Assembly (NCBI GenBank): GCA_965223325.1
Contig: CBDCWI010000001.1
Location: forward strand, 1,472,001-1,536,000
From: Candidatus Multivoradales bacterium
GTDB taxonomy: Bacteria > Acidobacteriota > Thermoanaerobaculia > Multivoradales > Multivoraceae
Reading direction: 5' to 3'
DNA: 64,000 bases
Shown: in pieces, positions 1 to 64,000 of the stretch
Layout of the letters: the number at the start of each line of letters is the position of its first letter
Position numbering within the stretch: position 1 is the first letter of the stretch
Position numbers and translations under genes: made by a program
Notes under the pieces: model-generated
What the model saw: the letters and a program-made list of their open reading frames with translations, nothing else
Database searches by the model: none
Told to the model about the DNA's origin: nothing

Positions 1-1
1 C

Positions 2-1516
2 CGGCGGCTCGAGAGCAGGCCGCGCTGGCGTTGGATGTTCCCAGCGACCTCCGTGGTGGTCACCCTCGCCTTCCTGCGCTACGTCGACGTGACCGCGCCC
101 GGGGTCATGGGGCGTTCCTTTGACCTGCAAGCTGATCTACCGCACATCAGGAACGTCGCCTCGATGTTTCGAACCGCCATGGACCCTGGGCAGGAAGCGT
201 TGATCACCGGTGGCATCGCGGCACTCTTCGTGCTCTTGTTTCTCCTGGTGCTTGCCGCTCTGCGGAGCATCCAGCGTGCCCTCGACATCCGCGGCTTCCG
301 CCGAACGCTCGTTCTTCTCGCGCTGGCCGCCGGCGTCGTCTTCCCGTGGACCGCGCGCAGTCAACCGGCCAACGAGGAACGCGTCGGATGGCGGGAGCGA
401 GACTTCGACCCCTGGCAAGGCAAGGTCGACGTTGGCATCGAGCACCGCGTTCACCACCGCGGCTTCGCCGAGCCGCTGACCACGATGCTGGCGCGCTGGA
501 TGATGACGCTCGAGAAGCCCGGCGCGCTCCGGTTGACGGCCAACACTGGTTCCTCCCTTACCGGGCTTGCCGGTGAGGCCGGTTGGCCGGACATTGTCGT
601 GATCTTTCTCGAGTCGTACGGCGCCACCTTGCTTGATGACCCACAGCACCGGCCCTACATCGAGGACCGTTTCGACGCCCTGGAGCGCAACCTGGCCGGC
701 GCCGGGTTCTCCTACCGCTCGATCCAGGCGCAATCCCCGACGTTCGCCGGCGGTTCGTGGCGCGCCCACGCCACGCTGCTCTCGGGGGTGCGCATCGAGA
801 ATCAGCGCCTCTACGAGGCACTCCTGGCGTCACGCTGGACAACCCTCCCGAGCCTCTTGGCGCAGAACGGCTACCGAACCGTCGCCGCCGAGCCCGGCAT
901 TCAAAAAGAGTGGCCAGAAGGTGAGTGGTGGAACTTCGACCAGATCTACGATGCGCCCAACCTCGCCTACCGCGGCGCCCCGATTGGCTGGTGGAAGATC
1001 CCCGACCAGTACACCGTCTGGAAGATCTGGAACGAAGAGCTGCGCCCCTCACGCAGCCAGCGCCGGCCGGTGTTCGCCAAGATCTCGCTCATCATGAGCC
1101 ACATACCGTACGTTCCCCTACCGCCCTACATCGACGACTGGCAAACCATTGACGGCGGTTCGGCGTGGAGCCAGATGATTCCCTCGGTGGGGGCAGACGA
1201 CTATCGCGACATGACCGAGCTCTCGATTCGCTATGTCGCAGCGTTTCGCCACGAGCTCGACGTCATCGAAGGGTTTCTGATTCAACTCGCCGACCCGAAC
1301 ACCCTGGTGATCGTCGCCGGCGATCACCAGCCACCGAAGCTGGCGACTCATGACAGCGACTCCTGGGCGGTGCCGCTGCACGTCATCAGCCGTCGCCACG
1401 ACCTGGTCGACGCCTTTGCGAGCCGCGGTCTCGCAGCGACGATGCTCCCCGCACCCGGTGACCGGTACGGCCTCGAGGACTTCTTTCCTGACTTCTGCGA
1501 GGTCTTCGATGGCTGA
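2..1516 (+). CDS. Membrane-anchored sulfatase/alkaline-phosphatase superfamily protein (5' end outside window)
   Basis: N-terminal TM segments; DIVVIFLESYG, SPTFAGGSWRAHATLLSG, SHIPY and GDHQP motifs; frame is open back to the window start. Confidence 0.8.
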   Translation, partial: RRLESRPRWRWMFPATSVVVTLAFLRYVDVTAPGVMGRSFDLQADLPHIRNVASMFRTAMDPGQEALITGGIAALFVLLFLLVLAALRSIQRALDIRGFRRTLVLLALAAGVVFPWTARSQPANEERVGWRERDFDPWQGKVDVGIEHRVHHRGFAEPLTTMLARWMMTLEKPGALRLTANTGSSLTGLAGEAGWPDIVVIFLESYGATLLDDPQHRPYIEDRFDALERNLAGAGFSYRSIQAQSPTFAGGSWRAHATLLSGVRIENQRLYEALLASRWTTLPSLLAQNGYRTVAAEPGIQKEWPEGEWWNFDQIYDAPNLAYRGAPIGWWKIPDQYTVWKIWNEELRPSRSQRRPVFAKISLIMSHIPYVPLPPYIDDWQTIDGGSAWSQMIPSVGADDYRDMTELSIRYVAAFRHELDVIEGFLIQLADPNTLVIVAGDHQPPKLATHDSDSWAVPLHVISRRHDLVDAFASRGLAATMLPAPGDRYGLEDFFPDFCEVFDG

Positions 1517-2720
1517 GCAGAGCGCCCTTCAAAAGGCGGCCACAAAGAGGGCGCTCGAACAGCGCTGGCTTCTCGTTGCCCTGGTGTTTGTCGTCGGGGT
1601 CGTGCTCTTCGGGCAGGCGCTCCCACAGGTGGGCCCGGCGTGGTACTTGACCGCTATCCTCTTCCTGGCCTGGGTGCTCACCGTCCTCTGGCGTCATCTC
1701 GACGAGAACGAGATCGACGCCTGGCAACCACTGACCGACGGGGCGCCCGAACGGGCCACTCGCACGAGTGCGAAGGAGCCCTCGGTTCTGGTGGCGCGCT
1801 TCGGCCCCGGCACGACGCTGACTCTTCTTCGGGCTCTCGGGCTTGGCATCTTTGCCGGGTATCTCGTGCTCCCGCGGCCAACCGGAGGAGGCGCCTGGAC
1901 TCCCGCGGCGCTCTTTGCCGCAATCGCCATTGCCGACGGCGCAGACGGCTGGCTGGCGCGGCGCACCGGCATGCCCACCCGTCTCGGCGCCCGCCTCGAC
2001 CTGATCCTCGACGGCTGGATGATCCTAATCGGAGTCCTCGTTTGTATCGCCTGGGGAATCTTGCCGTTGTGGTTTGTGCTGGTCGGCGCAGCTCGCTACG
2101 TCTACGTCGCCGTCGAACGCAACCGTCGACGCCGCGGACTGCCGCTTCACCCACTTGCCCCCAACGGAGAAAGGCGCATCGTCGCCGGTCTACAGATGGC
2201 GTTTCTCGCCGTCGTCTTGTGGCCGATCATCCCGTCGTCGATGGCGCACATCGCAGCCTGGCCGTTCGCCGTGGTTCTGCTCAGTGGTTTTCTGCGCGAC
2301 GGTCTGGTGATGGCGGGGCGGATCCCCGATGTGAAACAACCCCGGGAGAGGCGAGTCGCGAAGGGTGTGCGGTTCGTCTTCCGGCTCGCACGCCTCCTGG
2401 TCGCTCTTGGGCTCTTGTGGTGGCTTCTTCCCCTCTGGCCCGACGCACCCTCCGGCTGGAGCTCGGTACTCGAGACCTGGCCGGTAGCAGACCCTGAGAT
2501 CGCGGCACCGGCGATTGCAACGTTCACCATCGTCGCCGCGGTTGCCTTTGCTCTTGCGTGGACTGCACGCGCCGCCTCCGTCCTGCTCCTTCCGGCCCTG
2601 GTGCTCGCGGCAGGACCCGCGCCGCCCCATGCACCCACTGCAACGGTCGCGCTGGTGGTCGCGCTCCTGGTTCTCCTGCTCGACGTACGTCAGAGCCGCC
2701 GGGCGAGCACGTCGAGTTGA
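1509..2720 (+). CDS. CDP-alcohol phosphatidyltransferase family protein with a C-terminal membrane extension
   Basis: DGADGWLARRTG...GARLDLILD signature; ATG at 1509 overlaps the upstream gene end. Confidence 0.85.
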   Translation: MAEQSALQKAATKRALEQRWLLVALVFVVGVVLFGQALPQVGPAWYLTAILFLAWVLTVLWRHLDENEIDAWQPLTDGAPERATRTSAKEPSVLVARFGPGTTLTLLRALGLGIFAGYLVLPRPTGGGAWTPAALFAAIAIADGADGWLARRTGMPTRLGARLDLILDGWMILIGVLVCIAWGILPLWFVLVGAARYVYVAVERNRRRRGLPLHPLAPNGERRIVAGLQMAFLAVVLWPIIPSSMAHIAAWPFAVVLLSGFLRDGLVMAGRIPDVKQPRERRVAKGVRFVFRLARLLVALGLLWWLLPLWPDAPSGWSSVLETWPVADPEIAAPAIATFTIVAAVAFALAWTARAASVLLLPALVLAAGPAPPHAPTATVALVVALLVLLLDVRQSRRASTSS

Positions 2721-3544
2721 TGAACCACCGCCGCCAGGCGATCTTCGTCGATCCGCGCTTGGCGCTCCCGCTGCCAGTCGGTGACCTGCTGGTGATCGAG
2801 ACCAGCAGCCAGGCCTTCCCGCACCACCGCGGCGAGCAGTTGGCGAAGGAAGTTGTTGGTTGCTCGAGAGTCGCTCGCTCGCACGACCCAACTCGAGGCC
2901 GCCGCATCGACGAGCTCGAAGTGCGGGTGCTCGAGAACCGCCCCCAGCAATCTACGACCGCTCTGGGCACCGCCGCCAACCGCCCTCGCGTCCATCGAGG
3001 CGTGGTACACCGCTTCGAGCTCACCGTCGAGCGGCGAGCCGGTCGCCGGCACGAACGCGGTCGTGCCATCGAAGACGATCGGCATGTAGAGGAGTCCATC
3101 GCCAGCGAGTAGCTGTGCGAACTGCACAAGAGCTTCTTCGATGTCGAGCAGATCGAGGAGCGCACAGGCGACCAGGAGGTCAACCGGCGGGCGCCGATGG
3201 GCCGCAATTTCCGACAGCTCGGCCTGGACAGCGAGAACGTCGATGCCCGAAGCTGCCCAACTGGCGGTGCGACTCTCGAGTAGTGCGGCACAAGCCGGGT
3301 CAGGATCAAGAGCGGTCCACAACAGGCGCTTGCCGCGACCTCTGAGAGCTCCGGACTCGAGCAGCCGGTCGAGCATCGCACCCGTCCCCGCTCCGACGTC
3401 GAGCACCCGATGCGCGTGATCACTTGCCAGGTGATCGACGACCGTTTCGAACAACCGAGGATGCAAGGAGCGATCGTCAACCCGGCGCTTGGCCTCCAAC
3501 CAACTCACATTGATCAGCGGGTCTGTTGGGGTGTCATCGTTCAT
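2690..3544 (-). CDS. Class I SAM-dependent methyltransferase
   Basis: VLDVGAGTGA motif I and ALLDLL; AGGA SD before ATG 3544 (alternative starts 3559/3577). Confidence 0.85.
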   Translation of the reverse strand: MNDDTPTDPLINVSWLEAKRRVDDRSLHPRLFETVVDHLASDHAHRVLDVGAGTGAMLDRLLESGALRGRGKRLLWTALDPDPACAALLESRTASWAASGIDVLAVQAELSEIAAHRRPPVDLLVACALLDLLDIEEALVQFAQLLAGDGLLYMPIVFDGTTAFVPATGSPLDGELEAVYHASMDARAVGGGAQSGRRLLGAVLEHPHFELVDAAASSWVVRASDSRATNNFLRQLLAAVVREGLAAGLDHQQVTDWQRERQARIDEDRLAAVVHQLDVLARRL

Positions 3545-3555
3545 GCCAGTCCTCT

Positions 3556-4680
3556 TCACGTCGCCGCCGCTCGCCACTCCGCAAACTCAGTCTCCAGGAA
3601 GCGAACGATACGGGCCCCGGTCTCGTCCCAGGTGGGCATTGTCCTCCAGGCCGAAAGCGCCGCCAGCGCCATCTCCGCCAGACGCTCGCGATCGCTGGCC
3701 AGTGCATCGATTCGGGTGGCAAGAAGTGCCCGGTCGTCGCGCGGTACCAGGAAGCCGGTTACGCCGTCTTCGACGATTTCATGCGCAGCCCCGCTTCGTG
3801 ATGCAAGAACCGGCAGGCCAAAGCCCATCGCCTCCGCGTAGACCATGCCGAATCCCTCCCAGGTCGAAACCACAGCCAGCACGTGGCACGCCGCCAGCAA
3901 CTGGCAGAGGGCATCGTCTGGAAGGGGACCATGGAATCGAACCCGGTCCGTGAGCCCAAACTCCTCGACCAGCAGACGAGCACGTCGCGTTTCCCTTGGC
4001 TCGACTTCGAGATCGCCCACCACTTCGAGGGTGACCTCCGAGCGGCAGCCTGCGAGCGCGCGAATCAGAGACGCGAGACCTTTGCGGGCGATCACATTGC
4101 CGACAAAAACCAGGCGCAGCGCACCCTGATCCCCCGCGCGGTTCGCGACGTTCTCGGCCACAATCGACGCACCGGGAGAGAGCCGGTCTCGACCCGGCCG
4201 CGCGACGACGGCCGGCCGGCCACCAATCGCGCACAGTGCATCGACCGACGCACGGGTGGTCTCACTGTTGAAGATGAAACCGTCGACCCGCCGAAGGTAG
4301 GCACGTTCAACGGCGCGATGAAGTGGCTGTATAAGCGGCGTGTGAGGTTCGCTCGAGCGCAGGTGATGAACAACCGAGATGATCGGCAGGCGTCGCCCAT
4401 CGACCAAGGGTTTCGGCGAGCGAAAGAGCACTGGGTGGCAGAGCTCATCTTCGAGCAGGAGGTCGAGACCGGCGAGCTCGTGATCCAGGGAGGCTTCACC
4501 TTCGAAGCCGGTGCCCCGAAAGAGGGAGCGCGCGAACCCCACCGACCACGAGTCGAGTTTTGTCGGCAGTAGGCACACCCCATGGCCCGCGCGCTCCAAT
4601 GATGAGACCACTCGCAGGTCAAAGAGGTTCCCGCCAGTTCGATCATTGATCGAGGCAGGCACCAGCCAGCCCACCCTCAT
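3556..4680 (-). CDS. Glycosyltransferase family 4
   Basis: TGGNLFD N-terminus, FVGNVIARKG and EGFGMVYAEAM motifs. Confidence 0.92.
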   Translation of the reverse strand: MRVGWLVPASINDRTGGNLFDLRVVSSLERAGHGVCLLPTKLDSWSVGFARSLFRGTGFEGEASLDHELAGLDLLLEDELCHPVLFRSPKPLVDGRRLPIISVVHHLRSSEPHTPLIQPLHRAVERAYLRRVDGFIFNSETTRASVDALCAIGGRPAVVARPGRDRLSPGASIVAENVANRAGDQGALRLVFVGNVIARKGLASLIRALAGCRSEVTLEVVGDLEVEPRETRRARLLVEEFGLTDRVRFHGPLPDDALCQLLAACHVLAVVSTWEGFGMVYAEAMGFGLPVLASRSGAAHEIVEDGVTGFLVPRDDRALLATRIDALASDRERLAEMALAALSAWRTMPTWDETGARIVRFLETEFAEWRAAAT

Positions 4681-4765
4681 CCCGGGAAAGGAAGCGTTGC
4701 GTGGTTCTTGGGGGCAAGCATGAGATTGGTCCGGGTTGCCGAAGCGTTCGCCGTCTCGGGGCGCG

Positions 4766-5185
4766 TCAGGTCGTGCTCTTCTTCGGCCGGTCTCGATACG
4801 ATGCCCGGGCGATCTCGTTCTCCCACACCATCACCTCCAGCTCATCGAGGTGGCCAAGATCGAGACTGGCATTCAGGCGCTCCCACAGAACCCGCGCAAA
4901 GAGCTCGATGCTCGGATTGCGACCCTCAAACTCGGCGTGGTCGTTGAGGGTCGTGTCCTTCCAACGTGCGACCTCGGACTCGAGCGCCGCCTCGACATCG
5001 ACGATGTCGACCAGATAGTCGTGCTGATCGAGCGTCCGGCCTTCGAGCGTCAGCTCGACCCGGTAGTGATGGGAGTGCCAGCGATTCTCGTCGCCCCAAT
5101 CGCCGCCCACCAGAAAGTGCTGGGCGACGAAGTCGCGAGCGACGACCAGGCTATGGATGCCGGTACTCACAAGGCGATCACTCAC
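4766..5185 (-). CDS. 6-pyruvoyl-tetrahydropterin synthase (COG0720) family protein, Cys-less subtype
   Basis: AQHFL...HSHHY, LVDI, NPSIE and WENE motifs; no QueD-type CxxxHGH. Confidence 0.85.
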   Translation of the reverse strand: MSDRLVSTGIHSLVVARDFVAQHFLVGGDWGDENRWHSHHYRVELTLEGRTLDQHDYLVDIVDVEAALESEVARWKDTTLNDHAEFEGRNPSIELFARVLWERLNASLDLGHLDELEVMVWENEIARASYRDRPKKSTT

Positions 5186-5197
5186 CTAGAGGCGCAC

Positions 5198-6667
5198 TCA
5201 CAGCGCTCCACCAGCCCAATCGTCAGCTGGCTGTTGGTCGTCGCCTTCGCGTGCGATCTCACCAATCAGAACCAGGCTCTCCCCGACCCAGCGGTAGCGC
5301 GTTCGCACGAGTCGCGGCAACGCGGCCCGCTGGGAGATACCGAGATCGCCAATCGCCGAAAGGCCGCCAACCAATACAGGTGCCACCGTCACAACGAGAC
5401 GATCGACGGCGTCGGCGCGCAGAAACGAGGTAATGACCCGTCGACCGCCCTCGACCATCAAGCTCCGCAGCCCACGGTCGCCGAGGCAAACGAAAAGCGA
5501 CGGCAGGTCGACCCAACCGGTCTCGGCGTCGGCAGGAAACCGCTCGACCACCGCTCCGCGCGCCTCGAGTGCTAGCTGCCTGTCACGCGGGGCGCCTAGG
5601 GTTGTGGCAATGAGCGGCGCCACCGCACCCTCGAGAAGCTGCGACTCGAGCGGCAAACGAAGCTGGCTGTCGAGCACCACGGGCTGAGGATCGTCGCCTC
5701 GCACCAGGCGAACGGTCAACCGAGGGTCGTCGGCAATGACGGTCTCGACGCCGACCAGAATCGCATCGTGGCGGGCACGCATGCTGTGTGTGAGCTCGAG
5801 CGCCTGCGATGAGCTCAGGGTCATCGCACTCCCGCGCCGGTTGGTGATCGAACCGTCGAGACTCTGGGCGTAGGTCAGGGTGACGGTCGGTCGGCCGACT
5901 GCGGCACCGTCGATGCCCACCAGAGTCGAGCTCGGCCCTGTGCTCTCGGCCGCCGAGGCATCGGGCGCGGCGCCGGGGGTACTGGCCACTCGCGCCGCGT
6001 TCGGAACCAGGGCGTCGAGCTCGAGCAGGTGCCGCATACGCTTGACCTTGGTCTCGAGGTAACCGGCGTTCTCCGGCGTCGCCGGAACTTCGAGGGCCAC
6101 CCGCTCGACCTGCTCGAACCCCTCGGCAATCAGCCCTTCGACCTTGGTGGGGTTGTTCGTCATCAAGCGCACCGAGCCAACGCCGAGATCGAACAACATG
6201 TCGGCGGCCACCCCGTAGTGGCGCTCGTCGGCACGGTGGCCGAGCTCGAGGTTGGCCTCGACCGTGTCGTAGCCGGCATCCTGCAGGTTGTAGGCGCGCA
6301 GCTTCTCGAGCAGGCCAATGCCGCGACCTTCCTGGCGCAGGTAGAGGATGGCTCCGCGGCCCGCCTCGGCGACGCGCTTCATCGCCTGCTCGAGCTGCTT
6401 GCCGCAGTCGCAGCGCAGCGAACCCAGCACGTCGCCCGTGAAGCACTCCGAATGGATCCGCACCAGAACGTCCTGGCCAGCAATGTCGCCCATCACCAGC
6501 GCGAGGTGGTCTTTGTCGTCACCGGGTTGCCGGTAGAGGTGGAGCTCGAACTCCCCTTCCTCGGTTGGCAGGCGCGAGCTGGTCAAACGACGCGCAGCGG
6601 CACGCACGGCCTCAGCCTCGGTGATGGCGCTGGCGCTCGGACTCTTGGGTAGCTCGCGATCGGACAT
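5198..6667 (-). CDS. ribA: GTP cyclohydrolase II fused to a RibD C-terminal reductase domain
   Basis: VRIHSECFTGDVLGSLRCDCG, YLRQEGRGIGL and LMTNNPTK; then YAQSLDGSI, DDPRLTVR and LMVEGG. Confidence 0.92.
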   Translation of the reverse strand: MSDRELPKSPSASAITEAEAVRAAARRLTSSRLPTEEGEFELHLYRQPGDDKDHLALVMGDIAGQDVLVRIHSECFTGDVLGSLRCDCGKQLEQAMKRVAEAGRGAILYLRQEGRGIGLLEKLRAYNLQDAGYDTVEANLELGHRADERHYGVAADMLFDLGVGSVRLMTNNPTKVEGLIAEGFEQVERVALEVPATPENAGYLETKVKRMRHLLELDALVPNAARVASTPGAAPDASAAESTGPSSTLVGIDGAAVGRPTVTLTYAQSLDGSITNRRGSAMTLSSSQALELTHSMRARHDAILVGVETVIADDPRLTVRLVRGDDPQPVVLDSQLRLPLESQLLEGAVAPLIATTLGAPRDRQLALEARGAVVERFPADAETGWVDLPSLFVCLGDRGLRSLMVEGGRRVITSFLRADAVDRLVVTVAPVLVGGLSAIGDLGISQRAALPRLVRTRYRWVGESLVLIGEIAREGDDQQPADDWAGGAL

Positions 6668-6838
6668 GGCAGTGCACACCGTGCCCGTGAATCAGCCCGA
6701 GCATCCGCGGACACCTTGGAGGTTTGCGGCGCGACGGCCTGGCGGGATCGAGCGACGGCAAGCAGCCAGTATATCGCTCGCCCGGGTCCGGAACCCGCCC
6801 GCGGAACGCCAACGCAGAGCGGCTCTGGGAGACGGCTT

Positions 6839-6973
6839 CTAGTTCGCGGCGCAGCCCGCGAGGCTCAGTACGACGGGCAAAGTGACGAGAACGACGAAGT
6901 AGAACGCCACGACCAGCGCCCAATAGAGGCGACTGTGGTGAGGGCGGGTGGCGGTTGAATCTGTCGTCGTCAT
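6839..6973 (-). CDS. 44-aa single-TM peptide MTTTDSTATRPHHSRLYWALVVAFYFVVLVTLPVVLSLAGCAAN (below the ORF-track size cutoff)
   Basis: Translated by hand; GGGAGG SD upstream; long hydrophobic stretch; LAGC lipobox-like end; gap-free similarity to the A2M N-terminus. Confidence 0.7.
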   Translation of the reverse strand: MTTTDSTATRPHHSRLYWALVVAFYFVVLVTLPVVLSLAGCAAN

Positions 6974-7079
6974 GGTGGGGTCCCCTCCCAGCGGTGGAGC
7001 AACGGTCTCGATCAAAGAGACCTGAGGTCATCGGAGCGGCGGTCGGTGTCCGGGCCGCGGGAAGATTGTTTCGCCTGGA

Positions 7080-7098
7080 TGTGGCGACAATGTGACGA
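7080..7098. promoter_or_regulatory. Direct-repeat box TGTGGCGA-caat-GTGACGA (11-bp period) upstream of the small peptide gene
   Basis: 16/19 identical to the box at 18065-18083 upstream of the A2M gene, same orientation relative to the gene. Confidence 0.6.
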
Positions 7099-7368
7099 AG
7101 TAGGGAAGAGCAATTTCTCTTGATCTGGAACTGGCTAACAATACATGGGTGGTCGAGTTCCCCATTCCCAGGTGGCCAGGGCAAACCTCGAGCAGACTCT
7201 GAGCGCCGCTTTCGTCGCCGAGCTCTACGAGCGCTCGAGCGATCAACAAACGGGCGCGCATCGACTCCTAACGTCGGTCGCAGCTGACCGAGTTACCCCG
7301 TACACGTGATGAGTACACGGAGTTAGACAGGCTCCTCCAGAGCCCGAGAGACACGGTAGGATTCGCGC

Positions 7369-8133
7369 ATGGCATCAGACAGAAAAACCGTGGGAACTTC
7401 CCTCGGGTTCTTGGCGCTGCTTCTGGCCGTCGGCACCGTCGTGCTCTGGTTTCGACTGGCCCGGAACGTGGCGATCCCCGAGGACAGGACGGCCTTCGTC
7501 GCACTATGGGTGCTCGCCGCCGCCCTCGGCATCGCCGCCTTCATCAAGCGCACCCGCTGGTTCGGAGGGATCGCTGCGGTGCTCGGCATCGGGGTCGCTG
7601 CCTTCCTGGCGTTCACGGTGGCCATCAGCCGCCAGGATGTGGCGCCAAACGCCATCGAGGTCGGCGAGACGATCCCCCACTTCACCGCGCTGGACGATCG
7701 AGGCCAGCACTTCGACTCCGCAAGCCTCGACGGCAGGCGAGTCCTGCTCAAGTTCTTTCGCGCCCACTGGTGACCGTACTGTGTCGCCGAGTTACGGCGA
7801 TGGGAAGAGCTTCGATCCGAGTTCGATCGGCTCGACGTCCAGGTAGTCACCGTCAGCACGGATCTCCCTGAGGAGATTGCCGAAAAGCGCAAACACCACG
7901 GCCTGCAGGCCATCATGCTCTCGGATCGAGATCTCAAGGTCACCGACGGGTTCGGACTCCGCAACCTGGGCCCACATTCTGGACCGCCGTCGGGCGCCGA
8001 GGCGTTGCCGGTCCCTACCACGCTTCTGATCGACAGCGACGGCAAGGTGCTCTGGATCGAGCATTCAGAAAACTACCAGCGGCGTTCAGGACCGGAGTTC
8101 GTCCTCGCCGCACTCAAGACTCACCTCGACTGA
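7369..8133 (+). CDS. Membrane-anchored AhpC/TSA (peroxiredoxin-like, thioredoxin-fold) selenoprotein with a UxxC motif
   Basis: In-frame TGA at 7771-7773 gives FFRAHW-U-PYCVAEL, the position of canonical WCPxC; frame continues through SDRDL...PTTLLIDSDGKV to the stop at 8133; hairpin follows the TGA. Confidence 0.88.
7783..7801 (+). promoter_or_regulatory. Bacterial SECIS-like hairpin
   Basis: GUCGCCG-AGUUA-CGGCGAU; 16 nt lie between the UGA and the loop. Confidence 0.7.
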
Positions 8134-8139
8134 GCCTTT

Positions 8140-8400
8140 CTAGTGTCCTGGGTCACAAAACCACGACAAAGACCTCAGCCCCTTTCTAAAGCGAGTAGAC
8201 CCAGATCGCCGGACCGCCGCCACCTCGGCGCCTCCACACAGCGTTATCTCGGTTGAGCCGGACAGGGCAGCCCTCCAAGGCTGACATGTGAACGTTCGAG
8301 ATGCCGACAACAAAGGCACATCTGACAGTCTGCGACCTCCTCGAGTCGGGGCCTCTTCTGGTAGAGGTATTGTCAAATGTCGTTCTGAGTTGATCTAGGC
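8140..8400. mobile_element. Degenerate IS end(s), no intact transposase
   Basis: CTAGTGTCCTGGGTCACAAA end (minus-strand frame ending ...CDPGH*) and GAGGTATTGTCAAATG resemble IS termini; region lacks convincing genes and lies next to a TA module. Confidence 0.35.
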
Positions 8401-8874
8401 GGCGGGTGGATGCCGCGCACAGTCGGGGTGGGTTTTGAGTCGAAGTCGTGGCGCATGACTACGCCTCGCCACCGACCCAACGTGTAGCCCGATTCACAAA
8501 TGACCGTTGGTCAATGGCGAGGGTCATCCGCTGAGATTCGGCTCCCCTGCAGGAGGTCGGTGGTTCCGTGCGAAGGTCATGGCCCATCAACTGCGATATG
8601 TCCCCACCGACGCAAGCGGTTGGGGAGTCGTCGAAGGCGAATCGTCAACGGGTTCTTCCCGTTGGCGCCATCGTCACACCTACGCGAACTGCTCATCGGG
8701 ATCATCGGTCGCGCGCAGCGAAAAACCGGAAGCCGGATCCACTCCCATCGGGGCATGTAGAGGCGGATGGTAGGGCGCACAGAGGCTCGACGCTTCGTCT
8801 TGCCCGGCTTTGCCGCCCTAAGACTTACCTCTACCGAACGCCTGTCGCGGACAGACCACGAGGCAAGGGAGTGT

Positions 8875-9351
8875 CTACTTGGCTTGGAGGTTGTCCACCA
8901 TTTCAGCGCTGAGCAGCACCCGAACTCCGTAGCGTAAGAGTCCTGTGAAGTGCCGGCGGTTTTCGGTCACGACTGTGGTTGCGCCACTGAGCCTCGCGAT
9001 CTCGGCGATGTGGACGTCGTAGATCCTCCCGCCGGCGACACCATCGGCGGCCGCTGACGAGAGAAACGTCTGCCGGTGTTCTTCGGGAAGGGCGTCCACC
9101 TCGAAGAGCGTCAAGAGCTGCTCCTCTACAAATCGCACTGCAATCTCAGGAGCGAGCCGATACTCCTCGGGGAGTCGGGTTGTCACAGAGTAGAACTCGA
9201 GGCAGCAGTGCCAAGCAGTTCGCGGTGCAGGCAGGGTTCCGTCCGCCACGGCATCGAGAAGCACAAGGGGCGCTTCCGACTGGCTCCCCAGATCGATCAT
9301 TCCTGCGACAAGAACGCTGGTATCAAAAAAGACGCCAGTCAGTCGGGCCAA
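8875..9351 (-). CDS. vapC: PIN-domain toxin (VapC-like)
   Basis: FFDTSVLV, EFYSVTTR, IYDVHIAE and VTENRRHF PIN motifs; overlaps the antitoxin gene. Confidence 0.88.
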   Translation of the reverse strand: MARLTGVFFDTSVLVAGMIDLGSQSEAPLVLLDAVADGTLPAPRTAWHCCLEFYSVTTRLPEEYRLAPEIAVRFVEEQLLTLFEVDALPEEHRQTFLSSAAADGVAGGRIYDVHIAEIARLSGATTVVTENRRHFTGLLRYGVRVLLSAEMVDNLQAK

Positions 9352-9596
9352 CGGTCGCGCTCTTCCTCGATCAACTCGACGATGTCGACGGGCGGAAGCT
9401 CCTCGGAAGAACTTTGCGGCCTTGCAATGAGGCGTCCGTTCCGCTCGAAGAGCTCAGGTCCCGGAACCGCTCGTACCAGGCGCAGGCTGAAGCCCTCGAG
9501 ACGGAACTCGATCTCGGTACCAGGACCGAAGCCTAGACGCTTCCTGAGTGGGGCAGGAATGACCAAGCGGCCTGCCTTGTCAATGGTAGCAGTCAT
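9339..9596 (-). CDS. vapB: AbrB/MazE/SpoVT-family antitoxin (VapB-like)
   Basis: TIDKAGRLVIPAPLRKRLGFGPG swapped-hairpin motif. Confidence 0.9.
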   Translation of the reverse strand: MTATIDKAGRLVIPAPLRKRLGFGPGTEIEFRLEGFSLRLVRAVPGPELFERNGRLIARPQSSSEELPPVDIVELIEEERDRWPD

Positions 9597-9622
9597 GCCA
9601 TGATAATACCATATAAAATGGA
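9597..9622 (-). promoter_or_regulatory. Extended -10 (TGGTATTAT) 6 nt before the antitoxin ATG; probable leaderless promoter with CCAT/ATGG inverted half-sites
   Basis: Minus strand reads ccattttatatggtattatcatggcATG. Confidence 0.55.
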
Positions 9623-9772
9623 GGAGAGGCTTCCCGACCGGCCAGACCTCATCGCGCAGAGCCTTCTTTCCTGCTTAGAACCCAACGTTTGGAAGGCCGG
9701 AGCCTCCGAGAAGAGCGAGCAACGAGCGCCCGCGTGATCGGTGCCAGGCGAGAACGAATCGCCCACTCCTTC

Positions 9773-12046
9773 CTAACGAACCGCGAAGGCGACGACCGGT
9801 GTTTCCCTGGTCTGGCCGTCGGTCAGCAGAACACGAGCGTAGGTGTTGTGTTCGCCGCGGGTGGGTTGCCAGATGAAGTGGCGTTCACCGGGGCCTGTCT
9901 TACCTACGAGGTGATTGTCCACGTACCACTGGGTCAACGCGACGCCCTTGGCACTCGCAAGGCGCAGCGCGAAGGCTTCCAGTTCGTCGGGGATGCGGGG
10001 ATCGAGCGCCAGGTGGAGGCCGGGGGTGGGGCTCTCCAGGCGAACGGCAGGGCGTTGGCGAGCGCTGGGGTGGGCGGCCCGTTGTGTCGTCGGCAGGGTG
10101 TCGGAGGCCGAACCGTGTACGGGGCAGGTGGCCTGTGGCTCGTGCCCGCGGCGGAACCACTCGTCGTGTCGCGGGCAGGTGAGAGCGGCGCGGGCGCCGG
10201 TGACTGAGCAGACAGCGTGTTGGACCAGCTGGGGGTCGAGGTTCAGCCGTTCGGGTTGCAAAGAGGCGCCGGCGCGCCGGGTCAGGGCGTCGAAGACTGA
10301 GCGCAGGGCGAGGGCCGGGCCGAAAGATCCTGAGACGTCAACGGTGGGACTGCGGTCGGCATTGCCCATCCAGACGCCAACGACATAGCGCGAATCAAAG
10401 CCCACTGCCCACGCGTCGCGATGATCGTTGGAAGTGCCGGTCTTGATGGCGGTCTGGCGACCGCGGTCGAGTACCGAGCCGCCGCCAAACTCGAGTTGGC
10501 GGGCCTTGGGGTCTGAGAGCATGTCACCAAGGAGGGTGGCGACCGCATACGGCATGACCCGCCGGGACTTCGCCTGGGCCGCTCTCTGTTCGTCTAGCGT
10601 TCGGATGAGCGGGCGCCACTCTCCACCGCGCGCGATGGCGGCGTAGGCGGTGACCAACTCTTCGAGGGTCACTTCGCCGTTCCCCAAAGCGAGACCTTCG
10701 CCGTAGTGCGAGGGGTCGCGATCGAGACTGGCGAAACCGAGGTGATGGAGGCGCTCGAGGAAAGCGTCGGTGCCAATGTGCTGGACGGCGCGCACAGCGG
10801 GTGTGTTGAGCGAGTTGGCGAGCGCTACTCTGAGGCGCACCGGGCCGTAGAAGGTGCGGCTGTAGTTTCTGAAACTGTGTTGCCCGTTTCCAACCGCTTC
10901 GACCAGGGGTGCGTCGTCGATGATGGTGGCCGCCGTCCACCCACGCTCCATGGCCATGCCGTAGACGAACGGTTTCAAGGTCGAGCCCGGCTGGCGCGGC
11001 ACGGTCACTTTGTCGATGTGGCCCGCGTCGCGGTCACTTTGAAACCCGAATCCGTTGACCCAGGCCAGGACTTCGCCGCTCTGGTGATCGGCGACCAGCA
11101 CTGCACCATCGCCAACCCGGCGTTCGGCGAGACGCTCGAGGTTGCGATCGAGAATCTCCCGCGCTTCGTGCTGCAGGTTTGCATCGAGGGTCGTACGAAT
11201 GGTTCGCCCCGGCGCCGGGCCGGCCTGCTCGGGCAGTGCAGCGAGGAAGTGGCGCGCGTCGACGGGCGGTCGCGGCGCACGAACGCGCAGCGGGCGCTTC
11301 ACAATCGCTTCTCTTTCTTCTGTGCTCAAGAGACCACGGCGCACCAGCTCGTCGGCGAGCCGCAGCACGGCGGGGCGTGCCGCCTTTGGATCGCGGTGGG
11401 GATCGAGGCGACTCGGCGAACGCACCAGGACTGCCAGGGTGAGGATCTCGCTCGGGCCGAGCGTTCCAAGCTCGCGGTCGAAGGTCTCGCGTGCCGCCTG
11501 CACCACCCCGCGGCGCCTACGCCCATAGGGAACCTGGTTGAGGTAGAAGGTCAGGATCTCCTCTTTCGTGAACCGTGCTTCGAGCGCTTGTGACTCGAAG
11601 CCTTCGACCCAGCGCGACCAGGGCGTGCGGGGCCGGGGCCGGTTGATTCGAATGACCTGTTCCGAGATCGTGCTGGCTCCACGCACTGCCCGAAGCGAGC
11701 GCGCGTTCAAAACGGCGGCATGCATGCGCGCCAGCCAGTCGACTCCTCCGTGGTTCCAGAAGCGCTTGTCCTCCGCCACAACAAAGGCGTCGCGCAACAG
11801 CGGCGGGACCTCTTCCCAGCTCAGTTGATTGTTCAGGTTGGGCCCGTCGCCGCGCTCCTCGGCGAGCACCACGCCGTTGCGATCGAGGTAGGTATCGGTC
11901 GCACCAACGGTCCACGGCGGCAAGCTATCGGGAATCGGCTGGAGGGCCTGCCTGGTCTTGATGATCAGACCAGTAGCGGCAAGGAGCGAGACGACGGCCG
12001 CCACGAACATCCAACGAAGCCAGGGTGCTGAAGGTAAAGAGCGCAT
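9773..12046 (-). CDS. pbpC: Penicillin-binding protein 1C
   Basis: EDKRFWNHGGVD and GASTISEQ (transglycosylase); STLK, SLN and KTG (transpeptidase); directly follows the A2M gene. Confidence 0.92.
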   Translation of the reverse strand: MRSLPSAPWLRWMFVAAVVSLLAATGLIIKTRQALQPIPDSLPPWTVGATDTYLDRNGVVLAEERGDGPNLNNQLSWEEVPPLLRDAFVVAEDKRFWNHGGVDWLARMHAAVLNARSLRAVRGASTISEQVIRINRPRPRTPWSRWVEGFESQALEARFTKEEILTFYLNQVPYGRRRRGVVQAARETFDRELGTLGPSEILTLAVLVRSPSRLDPHRDPKAARPAVLRLADELVRRGLLSTEEREAIVKRPLRVRAPRPPVDARHFLAALPEQAGPAPGRTIRTTLDANLQHEAREILDRNLERLAERRVGDGAVLVADHQSGEVLAWVNGFGFQSDRDAGHIDKVTVPRQPGSTLKPFVYGMAMERGWTAATIIDDAPLVEAVGNGQHSFRNYSRTFYGPVRLRVALANSLNTPAVRAVQHIGTDAFLERLHHLGFASLDRDPSHYGEGLALGNGEVTLEELVTAYAAIARGGEWRPLIRTLDEQRAAQAKSRRVMPYAVATLLGDMLSDPKARQLEFGGGSVLDRGRQTAIKTGTSNDHRDAWAVGFDSRYVVGVWMGNADRSPTVDVSGSFGPALALRSVFDALTRRAGASLQPERLNLDPQLVQHAVCSVTGARAALTCPRHDEWFRRGHEPQATCPVHGSASDTLPTTQRAAHPSARQRPAVRLESPTPGLHLALDPRIPDELEAFALRLASAKGVALTQWYVDNHLVGKTGPGERHFIWQPTRGEHNTYARVLLTDGQTRETPVVAFAVR

Positions 12047-15000
12047 TTAGGGCACCACCTCGTCAGCCGCGTCTTCCAGGTGCATGGGCACCACGAGACG
12101 GCCTGAACCGCTACGACCGAACACGTCCGGGTCGTACATCTCTTCGGCCTCGGCTGACAGCCACTGGAACTCGCCGCCGCTGATGACCTGCCCGACCCAG
12201 GCAAGGTGGTAGCGCCCCGGGCCGAGAAAGTCGGAGTAGAAATTGACCGCGTCGTGACCGAGCTCTCGATGGTAGAAGCCGGAATCGCTCGAACCGAACT
12301 CGCGCCAATCGCGATGGGCCCACCAGTGCGAACGCACTCCGAAGCCATCGCGCGCTTTGTCAGCGTCGACCTGCGAGGCGGTTTCCAGGTCGCGATTCAC
12401 CGGCTCTATTCCACCGGGCACCGGGTCAGAGACAGCAACGAAGTTACGGGCCGTCGGCGCATCGATGAACAGGTCGACGCGCACCAACTCGCCCGCTCCT
12501 AGCTCCACCTTGCCGGCCAGCTGCTGCCATCGACCGTCACGCTGGACGTGAATCTCCCGCACCACCTCAATGCCGGCGTTGGCCGCGGTGTCGGCTGAGA
12601 GCTCCTTCGGAGCCCAGGTCAGGCGGGTGGCCAGGTAGCTCCGCCCGCTGCCTCGACGTTGTGCCTGGAGCTCGAATTCACGCCCGGGCAGGTCGGCATG
12701 CGCACCGAGATCGGAGGCGCCAACCACAAGCGATCGTGGTGTCGCCCGTTTGTCATGCAGCTCCAGCTTTCCCACCCGTCGCCCGTCGAGGCGCGTGGTC
12801 CACACGACGTCTGTGTCCGCGCTCTCGTAGACCGTGGCGAAGTCGCGCATGCCAGCGATACAGAAGACGTTCTCCTGGGTGTTCTGCCAGTGAAAGCGAT
12901 CGTCGCGCGCCGCGGTGATCGAGCGCATCAGGCGGAAGCTGTCGTCGGCCGCATCGATCCCGGTCGGTGAACCGTCGCGTGAACGCACGAGAGCGCTCAG
13001 AATCGAGCATGACGTACGGGTCGAGGAGTAGTGCATGCGAGCCCAGGAACCTCCCAGGGCTTCGTCGAATTGCAGCTTGCCCGCGGTTCGATCAGACGAT
13101 GCAAAGATCGAGTCGCGCAGCACCGTCACCAGGTCGTCGTGGCCCATCACGTCGGCTGCGATCAGGTAGTGCGCGCGACCGAAGAGGCTCATCTCATCGG
13201 CGCGCCGTTGCCAGCGTTCCAACTCGTCGGCGTCGAGGCGACCGCGCAGAGCCAGACCCGCCATCGCCACCGCCCGCGTCGAGAGTTGCATCCGCGGAAC
13301 CCAGGAGTCGCCGAACGCTCGGTCGTTGCGCAGCAACCGATCGAGGTAGCTGTGCAGGCGCTTCTCGGCAGCCTGCGGAATCACGTAGCCGGCCTCTGCC
13401 AGCCACGCCAGCCCGAGCGCCGTGTAGGCACTGAGGTACGGTGAGACGTAGCGGTCTTCGGGCCGCCAGTAGGCCATGCCCCCGTTGGGCGCCTGGAAAC
13501 TCGTCATGTCTGCGAGCACACGCTCGGCCAACTGCTCTGCCCCGTCCCACGCAAAGTCGGCGGGTAGGTAGTCCGCGAGCTCGATCGAGCGCGCCGCGCC
13601 GAGGGCGCGCGAAAGACGTTGCTCCCAGCAGTCGTGCGGATAGTCACGCAGGTAAGCGAGTGCACCGTCAACGGAACCCACCACCGAGGCCAGGGCTCTC
13701 ACTTCGAGCTCGACGGTTTCGGGACGCAGGTTCAGAGGTAACCGCAGGTTCAGGGCGATGTCGTCTTCGGCACTCGTCTGCCAGCTGGCGGCGGTCTCGA
13801 AGAACTGAGCCGGCAGGACGTCGAGGGGAACCCGCAGGAGGTCGCGGTTCTCCTCGTTCGAGCGGTCGTGGGCGCGCACCGTCAGGTTCAGGGTGCCAGG
13901 CCTGTGAACACGCACCGGGAAGACGAGCGGAACCCGCTGGTAGGGCTCGGCCCGAACCGTTCGGCTCAGGGCTCCGGCACTCTCGCCGGGGCCTTCGACA
14001 CTCGCACTCAGTACGAGCTCCCGCGTCTCGTCGGTGCGATTCATGACTGTGAACCGTGCTTCGAACAGGTCGCCTTCGCGCACCTGGTTGGGCAGCGCCG
14101 GTCGCAGCTCGATGGGCTGGTTGACCTTCAGGTTGCCTTCGCCGAGCCCGAAGCGATCGCTCGGCGTCGCCGCCATCGCAACGATGCGCCAACCGGTGAG
14201 GTTGTCGGGCAGCTCGAACTCGATGCGCGCTCGGCCATCGGCGTCGGTTTCGAGCGCCGGGTTCCAATAGATCATCGAGCGGAAGTCGGAACGGAGGGCG
14301 TCGGGGCCAAGCCCATCGCCGCCGGCGTTGGCACCCTTTTTCTCGAACTTCTGCATTCCGATCAGGCGTTTGATGAGGTTGTAGTTCTCGACGTCCAGGG
14401 GCGGCAACTCATAGAAGCCTCGATAGGGATCGAACGCACGGCGCCCACCCTGGATCAAGTCGAAGACCGCCTCGTCGAGCACCGCGACCGCCAGCTGGAT
14501 CGGTTCGGAAACGACGCCTTCGTGCCGAGGCTTGGCGACGATGTTGGCAACCGCCATCTCCCGTGGACGCCAGGTCTCCTTCTCGGGCGTCACCTCGATT
14601 TCGATCTGCTTGTACGGATCGACGACTTCCATGCGCACATAGCCCATCCGGAACGCCGGCTTGCCGAGGTCAACCGTCGCGAAAGACTCGCCACGTTCGG
14701 CCGGCGGAACGTCGACCCTCGGCGAAGTGACCACTGCCGAAAAGTAGAAGCCCGGGCTCTGGTCCGGACCAACCTCGACTTCGACGACCTCGGTCGGGCC
14801 TGCCAGGACCTTCGTCCAGCTCCTCTGGACTCCGAGGCGCTCGACGGTGAAGAGAGCGCGCGCACCGGGGAAGGGATTGCGAATCAGAAAGCGTGCGGTC
14901 TCGCCTACCTCGATCGACGTCGATTCCACTTCGATCGGCAGCTCGTGACCAGGCGGCGAGCGCCAGAGAGCCGCGCCGGCGCCAATGCCCCACCGGCGCG

Positions 15001-17914
15001 TCGTCGAGCGATGCGTTCGCCCATCGGGGGCCTCGACCGAGGTGGTGATCTCATAGAGACCGGGTCGATCGGGGGTGAAGCGGCAGCGCCGGATACCGGT
15101 CTCGGCGGGCTGGTGGGATGGGTCGTCTGGACCACACCTCTCGACGGGAACCCAGTTGCTCTCGTATCTGGTGAGGTAGGCGTTCCCCGCGCCTTTGACC
15201 CGTGCCGCCTTGACTTCTTCGACCTGCACGGTCGTGGTGACTGAAGCGTTCGCGAGGACGGAATCGTTCGAGTCGAAGGCGACGGCTTCGGCCACTGCCT
15301 CTTGGCCCTTCTCGAGCAGCCAGCCCGGCACCCGCAAGCCAACCACCTGGCTTCGACCGCGATAGTGCGCGCTGGCCCGGGAGGCGATGGACTTGCCGCG
15401 GTCGTCGCGCACGCTCGCCTCAACCTCGATGCGCCCGTTGACCACCGCAGAATCGCTGACCTCGAACGAAGAGCTGGCGTCGCCTGAGGCGTCGAGCTCG
15501 AGGTCTTCCTGCAGAACGTCGCGCCGCCTGACCTTGCCGCCGTCGAAACGAAAGCCTGCGGCGACGGGGTGATCAATGCGAATCGGAGTCGGCACCAACG
15601 ACGCGTTGAGTCGCGCTTTCGCGCCACCGTAGGGCCCACCAGAGTGCAAGCGCGCCGCTACATCGGCGGTCACTTCGTCGCCGGGCTCGAATCGATCGCC
15701 GCTCAACTCGGTCGTGACCCGGAAGGGCGAGGGGGTGAAGTCAGTAATCAGCACCCGGAGCGGCGAGAACCTGTAGCGATCGCTGCCGGTAAACGAGACT
15801 TCGAAGTCGTACCAACCCATGGCAGCGTTCTCGGGCACCGACCAGTCGCCCGCGAACGAGCCGAACGCATCGAGTGCGATGTCGCGGCGGGAGAAGGCTT
15901 CGTCGCCCTTGGGATCGAGAATGCGCAGGTCGTACTTGACGTCGCGCGGAGCCACGAGAGTCAGATTGGACTGGTCGCGCAACCAGATCTTCCACTGCAC
16001 GAGACTGCCCGGACGGTAGACGCCCTGCGCGGTCGCGCCCCAGGAGGTCATGTGGCCGAACTGGCGGCGCCTGGTACTCGGGATCCAGCTGTTGTTGGGA
16101 CCTCGCGCGTCGACCTCGAAGTCATAGATCGCCGGCACCAGGGCAAGCGAGCCTCTTCGTTCGACTCGAAACCAGAGCTGCGACTCATCGGCGTCGAAGT
16201 ACCCGGTGCGGTCGAGCTCGGGGTCGACGACAGCGCTGCCAGGCAAGAGCGCAAGGCCCGAAGCGTCTGACACGCCGCGCGCAGCCAGCTTTTCCGGTAC
16301 GTCGAGGTACCGGCCCCTCGCCCGATAGGCACTCACCACCGCACCCTCCACCGGCTGCCCGGTCGCCAGATCGGTGATCCACACCAGGGTGTTCTGGTGG
16401 CCGAGCTTTACGTGCACCTGGAACGGCGTCACCTGGGCAAAGAGTGGCCGTCGATGATCGAACGGTCGCGGCAAGACGTCCGCTGTGACCGCGCCGCTTT
16501 GACCACCCAACCAGCCGCGCACGTCGAGCGGCATGGCGTACGCGATGTCCTGCACCGGATCGACCGGCACATCCACCTCGAGCTCTTCGACCGCCTTCGC
16601 CGTCACCTTCCTGCCGGTGACGTCTACGCCGCTGAGATTCGTGACGTAGATCGGCGGGTGGGTCTGGGCTTCGAGTTCGAGCACCGCGATGGTGTTCGGC
16701 ATCACCAGATCGGGGCGGCGATGATCGGTGGCGAAACGAAAGTCGATCGCTTCGGCAAGCGGGCGGCCGAACTCGTCATGGATCTTTCGCCGCGGCGCCC
16801 GCAGCCGGTAATCGGTGAACGCACGAAGACCCGGCGGCAGTCGCAACCGATACTCGCGGCCGCGTTGATGAAGTTGATCAAGCCGGCTGTAGGACCAGGT
16901 GTTCTCCCAGATGTCGATCTCATCGTTGCCGGCCGTGGGGTCGGGCTCGATGACCAGACCTCGGGCGAGCTCCTCTTTGACAACCGGTGAACTGAAACGC
17001 GCCCAGATCGTGCTCTGCGGGTCGCATGCCGAGGTCGAACCCGCCCCCACGTCCAGGTCTACGGACTGACCCTCGAGCCGGTCACAGGTCACCCCAAGGA
17101 AGCGAGGCTCGGGGAACGTCGCACCCGAGAGGCGCACCTCTTCTTTCTGCCCCAGCAGTGGCCCATGCGGTGAACGCAGCCCGGGCTCTTCACGCACGAA
17201 GATCGGGGTGTCTCCCTCGAGCTCGGCCGCCGGTTCGAGCCTGAAGTTGCGCCCGACCGACGGCACCTCACTGCCAGTCGCCCAGGGCACCGCCACCAGG
17301 GGAACCCGGGCGCCGCCAACCTGCAAGAAGACGTGCTCGGTGAGTGACTGGAGGAGAACATCTTGATCGGTGTAGACCACAAAGCTCGGAAGGTTCGGCG
17401 AGCGCCACTCGGCAAGGTGGACCGAACGAACCTGCGGCCGACTGGTGAAAAAGCTCTCGCTGACCGTTCGTAGGAGCGCCTTGCCGTCGAAGGTCTCGAA
17501 TGGCGGTTCGATGCGCACCGTGTAGCGCGTCGCCGGCTGGAGTGCAGCGTCGCTGGGCAAGCGGCACGACAGGGTGCGTGGATCGGCGAAGCGCCACGCG
17601 CACGGAAGCGGAGGAGAGATCGAAACCGGCAGTTGGGAGTCATCACGGGCCATTTCCCCGAGTGGCACGACCGGACGGGAAAACTGGATGGTGATCTGCT
17701 TGCGCGCCTCGACCTCCTCGCCCCGGGGCGTGACCCGAACGACTCGCAACACATCGTCTGCCGTCTGACCATGCGCCGGCGCTCCGAGGCCGAGCGCCGA
17801 GAGCGCAATCGGGACAAGAACGAGGATCAGCAGATAGAAGATGCCGACCACCAACCAGTAGCGATGAATCTGATGTGACCTGGTGGGCCGAGTGGCGTTC
17901 TGTTCTTTGGACAT
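12047..17914 (-). CDS. Bacterial alpha-2-macroglobulin (1955 aa)
   Basis: Thioester motif YPHDCWEQ; GVYRPG, LPDNLTGW and AEEMYDPD motifs; pbpC downstream; ATG 17914 has an AGGA SD. Confidence 0.93.
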   Translation of the reverse strand: MSKEQNATRPTRSHQIHRYWLVVGIFYLLILVLVPIALSALGLGAPAHGQTADDVLRVVRVTPRGEEVEARKQITIQFSRPVVPLGEMARDDSQLPVSISPPLPCAWRFADPRTLSCRLPSDAALQPATRYTVRIEPPFETFDGKALLRTVSESFFTSRPQVRSVHLAEWRSPNLPSFVVYTDQDVLLQSLTEHVFLQVGGARVPLVAVPWATGSEVPSVGRNFRLEPAAELEGDTPIFVREEPGLRSPHGPLLGQKEEVRLSGATFPEPRFLGVTCDRLEGQSVDLDVGAGSTSACDPQSTIWARFSSPVVKEELARGLVIEPDPTAGNDEIDIWENTWSYSRLDQLHQRGREYRLRLPPGLRAFTDYRLRAPRRKIHDEFGRPLAEAIDFRFATDHRRPDLVMPNTIAVLELEAQTHPPIYVTNLSGVDVTGRKVTAKAVEELEVDVPVDPVQDIAYAMPLDVRGWLGGQSGAVTADVLPRPFDHRRPLFAQVTPFQVHVKLGHQNTLVWITDLATGQPVEGAVVSAYRARGRYLDVPEKLAARGVSDASGLALLPGSAVVDPELDRTGYFDADESQLWFRVERRGSLALVPAIYDFEVDARGPNNSWIPSTRRRQFGHMTSWGATAQGVYRPGSLVQWKIWLRDQSNLTLVAPRDVKYDLRILDPKGDEAFSRRDIALDAFGSFAGDWSVPENAAMGWYDFEVSFTGSDRYRFSPLRVLITDFTPSPFRVTTELSGDRFEPGDEVTADVAARLHSGGPYGGAKARLNASLVPTPIRIDHPVAAGFRFDGGKVRRRDVLQEDLELDASGDASSSFEVSDSAVVNGRIEVEASVRDDRGKSIASRASAHYRGRSQVVGLRVPGWLLEKGQEAVAEAVAFDSNDSVLANASVTTTVQVEEVKAARVKGAGNAYLTRYESNWVPVERCGPDDPSHQPAETGIRRCRFTPDRPGLYEITTSVEAPDGRTHRSTTRRWGIGAGAALWRSPPGHELPIEVESTSIEVGETARFLIRNPFPGARALFTVERLGVQRSWTKVLAGPTEVVEVEVGPDQSPGFYFSAVVTSPRVDVPPAERGESFATVDLGKPAFRMGYVRMEVVDPYKQIEIEVTPEKETWRPREMAVANIVAKPRHEGVVSEPIQLAVAVLDEAVFDLIQGGRRAFDPYRGFYELPPLDVENYNLIKRLIGMQKFEKKGANAGGDGLGPDALRSDFRSMIYWNPALETDADGRARIEFELPDNLTGWRIVAMAATPSDRFGLGEGNLKVNQPIELRPALPNQVREGDLFEARFTVMNRTDETRELVLSASVEGPGESAGALSRTVRAEPYQRVPLVFPVRVHRPGTLNLTVRAHDRSNEENRDLLRVPLDVLPAQFFETAASWQTSAEDDIALNLRLPLNLRPETVELEVRALASVVGSVDGALAYLRDYPHDCWEQRLSRALGAARSIELADYLPADFAWDGAEQLAERVLADMTSFQAPNGGMAYWRPEDRYVSPYLSAYTALGLAWLAEAGYVIPQAAEKRLHSYLDRLLRNDRAFGDSWVPRMQLSTRAVAMAGLALRGRLDADELERWQRRADEMSLFGRAHYLIAADVMGHDDLVTVLRDSIFASSDRTAGKLQFDEALGGSWARMHYSSTRTSCSILSALVRSRDGSPTGIDAADDSFRLMRSITAARDDRFHWQNTQENVFCIAGMRDFATVYESADTDVVWTTRLDGRRVGKLELHDKRATPRSLVVGASDLGAHADLPGREFELQAQRRGSGRSYLATRLTWAPKELSADTAANAGIEVVREIHVQRDGRWQQLAGKVELGAGELVRVDLFIDAPTARNFVAVSDPVPGGIEPVNRDLETASQVDADKARDGFGVRSHWWAHRDWREFGSSDSGFYHRELGHDAVNFYSDFLGPGRYHLAWVGQVISGGEFQWLSAEAEEMYDPDVFGRSGSGRLVVPMHLEDAADEVVP

Positions 17915-18064
17915 GACGGAATCCTGAAGTGGGCAGGGGCGCCTCGAGCTTCGCCCGCGAGAATGTCCGCCGACCGTGAGGTTGCAGGTACGGCGGGTAC
18001 CTGACGATGAGATCGCACGGCAATCGCAACGAAGTGACCGAGGCCGGGCAATTGGGAGGCAGAT

Positions 18065-18083
18065 TGTGGCGAGAGGGTGACGA
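18065..18083. promoter_or_regulatory. Direct-repeat box TGTGGCGA-gagg-GTGACGA upstream of A2M-pbpC
   Basis: Near copy of 7080-7098. Confidence 0.6.
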
Positions 18084-18254
18084 GCGAGGAGAGAGGCGAG
18101 GTGGCCGCGTCGAACGAATCGGCCGAACGTCCCGATTCTTTCGCCTCGAAGCTGGTCAAACAACTCGCGGAGGTGGGCGCAGATAGCGTCGAGCCCGGAT
18201 CTCGCACCGTTGCTATGCTGCGGCCATCATTTGATCCTGCGGAGTTCGAGCACC

Positions 18255-19817
18255 ATGCGCACCCCGGCAAGTCGGTCTGATCTCGGTAAGTCCCTGACCG
18301 CAAAGAATTTCCTTGTTTGCTTCGCAGTTGGCCTGGCTGCGTTCTCCGGCGTTTCGCTGCCCACTGATGCGATGCAACCAGGCGAGCCGACGGTGATCGA
18401 CACGATGGACTTCACCACCATCGACGACGAAGCTGTCCTCGAAATCCGTGCCGGCGGCCCGCTGCTCTACAGCCACTACCGCAACCCGTCCAACGACTGG
18501 GTAGTCGAGCTGGCCAACTGTGTACCCGGTGAAGAGCTCAGCGATGTGGACGTCCAGTCCGGCCTGATCGAGTCGGTCAAGATCTCGAGCGAACGCCTCG
18601 GCCGGGGACGACCCTTGACCACGCTCACCGTCGCGACCCGCACCGCGAGCGTCGCCAGCCTGGTCAATCAAGACGACACCCTGACTGTGACGTTCCGCCC
18701 CAGCGATCGTGGTTCGGTCTACGCCAGCGAGCCCGCGGAACTCGCCTCGGCATCTGCACCCGACCAACCGGCCCTTACCGAGCCCGGAACCCAGCCGGTT
18801 GCCGAAGTGGCAACGCCAGCTGTGGTGGGTGGCGAAGAGACCGAACCACGTGCCCTCGAGACCGGTACCGTCGAACTGGTGCCCGTTGACTCGACGCGCT
18901 CGGAGCCGGGACCGGCGCTCGAGAACCCTGGTCCGCTCGACAGCACCGCCCCCGGAGAACCAGCTGGGACGACAACAACACGCATCCCGCAGCAAACCGC
19001 CCCGCGCCAGGCGCGCGTCGCGCTCACTGGCGCCAGCAGCCCCGTAGCCGGGCCACCAGCAGACGGCGCGGCCGCCAGAAGCCTCAGGGACGTCGAGATC
19101 GAGGGCACCGGGGCCTCGGCGAGTTTTCACCTCGAGGCCGACGGTGAACCCGAATGGAAGAGCTTCTTTCTAGCCGACCCGCCCCGCTTCGTGCTCGACA
19201 TCGATGGCGCCAGCAATGACGTGCGCCGCGGCACGGTCGACGCCCGCACTCCCTGGGTCGAGCGCGTGCGAATCGGCCAGTTCCAGACCAGTCCGTTCCC
19301 GATCACCCGGGTGGTTTTCGACCTGCGCGAGAAGCGCGCACCGTACCTCACTCGCCGCGGAAACGTGTTGGTTGTCTCCTTCGGCGAACCGTTCACCAGC
19401 GACGTCACCGCGACCCCCGACATCACGACAACCACCACGACGACGGTTCCCCGAGGCCCTACCGATCCCGCCAGCGTGGTGCGCGCCTACATCGACGCCT
19501 TCAATCGCGCCAGCGTCGACGACATCTTGTTGACCGTGACCCAGGACATTCAGTGGTTCTCGGTCATCGAGAACCGCCTGCTACTCGAAGCGGAAGGCAC
19601 CGAAGACCTGTCGCGCTCGCTGCGAGCCTACTTCGCGAGCTTTACTGCCCGGTCCGAGATCGAAGACCTGATCGTCAACGGACGCTACGTCTCGATGCGT
19701 GAGCGGGTGCGCTGGAACGCGACAGATGGCACGCCACATACACAGGCTTCCCTGGTGGTTTTCGAGATCGAGGGCGATCGCATCTCGCGAACCTGGTACT
19801 ACCCTTCGCAACCCTGA
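18255..19817 (+). CDS. Secreted AMIN-domain protein with a C-terminal SnoaL/NTF2-like domain
   Basis: Signal peptide; FFLADPPRFVLDIDG...VRIGQFQ...TRVVFDL AMIN motif; Pro/Thr-rich linkers; VVRAYIDAFN...VFEIEGDRISRTWYY. Confidence 0.72.
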   Translation: MRTPASRSDLGKSLTAKNFLVCFAVGLAAFSGVSLPTDAMQPGEPTVIDTMDFTTIDDEAVLEIRAGGPLLYSHYRNPSNDWVVELANCVPGEELSDVDVQSGLIESVKISSERLGRGRPLTTLTVATRTASVASLVNQDDTLTVTFRPSDRGSVYASEPAELASASAPDQPALTEPGTQPVAEVATPAVVGGEETEPRALETGTVELVPVDSTRSEPGPALENPGPLDSTAPGEPAGTTTTRIPQQTAPRQARVALTGASSPVAGPPADGAAARSLRDVEIEGTGASASFHLEADGEPEWKSFFLADPPRFVLDIDGASNDVRRGTVDARTPWVERVRIGQFQTSPFPITRVVFDLREKRAPYLTRRGNVLVVSFGEPFTSDVTATPDITTTTTTTVPRGPTDPASVVRAYIDAFNRASVDDILLTVTQDIQWFSVIENRLLLEAEGTEDLSRSLRAYFASFTARSEIEDLIVNGRYVSMRERVRWNATDGTPHTQASLVVFEIEGDRISRTWYYPSQP

Positions 19818-19857
19818 GCCTTCGCGTAGCCCTTCGCCCCCGCCGGGGTGCACGCTC

Positions 19858-19890
19858 TTGACAAGGCGAACCCATCGGGTGTATATACAC
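19858..19890 (+). promoter_or_regulatory. marR promoter: TTGACA -35 plus palindromic operator GTGTATATACAC
   Basis: Perfect 12-bp palindrome at 19879-19890, 4 nt before the ATG. Confidence 0.75.
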
Positions 19891-19894
19891 GCAC

Positions 19895-20359
19895 ATGCCT
19901 TCTGATACGACTCCTCGACTGCGCGCCCAACAAGCAACCTACGCCAGCGAACACTGTGTTTGCTTTCATTCGCGGCGCGCCAGTCGACTGCTCACTCAGC
20001 TTTACGATGAGGCGTTGCGGCCGTCGGGCCTACGCGCAACCCAGTTCACTCTCCTGCTCGCGATCCGCAAGAACGCCCCGGTCGCAGTGCGCGAGCTCGC
20101 GGACCTCCTGGCGATGGATCGCACGACTCTCAGTAGGAACCTCAAGCCGCTCGACCAAGAGGGCCTGGTCACCAGTAGACCGGGAGAAGACCGCCGTGTG
20201 CGCGAGGTCAGGCTCAGCCCCCTCGGCCATGAGACGCTCAAGGAAGCGTTTCCACTGTGGAAGGCGGCGCAGGCCAAGACCAGGGCAAGCCTTGGCGCAG
20301 ATGGCCTTCTGAGCCTGCTGGATGAGCTCAAGGAGAGCGTCAACCTGCTCCAGGAGTAA
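19895..20359 (+). CDS. MarR-family transcriptional regulator
   Basis: CVCFHSRRASR, GLRATQF, MDRTTLSRNLKPL and DRRVR motifs. Confidence 0.92.
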   Translation: MPSDTTPRLRAQQATYASEHCVCFHSRRASRLLTQLYDEALRPSGLRATQFTLLLAIRKNAPVAVRELADLLAMDRTTLSRNLKPLDQEGLVTSRPGEDRRVREVRLSPLGHETLKEAFPLWKAAQAKTRASLGADGLLSLLDELKESVNLLQE

Positions 20360-20397
20360 GACGATTTCGCTGTGACCTGAAACCTTCGTCACCGAAA

Positions 20398-20410
20398 GGT
20401 GTATATACAC
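20398..20410. promoter_or_regulatory. Second MarR operator copy GGTGTATATACAC
   Basis: Identical to 19878-19890. Confidence 0.7.
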
Positions 20411-20449
20411 TCGAATGTGACGCTTCAGACAAAGAGAGGAACCAAGCAG

Positions 20450-21331
20450 ATGCAACACCCAGCCACCATCCTGGTCACCGGAGCGTCATCCGGAATCGGC
20501 CGCGCCACCGCCGTTCGACTCGCCAACGCAGGCCACCGCGTTTTCGGTACCAGCAGACAACCCGACAGCCCCAAAGCAGGGGTCCAAGAAGAAGAGGCCG
20601 GCGCTCTCGACAAGGTCGAGATGCTCAGGCTCGACGTACACTCGCTCGACTCGGTCGCCCAGCTGGCGGCCGAACTGCGCCGCCGCAGCGACCGCCTCGA
20701 TGCAGTGATCAACAATGCTGGCGTTGGCCTCTTCGGCGCCCTCGAGGAGGCGTCCACCGAAGATGCGCGACGGGTTTTCGAAACCAACTACTTCGGCACC
20801 GTGCGCGTCATCGACACTCTCCTGCCCCGGCTTCGCCATCAGCGTGAGGGTCACATCATCAACGTCGGGAGCGCGCTCGGCACTGTTGCCGCACCGTTCT
20901 TGGGCCACTACTCCGCCAGCAAGGCAGCGCTTGCTCGCTACTCAGAGGCCTTGCGCCAAGAGATCGCACCGCTCGGCATTGCCGTGAGTCTGGTCGAACC
21001 GGGCTTCGTGCGCACCTCCTTCCAGGCCGCCGCCAGGAGACCACGGACCGTTCTCTCGGCCTACTCACCATGGCGCGGTCAGGCGCTCGAAGCCGCGTTC
21101 CAACATGGCCACAGGGCGCCCGGACCTGAACACGTCGCCGCAACCATTGAGCGCGCCCTCCGGAGCCGGCGGCCACGCTTTCTCTATCGCGCCGGTCAAG
21201 GCTCGCACGCGCTGGGAGCCCTTTCCCGCTTCGCCCCCGGGCGGCTCGCCGAGATTGTGGTTCGCAAACTCTTTCAGCTCGACGCGGCTTCATCGGTTGC
21301 TCAGCCGGCATCGGAGCGGCAACAGGTCTAG
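20450..21331 (+). CDS. Short-chain dehydrogenase/reductase
   Basis: TGASSGIG, NNAG and YSASK; GAGAGGA SD before ATG 20450. Confidence 0.92.
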   Translation: MQHPATILVTGASSGIGRATAVRLANAGHRVFGTSRQPDSPKAGVQEEEAGALDKVEMLRLDVHSLDSVAQLAAELRRRSDRLDAVINNAGVGLFGALEEASTEDARRVFETNYFGTVRVIDTLLPRLRHQREGHIINVGSALGTVAAPFLGHYSASKAALARYSEALRQEIAPLGIAVSLVEPGFVRTSFQAAARRPRTVLSAYSPWRGQALEAAFQHGHRAPGPEHVAATIERALRSRRPRFLYRAGQGSHALGALSRFAPGRLAEIVVRKLFQLDAASSVAQPASERQQV

Positions 21332-21337
21332 CAAATA

Positions 21338-21350
21338 GGTGTATCTACAT
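21338..21350. promoter_or_regulatory. Third, degenerate MarR operator GGTGTATCTACAT
   Basis: 11/13 match to the other two copies. Confidence 0.6.
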
Positions 21351-21399
21351 TCAACTCGCCACCCCCTAAACAACACACGCCCCCTAAGGAGGTACCTCA

Positions 21400-22167
21400 A
21401 TGAAACCCATTCGCAAACCGCAACGTGGACTCGCGCCGGCCATTCTGTTGGTCATCCTACTCGCCGTTCTCCTACCGCAGCTTTCGAAAGGACAGCTCCC
21501 CGAGCCGGCCTTCGAGCTCGACCTCGAGCGCACCGCCATCGTGATTACCGACCCCCAAAACGACTTCCTCAGCCCTGAGGGAGTGACCTGGGGTGTGGTC
21601 GGCAAGAGCGTGACCGAGAATAGAACCGTCCAGAACATCGAGACGCTTTTCAGGCAGGCGCAGAAGGCAGAGCTGCCGGTTTTCGTCTCGCCGCACTACT
21701 ACTACCCGACCGACAAGGGCTGGCAGTTCGAAGGCGCGCTCGAGACCCTGATGCACGGGATCGGTATGTTCGACCGTCATTCGCCCCTCAGTCTGGAAGG
21801 CTTCGAAGACTCGGGAGCCGACTGGCTGGCGCGCTACAAGCCCTTCATTGAACACTCCGGAACCGTCGTGACCTCCCCCCACAAGGTCTACGGCCCGGAA
21901 ACCAACGACCTGGTGCTGCAGTTGCGCAAGCGCGGCATCGACAAGGTCCTCCTGGCCGGCATGTCGGCCAACCTCTGCGTCGAAGCGCACCTCCGCGAGC
22001 TTCTCGAGCAGGGCTTCGAGGTCGTTGTCGTGCGCGACGCGACGGCCGCGGCGAAGGTCAAGGAGGGCGACGGCTACGAAGCCGCGCTGGTCAACTTCCG
22101 CTACCTCGCCAACGGCGTCTGGACGACCAGCGAAACAGTTGCACGACTGGAGAAGGCAACGTCGTAA
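21400..22167 (+). CDS. Secreted cysteine hydrolase (isochorismatase family)
   Basis: Signal peptide; TDPQNDFL, HKVYGP and GMSANLCVE motifs. Confidence 0.9.
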   Translation: MKPIRKPQRGLAPAILLVILLAVLLPQLSKGQLPEPAFELDLERTAIVITDPQNDFLSPEGVTWGVVGKSVTENRTVQNIETLFRQAQKAELPVFVSPHYYYPTDKGWQFEGALETLMHGIGMFDRHSPLSLEGFEDSGADWLARYKPFIEHSGTVVTSPHKVYGPETNDLVLQLRKRGIDKVLLAGMSANLCVEAHLRELLEQGFEVVVVRDATAAAKVKEGDGYEAALVNFRYLANGVWTTSETVARLEKATS

Positions 22168-22182
22168 CGGCAAACGAGTCGT

Positions 22183-22347
22183 CTAGTACCCCGTACCATT
22201 GAAACGGATAGTGGCTGAGCGGATGATCGTGCTCGAGATCAAGGCGTCACGACGCAGGCATATTGGTGATCTGTCGAGGAGTGACAACACAGAGATCGAG
22301 CGCGAGGACCGCGCAGACGCTGTGCGTTTCAATGGTACGGGTACTAG
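22183..22347. mobile_element. 165-bp MITE-like element with 23/24-bp terminal inverted repeats bounded by CTAG
   Basis: CTAGTACCCCGTACCATTGAAACG ... CGTTTCAATGGTACGGGTACTAG (one-base indel); no convincing coding content. Confidence 0.7.
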
Positions 22348-22384
22348 TCCCCGCTCTCCCACGCTCGCCCGCACTTCATACGGT

Positions 22385-22414
22385 AAGAAAGTCTACAACT
22401 TTGTATACTTTCTT
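22385..22414. promoter_or_regulatory. Inverted-repeat operator overlapping the -10 (TATACT) of the abiE-like operon
   Basis: AAGAAAGTCTACAA-ct-TTGTATACTTTCTT, 13/14 symmetric; AbiEi proteins autorepress via inverted repeats. Confidence 0.72.
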
Positions 22415-22419
22415 GCGTT

Positions 22420-23019
22420 ATGAAATCTCTCACCGATGCACGACTGGTGACATCGATTTCTGTTGATCAGCGCGGGGTTTTCTCCACCGACGACCTACGG
22501 ACTGTACTGGCTGATCGGCACCGACCGTCTTTCGCTCGTCGGGTCGACCGCTTGCTCGACGCGGGGGTGCTGCGGCGATTCGCCCGAGGCTGGTACATCG
22601 CGGAGGAGTTCGACCTTCCTACCCTTTCGCAGCGCCTGGCACCGTCTTCGTGCATCAGTTTCGGCAACGTCCTCGCCGACCACCTGTTGATCGGCACAAG
22701 GCCGGAGCGGCAGGTCATGGCAGTGCGCGCTGGGCGCGGTCGCACCTACAAAGCCAAGGGATTCGAGATCGTGCACCTCGGCCTGGCCGAGAGCCTCTTC
22801 TTCGCAATCGAGGTCCGAGATGGCGTTCGATATGCCGAACCGGAAAAGGCAGTGGTCGACACGTTCTACTACCACCTCCGAGGCCAACGTTACGTCTTCG
22901 ACCCCTTTTCGGACATCGACGTTTCACGGCTCGATCGCAGGCGCCTCGAGCGGTACCTGGGGCGATACCGCAACCCGAAGTTCAGAAGCTTCGTTCGCAA
23001 CTGGTTGGAGGGGGTATGA
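22420..23019 (+). CDS. Type IV TA antitoxin, AbiEi-like
   Basis: wHTH N-terminus (GVLRRFARGWY), SCISFGNVL and AEPEKAVVD; ATGA overlap with the toxin gene. Confidence 0.8.
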   Translation: MKSLTDARLVTSISVDQRGVFSTDDLRTVLADRHRPSFARRVDRLLDAGVLRRFARGWYIAEEFDLPTLSQRLAPSSCISFGNVLADHLLIGTRPERQVMAVRAGRGRTYKAKGFEIVHLGLAESLFFAIEVRDGVRYAEPEKAVVDTFYYHLRGQRYVFDPFSDIDVSRLDRRRLERYLGRYRNPKFRSFVRNWLEGV

Positions 23020-23780
23020 AGCAGCCAACCCGGCCGGCCACTGCTGACGGCCTCTTCCTGTGGGTGATGCATCGCTTCGCAGAAGAGTTTGATCACCAGG
23101 CAATGCTGAAAGGTGGCATGGCGCTGCGGCTTCTCGAAAGCCCTCGCTCGACGACTGACATTGAATACGTTTTCGTACCCCGCGACTCGAAACGTGAGGT
23201 CGGAACGCTCGTCGAGAGGGTTCTCGCCGGGCTTGACGAAGCACGAGTTGAAGTGGCGGTGCACTCAAAGATGGTTCGTGCCACCGTTCATCTCGACGAA
23301 GCCGCAATCCAGGTCGAGGCGACCGTGGCACCCGAGTGTCCCTCTCTTCCCATGGCAACGGGAGAGTTCGCGCGTTCACTCGGGCACCCCTCTCAGGTCG
23401 TACCGGTGATGCACTTTGACCTCGCCCTGGCCGACAAGCTGGCGGCCTGGAACGAGCGACGCCTCCTGCGAGACCTCTATGACGTCTATTTCCTGGCGGC
23501 GCGGCTCGGAGCGCACCCCGATCTCGACCGGCTGGATCGACGCCTTGGGAAGGTCGAGTCGCGCATTCCCGAGTTGCGCCAGCGCAAACGTATGTCGCGC
23601 GCCGACCTGGCTGCCGAACTCCACGCCACCCTCTTGCGACTCGACGACGAGCGGGTAGCAAGAGGACTCGGGCCACTTCTCCCGCCGGCAGACATGGCCG
23701 GACTCGCGGTTCGAATCCGTGCGGCGGTGAGTGGTGTGGCCGAGGTCCTCGCCGCTGGTGACAGCACCAAGACGTCTTGA
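23016..23780 (+). CDS. Nucleotidyltransferase toxin, AbiEii/AbiGii family
   Basis: LKGGMAL...RSTTDIE, ADKLAA and RDLYDVYFL motifs. Confidence 0.85.
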   Translation: MKQPTRPATADGLFLWVMHRFAEEFDHQAMLKGGMALRLLESPRSTTDIEYVFVPRDSKREVGTLVERVLAGLDEARVEVAVHSKMVRATVHLDEAAIQVEATVAPECPSLPMATGEFARSLGHPSQVVPVMHFDLALADKLAAWNERRLLRDLYDVYFLAARLGAHPDLDRLDRRLGKVESRIPELRQRKRMSRADLAAELHATLLRLDDERVARGLGPLLPPADMAGLAVRIRAAVSGVAEVLAAGDSTKTS

Positions 23781-23843
23781 CGGGACCCGAATCGGTCACC
23801 TCCTGACCCCGTACACTTCGCACCCACCTTCCCAGGAGTCGCC

Positions 23844-24701
23844 ATGTTGCAGTCCGAGGTTGCACCTCTCCGGCGCGTGTTGATGAAACACGCCCGCGAT
23901 GCGTTCGTTGGTTCCGACCGGGTCGCCGAACAATGGGAGCCGCTTGGCTACCCGGCGCCGCCCGACTACGAGGCAGCGTGCCGCGAGTCAGACGCGCTGG
24001 CGGAGTTATTCGAGAGTCTCGGCACAGAGATCACCTGGATGCCTGCGGCAGACCGTGGGCTCGACTCGATCTATGTTCGCGACGCTTCGATCACAAGTGA
24101 CGCCGGCGCCATTCTCTGCCGCATGGGAAAGGGAGCACGCGCCGCGGAACCGGCGGCGGCCGAGGAACAGTTCGCCGCGCTCGACGTAGAGGTCCTCGGC
24201 GCGATCGAAGAACCGGGCACCCTCGAGGGCGGCGACGTCGCCTGGCTCGATCCGCAGACCCTGGCCGTTGGACTCGGCTACCGAACGAACATCTCCGGCA
24301 TCGAGCAACTCAGCGCTCTCCTCGCGCCCGACGTGGAAGTGATCACGGTTTCCCTGCCCCACTGGAAGGGCGCCGAAGACGTCTTTCACCTGATGTCGAT
24401 GCTGAGTCCGCTGGCGGATGACCTTCTACTGGTCTACTCCCCACTGCTGCCGGTTCCCTTTCGTTCCGACCTCCTGGACGCCGGCTTCGAGCTGGTCGAG
24501 GTGCCCAACGAAGAGTTCGAAATGGGCTGCAACGTTCTGGCGACAGCGCCGCGCGTGGCGGTGGCGCTCGAGGGCTTTCCCGAAACCAGGCGGCGTATGG
24601 AGGATGCGGGCGTCGAGGTCCACACCTACGGGGGCAAGAACATCAGCGCTCTCGGGGCGGGCGGGCCGACATGCTTGACGAGACCGCTCGAGCGCGGTTG
24701 A
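23844..24701 (+). CDS. Amidinotransferase / dimethylarginine dimethylaminohydrolase family protein
   Basis: YVRD, LEGGD, FHLM and GGPTCLT motifs. Confidence 0.9.
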   Translation: MLQSEVAPLRRVLMKHARDAFVGSDRVAEQWEPLGYPAPPDYEAACRESDALAELFESLGTEITWMPAADRGLDSIYVRDASITSDAGAILCRMGKGARAAEPAAAEEQFAALDVEVLGAIEEPGTLEGGDVAWLDPQTLAVGLGYRTNISGIEQLSALLAPDVEVITVSLPHWKGAEDVFHLMSMLSPLADDLLLVYSPLLPVPFRSDLLDAGFELVEVPNEEFEMGCNVLATAPRVAVALEGFPETRRRMEDAGVEVHTYGGKNISALGAGGPTCLTRPLERG

Positions 24702-27233
24702 TCAGTCGTCGGGAAACTGGCGCGCCGAGATCAGGTTGACGAACAACCGGTAGGCCCCAGGAACGCCGGCCGGCAATTCGCGGAAGAACGAGTAGCCGGT
24801 GTAGATGTAGATACCCTTCCCGTGTTCCGCTACCAGAAGACCGCCGGTGCGATCAGGCTCACCCGGGTCGTGCGATGCGAGCAACGGTTGGTAGCGCTCG
24901 TCCCACTCGTCGGGGAAGTAGAGACCGCGCTCCTGAACCCAGCCCTCGAAGTCGTCCTGGGTGATGCGGTTGGGTGAGGAGAGGACGGGATGGTCGGGAT
25001 CGAGAAGCTCGACCGGCGCGTCTTCGACCGACACGCGATCGCGCGACACACGGAACGGAAAGGGGCCGATGCCGCTGGGGCCTCCACCCCTACGCGATGC
25101 GGTGTTGTACTGCACCACCAGGGTGCCACCGGCCTTGACGTAGTCGAGCAGGCGCTGGTTGTACTGACGCGTCGCGGGGCGCGCGTTGTAGGCCCGGACC
25201 CCGACCGCGATCGCGTCGTAGATGCCCAGGTCGCCAGACGCGAGATCGTCGTCGCTTAAGAGCGTGACCTCGTAGCCCACCTGCCGCAACGCATCTGGCA
25301 CTTCGTCTCCCGCTCCCATCACATAGCCAATGCGCTGGCCGCGCCGGGCCAGCTGCATGCGTACGAGGCGCGCATCAGCCAGCGGCAGGAGAGTCTGTAC
25401 AGGAATGTGACGGTGCTCGATGCGCAGCACCTCGGCGCTGTAGCCTCGGCCACTTCCTTCGGCGAGCGCGGCCACCGCTGTCATCTCGCCTATCGAGGAG
25501 CCCTCTGGCGGCTCGACCTGGAATTCGAGGCGCGCTTCGGTGCCGGGCTCGAGGGCGAACGGTGCGCTCTCGGGCGTCACCATCCAGCCGCTTGGAACCT
25601 GCAGGCGAACGTCGCCACGCGCGGCTTCGCCGATCGTTCCAACCACCACCGACACGCTCCGCGGCTGCCCGTCGCCAAAGACCAACACCGCGTCCTCGAT
25701 GCGCACCGAAACCGGCGGCACGACATCAAACGTTCGATAGAGCTCGCCCTCGACTCGGTCGCTCCAGCGATAGAGCAACGGAACATCGAAGCTGAGCGGC
25801 CTTTTGGCCACCAACAGATCGAAGCGCGCCACATTCGACAACCATTCCGGCCAACCAATCTGTTGCGGATCAGAGACCGCAAAGCGACCGAAGGTGCCCG
25901 GCTCGCGCAGCCAGTACGGTTCAGTTGTCAGAGCGCCCGCAGGCACCCGCACTTCGGTCTCCGAGACCCACGGTTCGTTAAAGGCCAGCGTCTCCCCTAC
26001 TTCGACCGTCTCGGCAAAAGGCAACTCGACCCCTAGAACCTCGACCTCGACGGGCGACCGGTTGACTGCCGTAGCCGTCAAAGTCACCGAACCACCCGCG
26101 GACGCGCTCGCACGATCCGTCGTCACCTCGAGCCAGAGACCCATCGCGCCCCGGATCACCTCGCGAAGCGCTCCTTGCTTGAACTCCAGCCACGCAGATT
26201 TGGTGCCCGAGCGGGCACGCAGCGCGGTCAGGCGTTCGTCTGCCTCGAGCAGCAGGGGGACGATCCCCGAAGGTTCGTTGGGGTCGAACTCATCGAGAGC
26301 CTGCTCGATCACCGTCCCGATGTCTTCTCCACCTCCAATTCGCGCCCACGAGGTGTCGACGCCCTCGAAGAGATCGTCTTTGGACTCATCACCCAGACGA
26401 TGTTCGAGGGTGCTCACCGTGGTGCCACGGCGCCCCTCACTGCCGAACCCCTGGCTCTTATGCATGCTGCGACTCGTGGCTGCAATCTCGGTGAAGGACC
26501 GACCAAGCACCGGGCTGTAGCTGCCCAGGTCGACCGTGATGCCATCGCTGGCCTGTGACCCACCGAAGAAGCGTGACTGATCCCAGAGCAAGCGCTTCGC
26601 CTGCCAGGGCGCCAGCTTTTCGGGCCCTTCGAAGTGCTCGACGAAGCGCGCTGGATCGGCCGCGGCCTCGAACGCTTCGGCCGCTAGCACCGCCGAGGCT
26701 GTGTGTTGCCCATGCCGACCCCGGCCATCGCCCGGGAAGCGCATGATGATCACATCAGGCTGGAAACGGCGTACCACGCGCACGACATCGCCCAGTACGG
26801 CCTCGTGACCCCAGACCTCGAGCGTCTCGTCGACCGACTTGGTGTAGCCGAAGTCGATGGCGCGGGTGAACCACTGCTCTGCGCCGTCGCGATGGCGCGC
26901 CTCGAGCAACTCTTGGGTGCGGATGACCCCCAACTGCTCGGCGAGCTCGGTTCCGATCAGGTTCTGCCCACCGTCGCCACGGGTGATCGAGAGGTACGCC
27001 GCGCGCACCAGCATGCCCTGCGCCAGGTAGGCAAGGAGCGCCGTGTTCTCGTCGTCGGGATGGGCGGCGACGTAGAGCACGCTGCCGAGCATGGTGAGTT
27101 TTTCGAGCTCGAGACGAAGCTCTGCAGCATCAGGGTTGGAAGGCGCAACGACCGCCATCGCCGACGAAGCGAGGAGGGATATTGCGAAGAAAATCGCCAC
27201 CCACAAGCAGTGGAGGGATACCCGGTGGTTCAT
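24702..27233 (-). CDS. Secreted PIG-L/LmbE-family deacetylase, multidomain
   Basis: Signal peptide; AAHPDDE, TRGDGGQNLIG and HGQH; C-terminal GWVQERGLY domain. Confidence 0.9.
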   Translation of the reverse strand: MNHRVSLHCLWVAIFFAISLLASSAMAVVAPSNPDAAELRLELEKLTMLGSVLYVAAHPDDENTALLAYLAQGMLVRAAYLSITRGDGGQNLIGTELAEQLGVIRTQELLEARHRDGAEQWFTRAIDFGYTKSVDETLEVWGHEAVLGDVVRVVRRFQPDVIIMRFPGDGRGRHGQHTASAVLAAEAFEAAADPARFVEHFEGPEKLAPWQAKRLLWDQSRFFGGSQASDGITVDLGSYSPVLGRSFTEIAATSRSMHKSQGFGSEGRRGTTVSTLEHRLGDESKDDLFEGVDTSWARIGGGEDIGTVIEQALDEFDPNEPSGIVPLLLEADERLTALRARSGTKSAWLEFKQGALREVIRGAMGLWLEVTTDRASASAGGSVTLTATAVNRSPVEVEVLGVELPFAETVEVGETLAFNEPWVSETEVRVPAGALTTEPYWLREPGTFGRFAVSDPQQIGWPEWLSNVARFDLLVAKRPLSFDVPLLYRWSDRVEGELYRTFDVVPPVSVRIEDAVLVFGDGQPRSVSVVVGTIGEAARGDVRLQVPSGWMVTPESAPFALEPGTEARLEFQVEPPEGSSIGEMTAVAALAEGSGRGYSAEVLRIEHRHIPVQTLLPLADARLVRMQLARRGQRIGYVMGAGDEVPDALRQVGYEVTLLSDDDLASGDLGIYDAIAVGVRAYNARPATRQYNQRLLDYVKAGGTLVVQYNTASRRGGGPSGIGPFPFRVSRDRVSVEDAPVELLDPDHPVLSSPNRITQDDFEGWVQERGLYFPDEWDERYQPLLASHDPGEPDRTGGLLVAEHGKGIYIYTGYSFFRELPAGVPGAYRLFVNLISARQFPDD

Positions 27234-27373
27234 CAGTCGTCTCTCTCGAACGTTTCGCCGAGCCGGTCGTCGGCTCGAACCGGCGACAAGAGTACGCGAT
27301 CCTGGGGCGCCTGGATCTTGGATAGTGACCGCACCCCTGCAGGGATGCGGCCACCCGTTGCTCACGCCCGCCG

Positions 27374-27937
27374 TCAGGCAGCTTCGGTCCAGGGCGGCAG
27401 GAACCCGGCGAACTGCTCGTTGACCTCGACCTGGGCGATATGGTTCGCATAGTTCGTCAAGGTCTTGACCGCAACACCGAGGATCACCTCGAGGACGTCA
27501 CCTTCGTCGAACCCGGCGGCGGCGAAGCGTTCGAGCTCCCCCGCAGCAGGCCGGCCCCGCGTCTGGGCAATGGAGGTTGCAAACTGTCGGAGGGCCTCGA
27601 GGCGCGCGTCAGACAGTGAGCCACCGTTTTGCAGTCGGTCGATCTGCTCGCGCTCGAGCCCCAGACCACTTGCCACCATGCTGTGAGCCGCTGTGCAGTA
27701 CTCGCAACGGTTGTAGACCGAAACCGCGAGCAGGACGACCTGTCGTTCGATCGGGTTGAGTTTCAGATTTGGCCCGTCGTACGAGCCGAGTAGAGCGAGC
27801 AAGCCCTCGAGGGCACCTGGCGAGGTGGCAAAGACTCCGGCCAGGTTGGGAACGAAGCCGTACTTTTCGGCAATCGCTCCAAGCGCATCGCTAGAGGCTG
27901 CCGGGGCGCTTTCGACGGTGTGCGTTTCGAATCTCAT
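27374..27937 (-). CDS. Carboxymuconolactone decarboxylase/AhpD-like peroxidase
   Basis: GFVPNL, NRCEYCTAAH and KTLTNYANH motifs. Confidence 0.9.
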   Translation of the reverse strand: MRFETHTVESAPAASSDALGAIAEKYGFVPNLAGVFATSPGALEGLLALLGSYDGPNLKLNPIERQVVLLAVSVYNRCEYCTAAHSMVASGLGLEREQIDRLQNGGSLSDARLEALRQFATSIAQTRGRPAAGELERFAAAGFDEGDVLEVILGVAVKTLTNYANHIAQVEVNEQFAGFLPPWTEAA

Positions 27938-27964
27938 GGGTTCTCTTCCTTTCGCTTTCGCTGA

Positions 27965-28022
27965 TATTGGACGATAGTGTCCAGAAGTCGACTATAGGCA
28001 ATTCTGGACACATGTGTCAATA
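27965..28022. promoter_or_regulatory. Paired TetR-type operators between divergent ahpD-like and tetR genes
   Basis: TATTGGACGATAGTGTCCAGAA and TTCTGGACACATGTGTCAATA are near inverted copies, each pseudo-palindromic. Confidence 0.62.
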
Positions 28023-28062
28023 TTGGTGTTCGAAGAACCTGGGAGCAAGACTGGAACAAGCA

Positions 28063-28722
28063 ATGTCTCGAGCTGGCAACAAGGAAGCGGAGCGACCCGA
28101 AGCCCCCGGGCCTGGGCGACCCGCCACCTTCGATCGTGAGGAGGCGGTCGAGAAGGCGATGCATCTTTTGTGGCTGAAGGGGCTGCCGGCGGTCTCGGCG
28201 AGCGAGCTGGCCGATGCCATGGCGATTCAGCGATCGAGCTTCTACAACAGCTTCAAGAGTCGTCAGGCCGTCTTTCGTGAGGCTCTCGACCGTTTCGCGC
28301 GTGAGGCGCCTGACGCTCCACTCGATGATCTGGCACCGGGCGATCGAGCGACCGAGGTCCTGGTGCGCGTCTTTCGGAAGGTAGTTGCCGTACGCGCCGC
28401 CGATCCACTCGGGCGAGGCTGTCTGGTTTGCAGCAGCGTCAACGCCCTGGTTGGGGTAGACGACGAGCTTGGCAGCCTGCTCGCAGAGGCCATTCAGAAG
28501 CGAATCGCCTCGCTCGAGAGGCTGCTGCGACAGGCGGTTTCCCAGGAGGCCCTCCCCCAATCCACCGATCCGAAGACCCGTGCAGTCGAGATCGTCGCCT
28601 TCCTCATGGGACTCAACAGCCTATCCAAGGTCGTTCGCGACGAAGAGACGCTGTGGCGGTCGTGCCGCGGCTTCCTGGCGGGCCTCGGAATCGACGACAA
28701 CACCCTGCAACTCGGCGACTGA
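28063..28722 (+). CDS. TetR/AcrR-family regulator
   Basis: GRPATFDREEAV, SFYNSFKS and GCLV motifs. Confidence 0.9.
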   Translation: MSRAGNKEAERPEAPGPGRPATFDREEAVEKAMHLLWLKGLPAVSASELADAMAIQRSSFYNSFKSRQAVFREALDRFAREAPDAPLDDLAPGDRATEVLVRVFRKVVAVRAADPLGRGCLVCSSVNALVGVDDELGSLLAEAIQKRIASLERLLRQAVSQEALPQSTDPKTRAVEIVAFLMGLNSLSKVVRDEETLWRSCRGFLAGLGIDDNTLQLGD

Positions 28723-28896
28723 GACACAGACAGCGGGCGGCCCCACCAGATGGGGGTCCTGGCGCCGTCGACCCATGGCCCAGGTGGTGTTGGTGTTCGA
28801 AGCCGGCACCGTATCGCGGGCTATGAAGCGGCCATCTGAGATCAGGTCGGTCGACGCGAATGGACGGGCCGGGCGGACCGTAGGTGACATGATGGC

Positions 28897-28924
28897 GATA
28901 TCAATATGATATCATTTCGATATC
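28897..28924. promoter_or_regulatory. Three GATATC boxes at 11-bp spacing upstream of the SPFH-Arc operon
   Basis: GATATC at 28897, 28908 and 28919. Confidence 0.65.
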
Positions 28925-28952
28925 ATAGCCGCCAGAGAATAGGAGACAAGCC

Positions 28953-29900
28953 ATGACGGAAGAAAAGGTCTACAAGCCCATCAAAGGCTGGATCCCGCTT
29001 GCCATCTGCATCGCGCTCATCATCGGGCCGGTCGCATACCTGATTCCCGCTGGCATCCAGGGCGAAGTCAGCCTGCGAGTACTGTTCCTCGTCTGCATTC
29101 CTTGCCTCTTGCTCGCGCTCCTCGGCTTCTTCGGCTTCATGGCGATTCAGCCCAATCAGGCGCGCGTGCTGCTCTTGTTCGGCAACTACCGTGGCTCGGC
29201 GCGCGACTCGGGCTTCTACTGGGTCAACCCCTTTTTCTCGAAGAAGAAAGTTTCGCTGCGCATCCGCAACTTCGAAACCGGCTCGTCTGAAACGGCCGAA
29301 GTCAAAGACTCCGCCGGCAAGGTCCTCAAGGCCAAGGGGCGCACCGCCAGCCGGCCATCGAAGGTCAACGATCGCGACGGCAATCCCGTCGACATCTCGG
29401 CGGTCGTCGTGTGGCGGGTGGTCAACACTGCCGAAGCGATGTTCGAGGTCGACGACTACGAGCACTTCGTCTCGGTGCAGTCGGAAGCGGCGCTGCGCAA
29501 CCTGGCGAGCCGTCACCCCTACGACAGTGAAGACCACGAGGTCTCGCTGCGTGGCAGCACCACCGAGATCGGCGATCAGCTGCGCAGCGACATTCAGGAC
29601 CGGCTCGACAAGGCGGGCGTCGAAGTGATCGAGGCACGCATCAGCCACCTGGCGTATGCCGCTGAAATCGCCGCCGCAATGCTCCAGCGCCAGCAGGCTC
29701 ACGCGGTCGTCGCTGCGCGCACCAAGATCGTCGAAGGCGCGGTGGGCATGGTGCAGATGGCACTCGACCAATTGAAGGAAGAAGACATCGTCGAGCTCGA
29801 CGACGAACGCCGCGCAGCAATGGTGTCGAACCTCCTGGTCGTCCTGTGCAGCGACCGCCACACCCAACCGGTGGTCAACACCGGCACTCTCTACCAATAG
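28953..29900 (+). CDS. SPFH/band 7 domain membrane protein
   Basis: Two TMs; [24 protein letters not shown] and VVNTGTLY motifs. Confidence 0.92.
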
Positions 29901-29923
29901 GCATCGCCTGAGGGGCCTCTCCC

Positions 29924-30115
29924 TTGCCTCGCGAGTCGTTTCTTCTGCGCACGGATCCCAAGCTGCTCGACGCCCTCAAGCGTTGGGCAGCTGACGAGCT
30001 GCGGAGCTCCAACGCCCAGCTCGAGTTCGTACTGCGCGACGCACTCAGGAAGGCCGGCCGCCTGCCGCAGGACAGGCCGGCCTCGAAAGGCGACCCGGGT
30101 GCCACTTCAGGGTGA
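29924..30115 (+). CDS. Arc-like ribbon-helix-helix protein
   Basis: SFLLRTDPKLLDALKRWAADELRSSNAQLE, a typical partner of this SPFH subfamily. Confidence 0.8.
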   Translation: MPRESFLLRTDPKLLDALKRWAADELRSSNAQLEFVLRDALRKAGRLPQDRPASKGDPGATSG

Positions 30116-30119
30116 GACG

Positions 30120-30152
30120 GCCCGGGCAATGCCCGGGCAATGGCCGGGCAAT
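30120..30152. repeat. Tandem 11-mer G(C/G)CCGGGCAAT x3
   Basis: Read directly; intergenic between convergent genes. Confidence 0.7.
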
Positions 30153-30200
30153 CGACTGGGGTGGTTCTGGGAATGTTCGGAAAACTCGGAAGCCCGCCCT

Positions 30201-30971
30201 CTACCGCCCCGGCCATCCGATCGGTTCGTTCTTCTCGCCCTTCTTCTGGAAGGCGTCCGAGCCGGCCTTGCGGTCCTCGGAGTTCATCACCCGGGTCTGC
30301 ACGATATCGGTGATTTGATCGACGGCGTGATAGTCGAGCGAACTGGCCCGCACCATCGACTCCTTCATTCCCTGCACCGCCATCGGGCTCAGCTCGCAGA
30401 TGCGCTCTGCCGCCTTCTCGGCCTCGGCCATCACCTGGTCGGCCGGTACTACCTTGTTTACCATTCCCACCTGATAGGCGCGCTCGGCCGACACACGCTC
30501 GGCCTGGAGGAGTAGCTCCGAGGCGATCGCCCAGGGCATGATGCGCGGAAACCAGCCGCAAGGGATCGTGGCAATCCCCCACTGCGGCTCCGGCAACCAG
30601 AACGACACGTCGTCGGCAGCAATGCGAATGTCGGTATCGAGCGCGATCCACATGCCGTAGCCCACAACGTGGCTGTGCATTGCCGCGATGATCGGTTTGT
30701 AGACACGCTGGGTCTGGGTGATGTCGGGAAACGAAGACGGATAGACGTAGTTCTCGGGCGCACCGCCGGTGAGGTCTGCGCCGGCGCTGAAACAACGCCC
30801 GTTGCCGGAGAGGATCGCAACCCGAAGATTCGGGTCGTCGCGAAAGTCCGCCCATGCTCGCCCGAGATCCTCGTGCATCTGCGCGTTCATCGCGTTGAGC
30901 TTCTTGGGGCGGTTCAGACGCACGTAAGCGACCGCGCCCTTCTTTTCGTATTCGACGGTTTCGAGCTGCAT
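30201..30971 (-). CDS. Enoyl-CoA hydratase/isomerase family protein
   Basis: LNRPKKLNA, FSAGADL, KPIIAA and LPEPQWG motifs. Confidence 0.92.
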   Translation of the reverse strand: MQLETVEYEKKGAVAYVRLNRPKKLNAMNAQMHEDLGRAWADFRDDPNLRVAILSGNGRCFSAGADLTGGAPENYVYPSSFPDITQTQRVYKPIIAAMHSHVVGYGMWIALDTDIRIAADDVSFWLPEPQWGIATIPCGWFPRIMPWAIASELLLQAERVSAERAYQVGMVNKVVPADQVMAEAEKAAERICELSPMAVQGMKESMVRASSLDYHAVDQITDIVQTRVMNSEDRKAGSDAFQKKGEKNEPIGWPGR

Positions 30972-31042
30972 TGTCCTCTCCTGGCGTTGGGTGGTGAACT
31001 CCAGCTTACGCCGAGTGGCTCTGGACCCAGGAGAGGACGGTA

Positions 31043-32599
31043 CTACTCGGGCCGTGATGACGACCAGGCGTCGTGACCGCCAGTTTCGAACCCGTCCGAG
31101 AACACCGTCGAGTACGCCAGGAGATGCAGCTCGAAGCCGATCTCAGGTGATGTCATTCCCACCAAGAAACCCTTGGCACTGAGGCCTCCGAGGTAATTAG
31201 GGCTCATCGTTCCGGACAACTCGTAGGTTCCCATGTCGTTGATGCCGACGAGCGGATCATAGGAAAGGAACTGAACGCTCTCGGAGGTGGCGCCTGGCCG
31301 CCTGATGGCGACCAGGCGCTTGCCTTCATACCTGCCTTCCGGTGCGAACCACGGAATCTCTAGTGGATAGGAGCGCATCCCGCAACCCTCGCATGCGTCC
31401 GTCACGCCGACGGTCATTCCCGAGTCGTGCTGATACCGATACAACCGGGAACCTTCGCCGATGTCTGTCCACAGCCAAAGCTGTTCGGGCGATTGGCCTG
31501 CCGCCCAGAGATTGGGGCCGTGGCAAGGGTGCTCCGAGCAGCTCAGTACGAGTCTCGTCCCCACAGCCGTTCCGTCCGAAACATAGACGTTCTTGAACCG
31601 GAAGTAACCGTTTGGCTCAACCAACACCATCAACTCATCACCCAGGTAGTAGCCATACGCGTTCTCGTCCGGGTCGTTCCACTCAAAAAGCGTAGTCGTC
31701 TCTCCCGTCTCCAGGTCCAGGGCATCAAAACGGCTCGTAATGCCATCCCAGAGCCTGGCAACGGCCCAACCATCGAAGACGTGGGTCGTCTCGAGTGGAA
31801 CCTCACCGAGAAACTCATCGAGGAGCGCGAAGTCGGTTCGAAAGAGCCGGCAGTTTCCCTCCGCCGCCTCGGCGGTCGTGCAGTAGTGGCGCGTCGTTTC
31901 CGTTCCCCGAAAGAAGCGGTGAAAGCCGTCGCCCGGCCCCATCCACACCGTCGTGCCAGCAGCCGAACCGTCTCCGTAAATCAGACTAAAGCCGCCCTCT
32001 TCCTCAACACGCCAGAAGAGAAACCCCCCGTTCACGAGGCCGTTACGTGCCGGAAAAATCTGCGTCCCTGGGGGGTCAATCTCCATCGGAGCAGTACCGG
32101 AAGGGCTCCCGTCACTCATCCAGTACGTGTTGTCGCCAACACCCCTTTCGAGGAAGACAAAGGAGTCGCCCGCTCCGAATCCATCCTTGACACTAAAGTT
32201 CCCAGTGCGACCGACGACTTTACGCGTGCCGGCTCTCGTACCATCCGACGCCCAGACCTCGGCGCCCTCGTCCCGGGCGACAAGCCAGAAGAGATGCGTC
32301 GAACTGCTGCGAACGTACAGCTCGTTGCTCCAGAAAGGACCGAGGCGAAACGTTCCCTCAGGCGTGCCATCGGTGCGCCACACTCCAAAGGGCTCCCCTC
32401 CGCCGAAAAAGGCCACTCCATTGAGCCAAGGAACCGCTGAGTACGGCAAGAGACCGTTCTCCATGCCAGACGATAGGTCGAGTAGCACCTGAGGCGGTAG
32501 CAACCTCGTTGGAGGCCCACTCCCCTGGGCCGGAGCGTCGAAGGCAACACAGGCCAGAGCGAGCAGGAGAACAGTCGGCCGGAGCTGCAGAGAGAGCAT
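31043..32599 (-). CDS. Secreted ELWxxDGT-repeat-like beta-propeller protein with a C-terminal FxDGFETGxxxxWS motif
   Basis: Signal peptide; VWRTDGTPEGT, VWASDGTRAGT, WMSDGSPSGT and VYVSDGTAVGT repeats. Confidence 0.72.
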   Translation of the reverse strand: MLSLQLRPTVLLLALACVAFDAPAQGSGPPTRLLPPQVLLDLSSGMENGLLPYSAVPWLNGVAFFGGGEPFGVWRTDGTPEGTFRLGPFWSNELYVRSSSTHLFWLVARDEGAEVWASDGTRAGTRKVVGRTGNFSVKDGFGAGDSFVFLERGVGDNTYWMSDGSPSGTAPMEIDPPGTQIFPARNGLVNGGFLFWRVEEEGGFSLIYGDGSAAGTTVWMGPGDGFHRFFRGTETTRHYCTTAEAAEGNCRLFRTDFALLDEFLGEVPLETTHVFDGWAVARLWDGITSRFDALDLETGETTTLFEWNDPDENAYGYYLGDELMVLVEPNGYFRFKNVYVSDGTAVGTRLVLSCSEHPCHGPNLWAAGQSPEQLWLWTDIGEGSRLYRYQHDSGMTVGVTDACEGCGMRSYPLEIPWFAPEGRYEGKRLVAIRRPGATSESVQFLSYDPLVGINDMGTYELSGTMSPNYLGGLSAKGFLVGMTSPEIGFELHLLAYSTVFSDGFETGGHDAWSSSRPE

Positions 32600-32753
32600 C
32601 TCCCATTCTATCGTGCCTTGTCGTCACCTCTCACCGGGCTGTGCGCCAATCTGCGATCTACCCCTCGCCGAATCGCCTCGGCGTGCATCGAAAGGTCTCT
32701 GGCTCCGCACATCTCGGGCGGTATCCTGCGCTCGGAGACCTGGCTTACACGCC

Positions 32754-32782
32754 ATGTAACTTACATTGGATGTAACTTACAT
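32754..32782. promoter_or_regulatory. Duplicated palindrome ATGTAACTTACAT (16-bp period)
   Basis: Exact copies at 32754-32766 and 32770-32782; TTGACT on the minus strand nearby. Confidence 0.55.
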
Positions 32783-32831
32783 GAGAGGTAAGTCAAACAA
32801 GCCCCTCGCACTGTCTCTGGGACACCGTCTT

Positions 32832-34118
32832 TCAGCCAACTACCTCAAACGACGCACTCCAGACGTGCGCGCCCCAGCGAATCTCGATCCGGCCACTCTG
32901 ACCGTCTTCTGAATTGACCTCGAACTCGAGCGCGCGCACGGGGGATTCGGCTTGCGAGTGCACCAGCGGCACAACTAGAACGTTCTTCTCCTCGTGATAC
33001 ATCGAACCCCAAACGTCTGGCAGGCTGTTCCAGACCAGGCCATAGTCGTTGCCTTCCCGACGCAGCCACAGGCTATATGCGCCCGGATAGCCCGGAGCGT
33101 GGTTCTCGGCGGGCGCGATCTGCCCGTTGCCGAAGTCGAGATCCTGGTCGGTGAGGAGCTTGATCGCCGGGTCTTCGTAGAACTCGAGGACCTGCGGTGA
33201 CGGGCCGTCGATGAACTGGGCGAAGCTGTCGCGACTCGCCGGCTCCTTGACGAAGAAGATCTGGACCAGGCCGCCTGCGATCTCCGCCTCTGCCCTCGGC
33301 CGGCCACCCGAAAGCAGCGAACCGCCCCCTCCACGACGGTTGACCGTGCCGCGCTCACCCGAGAGGTCGCCCGAGAAGCCCGCACTCGGAGCGCCGAATG
33401 TACCGACGAGATAGTCGGCTTCGCGCTTCATCGCGATCTGGAGGGCGCCGAAGCTCGCCTCGAACGACAGTACCAACTGGCCTTCGTCGTCGATCTTGGC
33501 GTCGTCGATGGGTTGGTCGCCGTTTTGACCGACGAGTAGCGCCGCCACCTTGCTCTCGCGTTCCTCGAGTATCAAGCCAAAGGAGAGACGGTTGCCCGCC
33601 AGCTCGGCATCGAGGATCCATTCACCGAGGTACTCCTCGGCTTCGTTGGCATCGAGCTGGGTAACAGCAGGAGGCACCAACTCGACGACCTTGGGTTCGG
33701 GCTTCTGGACCTCACGGACCCCACTCACCGGGAAGCTGCCCGCCGGAGTCGTGATGGTGCCGGCAAGGGAATCGCCATCGAGCGTCGCCTTGAGCGCAGA
33801 TGTGAAGCCGGAACCGTCTTCGTAGCTGCGTACTTCGAAGGTCACGGCGTTGCCCCCCCACTCGAGGTGGTTGAGAGGCTCGTCACCATCTTCTGTGAGC
33901 CACACACCCTGCATGCCACCGGCACCCGGACGAAGGCGAATAGTCGCTTCGCCGGCCTCGTCACCTGTCTCGAGTGAGAGCGTCCAGGTACCGAAGAACG
34001 GTGTGGCATCGTTGGCATCTTGCCCATGGGCCGGCAAGGGCACCAGTACAAGGAGCGACATCGTGGCCAACAGAGCCGTAGCCGCACAGAGTCCAGGAAC
34101 GACGAGACCACTTCGCAT
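32832..34118 (-). CDS. Secreted multi-beta-barrel hypothetical protein
   Basis: Signal peptide after a GGAG SD; repeated (F/L)GxWxL modules; C-terminal PGAYSLW...IRWG domain reminiscent of DUF2911. Confidence 0.65.
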   Translation of the reverse strand: MRSGLVVPGLCAATALLATMSLLVLVPLPAHGQDANDATPFFGTWTLSLETGDEAGEATIRLRPGAGGMQGVWLTEDGDEPLNHLEWGGNAVTFEVRSYEDGSGFTSALKATLDGDSLAGTITTPAGSFPVSGVREVQKPEPKVVELVPPAVTQLDANEAEEYLGEWILDAELAGNRLSFGLILEERESKVAALLVGQNGDQPIDDAKIDDEGQLVLSFEASFGALQIAMKREADYLVGTFGAPSAGFSGDLSGERGTVNRRGGGGSLLSGGRPRAEAEIAGGLVQIFFVKEPASRDSFAQFIDGPSPQVLEFYEDPAIKLLTDQDLDFGNGQIAPAENHAPGYPGAYSLWLRREGNDYGLVWNSLPDVWGSMYHEEKNVLVVPLVHSQAESPVRALEFEVNSEDGQSGRIEIRWGAHVWSASFEVVG

Positions 34119-34231
34119 GAGCCTTCTCCACGAGTCGTTGACGGCCAACGCGGCCGCAGCATGAGCGAATACGGCAGTGTACACAGCACCTGACCTTGGT
34201 CGAACTCCCCGCGAGACGCTCCGACGCGGGC

Positions 34232-36676
34232 TCAGAATCGCACGCGCTCGAAGGCCATCCAACGATCGCCGCTGTGAACCGGTGCCGCAAACGGTTTCCG
34301 CGCGGCTTCGAGCGCGGCGGCGACCGGTGGCAGATCTTGTAGCACGTCCATGATCAGGTGTTCGTAGGGCTCGGAAGAGGCGAGCTCGAGCACCACTTCG
34401 ACGCCCTCTGGAGGAACGGCGTACACCGTCACGGACTCGTGGGTGCCTCCGGTTGGCCGCTCCTCGCGCAGTGCGGCATCGAAGCCGGCAACCCAGGCGT
34501 TTCGGAGCCCAGCATCTCGATCGACGAACAGGCGCAGAATGCTCGCTGCACGCCTCGACTGCAAGTGCAGCGTCACCCGCTGCACTCCTTCTCGCACTTC
34601 TCGCGCAACAACCCGGGCCATCGGAATGCCCCCGGTTTCTTCGCTTTCTTCTTCACCGGCCGATGCGAGGGTCTCGGGCAGCGGTACCCAGGTGGCCTCG
34701 GCGACGAGGCCGCCATTCGGTCGGCCCGGCATCACCTGGTCGTCGTGCTCGAACTCTGCGACGTCAGAAAACGCTGGCGGTAGCGGACCGTCGGCGATCG
34801 CCCACCAGCGAGCAGTCTCGAGATCGAGATCTTGGACGTAACGAAGAGCGAGCGGCTGCTGTCGCCATTCGGTGTAGAGCGGAGTCGTTGCGACCCCGAC
34901 GAGGGCGACGAGCAACAACCCGACCGCGATCGCGAGCACCCATCCGGACTGCGACAGTCTGCCAAGCCCCGATGAAGCGCCTCCCTGCCGGCGAAAGGCA
35001 AGTGCAGGCGTCAAAGTGAGCAGGCAGAAAGCCAGCGGCACATAAAACGACGGGGCGAGTTTGTAGCCCTGCGACTCGATCATCAGCGGCACCAGGCCAA
35101 GCAGGTAGACCACGCTCGAAAGCGCTGCAACGACCGTCGCGACCACCCAGACAGGGGAGTTTCCGCCGCGATCGATCGTGGCGGCGACCAGAGTCGCAGC
35201 GCCAGCCACCAGCACCGGCACCAGGAAAGGACTCGCAGCGAGCGGCGCGACCGCCGCGATGAGAAGCGCCATCGCGGCCATCCAGAACCAGGCCCCATTG
35301 CGCATCGCTTGAAACCCGAGCCGCCGCGCCAGCGGCCCGCCAAACAACGACCAACCCATGAACGCCGACGAGAAGACCAACAAGCGCCATGGCCACTCGG
35401 TTCCTGGCCAAGAAGGCGTTGCCCCGGCAAGCCGGTGGGCCACCAGAAGCGCGAAGGCCGTGGTACCGAGAGTGGCCAACAGAACCACCAGGGCACCGAA
35501 GACCGCCAACACGCTTCGACCGAGAGAACTCGAACCCCGCCCACCGAGCGCTCCAATCACGAGCAACAACGTCCCCAGGATCGCCAGCGGCAGCGACAGC
35601 GACTCGCGCCACATCGCCCAGACGTCGAGCATCGTGGTGTAGGAGTACTCACCGTCGATCTCCTCGAGATCTCGTTCGACGAGCGCACGCATGAGCGGCA
35701 GGATGTTGTCGCCGTGGTGTTGCAACGTGCCGAGATCGAGGTTCTCGACTCGGTCGAGCGGCGAGTGGTAGTGCGGGCGCTCGGCGGCGAATGCGAAGTC
35801 GAGCCCCTTCTTGCCGGCGCGAATGGCGACCGAAAAGTCGGTGTCGTTCGGCATACGCCTGAAGATCTCGGTGGCGATCGAGCTCGCCATCGGATGCGGC
35901 GCGGCTTCACGATAGAGCTTGACCAGATCACCACTGCCGGGGCTGCTGCGCAGGAGATTGCTCGGTCCCGCGGTTCCCGACCCTTCAATATTGATCACCA
36001 CCGCCACCTGCTCGCGCGCGGGGTGCTGTCCGAAGAACGCTTCGGCACCAAACAGCCCCTCTTCCTCACCGTCGGTGATCACCGCCTGAACAGTGTTGCG
36101 AAAGCGCCGGCCGAGCGTCCGCTGCTCTCTGGCCAGGGCACGCATCACTTCGATGATCGTCGCCACCCCAGCGCCATCGTCGCCCGCGCCGGGCGCATCG
36201 GTCGTCGAGTCGTAGTGCGCCATCAACACGATGCTGGCCGGCGACTCACCGGGTAAGACTCCGATGACGTTTTCTACGAAGCCGCAGTGGGCGACATTGC
36301 GAATGCAGACCATCGCCCGCTGTTCGGCTACCTGGGTCCCGGCCTCGTCGAGCTTCTCGATCACCCGCCTTTTCACGGCGCGGTTCGCCGCGCTGCCCAT
36401 TGGATGAGGTTTCTGGTCACCCAGGAGGTAAGCCAGAGTGTCGCGCGCCTCGAGCGCCGAAAAGCGGTCGGAATCGGTCCCCGTGCGGCCTCTGTCGACG
36501 GGTTCGGGGACCTCCGCTGCGGTCCAGGTCAGGAGCGCCGCAAGCGCCGCAAAGAAAAGCGACAGCGGTAGGACGTATGAACCAAGGCGCGGCTCTCTCG
36601 CACCAGAACGAGGTGGGCTGGCCTCCATGGACGGCTCCTGGATGGGTCGTTCTCTAGCAGAATTCGAGGGGGCCAC
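34232..36676 (-). CDS. Integral-membrane M28 family peptidase
   Basis: AHYDS, GAGDDGAGV, DGEEEGLFGA, NDTDF and YHSPLD; many TMs follow. Confidence 0.9.
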   Translation of the reverse strand: MAPSNSARERPIQEPSMEASPPRSGAREPRLGSYVLPLSLFFAALAALLTWTAAEVPEPVDRGRTGTDSDRFSALEARDTLAYLLGDQKPHPMGSAANRAVKRRVIEKLDEAGTQVAEQRAMVCIRNVAHCGFVENVIGVLPGESPASIVLMAHYDSTTDAPGAGDDGAGVATIIEVMRALAREQRTLGRRFRNTVQAVITDGEEEGLFGAEAFFGQHPAREQVAVVINIEGSGTAGPSNLLRSSPGSGDLVKLYREAAPHPMASSIATEIFRRMPNDTDFSVAIRAGKKGLDFAFAAERPHYHSPLDRVENLDLGTLQHHGDNILPLMRALVERDLEEIDGEYSYTTMLDVWAMWRESLSLPLAILGTLLLVIGALGGRGSSSLGRSVLAVFGALVVLLATLGTTAFALLVAHRLAGATPSWPGTEWPWRLLVFSSAFMGWSLFGGPLARRLGFQAMRNGAWFWMAAMALLIAAVAPLAASPFLVPVLVAGAATLVAATIDRGGNSPVWVVATVVAALSSVVYLLGLVPLMIESQGYKLAPSFYVPLAFCLLTLTPALAFRRQGGASSGLGRLSQSGWVLAIAVGLLLVALVGVATTPLYTEWRQQPLALRYVQDLDLETARWWAIADGPLPPAFSDVAEFEHDDQVMPGRPNGGLVAEATWVPLPETLASAGEEESEETGGIPMARVVAREVREGVQRVTLHLQSRRAASILRLFVDRDAGLRNAWVAGFDAALREERPTGGTHESVTVYAVPPEGVEVVLELASSEPYEHLIMDVLQDLPPVAAALEAARKPFAAPVHSGDRWMAFERVRF

Positions 36677-36820
36677 GGCAGTCTACCGATGTCCCGTCCC
36701 CTCCCCGAGACGCCGTCCCACGCTCGCCAGCCGCCGGCCTCCTTGCATAGCACGGCAGCTCCTCCTACCATCCAGCGGATACCCTGAGCCAACGCAACTA
36801 CTCTCCCAGGAGACTTCTGC

Positions 36821-37567
36821 ATGGACATTCTCGTTGCCGAGATCGTCGGCACCGCCATTCTGATCGTCATCGGCTGCGGCGTGAACGCCAACGTCAGCCT
36901 CGGGCGCACCAACGGCCACGGTTCCGGCTGGATCGTCATCACGACCGGGTGGGGACTCGCCGTTGCAATGGGCGCCTACGCCGTCGGTCGCCTGAGCGGG
37001 GCCCACTTGAACCCGGCGGTCACCCTTGGCCTGTGGTCGATCGGCGAGGTCGAAACCGCCAAGCTCCTGCCCTACATTGCGGGTGAGATGATCGGCGCAT
37101 TCCTGGGAGCAGTGATCGTCTGGGTGGCCTACAAGAACCACTTCGACGCCACTTCCGACCCCGACGCCAAACTCGGCACCTTCTCGACCGCGCCGTCGAT
37201 CCCGAACACGCCCTGGAACTTCGCCACCGAGTTCATCGGCACGTTTGTCTTGATGTTCGGCATCCTCGCCATTGGCGCCAACGCCGGTGAGATGACCAAC
37301 GGCGACTTCGACCTGTCCTCGGTCTTCAGCTCGGGGATCAACCCGCTGCTCGTCGGCTTCCTGGTCTGGGCGATTGGCCTGGCAATCGGTGGGCCCACCG
37401 GCTACGCCATCAACCCCGCCCGCGACCTCGGGCCGCGCATCGCGCACGCGATCCTGCCCATTCCCGCCAAACGCGACTCGAACTGGGGCTACGCCTGGCT
37501 ACCGGTGGTCGCACCCATCGCCGGCGGCGTCGCCGGTGCAATGGTGTTTCAGATGTTGGGGTTCTAG
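36821..37567 (+). CDS. glpF: Glycerol uptake facilitator (aquaglyceroporin)
   Basis: SGAHLNPAVT and GYAINPARDLGPR NPA motifs. Confidence 0.95.
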   Translation: MDILVAEIVGTAILIVIGCGVNANVSLGRTNGHGSGWIVITTGWGLAVAMGAYAVGRLSGAHLNPAVTLGLWSIGEVETAKLLPYIAGEMIGAFLGAVIVWVAYKNHFDATSDPDAKLGTFSTAPSIPNTPWNFATEFIGTFVLMFGILAIGANAGEMTNGDFDLSSVFSSGINPLLVGFLVWAIGLAIGGPTGYAINPARDLGPRIAHAILPIPAKRDSNWGYAWLPVVAPIAGGVAGAMVFQMLGF

Positions 37568-37570
37568 ACG

Positions 37571-39076
37571 ATGGCACGCTACGTACTCGCCCTCGACCAG
37601 GGCACGACCTCGAGCCGCAGCATCCTCTTCACCAAGAAGGGCCTGGTGAAGGCAACTGCTCAGCGCGAGTTTCCGCAGCTGTTTCCCGAACCGGGGCACG
37701 TCGAACACGACCCCGAAGCGATTTGGAAGAGTCAGTTGCGAACGGCCCGTGCGGCAATCAAGAAGGCCAAGGCAAGGCCCGGCGACATCGCCGCTATCGG
37801 CATCACCAACCAGCGCGAGACCATCGTCTTGTGGGACCGCAACACGGGCAAGCCGGTCGCCAACGCCATCGTCTGGCAGAGCCGCATCACCGCGCCGCTG
37901 TGCGAGAAGCTCAAAGCGGCAGGTCATGAGGCGACGTTCCGCCGCAAGACCGGCCTGGTGCTCGACCCGTACTTCTCGGGTACCAAGATCCGTTACCTGC
38001 TGGACAAGCACAAGCTGCACGCCAGAGCGCGGCGCGGTGAGATCCTCGCGGGCACGATCGACACCTTCTTGCTATGGCGCTTGACCGGCGGTCGCGTGCA
38101 CGCGACCGACCCGTCGAACGCCAGCCGCACCCTGCTGTTCAACATCCGCACGCAGAAGTGGGACAAGAAGCTCCTCGACATCATGGGAGTTCCGCGCAAG
38201 ATGCTGCCCGAGGTGCGCGACTCGAGTGGCGTCTTCGGTCACACAGACGAAAAACTCTTCGGGAAGGCCATCCCGATTGCCGGAATCGCTGGCGATCAGC
38301 AGGCCGCTACCTTCGGCCAGACCTGCTTCAAGAAGGGCATGGTCAAGAACACCTACGGCACCGGTTGCTTCATCTTGATGAACACCGGTGATGCGGCGGT
38401 GACCTCGAAGAACGGGCTCTTGACCACGGTCGGCTGGCGAATCAGCGGCCGCGTGACCTATTGCCTCGAGGGCTCGGTGTTCGTTGGCGGTGCGGCGGTG
38501 CAGTGGCTGCGCGACGGACTCGGTTTGATCTCCAAATCAACCGACGTCGAAAAACTGGCGCGCACCGTCCCCGACAATGGCGGGATCTACATGGTACCCG
38601 CCTTCGTCGGCCTCGGTACTCCGCACTGGGATCCTTATGCGCGCGGCCTGATCATCGGGCTCGAGCGCGGGACCACCGCCGGTCATGTCGCCCGGGCGAC
38701 CGTCGAGTCGATGGCCTTTCAGAGTCGCGATGTGGTGAGCGCCATGGAGGCCGACGCCGGTGTGCGCCTAAAAAGCGTCCGCGTCGACGGCGGCGCGGTG
38801 ATCAACAACGACCTGATGCAGTTCCAGGCCGACCTCTTCGGTCGTCCAATCCAACGCCCCCAGGTCCAGGAAACGACCGCTCTGGGTGCCGCCTACCTCG
38901 CCGGCCTGGCGGTTGGGTTCTGGAAGAACACCCGTGACCTCGAGGCCAACTGGAACCTCGACCGCGAGTTTCGTTCGCAGATTCACGCCAGCAAGCGCAA
39001 GAAGATGGTCGGCCAGTGGCAGCGCGCGGTTGAACGCTCGAAGGGCTGGGCTGACCCGAGCATTGCGACGCCGTGA
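37571..39076 (+). CDS. glpK: Glycerol kinase
   Basis: DQGTTSSR, TNQRET, GDQQAA and KNTYGTGCF motifs. Confidence 0.96.
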   Translation: MARYVLALDQGTTSSRSILFTKKGLVKATAQREFPQLFPEPGHVEHDPEAIWKSQLRTARAAIKKAKARPGDIAAIGITNQRETIVLWDRNTGKPVANAIVWQSRITAPLCEKLKAAGHEATFRRKTGLVLDPYFSGTKIRYLLDKHKLHARARRGEILAGTIDTFLLWRLTGGRVHATDPSNASRTLLFNIRTQKWDKKLLDIMGVPRKMLPEVRDSSGVFGHTDEKLFGKAIPIAGIAGDQQAATFGQTCFKKGMVKNTYGTGCFILMNTGDAAVTSKNGLLTTVGWRISGRVTYCLEGSVFVGGAAVQWLRDGLGLISKSTDVEKLARTVPDNGGIYMVPAFVGLGTPHWDPYARGLIIGLERGTTAGHVARATVESMAFQSRDVVSAMEADAGVRLKSVRVDGGAVINNDLMQFQADLFGRPIQRPQVQETTALGAAYLAGLAVGFWKNTRDLEANWNLDREFRSQIHASKRKKMVGQWQRAVERSKGWADPSIATP

Positions 39077-40497
39077 GTATCTCCCTCGGCTTTCATGGTG
39101 CAGCGCGCACGGTTACCGGTTCGCGCTATCTGCTCGATCTAGACGGCAACCGCACGGTCATCGACTGCGGCCTCTTTCAAGGTCATAAGGCGCTACGCAA
39201 ACTGAACTGGCGCGAGCCTCCGTTCGAGCCCGGCTCGGTCGATCGCGTGCTTCTGACCCACGCCCACATCGACCACATCGGCGCTCTGCCGCGACTCGTC
39301 AAGCAGGGGTTCTCGGGCCCGGTGCACTGCACGTCGGCGACCCGGGAGTTGGCGAAGATTCTGCTCGTCGACTCGGCCGAGATCCACGAAGAGGACGCGC
39401 GCTATGCCAACAAGAAGAAGTACAGCAAGCACGACCCTGCGCTGCCGCTCTACACCGTTTCGGACGCGAAGCAGACTCTCAAGCTGCTCGAGAAGGTCCA
39501 GCTCGACAAATGGGTACCGCTCGGGAAGTCGAAGGGTGGTGTGGCAGGCCGGGCGCGCTACGTCACCGCTGGTCACATTCTCGGTTCGACCTCGATCGAG
39601 GTAGTCATCGAGCGCAAAGGCAAGAAGGACATCACCATTGTCTTCAGCGGCGACGTCGGCCGTTACGACATGCCCCTGCACGTCGACCCGACGCCGTGCC
39701 CGCCGTGCGACGTCTTGATCTGCGAGTCGACCTACGGCAGCCGTGACCACAACGACATCGTGCCGGTACCGGAACAACTTCGGATGGCCATCCAGGGCAC
39801 CATCGATCGGGGCGGTACGGTGCTGATCCCGGCGTTTGCGGTCGGTCGATCGCAACAGCTCACCTACATCATTCGCGAGCTCATCCAGGACGGCGAGCTG
39901 CCCGACATCCCGATTCACATCGACAGTCCGATGGCGGTCGACGCGACGCACATCTACGGTCAGCACATGAACGAGCACCAGCTCGACCCCGAAGTCTTCG
40001 AGCACGGCAAGAGCCGCCTGTTTCCCGACCACGTCGATCTTTGCCGCTCGGTCAAGCAGTCGAAGGCGTTGAACGACAAGCCGGGGCCGCGCGTGATCAT
40101 CTCGGCGAGCGGCATGATGACGGCAGGTCGCGTAGTTCATCATCTTGCGCGCCTGGCGGGCGACCGCAAGAACCTGATCATGGTCGCTGGCTACCAGGCG
40201 GCCGGAACGCGCGGTCGTCAGTTGCTCGACGGCAGGCCGACCATTCGCATGCATGGCCGGGAGATCAAAGTGCGGGCGCGCATCATGTCGTTGCACGGCC
40301 TTTCGGCGCATGCCGGGCGCGACGAACTGATGCGTTTCGTCACCGGAGGTGGCGCGGCCCCGCACAAGGTGTACCTGACCCACGGCGAACCCGAGTCGTC
40401 GTTTGCGCTGGCGCAGCTGTTTGAGTCGGAGCTCAATTGGGACGCCGAAGTGCCAGAGCTCGACGAGGTCATCGATCTCGAGCAGCTCGTCGACTGA
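39073..40497 (+). CDS. Metallo-beta-lactamase/beta-CASP ribonuclease
   Basis: THAHIDH, GHILGS, ESTYG, FAVGRSQ, SAHA and THGE motifs. Confidence 0.92.
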   Translation: MSISLGFHGAARTVTGSRYLLDLDGNRTVIDCGLFQGHKALRKLNWREPPFEPGSVDRVLLTHAHIDHIGALPRLVKQGFSGPVHCTSATRELAKILLVDSAEIHEEDARYANKKKYSKHDPALPLYTVSDAKQTLKLLEKVQLDKWVPLGKSKGGVAGRARYVTAGHILGSTSIEVVIERKGKKDITIVFSGDVGRYDMPLHVDPTPCPPCDVLICESTYGSRDHNDIVPVPEQLRMAIQGTIDRGGTVLIPAFAVGRSQQLTYIIRELIQDGELPDIPIHIDSPMAVDATHIYGQHMNEHQLDPEVFEHGKSRLFPDHVDLCRSVKQSKALNDKPGPRVIISASGMMTAGRVVHHLARLAGDRKNLIMVAGYQAAGTRGRQLLDGRPTIRMHGREIKVRARIMSLHGLSAHAGRDELMRFVTGGGAAPHKVYLTHGEPESSFALAQLFESELNWDAEVPELDEVIDLEQLVD

Positions 40498-40679
40498 GGA
40501 GGCAGGTCGCGGGCGCATGAGGGACGAACCGCCGCGACGCAGCGACGGGTCGCGAAAGAGTGGCCTGCTCCTGGTCTAGCGCAAGGCGCCGTCGCGAGTT
40601 CCACCCCACCCTGAAACATCTGCCGGGCACGGTCGTTCTCTCGAGTAGCTATCTCACTCCCAAAGCTCGAGGACACCTC

Positions 40680-42281
40680 ATGCGCAACCTAGAAGTCCTG
40701 TTCGTCGTAGTCGTCAGCTGCCTGGTCGCGGCCGGCTCCGCTGCCGCGACCGGTATCGCACCGCCGCCGAACGCGGAAGTTCCAGAAACGGTGACCTTCG
40801 CGCGGGACGTCGCGCCCATCCTCTTCGAGCACTGCTCGAGCTGCCATCGGCCGGGAGACATCGCCCCGATGGCCCTCCTCAGCTACGACGAAGCGCGTCC
40901 GTGGGCCAAGAGCATCCAGCGCGCCGTAGTGTCTGGAGATATGCCGCCGTGGGGCGCTAGTGCCGCGCACGGTCGGTTCAAGAACGACCGCACACTGAGC
41001 ACCCACGAGATCGCGGTGATCGATCGTTGGGTGACACAGGGGGCGAAACCAGGTGACCCGAAAGACATGCCGGCGCCACCCGAGTTCACCAAAGACTGGC
41101 GACTGGGAGAGCCAGATCTCATCGTTCGCTTCGACCAGGTCGAGCTCTCGGCGGGCGGCCCTGACGTCTTTAGAGATCTGTTCAGGAAAGCCGATCTCGA
41201 AGAGGATCGTTGGCTCCGCGCGGTCGAGGTCAGGCCAGGCAACCGAGAGGTTCTGCACCACGTGATTCTGTTTGCCGCTCTGGGCAACGGCCCACCGGAG
41301 AGTGGCTGGCTGGGAGCCTGGGCCGCAGGAATGGCACCGATGGAGTTCCCGCCGGGGACCGGCAAACGCGTCGGCAAAGGAAGCGTTCTGGTCGCCGACA
41401 TGCACTATCACCCGGCGGATGAGCCAACGACCGACCAGACCGAGATCGGTCTCTACTTCTACGACGAAGCGCCGGCCGCGGAGCTGCAGAACATCTGGAT
41501 CCAGAACGCCGCCTTCAAGATTCCTGCCGGGGCCGCCAACCACGAGGTGCGCGCAACCTACACCTTCGAGAACCCGGGGTCGATCCACGGCCTGCTGCCC
41601 CATATGCACTATCGCGGCAAAGACTTCACATACATCGCACACTATCCAGACGGCACCAGCGAGACGCTTCTCGAGGTCAACGACTACGACTTCAACTGGC
41701 AAACCCTCTACGAACTGGCGGAACCAGTCGAGATCCCGGCCGGAACCAAAGTCGAGTGCATCGCACACTACGACAACTCAACCGGCAACCCTGCCAACCC
41801 CGACCCCACCCGCGACGTCACCTTCGGCGACGAGTCCTACGACGAAATGATGATCGGCTTCGTCGACTTCACGGTTGCCGACGGGGTCGTCGTATTGCCG
41901 ATGGCAGAGCGGCTGCGCCAGGCGGCGACCGAAGCGGCTCTCGCTTCACCCGACGCATCGTTCTGGGTCTCGATCTGGGAGAGCGACGATCCCGATGAGA
42001 GAATCCCCGGTCTCTTCGTCATACCCGGAGATGGCGGCGGCACGCTCAAGATGCCGATGAACGGTCAACTGCTCGATGCGACCCTCGAGATCGTTCACGA
42101 CGGCGACCTTTTCGCGGGCACTCTGGCGATTCCTTTTGGCGAGTTCCCGATCTCGGGCACGATCGCGAACGGAGCGTTGCGAGGCGAGATCGACCTCTCG
42201 GCGGCGGGCGAAGAGACCGTTTTGTTCGAAGGTGGTCTCGCACGCAAAGCCCCAATCCCTGGAACACCCGAAGCGCCCTGA
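40680..42281 (+). CDS. Secreted cytochrome c / copper type II monooxygenase-like protein
   Basis: Signal peptide; CSSCH, MPPW, LHH, MHY, PHMH, YDFNWQ and DEMM motifs. Confidence 0.78.
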   Translation: MRNLEVLFVVVVSCLVAAGSAAATGIAPPPNAEVPETVTFARDVAPILFEHCSSCHRPGDIAPMALLSYDEARPWAKSIQRAVVSGDMPPWGASAAHGRFKNDRTLSTHEIAVIDRWVTQGAKPGDPKDMPAPPEFTKDWRLGEPDLIVRFDQVELSAGGPDVFRDLFRKADLEEDRWLRAVEVRPGNREVLHHVILFAALGNGPPESGWLGAWAAGMAPMEFPPGTGKRVGKGSVLVADMHYHPADEPTTDQTEIGLYFYDEAPAAELQNIWIQNAAFKIPAGAANHEVRATYTFENPGSIHGLLPHMHYRGKDFTYIAHYPDGTSETLLEVNDYDFNWQTLYELAEPVEIPAGTKVECIAHYDNSTGNPANPDPTRDVTFGDESYDEMMIGFVDFTVADGVVVLPMAERLRQAATEAALASPDASFWVSIWESDDPDERIPGLFVIPGDGGGTLKMPMNGQLLDATLEIVHDGDLFAGTLAIPFGEFPISGTIANGALRGEIDLSAAGEETVLFEGGLARKAPIPGTPEAP

Positions 42282-42336
42282 CCGAGCCTCACCCGCCAAA
42301 GCGCCGACTCTTCCACGGAAGGGTTAGAGTCTTGCC

Positions 42337-43233
42337 GTGGCGGAGAACGACATACCGGAAGGCCTGCCGAACCGCGAGGCCGCGGCACCCGAGGCCGTAG
42401 CGCAACGTGCCCTGGAAACAGGCGGCGGGCCACGTCCGTCTGGCTCGATGAGCACCGAGCCGACCGTCACCCGGCTGACGCTCTATGCCCTTTCGAGCGC
42501 CGTGTGCGCCGTCATCCCGATTCCTTTTCTCGATTCGCACCTCTTGCGACGCGTGCGTCGCCGCATGGTGCGCGAGATCGCCACCGATAGCGGTGTGGCT
42601 CTCAACGAACCCGAGGTGCGACACCTCTCGGGCACCGATAGCACGTCGCCCCTGGGCTGCGTCTTCGGAGTCCTGATCGGCAGCTTCTTCAAGCTCGTGT
42701 ACCAGATCGTCCGCCGCGTCTTTCGCACCATCATGTTCTGGCTGATGGTCAAAGACGCCGCCGATGCGGCCTCGAAGACGTTTCACGAAGGTTTTCTCGT
42801 GGGTGCGGGAATGGAGTCGCTGGCGGCCTGGAAGAAGTCCAGCGAGTCGATTCAGGTCCCGGCTGCCACCGCTACCGCAACCACCACTGCCACCACCACC
42901 GAAACCCAGGTCATCGATCTCGTGTCGCAGGAAGTGCGCTGGCTCCGCCACGTCATCGACAGAACCACCAGGGACGCCGACACGCGGGTCATCCAAGGAA
43001 CCATCCGCGGCGTCCTGCGCGGCAGCCGTAGCCTCCTGGCAAAAGCCGCCAGACCCTTCGCCCGCCGCGCCCGCCTCAACGAAAAGAGCGATCCGACCTC
43101 CGAGCCAGCCCCTGAACAAGTCGCCGAACTCGCTCCCGACCTCGTCGACGCCATGACCAGCGCCCTCCTACGCGAAAAGCGCTACCTCGACGACCTCGAA
43201 CGCCACTTCCTCGACTACCTACACCCCACCTGA
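42337..43233 (+). CDS. Hypothetical membrane-associated protein
   Basis: Long ORF; IPIPFLD motif and a hydrophobic segment. Confidence 0.6.
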   Translation: MAENDIPEGLPNREAAAPEAVAQRALETGGGPRPSGSMSTEPTVTRLTLYALSSAVCAVIPIPFLDSHLLRRVRRRMVREIATDSGVALNEPEVRHLSGTDSTSPLGCVFGVLIGSFFKLVYQIVRRVFRTIMFWLMVKDAADAASKTFHEGFLVGAGMESLAAWKKSSESIQVPAATATATTTATTTETQVIDLVSQEVRWLRHVIDRTTRDADTRVIQGTIRGVLRGSRSLLAKAARPFARRARLNEKSDPTSEPAPEQVAELAPDLVDAMTSALLREKRYLDDLERHFLDYLHPT

Positions 43234-43271
43234 CACCCGGGTCCCCACCCGGGTCCCCCCACCCGGGTCCC
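43234..43271. repeat. CACCCGGGTCCC x3 tandem repeat
   Basis: Copies at 43234, 43246 and 43260. Confidence 0.7.
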
Positions 43272-43361
43272 TGCCCGGGAATGGGGGGTGGGGCTAGACT
43301 GTTCTCCTGTGCGACTTATGTTGATTGTAAAGGTTGTAAAACTCGATATACTTGGATTCTT

Positions 43362-44264
43362 GTGTTGAGAGGAGTTCTGCATCCATCACGGTTTGTCGAA
43401 CGCGTCCGCCGTCGCGTCGAAAGGCCGTACCGAAGGCGCCGACTGACGCCTGAGTCTGCCCATGCCGGGGTCGACGACAAACCGCATGCTGCGTTGCGCC
43501 TCATCACCTGGAACCTGGCGCACGGCCGCGGTCCGCGACAGACCCACTTTCGCCGTCGTCGTCTCGAGCGCAATATCGAGAACGTCGCCCGCACGGTTCG
43601 CTGTCTCGAAGCGGACATCGTCGCCCTCCAGGAGGCCGATGGCCCTTCAATCTGGAGTGGCAACTTTGACCACGTCGCCACTCTCGCGGAGCTGGCTGAG
43701 CTCGATGATCACTTTCGCGGCGATCACAATCACTGGGGTTCCGACCGCTTGAACACCGGCACTGCCCTGCTCGCGCGCCATCCCCTCCTCGAGCCGCTCT
43801 CGCACCGTTTTGGTGAGAACTGGCGCGATACCAAGGGTTTTGTCGTCGCGACGATCGAAGTGCCGCAATGGCACGGGCATCCGCTCGACGTCGTCTCGGT
43901 TCACCTTGACCCGCTCGTGCCGCGCATCCGGCAGCGACAGATCGCCCAGATGACCGAAGAGCTTTCCGATCGGCAGAACCCCTTGGTTCTTTTGGGTGAT
44001 CTCAACTGTTGCTTCATGACCGAGCCCCAGTCGCTGGATACCCTTGCTGAGGCGCTGTCGCTGGAAGCCTTCCAGCCCGACTCACACTCACCGACCTACC
44101 CGGCCTCGCGCCCGGTTCGACGCCTGGACTGGATTCTGATCTCGAGCGAGCTCGGCTGGGGCGGCTACGGCACCCTCCCGGTCCATCTCTCGGATCATCT
44201 CTTGGTAACCGCCGATCTGGTGCTCGAAGAACAGGCAATGCCCCTGGCGGTCGCCGGCGGCTGA
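43362..44264 (+). CDS. Endonuclease/exonuclease/phosphatase family protein
   Basis: TWNLAHG, ALQE, VHL, GDLN, LDWI and SDHL motifs; start uncertain (TTGTAA...TATACT promoter-like at 43325-43352). Confidence 0.88.
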   Translation: MLRGVLHPSRFVERVRRRVERPYRRRRLTPESAHAGVDDKPHAALRLITWNLAHGRGPRQTHFRRRRLERNIENVARTVRCLEADIVALQEADGPSIWSGNFDHVATLAELAELDDHFRGDHNHWGSDRLNTGTALLARHPLLEPLSHRFGENWRDTKGFVVATIEVPQWHGHPLDVVSVHLDPLVPRIRQRQIAQMTEELSDRQNPLVLLGDLNCCFMTEPQSLDTLAEALSLEAFQPDSHSPTYPASRPVRRLDWILISSELGWGGYGTLPVHLSDHLLVTADLVLEEQAMPLAVAGG

Positions 44265-44473
44265 GCGCGGTCCTCTCCGGAGGTGATTCGGGCCCAGGGC
44301 CGCCCGCTCGCCGCCCCCTTTTGCCCCGAGGCACGATTCCTTCGGGCAAACGACGGCTTGCCGGAGAAGCGCGGCCGAGAAACCGCTCATCCCGGGGCCG
44401 AGCCGATCTGGCCTGGAAACTGCATCCCTGTGCCTGACACCCTAAGGTCTCTCTGCCAATCCGGAACAGTTCT

Positions 44474-46429
44474 TTGATGTTGATCGCTCCCAGGGACTCT
44501 CGCCCTCGCCCGACCACCGCGACCTGCCGAAGGCCCGGACCCGCTGTTCTCCTGGCGGCCTCTCTGCTTCTCGTGGGGTCGCTTCCCGCCACTGCTCAAC
44601 TGGCGGCGACCACCCCGTCACCGATGTGCCAGGTCGACGGCACCGTCTGGGACCTGCTTTATCGCGACGGCGTCTGGTTCGTCGCCGGCAAGTTCGAGTA
44701 CGCGCGACCGGCGGGTGCCGCACCCGGCGTGGGCGAAGTGCTACGCCGCGGCCTTGCGGCCTGCGACGCCCTGACCGGCGCTGTTCTTCCATGGGATGCC
44801 CAGCTGCTCTACACCGCCGCGGCCGACACCGAGGTGCGGTCGCTGTCTCTTTCCCCCGACGGGTCGGTGCTCTACATCGGCGGTCGGTTCACCTGGGTCG
44901 GAGGCAGCGAGGAGATCCGTAAGCACGCAATCTCGGTTGACGCCGACACCGGGGCCTACCGGCCCAGCTGGCGGCCGAGGCCGAACCGCAGGCTCTACGC
45001 GATCCTCGCCTCTCCCGATGGCGAGACGGTCTACCTCGGCGGGGACTTCTTCGAGATCGAGAGCTCGAGTGCCGCCCGCACCCAGGTCGCGGCCGTCGCC
45101 GCCTCGAACGCTCTCGTGGTCCCGAGCTTCGACCCGCTTCTCGAGCGCAACGACGCGGGTACCCCCTGGATCCACGCCCTGGCGCTCTCGGGTGACGGCG
45201 AAACCCTCTACTTCGGCGGCAACTTCGATGAGGTCGACAACCAGGCGCGCAACTCGGTGGCTGCCGTCGATGCCAACACCGGGGCCCTGCAGCCCTTTGC
45301 GCCAGATCTCGAGGACACGAACCCCCTGGACCAGGAAGTGACGGTCGCTGACCTCATCTGGCATGAGGGTTTCATCTACATCTGCGGAGACTGGTGGTTG
45401 ACCGAAGGGATCGGGTCGAACACCGACCAGCGCAACATCAACCGCTTTCGCCCCGACACCAGCCTGGCCGACCGCAGCTGGTGGCCATCGACTGACGGCG
45501 GCGTCCAGGCCTGCGCCCTCGATCCCATTGAGCGTGTCGTGTACGTGGGCGGCCACTTCGATGTCGCCAACGGCATCTCGTCCCCCGACCTCTTTGCCTT
45601 CGACCTCGCTGGCAATGCAGTCCCCGAGTGGCGCCCCGGCACCAACGGAACAGAGGGCGTCTACGGGCTGCGCCTGGGCGCCGGCGCCCTCGCCGTCGGC
45701 GGTCGTTTCACGTCGACGGGTGGCAGCACGGCCGAGAGTGCGGCTCGCTACACCATCGCACGGGAGGCAGCGATGGTCATCGGCAACCCCTCTTCCCCAA
45801 CCCCCGCCGAGGCCACAGCCCGTCGCCGACTGGAGTCCGCTGCCGGCTTCGCGGTCAGTCTGCTCGACGACGATGGAACGTTCGCCAGCGACCTCAACGC
45901 CTTCGACCTTGGCCTGGTGAGCGCAAGCGCCACGAGTAGCGGTCTCGGCAACCGACTACGAAGCACCACGACGCCCCTCCTGACCTGGAACCCAACGTCC
46001 TATGCCGGCCTCGAGTTGACCGAGGGAGTCGCCGGGCTCGATTTCGGAACGTCGAACACAACCTCGGTCAACGTCACCGCGAACGTCTTGCCCTTCTCTG
46101 GACAGCTCTTCGGAACCACCGCCATGCTCGATTCTGCCCGCGACCTCGGCTGGGGGGAACCCGCAGGGGCCCTGGTCGCAGCGCGCGTCAGTGATCACCC
46201 CGCCCTTTTCAGCTTCCTGCCCGGCCAGCCGCTCGCCGACAACTCCCCAGCGGCCAACTGCCGGACGGCCTTTCCGGGGGACGCCACCAGCTTCAACCGC
46301 CACACCGGCGTGGGTTGGCTTCTCTTCGACAGCGCCGTGGCCTGGAGCGCGCGCAGCTGTCAGCGTTGGCTGTTCGGGAATGGCTTCGAGACCGGTACGA
46401 CCGGCGGTTGGAGCACCACCCAGGGCTAG
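44474..46429 (+). CDS. Secreted beta-propeller protein with a C-terminal FxNGFETGxxxxWS motif
   Basis: Signal peptide; repeated LY(I/L/F/V)GGxF blades. Confidence 0.75.
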   Translation: MMLIAPRDSRPRPTTATCRRPGPAVLLAASLLLVGSLPATAQLAATTPSPMCQVDGTVWDLLYRDGVWFVAGKFEYARPAGAAPGVGEVLRRGLAACDALTGAVLPWDAQLLYTAAADTEVRSLSLSPDGSVLYIGGRFTWVGGSEEIRKHAISVDADTGAYRPSWRPRPNRRLYAILASPDGETVYLGGDFFEIESSSAARTQVAAVAASNALVVPSFDPLLERNDAGTPWIHALALSGDGETLYFGGNFDEVDNQARNSVAAVDANTGALQPFAPDLEDTNPLDQEVTVADLIWHEGFIYICGDWWLTEGIGSNTDQRNINRFRPDTSLADRSWWPSTDGGVQACALDPIERVVYVGGHFDVANGISSPDLFAFDLAGNAVPEWRPGTNGTEGVYGLRLGAGALAVGGRFTSTGGSTAESAARYTIAREAAMVIGNPSSPTPAEATARRRLESAAGFAVSLLDDDGTFASDLNAFDLGLVSASATSSGLGNRLRSTTTPLLTWNPTSYAGLELTEGVAGLDFGTSNTTSVNVTANVLPFSGQLFGTTAMLDSARDLGWGEPAGALVAARVSDHPALFSFLPGQPLADNSPAANCRTAFPGDATSFNRHTGVGWLLFDSAVAWSARSCQRWLFGNGFETGTTGGWSTTQG

Positions 46430-46569
46430 GAGTCCTCGACGCTGCCGCGCAGCCCGAGGGCCAAGGTGCTGAAGGGTCTTTGCCGACCCACCCGCATCGG
46501 TTGGACCCAGCAAGGAGAAAAGGCGGCAAGCGCTTGGCCTGCCGCCTCCCCCGAACATCGCAGCCGCCG

Positions 46570-47751
46570 CTAGCGCGGCTGCCCGACGACGGAAACGAAA
46601 CTCACACAGCGCCCGGGTGCACCACCCAGGTTGTGGGTCAGCGCGTACTCGGGGTTCTCGATCTGCCGCTCGCCCGCTTCACCGCGGAACTGCAGCCAGC
46701 ACTCGTACATCATGCGAAGCCCCGAAGCCCCGATCGGGTGCCCGAAACTCTTGAGGCCGCCGTCAGGATTGACCGGCTGCGGCCCGGTGAGATCGAAGCG
46801 ACCGTCGAGGGTGTCCTTCCAGGCCTTGCCACGCTCGGAAAACCCGAGGTCCTCCATCAACACCAGCTCGGTGGGCGTGAAGCAATCGTGCACCTCGGCC
46901 ATCGAGATCTGCTCACGCGGATCGGTGATGCCAGCCTGCTTGTAGGCGTCCTTGGCCGACTCGACCACTTCGGTGAAGGTGGTGAAGTCATAGTCCTGGC
47001 GCTTCGGACCCTCGGCCGGACCCGAAACGAAAGACAGTGCCTTGATGAAGATCGGGTTGTCGCTGTACTTGTGGGCATCTTCGGCGCGACAAATGACTGC
47101 CGCAGCCGCACCGTCAGATACGCCCGAGCAGTCCATGATGCCGAGCATGCCCGCAACCTTCGGAGAGGCATTGATCTTCTCCACCGACACTTCCTTCTGG
47201 AACTGCGCCTTCGGGTTGCGCGCACCGTTGTAGTGGTTCTTGTGGGCGATCTTGGTGAGCACGTCGCGCAGGGTGTCGAGATCGACTCCATACTTTTCGG
47301 CATAGGCGGGCGCCAGGAGCGAGAAGTTGGCCGGTGCGGTAGTGCCCGCTTCGGTACCGTCAGAAGGAGGCGCGCTACCGGTCAACCCCGAGAAGCCTGA
47401 GTCCTTCAGCTTCTCGACACCGATGGCCATCACCAGGTCGTAGGCACCGCTGGCCACCGCGTAAGCGGCATTGCGAATTGCCTCGCTCCCCGTGGCACAC
47501 ATGTTCTCGACATGAGTCACCGGCTTGTACTGGATCTTGAGCGGGTCCGTGAGCATCAGGCCCGAAATACCGCTCGACAGCGTTCCAAGCCAGTAGGCAT
47601 CGACCTGGCCGGCTTCGACTCCCGCCGAGGCGTAGGCGTCCTGCGCCGCATCGACAAGCAGGTCGGCAGCGCTGCGGTCCCAGTGCTCTCCAAACTTCGT
47701 ACAGCCCATGCCAACGATTGCGACGCGATCGCAAATTCCATTACTACTCAT
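46570..47751 (-). CDS. Thiolase (acetyl-CoA acetyltransferase, SCP2-like)
   Basis: ENMCATGSEA, EVHDCF, GHPIGASG and HNLGG motifs. Confidence 0.93.
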   Translation of the reverse strand: MSSNGICDRVAIVGMGCTKFGEHWDRSAADLLVDAAQDAYASAGVEAGQVDAYWLGTLSSGISGLMLTDPLKIQYKPVTHVENMCATGSEAIRNAAYAVASGAYDLVMAIGVEKLKDSGFSGLTGSAPPSDGTEAGTTAPANFSLLAPAYAEKYGVDLDTLRDVLTKIAHKNHYNGARNPKAQFQKEVSVEKINASPKVAGMLGIMDCSGVSDGAAAAVICRAEDAHKYSDNPIFIKALSFVSGPAEGPKRQDYDFTTFTEVVESAKDAYKQAGITDPREQISMAEVHDCFTPTELVLMEDLGFSERGKAWKDTLDGRFDLTGPQPVNPDGGLKSFGHPIGASGLRMMYECWLQFRGEAGERQIENPEYALTHNLGGAPGRCVSFVSVVGQPR

Positions 47752-47991
47752 AAGAAAAGAGTCCTCTCATGGTTGAAGCCCCGTTGGTTCGTGAGGAGCT
47801 TCTCGTTTCGTTGGCCGCCCGTCGCGCCGTGCGGGGTTTCCGCGCGACGACCCGGCAGCGTATGGGAGCGACCGTTTGAAGAGTCGGTCGGTAGCGACCC
47901 TGGTCGGGCCATCTGTCTAACGGAGACCGGTACTCCGGTTCCCAGGTTGATTCTATCCATGCGCGATGAAACGCCTTGGCCAGGCCTGACA

Positions 47992-49383
47992 TCACCCCTT
48001 GCGCTGCGGCCGCGCCTTCCAGAAGTAGTTGTGCACTCCATCTGCGGTGTGGAACAAACGAAAGGTCATCTCGAGCTCGTCGCCGATCGCGACCTTCTCG
48101 GGATCGACATCGGTGAGCTGGCAGATGTAGCGCCCAGAATCCTCGAAGTCGAGCACAGCAGCAACCACCGGCGGCTGAAGCGAGTACGCCAGTCGATCAA
48201 GGGTATAGGTGGCGATTCGACAGGCCGCATCGGCGAACGGCGCTGGCTCCATCTCGTCGACCTTCTGGCACTGAACGCAGACGCGTTGCGGCGGCAGCTG
48301 CGCGGCCCCACAGGCGGTACAGCGAGATCCCACAAAGGCGTACTTCCAGCGCTCGGAGCGCGCCATCGGCGGAGCGGCGGGACGTTCCGGATCAGGACGG
48401 CGAGGTGGTTCGAAGGCGAGGACCCCGCGCCACTTCAAGTAGGTGGTGTAGGCAATGTCGTTGCGCTTGGCCTTGACCCAGTCATCCACAGAATGGCGCG
48501 GGCGTTGTGAGGCGATTCTGTCGGTCACCTCGAGCACCACCGCGTCCGCTCCGTCTGCGGCACCCAGAACCAGAATCTTCTCACCCGGGTTCGCTTCATC
48601 GAGAGCGCCGGCGAGCATCAGTCCAACGTGCGCCGAACCCGTTCGCCCGATGGTGCCGGAGTGGGCGTCGGCAATCTTGTCGGGATCGAGTTTCGACATA
48701 CCGAGCACCGTGCGCACGGCGCGTGCGTTGGTGCCATCCAGCACGACCCGACTGAGCTCTTCGGGTTTGACACCGGCCTCGCGGAGGACCTCTTCGATCA
48801 GTCCGCCGATCAACGGAACGAACACATCGGCGCCGAAGCGTTCCTCCCACTGTTTCGCAAACGGCATGCCGTCGCTCCGCCAGACATCGAGCACCTGCTC
48901 GGTCACCGAAGCGACCGCAACCACACGCGCAAGCGCTTCCTTGTCGGGACCGAACACAAAAGCACAGGCGCCATCTCCTCCAGCGGACTCCCGGCTGCCG
49001 CTGGGAGCACCAACGACAACCTCGCCGGACGCCGCCAGGACCCGGCGCCCGCCGTCTGCCATTGAGGCAGCAGTCAACAGCGACGAGACGCCGGAACGCG
49101 TCGAACCGGCAAGATCGAGAGCCAGCGTTTCGGCCGGCAGGTCCAGCGCCGCGCTGACCGTGGCGGCATTGAGCTTCTCGAGATAGGGGTGCGTGGTGCT
49201 GGCGAAGAGAACGGTATCTGGAGCCGCAGCGTCGCGCACCGCATCACGAGCCGCCTCGACCGCCATCGACACCGAGTCTTCGTCGAAGCTTGCGATCGCT
49301 CGTTCCCCACGCCCACCACCAAACGCCTTACGCTCTAGTCGAAAGAACGGCACATAACTGCCATAGCGCACGATTCCGGCCAC
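47992..49383 (-). CDS. HMG-CoA-synthase-like domain fused to a Zn-ribbon/OB-fold (DUF35) domain
   Basis: DEDSVSMAVEA, GGDGACA, CTACG...CVQC, TFR and NYFWKARP; AGGAGG SD before GTG 49383. Confidence 0.88.
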   Translation of the reverse strand: MAGIVRYGSYVPFFRLERKAFGGGRGERAIASFDEDSVSMAVEAARDAVRDAAAPDTVLFASTTHPYLEKLNAATVSAALDLPAETLALDLAGSTRSGVSSLLTAASMADGGRRVLAASGEVVVGAPSGSRESAGGDGACAFVFGPDKEALARVVAVASVTEQVLDVWRSDGMPFAKQWEERFGADVFVPLIGGLIEEVLREAGVKPEELSRVVLDGTNARAVRTVLGMSKLDPDKIADAHSGTIGRTGSAHVGLMLAGALDEANPGEKILVLGAADGADAVVLEVTDRIASQRPRHSVDDWVKAKRNDIAYTTYLKWRGVLAFEPPRRPDPERPAAPPMARSERWKYAFVGSRCTACGAAQLPPQRVCVQCQKVDEMEPAPFADAACRIATYTLDRLAYSLQPPVVAAVLDFEDSGRYICQLTDVDPEKVAIGDELEMTFRLFHTADGVHNYFWKARPQRKG

Positions 49384-49607
49384 GCTGACCTCCTGACTTG
49401 ATGGCGGGCTTTCCGGAACGCCGCAGTGAGCGTAACGCTCGAGACGCGACGTCCACCCTCGAAACTCTGATGGCTCAACGAGTGCAGGGTACCACGCGTT
49501 CGACCGACCGGACGGTAGGTGCACTCCCCGGATCTAAGTCTCTCCAATTCTGGAACTTACGCCTTGTGCCAAAAGACACAGAAGGCGCAGATTGATAGGA
49601 TCTGCTC

Positions 49608-50996
49608 TTGCTCGCGGCACGGTCGCGGCAGTCCCCTTCCCGATCGCCCTTCCGGTGCGCCCCCGCCCCGCCCGCTACCTGTCTCAGGCCCCGCCTCTTC
49701 ACCGTGTCAAGAACCGACCTCCAGAAATCCTCCCAACCGCGAATCCCATTGTCCGGTGCCTTCCGGCTCCCGTGGACCGAGGGCGGAGGGACCGGCAAGC
49801 GCGCCGAATACCTGCGCTCGATTCACCCGCAGGTGCGCTCGATCGGCCTCGCCGCCGGTGTTCTGATTTGCCTGCTCTTTCTGGCCTGGGCCTTGCTCGA
49901 TTGGATTCTCGAACCCGCACGAGCCGCTGAACTGACGCGCATTCGACTCTTGGGTACCGGCGTCACTCTGGCGGCTCTCATTCTGCTCTATCGACATCCC
50001 TACGCCCGGCGACATCCAGAGCCTTTCGTTTTTGCGGTGATGGTGATTCCGGCGCTCTTCCAGGCCTGGATGGTTCCGCGGGTGGAGTCACTCGATGCCT
50101 ACCTGCTCGGCTACTCGCTGGTGATCTGGATCTCGGCGTTTCTACTGCACTCGAGTTTCCCCTGGGTAGCCTTGATCGTGGCGACCGCTTTGAGCGCCCT
50201 CCCGGTTTCCTACGCGCTGCAGCCCGAGGAGCTGACGCCGCGCGAAGTCTCGGTCGCAGCGTTCTTTCTAATCAGCGCTTCGGCGATCAGTCTCCTGGCC
50301 GCGCTCTTTCGCGACCGCACTTCGTTTCGAGAGTTTCTGACGCGACGCGCCCTGGAGCACGAGCGAGATCGCACCGATCGCCTGCTCGAACAGCTCGAGC
50401 GACTGTCCAACGAAGACCCGCTGACGCGACTGCAGAACCGGCGAGCCTGGGAGCGTGCCTTGCGAGCCGCCTGGACACCTCCCGAAGACGGCACCCACCT
50501 CGCCGTGATGCTGCTCGACCTCGACCACTTCAAAGAGGTCAACGACCGCTACGGCCACGAAGGGGGTGACCGCGCCCTCGCCGCCCTCGGTCAGATCCTG
50601 CGGCGCGTCGCCCCGAAAGAAGCCATGACCGCCCGCCTAGGTGGTGACGAGTTCGGAATTCTTTTGCCCGGCTTCGATCTAGAAGCTGCAGGCCGGGTCG
50701 CCTGTGAGATCGCCGAGAAGGTCGCTGCGCTGCGCATGACACGCCTTCGTGACCTCGAGCTGACGATCTCGGTCGGCGTCGCAACTCTCGAAGCTGGCGA
50801 CCTCGAGCCGGCCGACTTGATGCGCCGTGCCGACGAACAACTCTACGCCGCCAAAGAAACCAGGCAGGCGGTTTGGGGCGGCAATCGACGGCTCGACCGC
50901 GAGGCCTGGTCGAAGACCGCGACCATCCTGCGTCACGAACCCGAGAAGACACCCGCGCCCGCCGCGCCTCCGAAGCCGCCAACGACCGCCGAGTAG
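49608..50996 (+). CDS. Membrane diguanylate cyclase (GGDEF)
   Basis: TM bundle; DPLTRLQNRR, DLDHFKEVND and RLGGDEF; true start probably later. Confidence 0.9.
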   Translation: MLAARSRQSPSRSPFRCAPAPPATCLRPRLFTVSRTDLQKSSQPRIPLSGAFRLPWTEGGGTGKRAEYLRSIHPQVRSIGLAAGVLICLLFLAWALLDWILEPARAAELTRIRLLGTGVTLAALILLYRHPYARRHPEPFVFAVMVIPALFQAWMVPRVESLDAYLLGYSLVIWISAFLLHSSFPWVALIVATALSALPVSYALQPEELTPREVSVAAFFLISASAISLLAALFRDRTSFREFLTRRALEHERDRTDRLLEQLERLSNEDPLTRLQNRRAWERALRAAWTPPEDGTHLAVMLLDLDHFKEVNDRYGHEGGDRALAALGQILRRVAPKEAMTARLGGDEFGILLPGFDLEAAGRVACEIAEKVAALRMTRLRDLELTISVGVATLEAGDLEPADLMRRADEQLYAAKETRQAVWGGNRRLDREAWSKTATILRHEPEKTPAPAAPPKPPTTAE

Positions 50997-51014
50997 AGGG
51001 CACTGGTACGGGTA

Positions 51015-52283
51015 CTAGCCGTTGGCACGCGCCTCGCGGTTGATCTGCTCGAGCTCGCGCTGGATGCGCTCCATCTCAGCCCTGCGCTTCTCGTTGACGT
51101 CTTTGAACCACTCGGCAAAGTCGACCATCTCCTGATCTTCGGTGACGAAGAAGACGCGCGGAAACTGCTGCACGTCGCCACTGTCACGGAACTGGATGGC
51201 GCCGGTCACGCCAGGATAGTTCTTGATCGCGCGCATCCCTTTGACCAGATCTTCGGGGAACAAGGTGCCGCCACCCTTGCCCACCGTGCCTTCGGTGATC
51301 GACGTCGCGACGACCTTCATGGCGTCGTAACCATACGCGGCGTAGAGGTCGGGCGCCTCGCCGTACTTGGCCTGGAAGGCGTCGGCGAAGATCTTCGCCG
51401 GTTTGCCGTCGCCCATGTCGAGAGCGGTCTGGGTGTAGTAGACCGACTTGGCCGCCGTACCCGCTTCGGCCAGCACCGCCGGTGTGGCGAGTGCCGAAGT
51501 GGTCAGAATTCGACCGTCACGATCGTCGAAGCCGCTGCCGCGCAGGGCGAGGATGGCGTCGGCAAGCGAGCTACCGCGAGCGACCAGGTAAAGCGCCTTC
51601 GCGGGTTCACCGCCTTCGGGACCCTCCATCAGCTCCGGGATGACCGAGCCGGCTGCACCGCGCGCGAAGGTCAACTGCGCGACCAGTTCTCCCTGCCAGG
51701 CTTCGGCGAAAGCCGCCGCGCCAGCCGCACCGAAATCAGATTCCTCCGCCATGATCGCGATGCTTTCGAGCTTTAGGGTGTCTTTGGCAAAGCGCGCCAT
51801 CGCAACGGCCTCGGCGTCCGAGTTGGGGTAGATACGCCAGAATTGCCCCGGCGCCGAGCCCGACAACTCGGTGCTCGATGCGCTCGGTGAGATGAGCAGT
51901 TTGTTCGACGCCTTGAGAGGCTCGAGCATCGCCAGGGCCTCAGCACTGGTCACTCCACCAATGACGGCAAAGTTGTCAGCGAACAGCTTCGCGGCTACCT
52001 CGGCTGCCTTGGCAGGATCGCCGCCGGTGTCTTCGGTGACCAGCGTGAAGGTGTGGGCGGCGGCCTCGTCGGCAGCGAGTTCCTCTGCGGCGAGCTGGAT
52101 TCCCTTTTCGATCGACGAACCGTAGACGGCGTAGTCACCCGAGAGCGGCAAGGCGAGGCCGACGCCAACGTTCGGTTTCCCTCCGCCGCCACAGCCTGCC
52201 AGCAAAAGGACCACCGCCGCGAAGGCGAGCGACCCGTAGCCAAGAATGCCGGTGGCTGTCCATGTGGGCTTTCTGGTGATCAT
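51015..52283 (-). CDS. Type 1 periplasmic (branched-chain amino acid-like) substrate-binding lipoprotein
   Basis: LAGC lipobox; LPLSGDYA, EDTGGDP, GYDA and GVTG motifs. Confidence 0.88.
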   Translation of the reverse strand: MITRKPTWTATGILGYGSLAFAAVVLLLAGCGGGGKPNVGVGLALPLSGDYAVYGSSIEKGIQLAAEELAADEAAAHTFTLVTEDTGGDPAKAAEVAAKLFADNFAVIGGVTSAEALAMLEPLKASNKLLISPSASSTELSGSAPGQFWRIYPNSDAEAVAMARFAKDTLKLESIAIMAEESDFGAAGAAAFAEAWQGELVAQLTFARGAAGSVIPELMEGPEGGEPAKALYLVARGSSLADAILALRGSGFDDRDGRILTTSALATPAVLAEAGTAAKSVYYTQTALDMGDGKPAKIFADAFQAKYGEAPDLYAAYGYDAMKVVATSITEGTVGKGGGTLFPEDLVKGMRAIKNYPGVTGAIQFRDSGDVQQFPRVFFVTEDQEMVDFAEWFKDVNEKRRAEMERIQRELEQINREARANG

Positions 52284-52657
52284 CGCGACTTACCTCCGGA
52301 GCTCGAGCGAGCTCAATCCTGATGCTGTTTCTTATTGGCGCAAGCCGAATCTACTACCGATAACGAGTACGGGCCGTCAGCAACCATTCGTTACTTCCCT
52401 GGACTCTAAAGCGCCGCCGGTGGTTCCGCCGGTCAGCGCAGACCACGCGCCGTGGACTCTGGAAAATGAATGACGAAGCGTAGCGGAAGCCACGAAACTG
52501 CAATCACCCGACTCCTAAGAAAACTCGTGTCCGACCGAAAGTCCCGCCTGGTTTCGGGTCAAACAGTGGAACAATCGCCACTCCCTCCCCTCTATGGTCC
52601 CACCTGGACAGTGCCCAGGCGAACCGGGCCCAGCGACTTCTCGCCGGAGATTCAGCT

Positions 52658-53887
52658 TTGCCAACTCTCGATTCGGACTTCGTGCGCGCGCAGTTCCCTG
52701 CCTTCTCAGAAAGCTCCCTCGAGGGCTGGGGCTTCTTCGAGAATGCCGGCGGCTCCTACGCCTGCCGCCAGGTCATCGAGCGTCTGACCGACTTTTACCA
52801 GCGCACAAAGGTGCAGCCCTACTACAACTTTCCCGCATCTGTGGCTGCCGGCGAGGCCATGGACGAGGCCTACGAACGGCTCGCCGCCTACCTCGGTGTC
52901 TTTGAAGACGAAGTTCATCTCGGTCCGTCAACATCACAGAACACCTACGTCCTGGCGCAGGCACTTCGCGCGATGTGGCAGGAGGGCGATGAGATCGTGG
53001 TGTCCAACCAGGACCACGAGGCCAACGCCGGCGTCTGGAGGAGACTCGAGGGCAGCGGCATCATCGTCCGGGAGTGGAAGGTCGATGTGTCCACCGGCTG
53101 CCTGCAGCTCGAGAAGCTCGATGAGCTGTTGAGCGAGCGCACCGTCATGGTGGCCTTCCCGCATTGTTCGAACGTCGTCGCCGATATCAATCCGGTGGAG
53201 GAAGTCACCAGGAGAGCGCATCGCTTCGGTGCGATCACGGTCGTCGACGGTGTGTCGTATGCCCCGCACGGCTTCCCGGACATCGGTGCTCTCGGGGCCG
53301 ACATCTATCTGTTTTCGCTCTACAAGACCTATGGCCCGCACCTCGGGTTGATGACCGTGCGCCGCGACCTGTTCGAGAAACTGCCCAACCAGGGCCACTA
53401 TTTCAACGACGGCAACCCGCGCAAGCACTTGTTGCCCGCCGGGCCCGATCATGCGCAGATCGCCGCCGCCGCCGGGGTGGCTTTGTACTTCGACGCTCTC
53501 CATGCGCATCACTGGCCTGACGAGGCACCAGCCCGAGTTCGCGGGCAACGGCTTCATGAGCTCTTTCGTGACCACGAAACAAAGCTGCTCGCACCGCTCC
53601 TCGACTGGCTGGACGATCGCTCCGACATCCGCCTGGTCGGCCCCGCAGACCCCACCCGGCGCGCTCCCACGGTGGCGTTCTATTCACAGTCGCGCGCCAC
53701 CGAAGCAGTTCTCGACGACCTGACCGATCACCGCATCATGGCGGGCAACGGTCACTTCTACGCCGTGCGACCCCTCGACGCCATGGGAGTCGATCTCGAC
53801 AGAGGAGTCGTGCGCCTCTCGTTTGTCCACTACACGACCGAGGCTGAGGTCGAACAGTTGATGAACGCCCTCGAGAACGTGCTGTAG
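52658..53887 (+). CDS. Class V PLP aminotransferase (cysteine-desulfurase-like, lacking the catalytic Cys)
   Basis: FENAGGS, DHEAN, DGVSYAPH, FSLYKTYGPH and GHFYA motifs. Confidence 0.9.
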   Translation: MPTLDSDFVRAQFPAFSESSLEGWGFFENAGGSYACRQVIERLTDFYQRTKVQPYYNFPASVAAGEAMDEAYERLAAYLGVFEDEVHLGPSTSQNTYVLAQALRAMWQEGDEIVVSNQDHEANAGVWRRLEGSGIIVREWKVDVSTGCLQLEKLDELLSERTVMVAFPHCSNVVADINPVEEVTRRAHRFGAITVVDGVSYAPHGFPDIGALGADIYLFSLYKTYGPHLGLMTVRRDLFEKLPNQGHYFNDGNPRKHLLPAGPDHAQIAAAAGVALYFDALHAHHWPDEAPARVRGQRLHELFRDHETKLLAPLLDWLDDRSDIRLVGPADPTRRAPTVAFYSQSRATEAVLDDLTDHRIMAGNGHFYAVRPLDAMGVDLDRGVVRLSFVHYTTEAEVEQLMNALENVL

Positions 53888-53901
53888 CACTCTCCAGAGC
53901 A

Positions 53902-54513
53902 CTATCCAAACAGGTCGAGCGGGCCCTCCCACCTCACCTCGGCCCCTGCACTCACCGCGCCGCGCAGGCGATAGCCGAGCGCGTTGACGGTCGACTCGGG
54001 CGGCTCATCAAAGTGGCCGCGCACCCAGGCGCGTAGCGCCGCCATGACGCCGCCGTGCGAGACCACCACAATCTCCTCACCCAGGTGCCGTAGGGCGAGG
54101 GCGTCGAGAGCTGGGCCGACCCGCTTCATGACGTCTTCGAGGGATTCGCCGCCAGGCGCACGCGCGAACCACCGCTCGTGCGGCTCGGGGAGGGCTCCGC
54201 GCAGGTCGTAGAACGACTCGTAGGGCTGGCCCTCCAGCTCACCGAAACTCTGCTCGTAGAACGCCGGGTCGATGACCGGCTCGAGGTCGAGGGCGGCACC
54301 AATGTGGCGCGCGGTGTCGTGCGCCCGCTGGTACGGACTGGCGTAGAGGGTGACGGGCCGGGAAACCTCCGCCAGCCGGCGCCCGGTTTCGAGGGCCTGC
54401 TCGACTCCCAGTTCGGTCAACGGTTCATCATCGCTCCTGGTGAAGCGGCGTTCTGCGTTGGCCAGGCTTTCGCCGTGGCGGATCATGATCAACTCGGCTA
54501 CGGACACCTGCAA
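53902..54513 (-). CDS. Histidine phosphatase family protein
   Basis: RHGES, SPYQRA, PGGES and VSHGG motifs. Confidence 0.92.
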   Translation of the reverse strand: MQVSVAELIMIRHGESLANAERRFTRSDDEPLTELGVEQALETGRRLAEVSRPVTLYASPYQRAHDTARHIGAALDLEPVIDPAFYEQSFGELEGQPYESFYDLRGALPEPHERWFARAPGGESLEDVMKRVGPALDALALRHLGEEIVVVSHGGVMAALRAWVRGHFDEPPESTVNALGYRLRGAVSAGAEVRWEGPLDLFG

Positions 54514-54593
54514 CTACCTTTCGAGAGATGACGTGTCGAGGCAGCGAGACGTTATCTTAGGCCGACATCCCTCTCAGAACTTCGGAGTTCAGC

Positions 54594-56063
54594 ATGACGA
54601 CTGATGCAAACGCCTCAACGGCTAGCGAGTTGCAACCGCCGCAAGACGGCCTCCTGGTGATCGTCAAGGAAGACTGCCCGACCTGCAAGCTGGTCGTACC
54701 GGCTCTGGTTGATATTGCACAGTCACCAGAAGGGCTGATGACGGTCACGCAAGACGACCCCGACTTTCCCGCTCGACCGGCAGCCGTTCTCGACCGTGAT
54801 CTCCTGCTCTCCGAAGCGCTCGAGGTCGAGACCGTCCCGACGCTGATTCGTTTCGAGAATGGCCGTGAGACCGCCCGGTCCGTCGGCTGGCAGCGAGCCG
54901 AGTGGCGCGACGTCGCCGCCCTCGCCGAGCTCGGCGAAGCGCTTCCCGAAGCCAGGCCTGGGTGCGGGTCGCTCCATCTCGATCCGGCATTTGCGGTGGC
55001 GCGACTTCGTCGACAAGCCGACTCAGTCCTCGCGGCCCGCCGCATCGACACCGGCGGTCTCGAAGACCCGGTCGAGGCTTGCTACGCGCGTGGATGGACC
55101 GATGGTCTCCCGGTCGTACCACCAACACCCGAACGGGTGATGAGGATGTTGGGCGGGACCGGGCGCGCTCCCGAGGATCTCGTCGGTGAAATCGCGCCGG
55201 ACTACGCGCCTTGCACCGTCGAAAAAGTCGCCATCAACGCGGTCATGGCGGGCTGCAGGCCCGAGTACATGCCCGTCGTCCTCGCCGCGGTCGAAGCCGC
55301 AGCACGGCCCGAGTTCAACTGGCACGGCCTCGCTGCAACGACCTATTTTTCTGGCCCGGTGGTGGTCGTCAACGGGCCGATCACGCGCGCCATCGACATG
55401 AACTCGGGCCACAACGCACTCGGCCAGGGCAACCGCGCCAACGCCACCATCGGCCGCGCCCTGCAGCTCGTCTTGCGCAACATCGGCGGCGCTCGTCCCG
55501 GCGAGATCGACCGCGCCACGCTCGGCAATCCAGGCAAGTACACCTTCTGCTTCGCCGAGAACGAAACCGATTCACCGTGGCCCTCGCTGGCCGAGGAGCG
55601 CGGCGCCTCTCCCGGTGCCTCCGCGGTCACCCTCTTTGCCGGCGAAGCGCCACGCGGCGTTGTCGACCAGTTGTCACGCGAACCCGAATCGCTCGCTAGC
55701 AGCCTGGCGATGGCGCTGCGCTCTGTTGCCCACCCCAAGCTGGTGCTCGGTTTCGACGCCATGGTCGTCATCTCGCCCGAGCACATGCGAGTGCTCGGCG
55801 AGGCGAACTGGTCAAAGGACGAACTGCGCGCCGCGATCATGAAGCACCTGATGCTGCCCAAGAGCGAGATCGTGCGCGGCGCGCAAGACTGCGCCGAGGG
55901 AGTGCCCGCAGCCGTCGAGGCCGCGGCCCTTCCCAAGTTCCGTCCCGACGGCCTGTGGTTCGTGCACGCTGGAGGTGGGGCGGGACTGTTCTCGGCCATC
56001 ATCGGCGGTTGGGTGAGCGGCGAGATGGGCAGTCAACCGGTTACCGTCGAGGTACGCGATTGA
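54594..56063 (+). CDS. Thioredoxin-like CxxC domain fused to a GWTDGLPVVPPT domain (UGSC partner)
   Basis: KEDCPTC, TVPTL and PGCGS; then TDGLPVVPPT, AVMAGC and GNRANATIGRA. Confidence 0.8.
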   Translation: MTTDANASTASELQPPQDGLLVIVKEDCPTCKLVVPALVDIAQSPEGLMTVTQDDPDFPARPAAVLDRDLLLSEALEVETVPTLIRFENGRETARSVGWQRAEWRDVAALAELGEALPEARPGCGSLHLDPAFAVARLRRQADSVLAARRIDTGGLEDPVEACYARGWTDGLPVVPPTPERVMRMLGGTGRAPEDLVGEIAPDYAPCTVEKVAINAVMAGCRPEYMPVVLAAVEAAARPEFNWHGLAATTYFSGPVVVVNGPITRAIDMNSGHNALGQGNRANATIGRALQLVLRNIGGARPGEIDRATLGNPGKYTFCFAENETDSPWPSLAEERGASPGASAVTLFAGEAPRGVVDQLSREPESLASSLAMALRSVAHPKLVLGFDAMVVISPEHMRVLGEANWSKDELRAAIMKHLMLPKSEIVRGAQDCAEGVPAAVEAAALPKFRPDGLWFVHAGGGAGLFSAIIGGWVSGEMGSQPVTVEVRD

Positions 56064-56141
56064 GGCCGAGTTGGCCAGGCCAAGGCCCGGTGAGACCCGA
56101 GGCTGGCTCTCGGATGTGGCGTGCGATAGCCTGCCCCTCAG

Positions 56142-56726
56142 ATGGAACACAGCGCACAGACCTCGAACGGCCCGCTGCTCGATCCCACGAGCGAGCTGCG
56201 CCCGGAACACCGCGCAACGCTCCCTCGACTCGATCAGATCGATGGCAAGACCATAGGCCTGCTCGATATCTCCAAAGCGCGCGGCGACGTCTTCTTGGCC
56301 GAGGTGCAGAGCATTCTCGAGCAGCGGGGCGCCAGGGTGCTTCACTTCAGGAAGCCCACGTTCTCCAAACCGGCTCCACCAGACCTGCGCAAGGAAATCC
56401 GCGAACAGTGCGACGCTGTGCTCGAAGCGCTCGCCGACTGAGGGTCTTGCACGTCGTGCAGTGTGCACGACATCACCTCACTCGAAGCTCTCGGGCTGCC
56501 GGGCGCGTTCGTCGCGTCGACCGAGTTCATCGATGCAGCCGCAGCGCAGTCACGCTCGATCGGGCTCGCGCCGCGCGCGGTCTACGTGCAGCACCCGATC
56601 CAGGACCGCACGGACCAGGAGCTCAGAGCGCTGGCCGTCGCTGCGACCGACGAGATCGTCGCCGCACTCTCGGCTTCCGTGGGCTCCACTTCCGAAGCCT
56701 CTCCGTCAGATCGAGTCACCACCTGA
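56142..56726 (+). CDS. UGSC-family selenoprotein (194 aa)
   Basis: In-frame TGA at 56439-56441 gives EALAD-U-GSCTSCSVHD; joins track ORFs 56142-56441 and 56463-56726 in one frame; hairpin follows. Confidence 0.9.
56453..56471 (+). promoter_or_regulatory. Bacterial SECIS-like hairpin
   Basis: GUCGUGC-AGUGU-GCACGAC perfect 7-bp stem; 18 nt lie between the UGA and the loop; UGAGG can also pair with CCUCA at 56476-56480. Confidence 0.72.
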
Positions 56727-56745
56727 CCGACGCGCGGTTCCACTG

Positions 56746-57852
56746 ATGCGGGTTGCCTTCGACACCAACCGGGTGTGGCTCGGGCGTGGCAGTGCCCGCA
56801 CCTACCTCGACGCCCTCCTGCCGGCACTGCTCGATACCGCCCGCGCTGACGACACGGTGATCGTGGTGCGAACGGCCGACGGGCCGGCGCCTGATGCGCT
56901 GGCGTTCCTGCTCCGGCGTTCCAACCTCGAGGCGACCGAAATCAACGTACGCGGTAAACGGCACGACCTCTGGCGGCGGGTCCAGCGCCCTTCGGTACAG
57001 AGTCTTGCGCGAGGTCTCGAGAGCGTCGACATCTTCCATTCGGTCACACCACCCCTTCTGCCCACACGCGCGGGAACACGCATCGCGACGGTCCACGCCC
57101 TGGGCCTTCCGCAAAACGCTGCGGCACTGGCGCGCTCGCTCCGGCGCGCCGACTGCGTGATCGTACCGGCGGAGGGAACCGCAGCGATTCTCTCCGAGCG
57201 CCATGGAATCGCCGCCGATCGCCTGCGGGTCATTCGCCCGGGAGTCGCCGCGCAGTATCTCGAGCCACCCAAACCGGCCATCATGGAAGAGCTGTGTACC
57301 CGCTTTCCGTTTCTTCAAGAACCCTACGTCCTGACGATCGGCGCCAGCGCCGACCCCGACACCGGCGCACCCTTCTTGATCGACGCACACGGCGAAGCCC
57401 GCGCCATCGACCCCACCCTTCCACCCCTGGTGGTCGTTGCGCCGCGCGGCGGCACCGAGGCGGTGGCTCGGTTGATCGAAGAAGGCGGCCGCCAGGGAGC
57501 CGTGTTCACCATCGAAGACCTCGGTCGCCAAGAGCTACCAGCGCTCTACCGCGGTGCCGAGTTCGTTCTCGAACCAGCCTCGACCGGAGCCTTCGGGCAG
57601 TCCCTCTTAGAAGCGGCCGCCTGCGGCATCCCAGCTCTCGCGCATGCGGAGTGCGGAGCGCTCGAAATGGTACAGGCAGGAGCCATCACACCGACCCCGG
57701 GCACGACGGGCTGGGCTCGGGCAATGGCGGATCTCCACCAGGAGCGCGACACCCGCGCACGCCTCGGGCTTTCCGCCCGCCGAGCGACTGCAGACTGGAC
57801 CTGGGAACGCGCAGCGCGCGAGCATTGGCAGCTTTATGACGAAATCCACTAG
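56746..57852 (+). CDS. Glycosyltransferase family 4-like (divergent)
   Basis: ATVH, LPALYRGA and GAFGQSLLEAAACG motifs. Confidence 0.78.
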   Translation: MRVAFDTNRVWLGRGSARTYLDALLPALLDTARADDTVIVVRTADGPAPDALAFLLRRSNLEATEINVRGKRHDLWRRVQRPSVQSLARGLESVDIFHSVTPPLLPTRAGTRIATVHALGLPQNAAALARSLRRADCVIVPAEGTAAILSERHGIAADRLRVIRPGVAAQYLEPPKPAIMEELCTRFPFLQEPYVLTIGASADPDTGAPFLIDAHGEARAIDPTLPPLVVVAPRGGTEAVARLIEEGGRQGAVFTIEDLGRQELPALYRGAEFVLEPASTGAFGQSLLEAAACGIPALAHAECGALEMVQAGAITPTPGTTGWARAMADLHQERDTRARLGLSARRATADWTWERAAREHWQLYDEIH

Positions 57853-58912
57853 CAACGGCGGCTCGAACAAACGGCGCCAGAAGAAGCGACTGCCTTCGCC
57901 GCGTCGTTTCGAAACCGCCGAGGGTCGTGTGATCTACGCGGTCTCGATTGAGACCTTCCCGGGCTTCTTCAATAACGTCTACGTCCTCGATGACGGAGAA
58001 CGCCTGGCGCTCGTCGATACCGGGTCGGGCTTTGAGGGTTCGAACGAGGAGTTGGTGCGCGAGCTGGGCCAGATCGAAGAGTCGTTCGGTCGTCCGGTGG
58101 CACTCGAAGACCTGGACGCGATCATCATCACTCACGCTCACTCGGACCATTTTGGCGGCCTCGGCTTCGTGCGCGAGCACAGTGACGCGCCGGTTTCGGT
58201 CCATGCCCTCGACGTGCCGGTGGTCTCGCACTACGAAGAGCGAGTCATCACCGCGTCTCGTCAGCTCGACGCCTTTCTGATGTCGGCCGGGCTTTCCGAC
58301 AAGGCGCGCGAAGGTCTGATGCGCATGTACAAAGCCGGCAAGGACCGCTTTGTTTCCGTCCCCGTCGATCAGCGGATCGAAGAAGGCGACGACATTCTCG
58401 ATGGGAACGGCACTCCCCTGGGCGTCGAGACCTTCCACGTCCCCGGCCACTGCCCCGGCCAGATCTGCATTCGCGTCGACGACGTTCTGCTCACCGCCGA
58501 CCATGTCCTCGAGCGCATCACGCCTCATCAGGCTCCCGAAGCGATCACGCTCAACACCGGTCTCCAGCACTACCTCGAGTCGCTTGCGAAGATCGAACAA
58601 CTCGACGGCATTCGACTCGGGCTCGGCGGGCACGAGAATCCCATCGAGGACACCTCCAAGCGTTGCCGTGAGATCGCAGCGTCGCACGACGAGCGCCTGG
58701 CGGAGGTGCTCGACTTCATGAACCAACCGCGCACCACCGCCGAAGTCAGCAAAGAACTCTTCGGCGGCCTCTCGGGCTACACGATCCTCCTCGGTCTCGA
58801 AGAAGCCGGTGCACACGTCGAGTACCTGCACCTGCGCGGCGAGATCGAAGCCGCGAACCTCGAAGAGCTCGAGGACCCGGCCCATCCCGAAGTGCGCTGG
58901 ATCAGAACCTAG
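57836..58912 (+). CDS. MBL-fold metallo-hydrolase
   Basis: VDTG, THAHSDHFGG, PGHCPG, ADH and GGH motifs. Confidence 0.9.
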   Translation: MTKSTSNGGSNKRRQKKRLPSPRRFETAEGRVIYAVSIETFPGFFNNVYVLDDGERLALVDTGSGFEGSNEELVRELGQIEESFGRPVALEDLDAIIITHAHSDHFGGLGFVREHSDAPVSVHALDVPVVSHYEERVITASRQLDAFLMSAGLSDKAREGLMRMYKAGKDRFVSVPVDQRIEEGDDILDGNGTPLGVETFHVPGHCPGQICIRVDDVLLTADHVLERITPHQAPEAITLNTGLQHYLESLAKIEQLDGIRLGLGGHENPIEDTSKRCREIAASHDERLAEVLDFMNQPRTTAEVSKELFGGLSGYTILLGLEEAGAHVEYLHLRGEIEAANLEELEDPAHPEVRWIRT

Positions 58913-58921
58913 GCCCTAAGG

Positions 58922-60622
58922 CTAGTTCCCGGCCGCGGCCTGGGCGGGCAGCACCGGCAGCAGGAGAGCCGACGGGTGGTCTTTGTCGTGGAAGATCACG
59001 TTCCTCGCGACGCGGGGTGCGAGCGTTGATTCGCCGGGCGTTTCACCGGTATTGGGGTTCACCTCGAAACGGGGCGAGTTGCTCGACGTGATGTGGACCG
59101 CCAGCTTATGGCCCTTCTCGATGGTGATGCCGGTATGCCAGAGGTCGACTTCGAGCTTCGTTGGTTCGCCCGGCTCCATCGGTCGCACGTCCTGTGCTCG
59201 CCGCCCGTTGCGATAGCGCGCTCTGATCCCGCTATCGATCACCAACGCTTCGTAGCCATTCGGATAGACATCGACGACTTTGACCATGAAATCGGTATCG
59301 GTCCCGTCGGTCGCAGCCCACAGTTCCATGCCAAGCTCCCCTGCCAGGGTCAGGTCTTCCTCGAGCACCGCGGTTTCGAAGCGTAGATAGTCGGGGCGCT
59401 CGGGGATCGCACGTTGGTCCATCGGGCCGAGCGGCAGGGTGAGGTTGAGCCCGCCAACGGTGGGCACGGGCCGCGCGGGATCGAAGCTGTAATCGGTGCT
59501 GGCCTCGCGGGTGGTCGGCCTATTGAACGCGAGCTTCTTGTTTTCGTGCAGGTAGAGGCGAGTGATCGTCGACCCGTTCGGGGGCCAGGTCTCACTGGCG
59601 CGCCAGCCGTTCAAATCAGACGCCTTGCCCTCGAGCGCTGCGGCGCGGTGGTACCACCGCACCGGTGGTTCGTCCATGATGCCGTTGTCGATGCCCTTGA
59701 GCCAGTAGTCGAACCAACGCAGTTCAAGGGAGACATCTGGCCGCAGATCGCCAGGGTAGGCGAGCTCGCCGCGAAGCTGCCCATGACCGAACGGGCCGAC
59801 CCACAGCTTCTGGTTGCCGCGCGCACCGGGCTGCCCCCACTCCTGGAGGTAGCTGAAGTTGTTGATCGTGCCTTCGAGGAAAAGGTCGTACCAGCCGCCC
59901 ACGTTGTAGATCGGAATGTCGACTTCGTGACGCTGGAAGATGAAGTCCATCTCCTGCCAGCGCTCGTCGAGCACGACGCGCTTCTTGTAAGCCGCCACCG
60001 CTTCTTCGCTGACTCCCTGACCGCGCATCCAGTTGCCGGTGTCGGCTTCTTTGAAAAGCCCGCCGATGAAGCGGCCCTCGAAGAAGAGGCTCTCCGGTGC
60101 AACCACCACGTAGGCGGCTACCAGATGTGGTGGATCGGCTGCCGCCGCCATGTTGGCTGCGATCCCGAGGGCGCTGCCACCCGAGATCCCGACCCGGCCA
60201 TTCGACCAGGGCTCGCCTGCGATCCACTCCACCGTGTCGTACCCGTCGGCCAACTCGCTCTCATGCGGTGTGTACTCACCCTGCGAACGGAAACGACCGC
60301 GCTGATCCTGAATAACGAGGGCGTAGCCATTCGAGGTGTAGGGACCCTCGCCGCCGCCCGTGCCCTTGTCGTACGGCGTCCGCCGCAGGATGACGGGCCA
60401 GGGCCCTTCGCCCTCGGGCAGGTAGACGTCGGTTGCGAGCAGAATGCCGTCGCGCATCGGCACCATGACCTCGGTGCGCTCGCCGGCTCCAGGTGTCGCG
60501 TCGACCTTGTTGGCGTTGTTGGTACTGCCGCCGGTCGCGAAGCCAAAGCCGGGTATCGAGAGGGCTACGAAGAGGGCACTGCCCAGGATAGTGAGCCTTG
60601 ATCGGGTGTTTTTCGCCACCAT
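58922..60622 (-). CDS. Secreted CocE/NonD (peptidase S15) hydrolase
   Basis: PMRDG, RTPY, DQRGRFRS, GGSALG, GGWYD and GPFGH motifs. Confidence 0.92.
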   Translation of the reverse strand: MVAKNTRSRLTILGSALFVALSIPGFGFATGGSTNNANKVDATPGAGERTEVMVPMRDGILLATDVYLPEGEGPWPVILRRTPYDKGTGGGEGPYTSNGYALVIQDQRGRFRSQGEYTPHESELADGYDTVEWIAGEPWSNGRVGISGGSALGIAANMAAAADPPHLVAAYVVVAPESLFFEGRFIGGLFKEADTGNWMRGQGVSEEAVAAYKKRVVLDERWQEMDFIFQRHEVDIPIYNVGGWYDLFLEGTINNFSYLQEWGQPGARGNQKLWVGPFGHGQLRGELAYPGDLRPDVSLELRWFDYWLKGIDNGIMDEPPVRWYHRAAALEGKASDLNGWRASETWPPNGSTITRLYLHENKKLAFNRPTTREASTDYSFDPARPVPTVGGLNLTLPLGPMDQRAIPERPDYLRFETAVLEEDLTLAGELGMELWAATDGTDTDFMVKVVDVYPNGYEALVIDSGIRARYRNGRRAQDVRPMEPGEPTKLEVDLWHTGITIEKGHKLAVHITSSNSPRFEVNPNTGETPGESTLAPRVARNVIFHDKDHPSALLLPVLPAQAAAGN

Positions 60623-60714
60623 GGGTAGGGAGGCCCCTTTCGGCGTGGGGTTCTTGGAAGACGGCGGGGGTGTGGGAACGACGTTATCAACCCTCTGCGC
60701 GACCTACGCGGCCG

Positions 60715-60742
60715 GTGCTCGACGGCCTGTGCTCGACGGCCT
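60715..60742. repeat. GTGCTCGACGGCCT x2 tandem repeat
   Basis: Read directly; intergenic. Confidence 0.6.
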
Positions 60743-60923
60743 GTGTTCGGATCCGAGGACCACCCTGAAGCCAACGCCCGACCTCTCACCTCCAACGAAG
60801 AGCGACTCGAGATCTACGGCGTTCGTTCTGAGCCCCACTGGGCCGTACCTCGAAGAGATCAGGCCTGGCGCCGCTCTGCCTCGAGCTGCAGGCGGCGCCA
60901 GGTAACGACCTCTACTTGCTGCG

Positions 60924-63900
60924 CTACTTACTGCGCAGTGCCTCGGTGTCGAGGACCGGCTGAAAGGCACCGTTCGAGTAGTAGTTCTTCTCGCGGCCGG
61001 TGACTTTGTCCTGCACATTGATCAACACCTCGACGTCGGTGAGGCCGCCGGCGAAGACCCAGAAATGGCCGTTCAGTTTGCGCGCGTCGAGAACCTTGAC
61101 CAGCAACTCGACGTTGGTGTTCTTGAAGAACCAGAAGTAGCCGGTGTCTTTGGTGAGCTGCACCGGCTGACCAGCGCCCTCGTTGCCGTTCTTGTCGCGG
61201 AAGGCAACGCGGATACGGAAGCGGTCCTGGTTGAGGCACAGGCTACCCGGGGCGCAGGCGCCTTCTTCCTGTGACGCGAGGTTCTCGGTGTGAATGCTCA
61301 GCACTTCGGCCAGTGACCAGCGCTCTGGCAGCTCGCGAGCGATGTCGCCGGCCGTCGCCACGCTTCCGGCTTCGGTACTTCGCTTGATCGAGCAGGTGCG
61401 GAAGCCCTGGGTGTCCTGGACCGGTGCGAAGGCACTGCCCACCGGGTTCGCGTACTCACGCGCCACGCCGGTGGCGGTGTCTGTCACGCGCAGCGTCACG
61501 CCGACATCGGTGAGCCCAGCGGCAAACACCCAGTAGGAGCCGTTGAGGTTGCAGGCGTTGAGCACCTTGACTACCAGCTCGACGTTCGACTGGTCGAAGA
61601 AGTAGAAGTAGCCGGTGTCGGGCGTCAGCGGTACCTTGATGCCTCCGTCGGCCTCGTTGCGCTTGTTGGCCCAGAAGGCCTCGACCTTGAAGCGACCCTG
61701 GTTGAGGCACAGCGAGAACTCATCCTCGGTGACTTTGCAGCCCAGCGTTGGCGCCTTATAGGTACCGCGACGGTAGATCGCCGGCATGGTGGCGTCGGCC
61801 ATCCAGGAGCGGGGCTCACCGGTTGGCGTGATCTTGTCTCCCGCCAGCGGAACGCGCCACAGGCCGGCGCCGGTCGGGGTCTTGCCACCGTCGGGGGCTG
61901 AGAACACGACGGCCCGGTCGTCGCCGGTGTAGCTGGCGGCAGCCGGGGTACCCCGGAACGCCACCGGTACGTCGTAGGCGCCGCGGTAGAACTCGAGGGT
62001 GACCACGTTGGTCACGTCGTCGGCTACGTCGTAGAGCTCGAAGACGATGTGCTGGTCGTCGGTGTTGGCGACCGACGGGAAGCCCATTTCGATGCCCGGA
62101 GCCGGCGGCGCTACGGAAAACACGGTGCCGGTGACGAGGTCGAGGGCATAGATGCTCCAGCTCGACACCTCTTGCCCGCCGACGCGGTAGACATTGAGCG
62201 CGTCGTAGAACAGGAACCGATTGTTGCCCGAGAAGTCGAGCGCATCGGCGTAGGCAATGCTCGTCGCACCGCCGTGTGATGTTGCGCCCTCCAGGGTAAC
62301 GGTCTGTTCCTGGTCCGTGGCCAGGTTGATGAGGTGGATCTGGTTGGTTGGCCGGCCGCGACCATCGCGAAGGACGAAGGCGAACAGATGACCGGAGGGG
62401 GACATGGCAACCGAGTGCACCGCTCCCGGCACACCCAGGCAGGACTCTTCGGCGGTCCTGGTGTCGATGAAACAGGCGTCGTTGTTGGCCGCGACGAAGA
62501 ACGCCAGGCTACCGTTGCCGGTGACGTGGGGCTTCTGAAAGACCGAACCGCTTCGATCCAGAATGACGCCGAACTCGGGGTCTTTGAGTTTCGACTCCTT
62601 GCGGCCAAGCCGGACCCGACCAGCGTCGCGGTCGAAGAAGGTAAAGAGTGTCGCGTCGTTGCCAGCAACTGGCGGGACCTTTGGCGGTGGAGGTGGTGCC
62701 GGTTCGGTGCCGCGAATGCCTACCGCGTCGAAACCCGCCCGGACGCCGCGGTACTCGGCGCTGTTGGCGCCATGCATTTCCCGCGCCGAGTCGAGCACCG
62801 CGTCGCGCAGATCGCGGAACTGCGAGTGCGCTGTGAGATGACGGGTCTGGGCGCGATAGAAGATCTTGACGGCCTTGTCGAAGCCGATCGCCTTCGTGCC
62901 GCCCTCGGCAATGAGGTAGAAGGCGTGGTTGATGATGCCGCTGTTGGTGTGGACGCCGCCATGGTCGCGGGTCATCTTCCGGTAGTCGGAGTAGTGCGAT
63001 GGGTCACCATAGTCTTCTGGCCTTCTCATCGATCGAAGCGTGTGGACGTTGGCTCCCATCAGCCAGTCATTCGAGCCGGTCACGTAACGCTCGGCGGCCT
63101 CGCCGTGAATGTCCGCCAGGGCTTCGTCCATCGCGCCGGACTCGTTCTGGTACACCAGGCTGGCACTGTAGGCGTCGACCCCGTGCGCCATCTCATGTCC
63201 AGCTACGTCAAGTGCACCGGCGAGACTCATCGGCAGGCCGTTCGGCACTCCATAGACCATCACGTCACCGAGGCTTGGAACGAAGGCGGCGTTGTTGACA
63301 AAGTCACCCGCCACTCGAACGATGTTGAGCAACCGACGGCCACGGTTGTCGTAGGAGTCTCGCTTGTGCACCTGCCGGAAGTAGTCGTAGACAACTGACG
63401 AATTCTGCGCAGCGGACACTGCATCGGGAGGATTCCAACTGGAGGCCGACGACGAGGTGACGTAACGGAAGTTCCCATCTGCAGGACCACCTCGCGCATC
63501 GATAGTCGTGATGATGCCCGGCGTTTTCGGATCGAGCGGATTACCACCCTTGTACATCGGCTTCGACGTATCGATCAGGTAGTACGTGCCATTCGAACGC
63601 CAGCTGACCAGGTTCACCGTCCGACCATGCAGATCACGACCAGTCCCTGATGCCGCCTGGTGGTTCACCGTTTCGACGGAGCCGAGAACGACGCCATGCT
63701 GCGCGTCAACGAAAACCTGGGGGACTTCGAGAAGATCCCGCTCGACGAGCACCTTCCACGCCAACCTCGGTGAGGAAAACGACGAGCGCGAGTAGAAGAC
63801 GAGCTCGGCACCCAGCACCTTCGACGACGCATCGTCGCCCCGGGCAATCGCTTCGGCGTGCGCTCTGTCGACGCTGGCGATCGCACGTGTGCGACGTGGG

Positions 63901-63998
63901 GTTGGGAAATAGGCGCCATCGATGAGGTCGAGGTCGCCGTAAGCGTTGAAGTGGGCTGAAAGCTCGGCGCCCCAGACCGGAATCCCCATGAACTGCTG
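60924..63998 (-). CDS. M4 (thermolysin-like) metallopeptidase with a beta-propeller and two repeated C-terminal domains; 5' end outside window
   Basis: Propeptide QQFMGIPVWG; NNAAF, HEMAH, ESGAMDEALAD and GVHTNSGI motifs. Confidence 0.9.
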   Translation of the reverse strand, partial: QQFMGIPVWGAELSAHFNAYGDLDLIDGAYFPTPRRTRAIASVDRAHAEAIARGDDASSKVLGAELVFYSRSSFSSPRLAWKVLVERDLLEVPQVFVDAQHGVVLGSVETVNHQAASGTGRDLHGRTVNLVSWRSNGTYYLIDTSKPMYKGGNPLDPKTPGIITTIDARGGPADGNFRYVTSSSASSWNPPDAVSAAQNSSVVYDYFRQVHKRDSYDNRGRRLLNIVRVAGDFVNNAAFVPSLGDVMVYGVPNGLPMSLAGALDVAGHEMAHGVDAYSASLVYQNESGAMDEALADIHGEAAERYVTGSNDWLMGANVHTLRSMRRPEDYGDPSHYSDYRKMTRDHGGVHTNSGIINHAFYLIAEGGTKAIGFDKAVKIFYRAQTRHLTAHSQFRDLRDAVLDSAREMHGANSAEYRGVRAGFDAVGIRGTEPAPPPPPKVPPVAGNDATLFTFFDRDAGRVRLGRKESKLKDPEFGVILDRSGSVFQKPHVTGNGSLAFFVAANNDACFIDTRTAEESCLGVPGAVHSVAMSPSGHLFAFVLRDGRGRPTNQIHLINLATDQEQTVTLEGATSHGGATSIAYADALDFSGNNRFLFYDALNVYRVGGQEVSSWSIYALDLVTGTVFSVAPPAPGIEMGFPSVANTDDQHIVFELYDVADDVTNVVTLEFYRGAYDVPVAFRGTPAAASYTGDDRAVVFSAPDGGKTPTGAGLWRVPLAGDKITPTGEPRSWMADATMPAIYRRGTYKAPTLGCKVTEDEFSLCLNQGRFKVEAFWANKRNEADGGIKVPLTPDTGYFYFFDQSNVELVVKVLNACNLNGSYWVFAAGLTDVGVTLRVTDTATGVAREYANPVGSAFAPVQDTQGFRTCSIKRSTEAGSVATAGDIARELPERWSLAEVLSIHTENLASQEEGACAPGSLCLNQDRFRIRVAFRDKNGNEGAGQPVQLTKDTGYFWFFKNTNVELLVKVLDARKLNGHFWVFAGGLTDVEVLINVQDKVTGREKNYYSNGAFQPVLDTEALRSK

Positions 63999-64000
63999 CT

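Follow-up and report, generated by a model that had tools for sequence, protein, structure and literature searches.

Why does a peptide of 44 residues carry a membrane helix resembling that at the N-terminus of a much larger alpha-2-macroglobulin (A2M) encoded in the same neighbourhood, and is the short open reading frame (ORF) behind it a gene at all? The question is raised by a locus in the window, the whole stretch of 64,000 nucleotides from a Candidatus Multivoradales bacterium that was analysed here. The initial annotation had offered two answers: a stand-alone membrane partner or decoy, which would co-assemble with or regulate an envelope-defence complex of A2M and PBP1C through a shared transmembrane motif, or a relic left by a partial duplication of the A2M promoter and leader.

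The small open reading frame and its family

The ORF occupies 6842..6973 on the minus strand, from an ATG at 6973-6971 to a last codon at 6844-6842, followed by the stop TAG at 6841-6839, and its translation is MTTTDSTATRPHHSRLYWALVVAFYFVVLVTLPVVLSLAGCAAN. The strong Shine-Dalgarno sequence that had been ascribed to it was confirmed, with GGGAGGGG (6982-6989, minus strand) standing 8 nt before the ATG. The GC content at codon positions 1, 2 and 3 is 0.58, 0.49 and 0.80, respectively, the flanking genes having values of 0.77-0.79 at position 3. The stretch is present in four DNA sequencing runs of one study and in no RNA run, and a scan for promoters and terminators over 6300-7700 returned no promoter-like site and a single terminator-like site, on the other strand and at chance level.

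About 160 nt downstream, and co-oriented, lies a gene for a fusion of GTP cyclohydrolase II and RibD_C (5198..6679, minus strand). This ribA-type fusion is not a conserved neighbour of the small family, the contexts being different in G010 and G015, the two genomes of a second genus that are introduced below. A leader or riboswitch for the riboflavin gene was considered and rejected: 5000-19000 has no Rfam match at E <= 1, the 191-nt spacer and its shuffles fold about equally well (z 0.35), and the neighbour is unconserved. The small ORF stands in a unit of its own. On its upstream side, 395 nt of intergenic DNA separate it from a divergent redoxin gene on the plus strand (7369-8133), and the A2M and PBP1C genes are located 3-11 kb upstream on the same strand, with the redoxin gene and a VapBC-like pair between them and the small ORF.

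Both intervening elements have features of their own. The redoxin gene encodes a membrane-anchored AhpC/TSA-Redoxin protein in whose W-x-P-Y-C active site the place of the first Cys is taken by a single in-frame TGA (7771-7773); when it is read through, a PF00578 match of 83.8 bits spans the TGA. A hairpin, GUCGCCG-AGUUA-CGGCGAU, begins 11 nt past this UGA, and the genome has a tRNA-SeC. The gene is a candidate selenoprotein gene, of the UxxC redoxin type, rather than a broken one. The VapBC-like pair (8875-9596, minus strand) consists of a MazE/AbrB-type antitoxin gene (9339-9596, PF04014) overlapping a PIN-domain gene (8875-9351), and it sits in a stretch of lower GC content (0.58-0.62) between PBP1C and the small ORF.

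Homologues of the peptide were sought in the genomes of 61 relatives, and the search yielded an ORF of 54 aa in G015 and one of 58 aa in G010, both belonging to another genus (g10) of the same family as the window's genome and both with GAAGGAG before the ATG. A database profile built from three small ORFs was searched against 1.84 billion representative proteins and gave 10 matches at E <= 1e-3. Six of them are small proteins of 44-58 aa (P0003, P0004, P0006, P0008, P0009 and P0010), and among the matches is also P0011, a 203-aa N-terminal fragment of an A2M (E 4.4e-5). P0014, a 54-aa V/F-rich variant of P0003 in which V, F or C stands in place of many residues, probably reflects an artefact of sequencing or base conversion, not natural variation. 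Two multi-stretch matches, P0012 (956 aa, five short stretches) and the tandem-repeat protein P0013, were judged to be noise. P0005 and P0007, the latter a member of 66 aa, came from a word-indexed search, and a look-up of clusters yielded four more close variants, one of which goes by the name of "hypothetical protein" in an Acidobacteriota metagenome-assembled genome.

The family as now assembled comprises eight clusters of 44-66 aa, and every member stops 3-6 residues after LSxxG[C/L]. The window peptide has no Pfam match, five family members have no NCBIfam match, and the best Protein Atlas score, 0.83, falls below the lead level of 0.9 and points to no named family. As far as such searches reach, this seems to be a family of small proteins of 44-66 aa so far without a name or description.

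With regard to its distribution, 12 of the 57 genomes of the taxonomic family match at E <= 0.1, strong matches (E <= 1.1e-5) being confined to the window's genome (G000, in two places), G001, G010 and G015; in the other eight the E values are 0.03-0.1 and the frames unrelated. At the level of the order, matches at E <= 0.001 were obtained in 4 of 300 genomes (23 candidates scored per genome). A degenerate codon pattern of the helix module described below was found at three loci (G010, G001 and G015) in 185,579 species genomes, the window's own genome left out; all three are from Acidobacteriota, and one is from Ca. Multivoraceae, class Thermoanaerobaculia. The same pattern gave no matches in JGI metagenomes, and no loci related to P0003 were detected among metagenome contigs or genome contigs.

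Both genomes of genus g10 carry the small family. There a gene for a CYP102-like P450/NADPH-reductase fusion (8678-12337, minus strand, in the G010 locus; 5076-8675, plus strand, in the G015 locus) precedes the small ORF at a distance of 179-418 nt. The orthologue in the window's genome (C1:1878831-1882235) is 58-61% identical and about 400 kb away from the small ORF, and synteny with g10 was rejected in view of this distance and of the absence of any shared context.

Within the window's own genus, G001 (99% complete) has the A2M leader and lacks the small ORF, in a syntenic A2M-PBP1C-(4.6 kb)-ribA arrangement, and the small gene is therefore dispensable within the genus. The part of G001 between the ribA fusion and PBP1C (about 1-2700 of C2:926000-945000) holds overlapping ORFs with near-identical peptide starts, a pattern that suggests a tandem DNA repeat where the window's genome has the small-ORF region.

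The doubt whether the ORF is conserved in relatives is settled by intact homologues, with start, Shine-Dalgarno sequence and stop, in other genera. Its translation, its GC content of 0.80 at the third codon position and homologues that keep the same architecture at 44-66 aa identify the ORF of 44 codons as a real gene, conserved in a few Acidobacteriota, for a predicted small membrane protein. In this respect, short ORFs of such a kind can be validated through comparative genomics alone.

A helix module shared with the A2M leader

Residues 15-42 of the small protein (6848..6931, minus strand) form a membrane-helix module of 28 residues, delimited by alignment and by helical-wheel angles. The alignment, made up of eight small proteins and three A2M N-termini, is gapless through the helix, and F24, Y25, L29, P33, L36, S37 and G40 are invariant in all 11 sequences; the N-tails, of 14-38 residues, do not align. 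Close variants of the small family show 23 substitutions in the tail versus 7 in the helix (counted by eye), and one of these variants has Gly at the otherwise invariant Ser. On a helical wheel, the invariant and near-invariant residues fall within about 300-100 degrees, that is, on one face, formed by Y/W18, V21, Y25, L29, L32, P33, L36 and G40, plus F24 and S37. A one-sided pattern of this kind is typical of specific helix-helix contacts within the membrane, and it speaks for such a contact here, presumably with a partner.

In the small protein RPHHSR is followed by a hydrophobic stretch of 25 residues, a layout common to all 11 aligned sequences. The product would be a single-pass inner-membrane protein, with the variable, positively charged N-tail predicted to be cytoplasmic (N-in), followed by the helix of about 25 residues and by a periplasmic end of 3-6 residues. 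Residues 38-41 read L-A-G-C and resemble a lipobox, the consensus of which is [LVI][ASTVI][GAS]C. Only A-A-N follows the Cys before the stop, with no mature domain and no further coding sequence of A2M or other type found beyond it, and in form the small protein is a signal peptide of the lipoprotein type with hardly any passenger (L-A-G-C-A-A-N-stop). A lipobox-like [LAV]-[AST]-G-C is present in six of the eight small clusters and two of the three A2M leaders; Leu replaces the Cys in two small clusters and in the A2M of this genome (3 of the 11 sequences). The L-A-G-C form suggests possible processing of the small protein by LspA, and the three independent replacements of Cys by Leu mean that lipidation cannot be the conserved function of the family.

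The A2M gene of the window (12047..17914, minus strand) encodes a type I protein of 1955 aa with a CWEQ thioester at residue 1429 and the Pfam domains bMG10, A2M, A2M_BRD and MG2, and the PBP1C gene (9773..12046, minus strand; transglycosylase, transpeptidase and BiPBP_C) lies immediately downstream. Read from 17914, the A2M begins with MSKEQNATRPTRSHQIHRYWLVVGIFYLLILVLVPIALSALGLG, in which the helix module takes up residues 17-44 (17783..17866, minus strand), with Leu for the lipobox Cys. This Cys is kept in the A2M leaders of G001 (LSASGC) and P0011 (LSLSGC); the A2M of the window, with no Cys in its leader, is probably helix-anchored. A search of 61 relatives with the N-terminal 400 residues of the protein matched two, both of this genus. 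A second A2M is present in the window's genome, on contig C2 around 2,907,354 (minus strand), as an open frame of 2024 aa with CVEQ, an ordinary hydrophobic N-terminus and no module, and G001 also has a second A2M, on its contig C2 around 3,259,002.

The resemblance reported in the initial annotation, a gapless match from YW to G with 11 of 24 residues identical, holds, and in the wider core 11 of 28 residues are identical. The ATRP that was said to precede the helix in both proteins does occur in both tails, but out of register, at 5 versus 8 residues from YW, and a shared tail 4-mer arises in 2433 of 200,000 shuffles of both tails (p about 0.012, post hoc). When the 6.69-Mb genome was searched in six frames with the peptide, the peptide itself came first and the A2M N-terminus second (E 5.2e-5), everything further down being noise (from E 1.27). 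At the level of DNA, the small ORF and the A2M leader are 49% identical across the 28 core codons, 6 of the 11 identical residues differ in codon, the invariant Ser being AGC in one and TCG in the other, and a local alignment of the two regions did not rise above shuffles. The resemblance, as these comparisons indicate, is one at the protein level.

Its specificity was measured with a profile derived from six small proteins only and scored on A2M N-termini, which gave 39.7 bits for P0011, 39.3 for P0016 (the A2M of the same-genus G001) and 28.8 for P0015 (the A2M of the window). Among the 120 A2M homologues listed, of 165 at E <= 1e-10, the other 118 have ordinary Sec signal peptides and score at most 3.3 bits, which makes them a control against generic hydrophobic similarity; the module occurs in only 2 of the 120 listed, plus the fragment P0011. 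The module-bearing N-termini score well above these ordinary signal peptides. With a profile of all 11 rows, the only longer proteins returned were again P0011, P0015 and P0016.

Within the 28-residue core, the small ORF shares 14-17 residues with six of the seven other small proteins, 11 with that of G010, and 15 with the P0011 A2M leader. Three positions, 19, 23 and 32, tell the two kinds apart: the small proteins have A/V/G, A and L there, and the A2M leaders L/F, I/L and V/F; the small ORF of the window has the residues of the small type at these positions.

These figures bear on the reading in which the ORF is a partial copy of the A2M 5' end in decay, or a frame without coding function whose resemblance is that of hydrophobic segments in general. 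The ORF is short, it appears in no RNA run and it is absent from G001, all of which would fit; homologues with intact start, Shine-Dalgarno sequence and stop in other genera, the value of 0.80 at the third codon position, the E value of 5e-5 within its own genome and the low scores of the 118 control signal peptides nevertheless make such an origin highly improbable. The relic proposed at the outset is likewise contradicted by a conserved family of fixed architecture, in which the small protein is mostly nearer to the other small proteins than to the A2M leader of its own genome. A truncated A2M pseudogene was rejected, with a best E value of 0.50 when five A2Ms without their leaders were compared by tblastn with positions 4500-9800 of the window, and no A2M-like sequence continues past the small-ORF stop (all tblastn E >= 0.5).

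The lipobox-like motif bears on another reading, according to which LspA cleavage of the A2M prolipoprotein and the stand-alone proteins would lead to the same active peptide of about 40 aa, ending in ...LSxxG. The occurrence of the motif in most clusters of both kinds, a conservation far beyond the needs of export and, as far as the consulted part of the source goes, an enterococcal precedent (PMC7117660) speak for it. Since the Cys has been replaced by Leu three times, however, and the precedent is Gram-positive and plasmid-borne, such a release is very improbable, and so is the further proposal that the peptide, or a fragment of it, would act as a membrane regulator or signal.

The upstream box and the history of the cassette

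The initial annotation had also claimed an upstream box common to both genes. In front of the small gene it reads TCGTCACATTGTCGCCACA (GTCACA-N5-GCCACA; 7098-7080, minus strand), 106 nt before the ATG and within the 395-nt divergent intergenic region; in front of the A2M gene it reads TCGTCACCCTCTCGCCACA (18083-18065, minus strand), 150 nt before the ATG, with 16 of 19 positions identical. This single pair is not significant by itself (score 23 versus a shuffle mean of 21.6 and maximum of 33; p about 0.08), and it becomes convincing only because relatives carry the same element. When the upstream regions of three small ORFs and two module-bearing A2Ms were compared, with mononucleotide shuffles, the best local alignment fell on the same box in 7 of the 10 pairwise comparisons. 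The box is a direct repeat with the consensus G[CT]CAC[AC]-N5-G[CA]CACA[AT], its distance from the ATG in the five regions is 106, 150, 132, 96 and 114 nt, and it is their sole conserved block in a multiple alignment. The claimed box is therefore real, and shared with relatives.

With five upstream regions that stand for three independent lineages at most, and a site regex written after inspection, a leave-one-out PWM was tested on 3000 random 300-nt genome segments, of which 0, 7, 0, 0 and 0 scored as high as the region left out. The two A2M boxes suffice for a PWM that picks up the small-ORF box (0 of 3000), and a PWM from the two g10 boxes finds the small-ORF box of the window and the A2M box of G001 (0 of 3000 each); the latter misses the A2M box of this genome, for which 507 of 3000 random segments do as well. 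Genome-wide, the two boxes of the window are the two top PWM matches, at 32.8 and 26.4 bits, the next reaching 20.0, and the exact 16-base consensus occurs in the whole genome only at these two sites.

A wider regulon was looked for and rejected: over the whole genome the simple direct-repeat pattern shows no enrichment (3 versus 2, and 7 versus 9 in the reversed control), which places the repeat at control level, and only one of the other five repeat sites is just upstream of a gene, that of a putative lipoprotein about 25 nt away. The direct repeat has a period of 11 bp, in which respect it may be likened to the binding sites of response regulators of the winged-helix type. With a box in common, the small gene and the A2M gene would be regulated together; in this genome they would answer to the same DNA-binding factor and would also place the same helix in the inner membrane, possibly with a common membrane partner.

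To judge from these alignments, the whole run from box through spacer, start and variable tail to helix behaves as a single homologous cassette, and this stands before almost nothing in the small genes and before the 1955-aa A2M. The earlier idea of a duplicated A2M promoter and leader is sustained in so far as box and leader go together in this way; what has to be given up is the relic.

A dedicated membrane partner or decoy, which would co-assemble with the A2M anchor or compete with it through the shared helix, has several points in its favour. The two genes, 11 kb apart, have the same helix face and the same box, with the two top PWM matches in 6.69 Mb, and their otherwise variable tails have W18 and the ATRP 4-mer in common (p about 0.012). 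The gene content of relatives, on the other hand, contradicts partner or decoy of A2M-PBP1C as a general function. G010 (97% complete) has the small gene and neither an A2M (PF00207) nor the C-terminal domain of PBP1C (PF06832); G015 lacks PF06832, and its only A2M lies on another contig and has no module; and G001 has a module-bearing A2M without the small ORF. The small family is thus not tied to A2M-PBP1C. In the window itself the small ORF is outside the A2M operon, with the plus-strand redoxin gene and the VapBC-like pair between. A dedicated partner or decoy is on balance unlikely, and a lineage-specific interplay of small protein and A2M in this genome, through the shared box and helix face, is conceivable.

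The history of the cassette may also be read from the A2M side, with module and box arising as the 5' end of an A2M gene and the small genes being functional descendants of truncated 5' copies that later spread to g10. Cassette homology fits either direction, the small ORF is only 11 kb from the A2M gene, and its 15 of 28 residues in common with the P0011 A2M leader put it about as close to that leader as to the small proteins. Such a course is nevertheless rather doubtful, given the ordinary signal peptides of 118 of the 120 A2M homologues listed, the presence of the small family in G010 without any A2M, the separation of small proteins and A2M leaders into two groups at positions 19, 23 and 32, and the stop 3-6 residues past the G in all eight clusters.

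The explanation that we favour, with moderate confidence, is that of a genuine small inner-membrane protein gene whose promoter/operator-plus-leader cassette was fitted to the A2M-PBP1C operon. The direction of the exchange was probably capture, by the A2M of this genus, of a cassette resident in the small gene. Capture is favoured because A2M-PBP1C is patchy in the order, because 118 of the 120 listed homologues have plain leaders, and because a sister genus has the small family without A2M. The operon, whose relatives have plain Sec signal peptides, would in this way have been furnished with the cassette of the resident gene. A quick A2M tree places the three module-bearing A2Ms together with the plain-leader P0018, outside a clade of 57 with 97% support; they sit on long branches at an unresolved fork, which neither supports nor excludes a single origin, and 28 residues cannot root the module.

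As a third course, the leader itself would be the product, with the stand-alone genes and the A2M prolipoprotein releasing the same peptide of about 40 residues under one shared operator. We consider this quite unlikely; were it true, a "signal-peptide-only" gene would mimic or supplement the leader of an envelope-defence protein, in a Gram-negative counterpart of enterococcal pheromone/inhibitor logic or as feedback on the box-binding factor.

In the favoured reading, that of capture, a 1955-aa periplasmic protease trap would reuse, as its export and anchor leader, the helix and operator of a small-protein family not described so far, and a horizontally acquired envelope-defence operon could plug into the promoter-leader cassette of its host. 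A leader with an independent function would be another case of signal peptides acting beyond targeting. A limited probe of the literature found no description of a shared signal-peptide/small-ORF cassette or of such promoter capture, which is weak evidence of novelty.

Comparison with known systems

The type I A2M of E. coli, YfhM, is a lipoprotein, and with lipoprotein signal peptides, the substrates of Lgt and LspA that are found on type I A2Ms, the small family shares a charged n-region, an h-region and a terminal L-A-G-C. The A2Ms of G001 and P0011 carry the same module with the Cys before a mature protein, as such signal peptides do. Unlike them, the small family continues for only 3-6 residues past the Cys, has an h-region of about 25 residues with seven invariant positions and an n-region of 14-38 residues, and has Leu for Cys in 3 of the 11 aligned sequences.

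A likeness in form, read from sequence alone, is offered by enterococci, where, according to the available part of the account, pheromones are cut from lipoprotein signal peptides and inhibitors come from short stand-alone precursors (PMC7117660). In both cases a chromosomal lipoprotein leader has a stand-alone look-alike, conservation reaches up to the lipobox Cys, and the short form terminates at this Cys or shortly behind it. The enterococcal system, in contrast to the small family, is Gram-positive and plasmid-encoded, and the same part of the source describes products of 7-8 residues, known receptors and processing by Eep (PMC7117660).

The criteria for type I bacterial A2Ms, in the portion of the source at hand, are a CXEQ thioester, macroglobulin domains and adjacency to pbpC (PMC5764988). 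The A2M of the window agrees with them in its CWEQ, its Pfam domains and the PBP1C gene next door. It differs from 118 of the 120 listed homologues in that the module of the small proteins, with no Cys, replaces the plain signal peptide.

Small single-helix proteins that bind larger membrane proteins, among them MgrB, AcrZ, KdpF and CydX, have been reviewed (PMC12648545, consulted in part). The small family is similar to the MgrB, AcrZ and CydX type in its length of 44-66 aa, its one helix, conservation on that helix and the absence of a known domain, and a term search of the article, within its accessible text, gave no mention of fusion or of signal-peptide-like small proteins. In contrast to the MgrB and AcrZ type as presented there, it has no sequence relation to any named family in Pfam, NCBIfam or the Protein Atlas and no conserved gene neighbour, and it has a homologue of its helix in the leader of a large periplasmic protein.

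Follow-up and report, generated by a model that had tools for sequence, protein, structure and literature searches.

Thioredoxin-fold selenoproteins with a UxxC motif are the commonest kind of selenoprotein in marine bacteria (PMC2398784, Table 2). One group of them, 'Prx-like 1', was described in the GOS marine selenoproteome as a pfam00578 family with a UxxC motif and 225 sequences (Zhang & Gladyshev 2008, PMC2398784); it goes back to a 'Prx-like protein' in the Sargasso Sea set (PMC1088965) and is continuous with the 'Prx-like thiol:disulfide oxidoreductase', to which a 2026 review gives the grade 'predicted with high confidence' (PMC13188914). Two other groups of described proteins come close to the gene reported below: the ResA/TlpA/CcmG (DsbE) proteins, extracytoplasmic thiol-disulfide reductases that carry a W-C-x-x-C motif in a thioredoxin fold behind a membrane tether, and the peroxiredoxins proper (BCP/PrxQ, Tpx and the Sec-peroxiredoxin PrxU, with TxxU), which are characterized by P-x-x-x-T-x-x-C, the peroxidatic residue (Cys or Sec) being the last. 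Proteins of the DsbD family supply periplasmic oxidoreductases, including a cell-envelope peroxiredoxin (PMC3322552).

Here, we describe a gene of this kind in a 64-kb stretch of DNA, hereafter the window (Table 1). We read it as encoding a selenoprotein of 254 residues, of the 'Prx-like 1' / Prx-like thiol:disulfide oxidoreductase type, that would serve as a DsbD-fed periplasmic reductase; this reading is likely (probability roughly 0.8). By its sequence, the gene belongs to a selenoprotein family already predicted from ocean metagenomes in 2008. The original prediction had called the selenoprotein hidden, a description that does not hold for the literature, full-length members being present in the 2008 'Prx-like 1' set (PMC2398784). 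Under the header '#Prx-like 1' in supplementary file 3 of that paper, full-length reads have the same membrane module, Pfam family, UxxC motif and Sec position, and, compared by eye, they share ...KFFRAHW-U-PYCV[AG]ELRR... and ...ALPVP[AT]TLLID...NYQRRS.P... with the window gene. All three marks of 'Prx-like 1' are found in the gene, namely pfam00578, UxxC with Sec in first place and likeness to members, the last judged by eye on passages of that file. The bin is broad, and other members in the same file are soluble and short and share just ...YRGHWUPYC....

Table 1. Features of the selenoprotein gene (window coordinates; readings of function are predictions)
Feature	Coordinates	Strand	Description
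Whole selenoprotein gene	7369..8133	+	254 codons plus stop; one internal UGA predicted to be read as Sec
N-terminal membrane module	7372..7623	+	three predicted transmembrane helices, residues 2-32, 41-59, 64-85
Thioredoxin-fold (AhpC/TSA, Redoxin) domain	7660..8055	+	residues 98-229; Pfam, Foldseek and PDB sequence matches
UGA codon 135, predicted to be read as Sec	7771..7773	+	attacking (N-terminal) position of U-P-Y-C, motif 7771-7782
Putative bacterial SECIS hairpin within the CDS	7783..7801	+	codons V139-R144 and first base of W145; comparative evidence
P-V-P-T-T, probable cis-proline loop	8008..8022	+	residues 214-218; aligned to P-L-P-T-S of ResA 4nmu
True stop codon TGA	8131..8133	+	frame end; no hairpin after it

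The frame starts at an ATG and is interrupted before its stop codon by a single TGA, in the context cac tgg TGA ccg tac tgt (H-W-U-P-Y-C), past which 119 further codons are open. Under table 11 the same DNA is read as two ORFs of 134 aa (7369-7773) and 72 aa (7915-8133). The position of the final stop is common to the relatives of the gene, and the codon used there is TGA, TAG or TAA. At the Sec column, TGA is present in 81/81 gene copies from 80 genome loci and, with the window gene included, in 82/82 near sequences; since a Sec-form query gave 301 relatives, of which the best 80 were kept as loci, this count speaks for the near clade rather than for the whole family. All 81 copies likewise stay open for about 119 codons past the TGA, and the loci are labelled Acidobacteriota, Myxococcota, Gammaproteobacteria, Spirochaet* and Binatia. 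Of the more distant full-length homologues, 109 of 112 have Cys there; two Cys forms lie within the Sec clade, and one homologue (P0010) carries Trp. Thus, both the placement of the TGA exactly at the first Cys of W-C-P-Y-C and the Cys/TGA pairing by which the original prediction was to be checked are borne out by the alignment.

Coding constraint is equal before and after the TGA, the entropies at the three codon positions being 0.65/0.57/1.49 over codons 95-134 and 0.71/0.47/1.49 over codons 145-254. This equality, together with the same column being occupied by TGA in every copy, shows that the pattern is not due to chance, and positions 7369-8133 very probably form one intact gene whose active-site Sec is written as an in-frame TGA. 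Standard gene callers had been expected to split such a gene or to take it for a pseudogene, and truncation is indeed seen: the sequence stops exactly at ...FFRxHW in 6 of the 120 listed homologues and in 38 of 89 new representatives of the N-terminal module, and the gene and many of its relatives are stored publicly as 'hypothetical proteins' of 126-134 residues cut at the Sec codon. These stored proteins and the 134-aa ORF of table 11 could be taken to mean that the TGA is a real stop, the locus being a pseudogene, a sequencing error or the source of two products (the 134-aa ORF as a membrane protein, plus a fragment encoded downstream). This is highly improbable, because the same TGA recurs in 81/81 copies from several phyla, purifying selection is identical past it, the next ATG ORF (from 7915) has neither the redox motif nor half of the fold, synonymous sites are conserved at the hairpin, and sel genes adjoin the gene in relatives. 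Even further from credible is a genome-wide reassignment of TGA to Trp or Gly (NCBI tables 4 and 25), with a residue other than Sec at this position; the Trp of P0010 would fit it, but the gene itself terminates in TGA, as do 46 of the 81 relatives' copies, homologues align Cys at the column, and the genomes, of about 64% G+C, belong by label to ordinary table-11 phyla. The source genome is not closely related to any of the 80 loci, since blastn of window positions 1-20000 gave no matches to them outside the gene itself and tblastn of nine neighbouring window proteins gave none.

The Sec reading is further supported by a hairpin, GUCGCCG-AGUUA-CGGCGAU, which starts 9 nt past the UGA. Its 7-bp stem, its 5-nt loop, in which the second base is G and the third U, the start of the loop 16 nt after the UGA and its minimum free energy of -11 to -11.6 kcal/mol all lie within the published bSECIS model, for which PMC13188914 gives a loop of 3-9 nt with a G within its first two nucleotides, a stem of 4-16 bp, a spacing of 16-37 nt and an energy of at most -7.5 kcal/mol. 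Stem pairing is kept in 99.2% of 497 alignment cells, compared with 19.5-73.6% for slid controls. Stem pair 17-27 covaries from C-G to G-C (5 cells) or G-U (6 cells), giving 11 compensatory cells, and the observed covariation score was matched by 0/500 shuffles. Third-codon-position entropy is 0.39 in the hairpin versus 1.49 in its flanks, and the third positions of V139 and A140 are invariant, whereas other four-fold sites have 1.4-1.9 bits. The peptide V-A-E-L-R-R encoded over the hairpin is conserved in Cys forms too, so that protein constraint explains part of this nucleotide conservation. The support comes from comparison, because the folding energy by itself is ordinary for such a G+C-rich sequence (z -0.16 over 80 nt; z -1.16 over 40 nt, equalled by 26/200 shuffles). 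A search of the whole window against Rfam at gathering thresholds returned no matches, which is uninformative, as a match requires a curated family. The hairpin noted after the TGA was confirmed, and model fit, covariation and synonymous-site conservation mark it as SECIS-type.

The redox domain is recognized across the TGA by Pfam AhpC-TSA (PF00578; 83.8 bits vs a cut-off of 26, E 1.2e-23) and is also matched by Redoxin (PF08534; 71.4 bits vs 26.6, E 9.3e-20). The AlphaFold2 model of the protein has a pLDDT of 93 and a pTM of 0.88, and in Foldseek it is closest to chains of BCP, ResA and Tpx (target TM-scores of 0.82-0.87); the open codons past the TGA do complete a thioredoxin fold, as had been proposed. 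The PDB sequence matches are ResA (6.6e-8) and a Sulfolobus Prx-like protein (5.1e-7). U135 is aligned to the first Cys of the ResA motif W-C-K-P-C; in the P-V-P-T-T loop, whose proline is probably cis, as in thioredoxin-like oxidoreductases, T218 is invariant and P214, P216 and T217 are nearly so. Sixteen NCBIfam models match the protein, none at its cut-off, and hence the NCBI naming models do not cover the family. This includes two models of thioredoxin-fold redox proteins with Sec in a CxxC-like motif, SelL_rel_redox (NF040769; 30.6 vs 120) and WAxxUGC_long (NF041054; 33.1 vs 300), whose weak matches show that the protein is not a member of either.

Several traits connect the protein with ResA, TlpA and CcmG: the thioredoxin fold (TM 0.82-0.85 to ResA chains, which are among the best PDB matches), the W-C-x-x-C motif, here with Sec for the attacking Cys, the signature P-T-x-x-x-I-D-x-x-G after the probable cis-Pro, and a membrane tether ahead of the domain. 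A dependence on DsbD/CcdA like theirs may exist too, as gene order at 17 loci hints. In contrast to their one anchor, three conserved helices precede the domain, identity to these proteins is only about 20-22%, and cytochrome c maturation genes were not seen to be linked to the gene. The NCBIfam equivalog cut-offs are not reached (ResA 48.2 vs 170, TlpA 30 vs 230, DsbE 15.9 vs 123, and 22.3 vs 359 for a further model of this type). We infer that the protein works like ResA, TlpA and DsbE, yet is not a member of those equivalogs.

Peroxidases (BCP, Tpx) appear alongside ResA among the top matches in Foldseek and NCBIfam, which speaks against a firm assignment of the chemistry; on balance, the motifs tilt towards reductase rather than peroxidase chemistry. 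In the peroxidase alternative, the selenol or C138 of the same selenoprotein would act at the membrane surface, reducing H2O2 or lipid hydroperoxides, and the Se-S bond would then be recycled. This is unlikely, though several observations agree with it: Pfam places the protein in AhpC/TSA, the three top Foldseek matches are the BCP-type peroxiredoxins Bcp4, Bcp1 and BcpB, BCP, a thioredoxin-dependent thiol peroxidase, is the best NCBIfam match (49.5 bits), a cell-envelope peroxiredoxin is known to be supplied by a DsbD-family protein (PMC3322552), and lipid hydroperoxides would be a fitting substrate for a membrane-tethered enzyme. The active site argues the other way. When the protein is aligned with peroxiredoxin 2ywn, the peroxidatic Cys falls on C138, whereas the Thr and Pro columns of P-x-x-x-T-x-x-C hold U135 and R131, so that Sec takes the place of the peroxiredoxin Thr, three residues ahead of the peroxidatic position. 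The protein instead has the ResA-like combination of W-C-x-x-C and P-T-x-x-x-I-D, and its NCBIfam peroxidase scores are far below the cut-offs (49.5 vs 140, 32.8 vs 123, and 23 vs 270 for PrxU).

The redox domain is preceded by three hydrophobic stretches (about residues 7-32, 40-62 and 63-89 by hydropathy), and the AlphaFold2 model has helices at exactly the residues listed in Table 1, with block pLDDT values of 89-98 over residues 1-90. Conserved motifs of the module are V-x-I/L-P-x-D/N-R-T in a loop (residues 34-41) and I-S-x-Q, with which helix 3 ends; the columns W27, V34, P37, G54, A57, S87 and Q89 are conserved as well, Cys forms included. The three-helix module had been regarded as unusual for the family; on the contrary, it is family-wide, in Sec and Cys forms alike. 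It has no Pfam match, it was found on no other architecture, and the ESM Atlas scores for residues 1-94 of the N-terminal ORF (0.75-0.78) are below noise level.

Over 82 sequences, K+R residues average 2.43 for the N-terminus and 1.32 for loop 2 (5 residues), and loop 1 combines 2.15 K+R with 1.65 D+E, a modest charge bias for topology. If the N-terminus and the K/R-rich loop 2 are cytoplasmic, the redox domain comes to lie on the periplasmic side, which is its probable location. In 17 of the 81 loci, the gene immediately upstream, in the same orientation, encodes DsbD_N, DsbD_TM and Thioredoxin_7 domains, and its end falls anywhere from 136 nt ahead of the selenoprotein gene's start to 7 nt within that gene. 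The Pfam scan covered the representative of this DsbD cluster, and the other 16 DsbD calls come from blastp clustering. A second upstream 'cluster' was rejected as a shadow frame of dsbD. The window gene does not adjoin a dsbD and has a ribA/ribD fusion and a VapBC pair beside it. Among the loci, SDR, sulfatase, GST and enoyl-CoA hydratase genes are also frequent nearby (12-14 of the 81 loci each), on mixed strands or at varying distance.

Were the N-terminus outside, the domain would be cytoplasmic and reduced directly by thioredoxin or glutathione. The roughly two K+R residues per sequence in loop 1, the 64/81 loci that have no dsbD neighbour and the GST-like neighbours in 12 loci would be compatible with such an arrangement, but we consider it rather improbable, given the higher K+R content of the N-terminus and loop 2, the acidic residues in loop 1, and the same-strand dsbD directly upstream in 17 loci. 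Moreover, the nearest characterised relatives by sequence are ResA and CcmG, which are extracytoplasmic.

For the preferred reading, a DsbD-fed periplasmic reductase, the following mechanism can be proposed. SelB carrying Sec-tRNA(Sec) would bind the hairpin, so that the UGA is decoded as Sec. In the periplasm, Sec135 would attack a substrate disulfide or sulfenic acid, Cys138 would resolve the mixed selenylsulfide, and the resulting Se-S bond would be re-reduced via the DsbD/CcdA conduit with electrons from cytoplasmic thioredoxin. The overall action would resemble that of a ResA/TlpA/CcmG-type reductase, with Sec raising the reactivity of the attacking residue.

Genes for Sec synthesis and insertion are found next to the gene in some relatives. 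Of nine tRNA genes in the flanks of the 80 loci, four are tRNA-SeC (L043, L068, L070 and L072); in L068, L072 and L043 it stands beside selB (361-413 bits, cut-off 242) and selA (567-591 bits, cut-off 268), and in L068 it starts 68 nt past the stop of the selenoprotein gene. The 64-kb window itself has no tRNA gene, and no sel gene was found among the ORFs of at least 150 aa that were scanned (48/125). A screen of the window for a second selenoprotein, based on in-frame TGAs with at least 30 open codons on each side and Cys, Ser or Thr nearby, gave 161 candidate TGAs, almost all of them in non-coding frames, and no second selenoprotein; a UxxC-like candidate at 28017-28019 on the minus strand was rejected as an out-of-frame artefact overlapping other ORFs. 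An AhpD-like gene at 27374-27937 is a Cys form.

Compared with the texts of PMC2398784 and PMC13188914, the present analysis adds the family-wide three-helix module, a SECIS stem whose sequence is near-unchanged across phyla, the pairing of dsbD with the selenoprotein gene in Myxococcota-type genomes (compared with PMC13188914 for DsbD) and the selC-selB-selA linkage in Halieaceae-type genomes. The word 'Transmembrane' does not occur in the main text of PMC2398784 or in PMC13188914, and the sole mention of DsbD in the latter refers to another family. The overall picture of Sec use is unchanged, since UxxC thioredoxin-fold selenoproteins were already the commonest kind in marine bacteria (PMC2398784).

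More speculatively, the three-helix module might be more than an anchor and form, with the Sec domain, a self-contained, DsbD-fed membrane redox enzyme with a membrane-embedded or membrane-proximal substrate, which may be lipid hydroperoxides, quinone or a lipoprotein thiol. This improbable reading is raised by invariant polar residues of the module (W27, P37, the D/N-R-T loop, S87 and Q89), by the confidently modelled packing of module against domain (pTM 0.88) and by the restriction of the module to one family; if true, the protein would be functionally equivalent to the membrane-acting selenoperoxidases, as a bacterial enzyme that faces the periplasm. The organism from which the window derives is a probable selenium user, and a dedicated model of the family would mend a widespread annotation error in Acidobacteriota, Myxococcota and marine Gammaproteobacteria.

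Under the standard code, the frame of the candidate selenoprotein gene splits into a 134-aa ORF, a gap and a 72-aa ORF; read through its single in-frame TGA, it encodes 254 residues. The Pfam domain AhpC-TSA covers residues 98-229 of this product and so spans the TGA, scoring 83.8 bits (E 1.2e-23); Redoxin also matches (E 9.3e-20). C138 of the U-P-Y-C motif is the only cysteine. AlphaFold2 (mean pLDDT 93.0, pTM 0.88, from an alignment of 73 sequences) predicts helices at 2-32, 41-59 and 64-85, followed by a thioredoxin fold. The original prediction placed the TGA at the first Cys position of a W-C-P-Y-C motif, with about 119 further open codons completing the fold and a gene that callers would split; given the gene layout and the Pfam and AlphaFold2 results, this description is accurate in every coordinate. 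Coding constraint is unchanged across the TGA: over 82 sequences, mean entropies at codon positions 1/2/3 are 0.65/0.57/1.49 in codons 95-134, compared with 0.71/0.47/1.49 in codons 145-254. Translation therefore continues in the same frame beyond the TGA. We consider an intact, real and Sec-decoded selenoprotein gene highly probable (about 0.93).

Features of the selenoprotein gene, its surroundings in the window, and selC-selB-selA clusters at related loci (L-numbers)
Feature	Position	Strand	Remark
Selenoprotein gene	ATG 7369 to stop TGA 8131-8133	+	Sole interruption TGA 7771-7773
In-frame TGA, codon 135	7771-7773	+	cac-tgg-TGA-ccg-tac-tgt, H-W-U-P-Y-C
Hairpin GUCGCCG-AGUUA-CGGCGAU	7783-7801	+	Starts 9 nt past UGA
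RibA/RibD fusion	5198-6679	-	Single ORF: GTP cyclohydrolase II (RibA) and RibD C-terminal reductase domain
PIN-domain (VapC-like) protein and AbrB/MazE-type antitoxin	8875-9596	-	Directly downstream of selenoprotein gene
Bacterial alpha-2-macroglobulin (2038 aa), then PBP1C-type penicillin-binding protein (757 aa)	9773-18163	-	Assigned by domains
AbiEii-type nucleotidyltransferase toxin	22650-23780	+	Toxin-antitoxin gene
AhpD-like (carboxymuconolactone decarboxylase family) protein	27374-27937	-	C-E-Y-C motif, Cys form
TetR-like ORF	27967-28722	+	Beside AhpD-like gene
selC (tRNA-Sec)-selB-selA cluster	L068:10821-14291; L072:14002-17454; L043:16241-19664		68 nt to 5.5 kb downstream of gene

The expected pairing of Sec and Cys at this column was found among relatives. 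A word-index search returned 149 homologues, mostly of 250-290 residues and reading H-W-C-P-Y-C; the six most similar to the query (56-67% identity, 140-154 residues) all end exactly after ...FFR[AG]HW, as expected of split genes. One genome per species was scanned with the peptide pattern [IML]KFFR[AG]HW, which stops just before the Sec/Cys column and so is blind to TGA versus TGY; this yielded 301 relatives. In the loci of the best 80 of these, all 81 gene copies carry TGA followed by P-Y-C and stay open for about 119 codons past the column, to a TGA, TAG or TAA stop; because these are the best-ranked relatives of a Sec-form query, the 81/81 count covers the near clade only. The closest of them bear Acidobacteriota/Thermoanaerobaculia labels (71-78% identity), and others are labelled Myxococcota, 'Deltaproteobacteria', Gammaproteobacteria (Halieaceae, Porticoccaceae, HTCC2080), Spirochaet* (MAGs) and Binatia. 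One Myxococcota-labelled contig (L007:657-2567) holds two tandem paralogues, both with the TGA and the hairpin.

A FastTree tree was built from 82 Sec forms and 112 full-length (at least 220 aa) word-index proteins, 8 shorter ones being excluded. The smallest clade with all Sec forms has 84 tips, although its support is only 0.65 under midpoint rooting; the two extra tips are the Cys forms P0002 and P0003, and P0002 pairs with the L068 Sec form as its sister (support 1.0). This is what Sec/Cys interchange inside a family usually looks like. In one 255-aa homologue, P0010 (48% identity, from a short metagenome contig), the column holds Trp (H-W-W-P-Y-C), one base away from TGA; possible explanations are an error in sequencing, inactivation of this copy or a change from TGA to TGG.

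The hairpin after the TGA fits the published bacterial SECIS model, which in the Fig. 2 legend of PMC13188914 specifies a loop of 3-9 nt, a stem of 4-16 bp, a G at loop position 1 or 2 (with G or U usually next), a UGA-to-loop spacing of 16-37 nt and an MFE of at most -7.5 kcal/mol. Here the loop is 5 nt and begins A-G-U, the stem is 7 bp, the spacing is 16 nt and the MFE is -11 to -11.6 kcal/mol. Taken alone, the fold is no better than that of shuffled sequences; the weight of the evidence is comparative. Across 82 aligned sequences, of which 71 rows are distinct, pairing holds in 99.2% of 497 cells but falls to 19.5-73.6% once the 3' arm is shifted by 1-3 columns. Pair 17-27 changes from C-G (60) to G-C (5) or G-U (6), through an Ala-to-Gly replacement (GCC to GGC) with a matching synonymous Arg change (CGG to CGC or CGU); the covariation score was reached by 0 of 500 shuffles. 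Since the peptide V-A-E-L-R-R is kept in Cys forms as well, only the synonymous-site signal and this compensatory pair speak specifically for an RNA structure. Third codon positions are invariant at V139 and A140, and their entropy is 0.17 bit at E141, 0.70 bit at R143 (all compensatory) and 0.47 bit at R144, against 1.4-1.9 bits at conserved four-fold sites in the rest of the gene (hairpin mean 0.39 versus 1.49). The Leu142 codon is UUR in every sequence.

The 64-kb window holds no tRNA gene, no selA, selB or selD among the 48 ORFs scanned (of 125 ORFs of at least 150 aa), and no other Sec candidate in our screen. In relatives, the link to the Sec machinery is direct. In the DNA flanking the gene at the 80 loci, ARAGORN found nine tRNA genes, four of them tRNA-SeC. 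In three Halieaceae-type gammaproteobacterial loci, L068, L072 (marine gammaproteobacterium HTCC2080) and L043, the tRNA is followed by selB (361-413 bits, cut-off 242) and selA (567-591 bits, cut-off 268), and in L068 it begins 68 nt past the stop of the selenoprotein gene. In the fourth locus, L070, it lies at the end of the flank. Sec decoding is likely in the window's own organism.

Residues 1-90, without a Pfam match, contain three hydrophobic stretches. The three-TM N-terminal module of the original prediction is borne out by the predicted helices, but not its being unusual for the family, as columns W27, V34, P37, G54, A57, S87 and Q89 are conserved in both Sec and Cys forms. A full HMMER pass with residues 1-96 against 1.84 billion representatives found 91 proteins of at most 252 residues, none with the module on another architecture, which makes the module a hallmark of this family. 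Of the 89 new proteins, 38 end exactly at ...FFRxHW, with lengths mostly of 125-134 residues, and thus public protein sets mostly hold the module as a truncated orphan.

Mean K+R per sequence (82 sequences) is 2.43 at the N-terminus, 2.15 in loop 1 (with 1.65 acidic residues) and 1.32 in the 5-residue loop 2 (with 0.06), which suggests that the N-terminus is inside and the redox domain outside. Independent support for an outside redox domain comes from the gene order: in 17 of 81 loci (the 80 plus the window), the next gene upstream, which has the same orientation, is dsbD-type. Its end lies anywhere from 136 nt ahead of the selenoprotein gene start to 7 nt within it. These genes belong to a single blastp cluster, and DsbD_N, DsbD_TM and Thioredoxin_7 domains were found in its representative. 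Against this evidence, a selenoprotein with the opposite, cytoplasmic orientation is improbable. DsbD-family proteins take electrons from thioredoxin in the cytoplasm and pass them to oxidoreductases of the periplasm, among them a cell-envelope peroxiredoxin (PMC3322552). From the charge bias, the upstream dsbD and this role, we propose that the protein may be a periplasm-facing selenol/thiol reductase fed by DsbD/CcdA, in which Sec135 would attack and Cys138 would resolve. Of the whole picture, the gene structure, the Sec/Cys pairing, the conservation of the hairpin and the predicted fold are shown, whereas decoding in this organism, topology, reductant and class of substrate are inferred.

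Foldseek relates the C-terminal domain to BCP-type peroxiredoxins, ResA and Tpx (E about 1e-10, target TM 0.82-0.87); alignments span at most 178 columns, so only the domain matches. Among solved relatives, ResA matches best by sequence (E 6.6e-8), followed by a Prx-like protein of Sulfolobus (5.1e-7). U135 aligns with the first Cys of W-C-K-P-C in ResA, and P-V-P-T-T-L-L-I-D-S-D-G-K-V lies on P-L-P-T-S-F-L-I-D-K-D-G-K-V of ResA, presumably its cis-proline loop. U135 replaces the Thr of the peroxiredoxin T-x-x-C, whose peroxidatic Cys falls on C138. The alignments point to a thioredoxin-type centre. A peroxidase role, the other functional reading, is rather unlikely. NCBIfam gave 16 matches, none up to its cut-off.

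In the window, the gene stands alone between the ribA/ribD fusion, whose domain order is uncommon, and the VapBC pair, and its surroundings share no synteny with the 80 fetched loci. The flanking stretches 6680-7368 (~690 nt) and 8134-8874 (~740 nt) contain no convincing ORF and no Rfam match, nor did Rfam find an FMN riboswitch upstream of the divergently oriented ribA/ribD fusion. G+C falls to 0.607 in 8001-10000. Farther away, alpha-2-macroglobulin and PBP1C form a known gene pair, and the AhpD-like family has Sec forms in marine metagenomes (PMC2398784).

Computational work has long recognised UxxC 'Prx-like' selenoproteins: they numbered 22 sequences in the Sargasso Sea set (PMC1088965), 'Prx-like 1' (pfam00578, UxxC) numbered 225 in the GOS set (PMC2398784, Table 2), and a 'Prx-like thiol:disulfide oxidoreductase' is listed as predicted with high confidence in a 2026 review (PMC13188914). 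By eye, supplementary file 3 of PMC2398784 contains, between the '#Prx-like 1' and '#Prx-like 2' headers, full-length reads that share the membrane module and have ...KFFRAHWUPYCVGELRRL..., as well as fragments reading ...KFFRGHWUPYCVAELRRWEELR...; soluble members that look unrelated fall into this broad bin too. The prediction of this family as a selenoprotein therefore goes back to 2008. The word 'transmembrane' is absent from the main texts of the GOS paper and the review, the review's single mention of DsbD concerns another family, and a full-text search for at least three of the terms selenoprotein, DsbD, transmembrane and UxxC listed nothing on this family; the module and the dsbD link were thus not found in the literature searched, and we make no claim that they are unpublished. 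The call of a selenoprotein gene was correct, and the gene is a new member of a known, computationally predicted selenoprotein family. Useful by-products are a corrected annotation for a family that is widely truncated, together with the observations on the module, dsbD and selABC.
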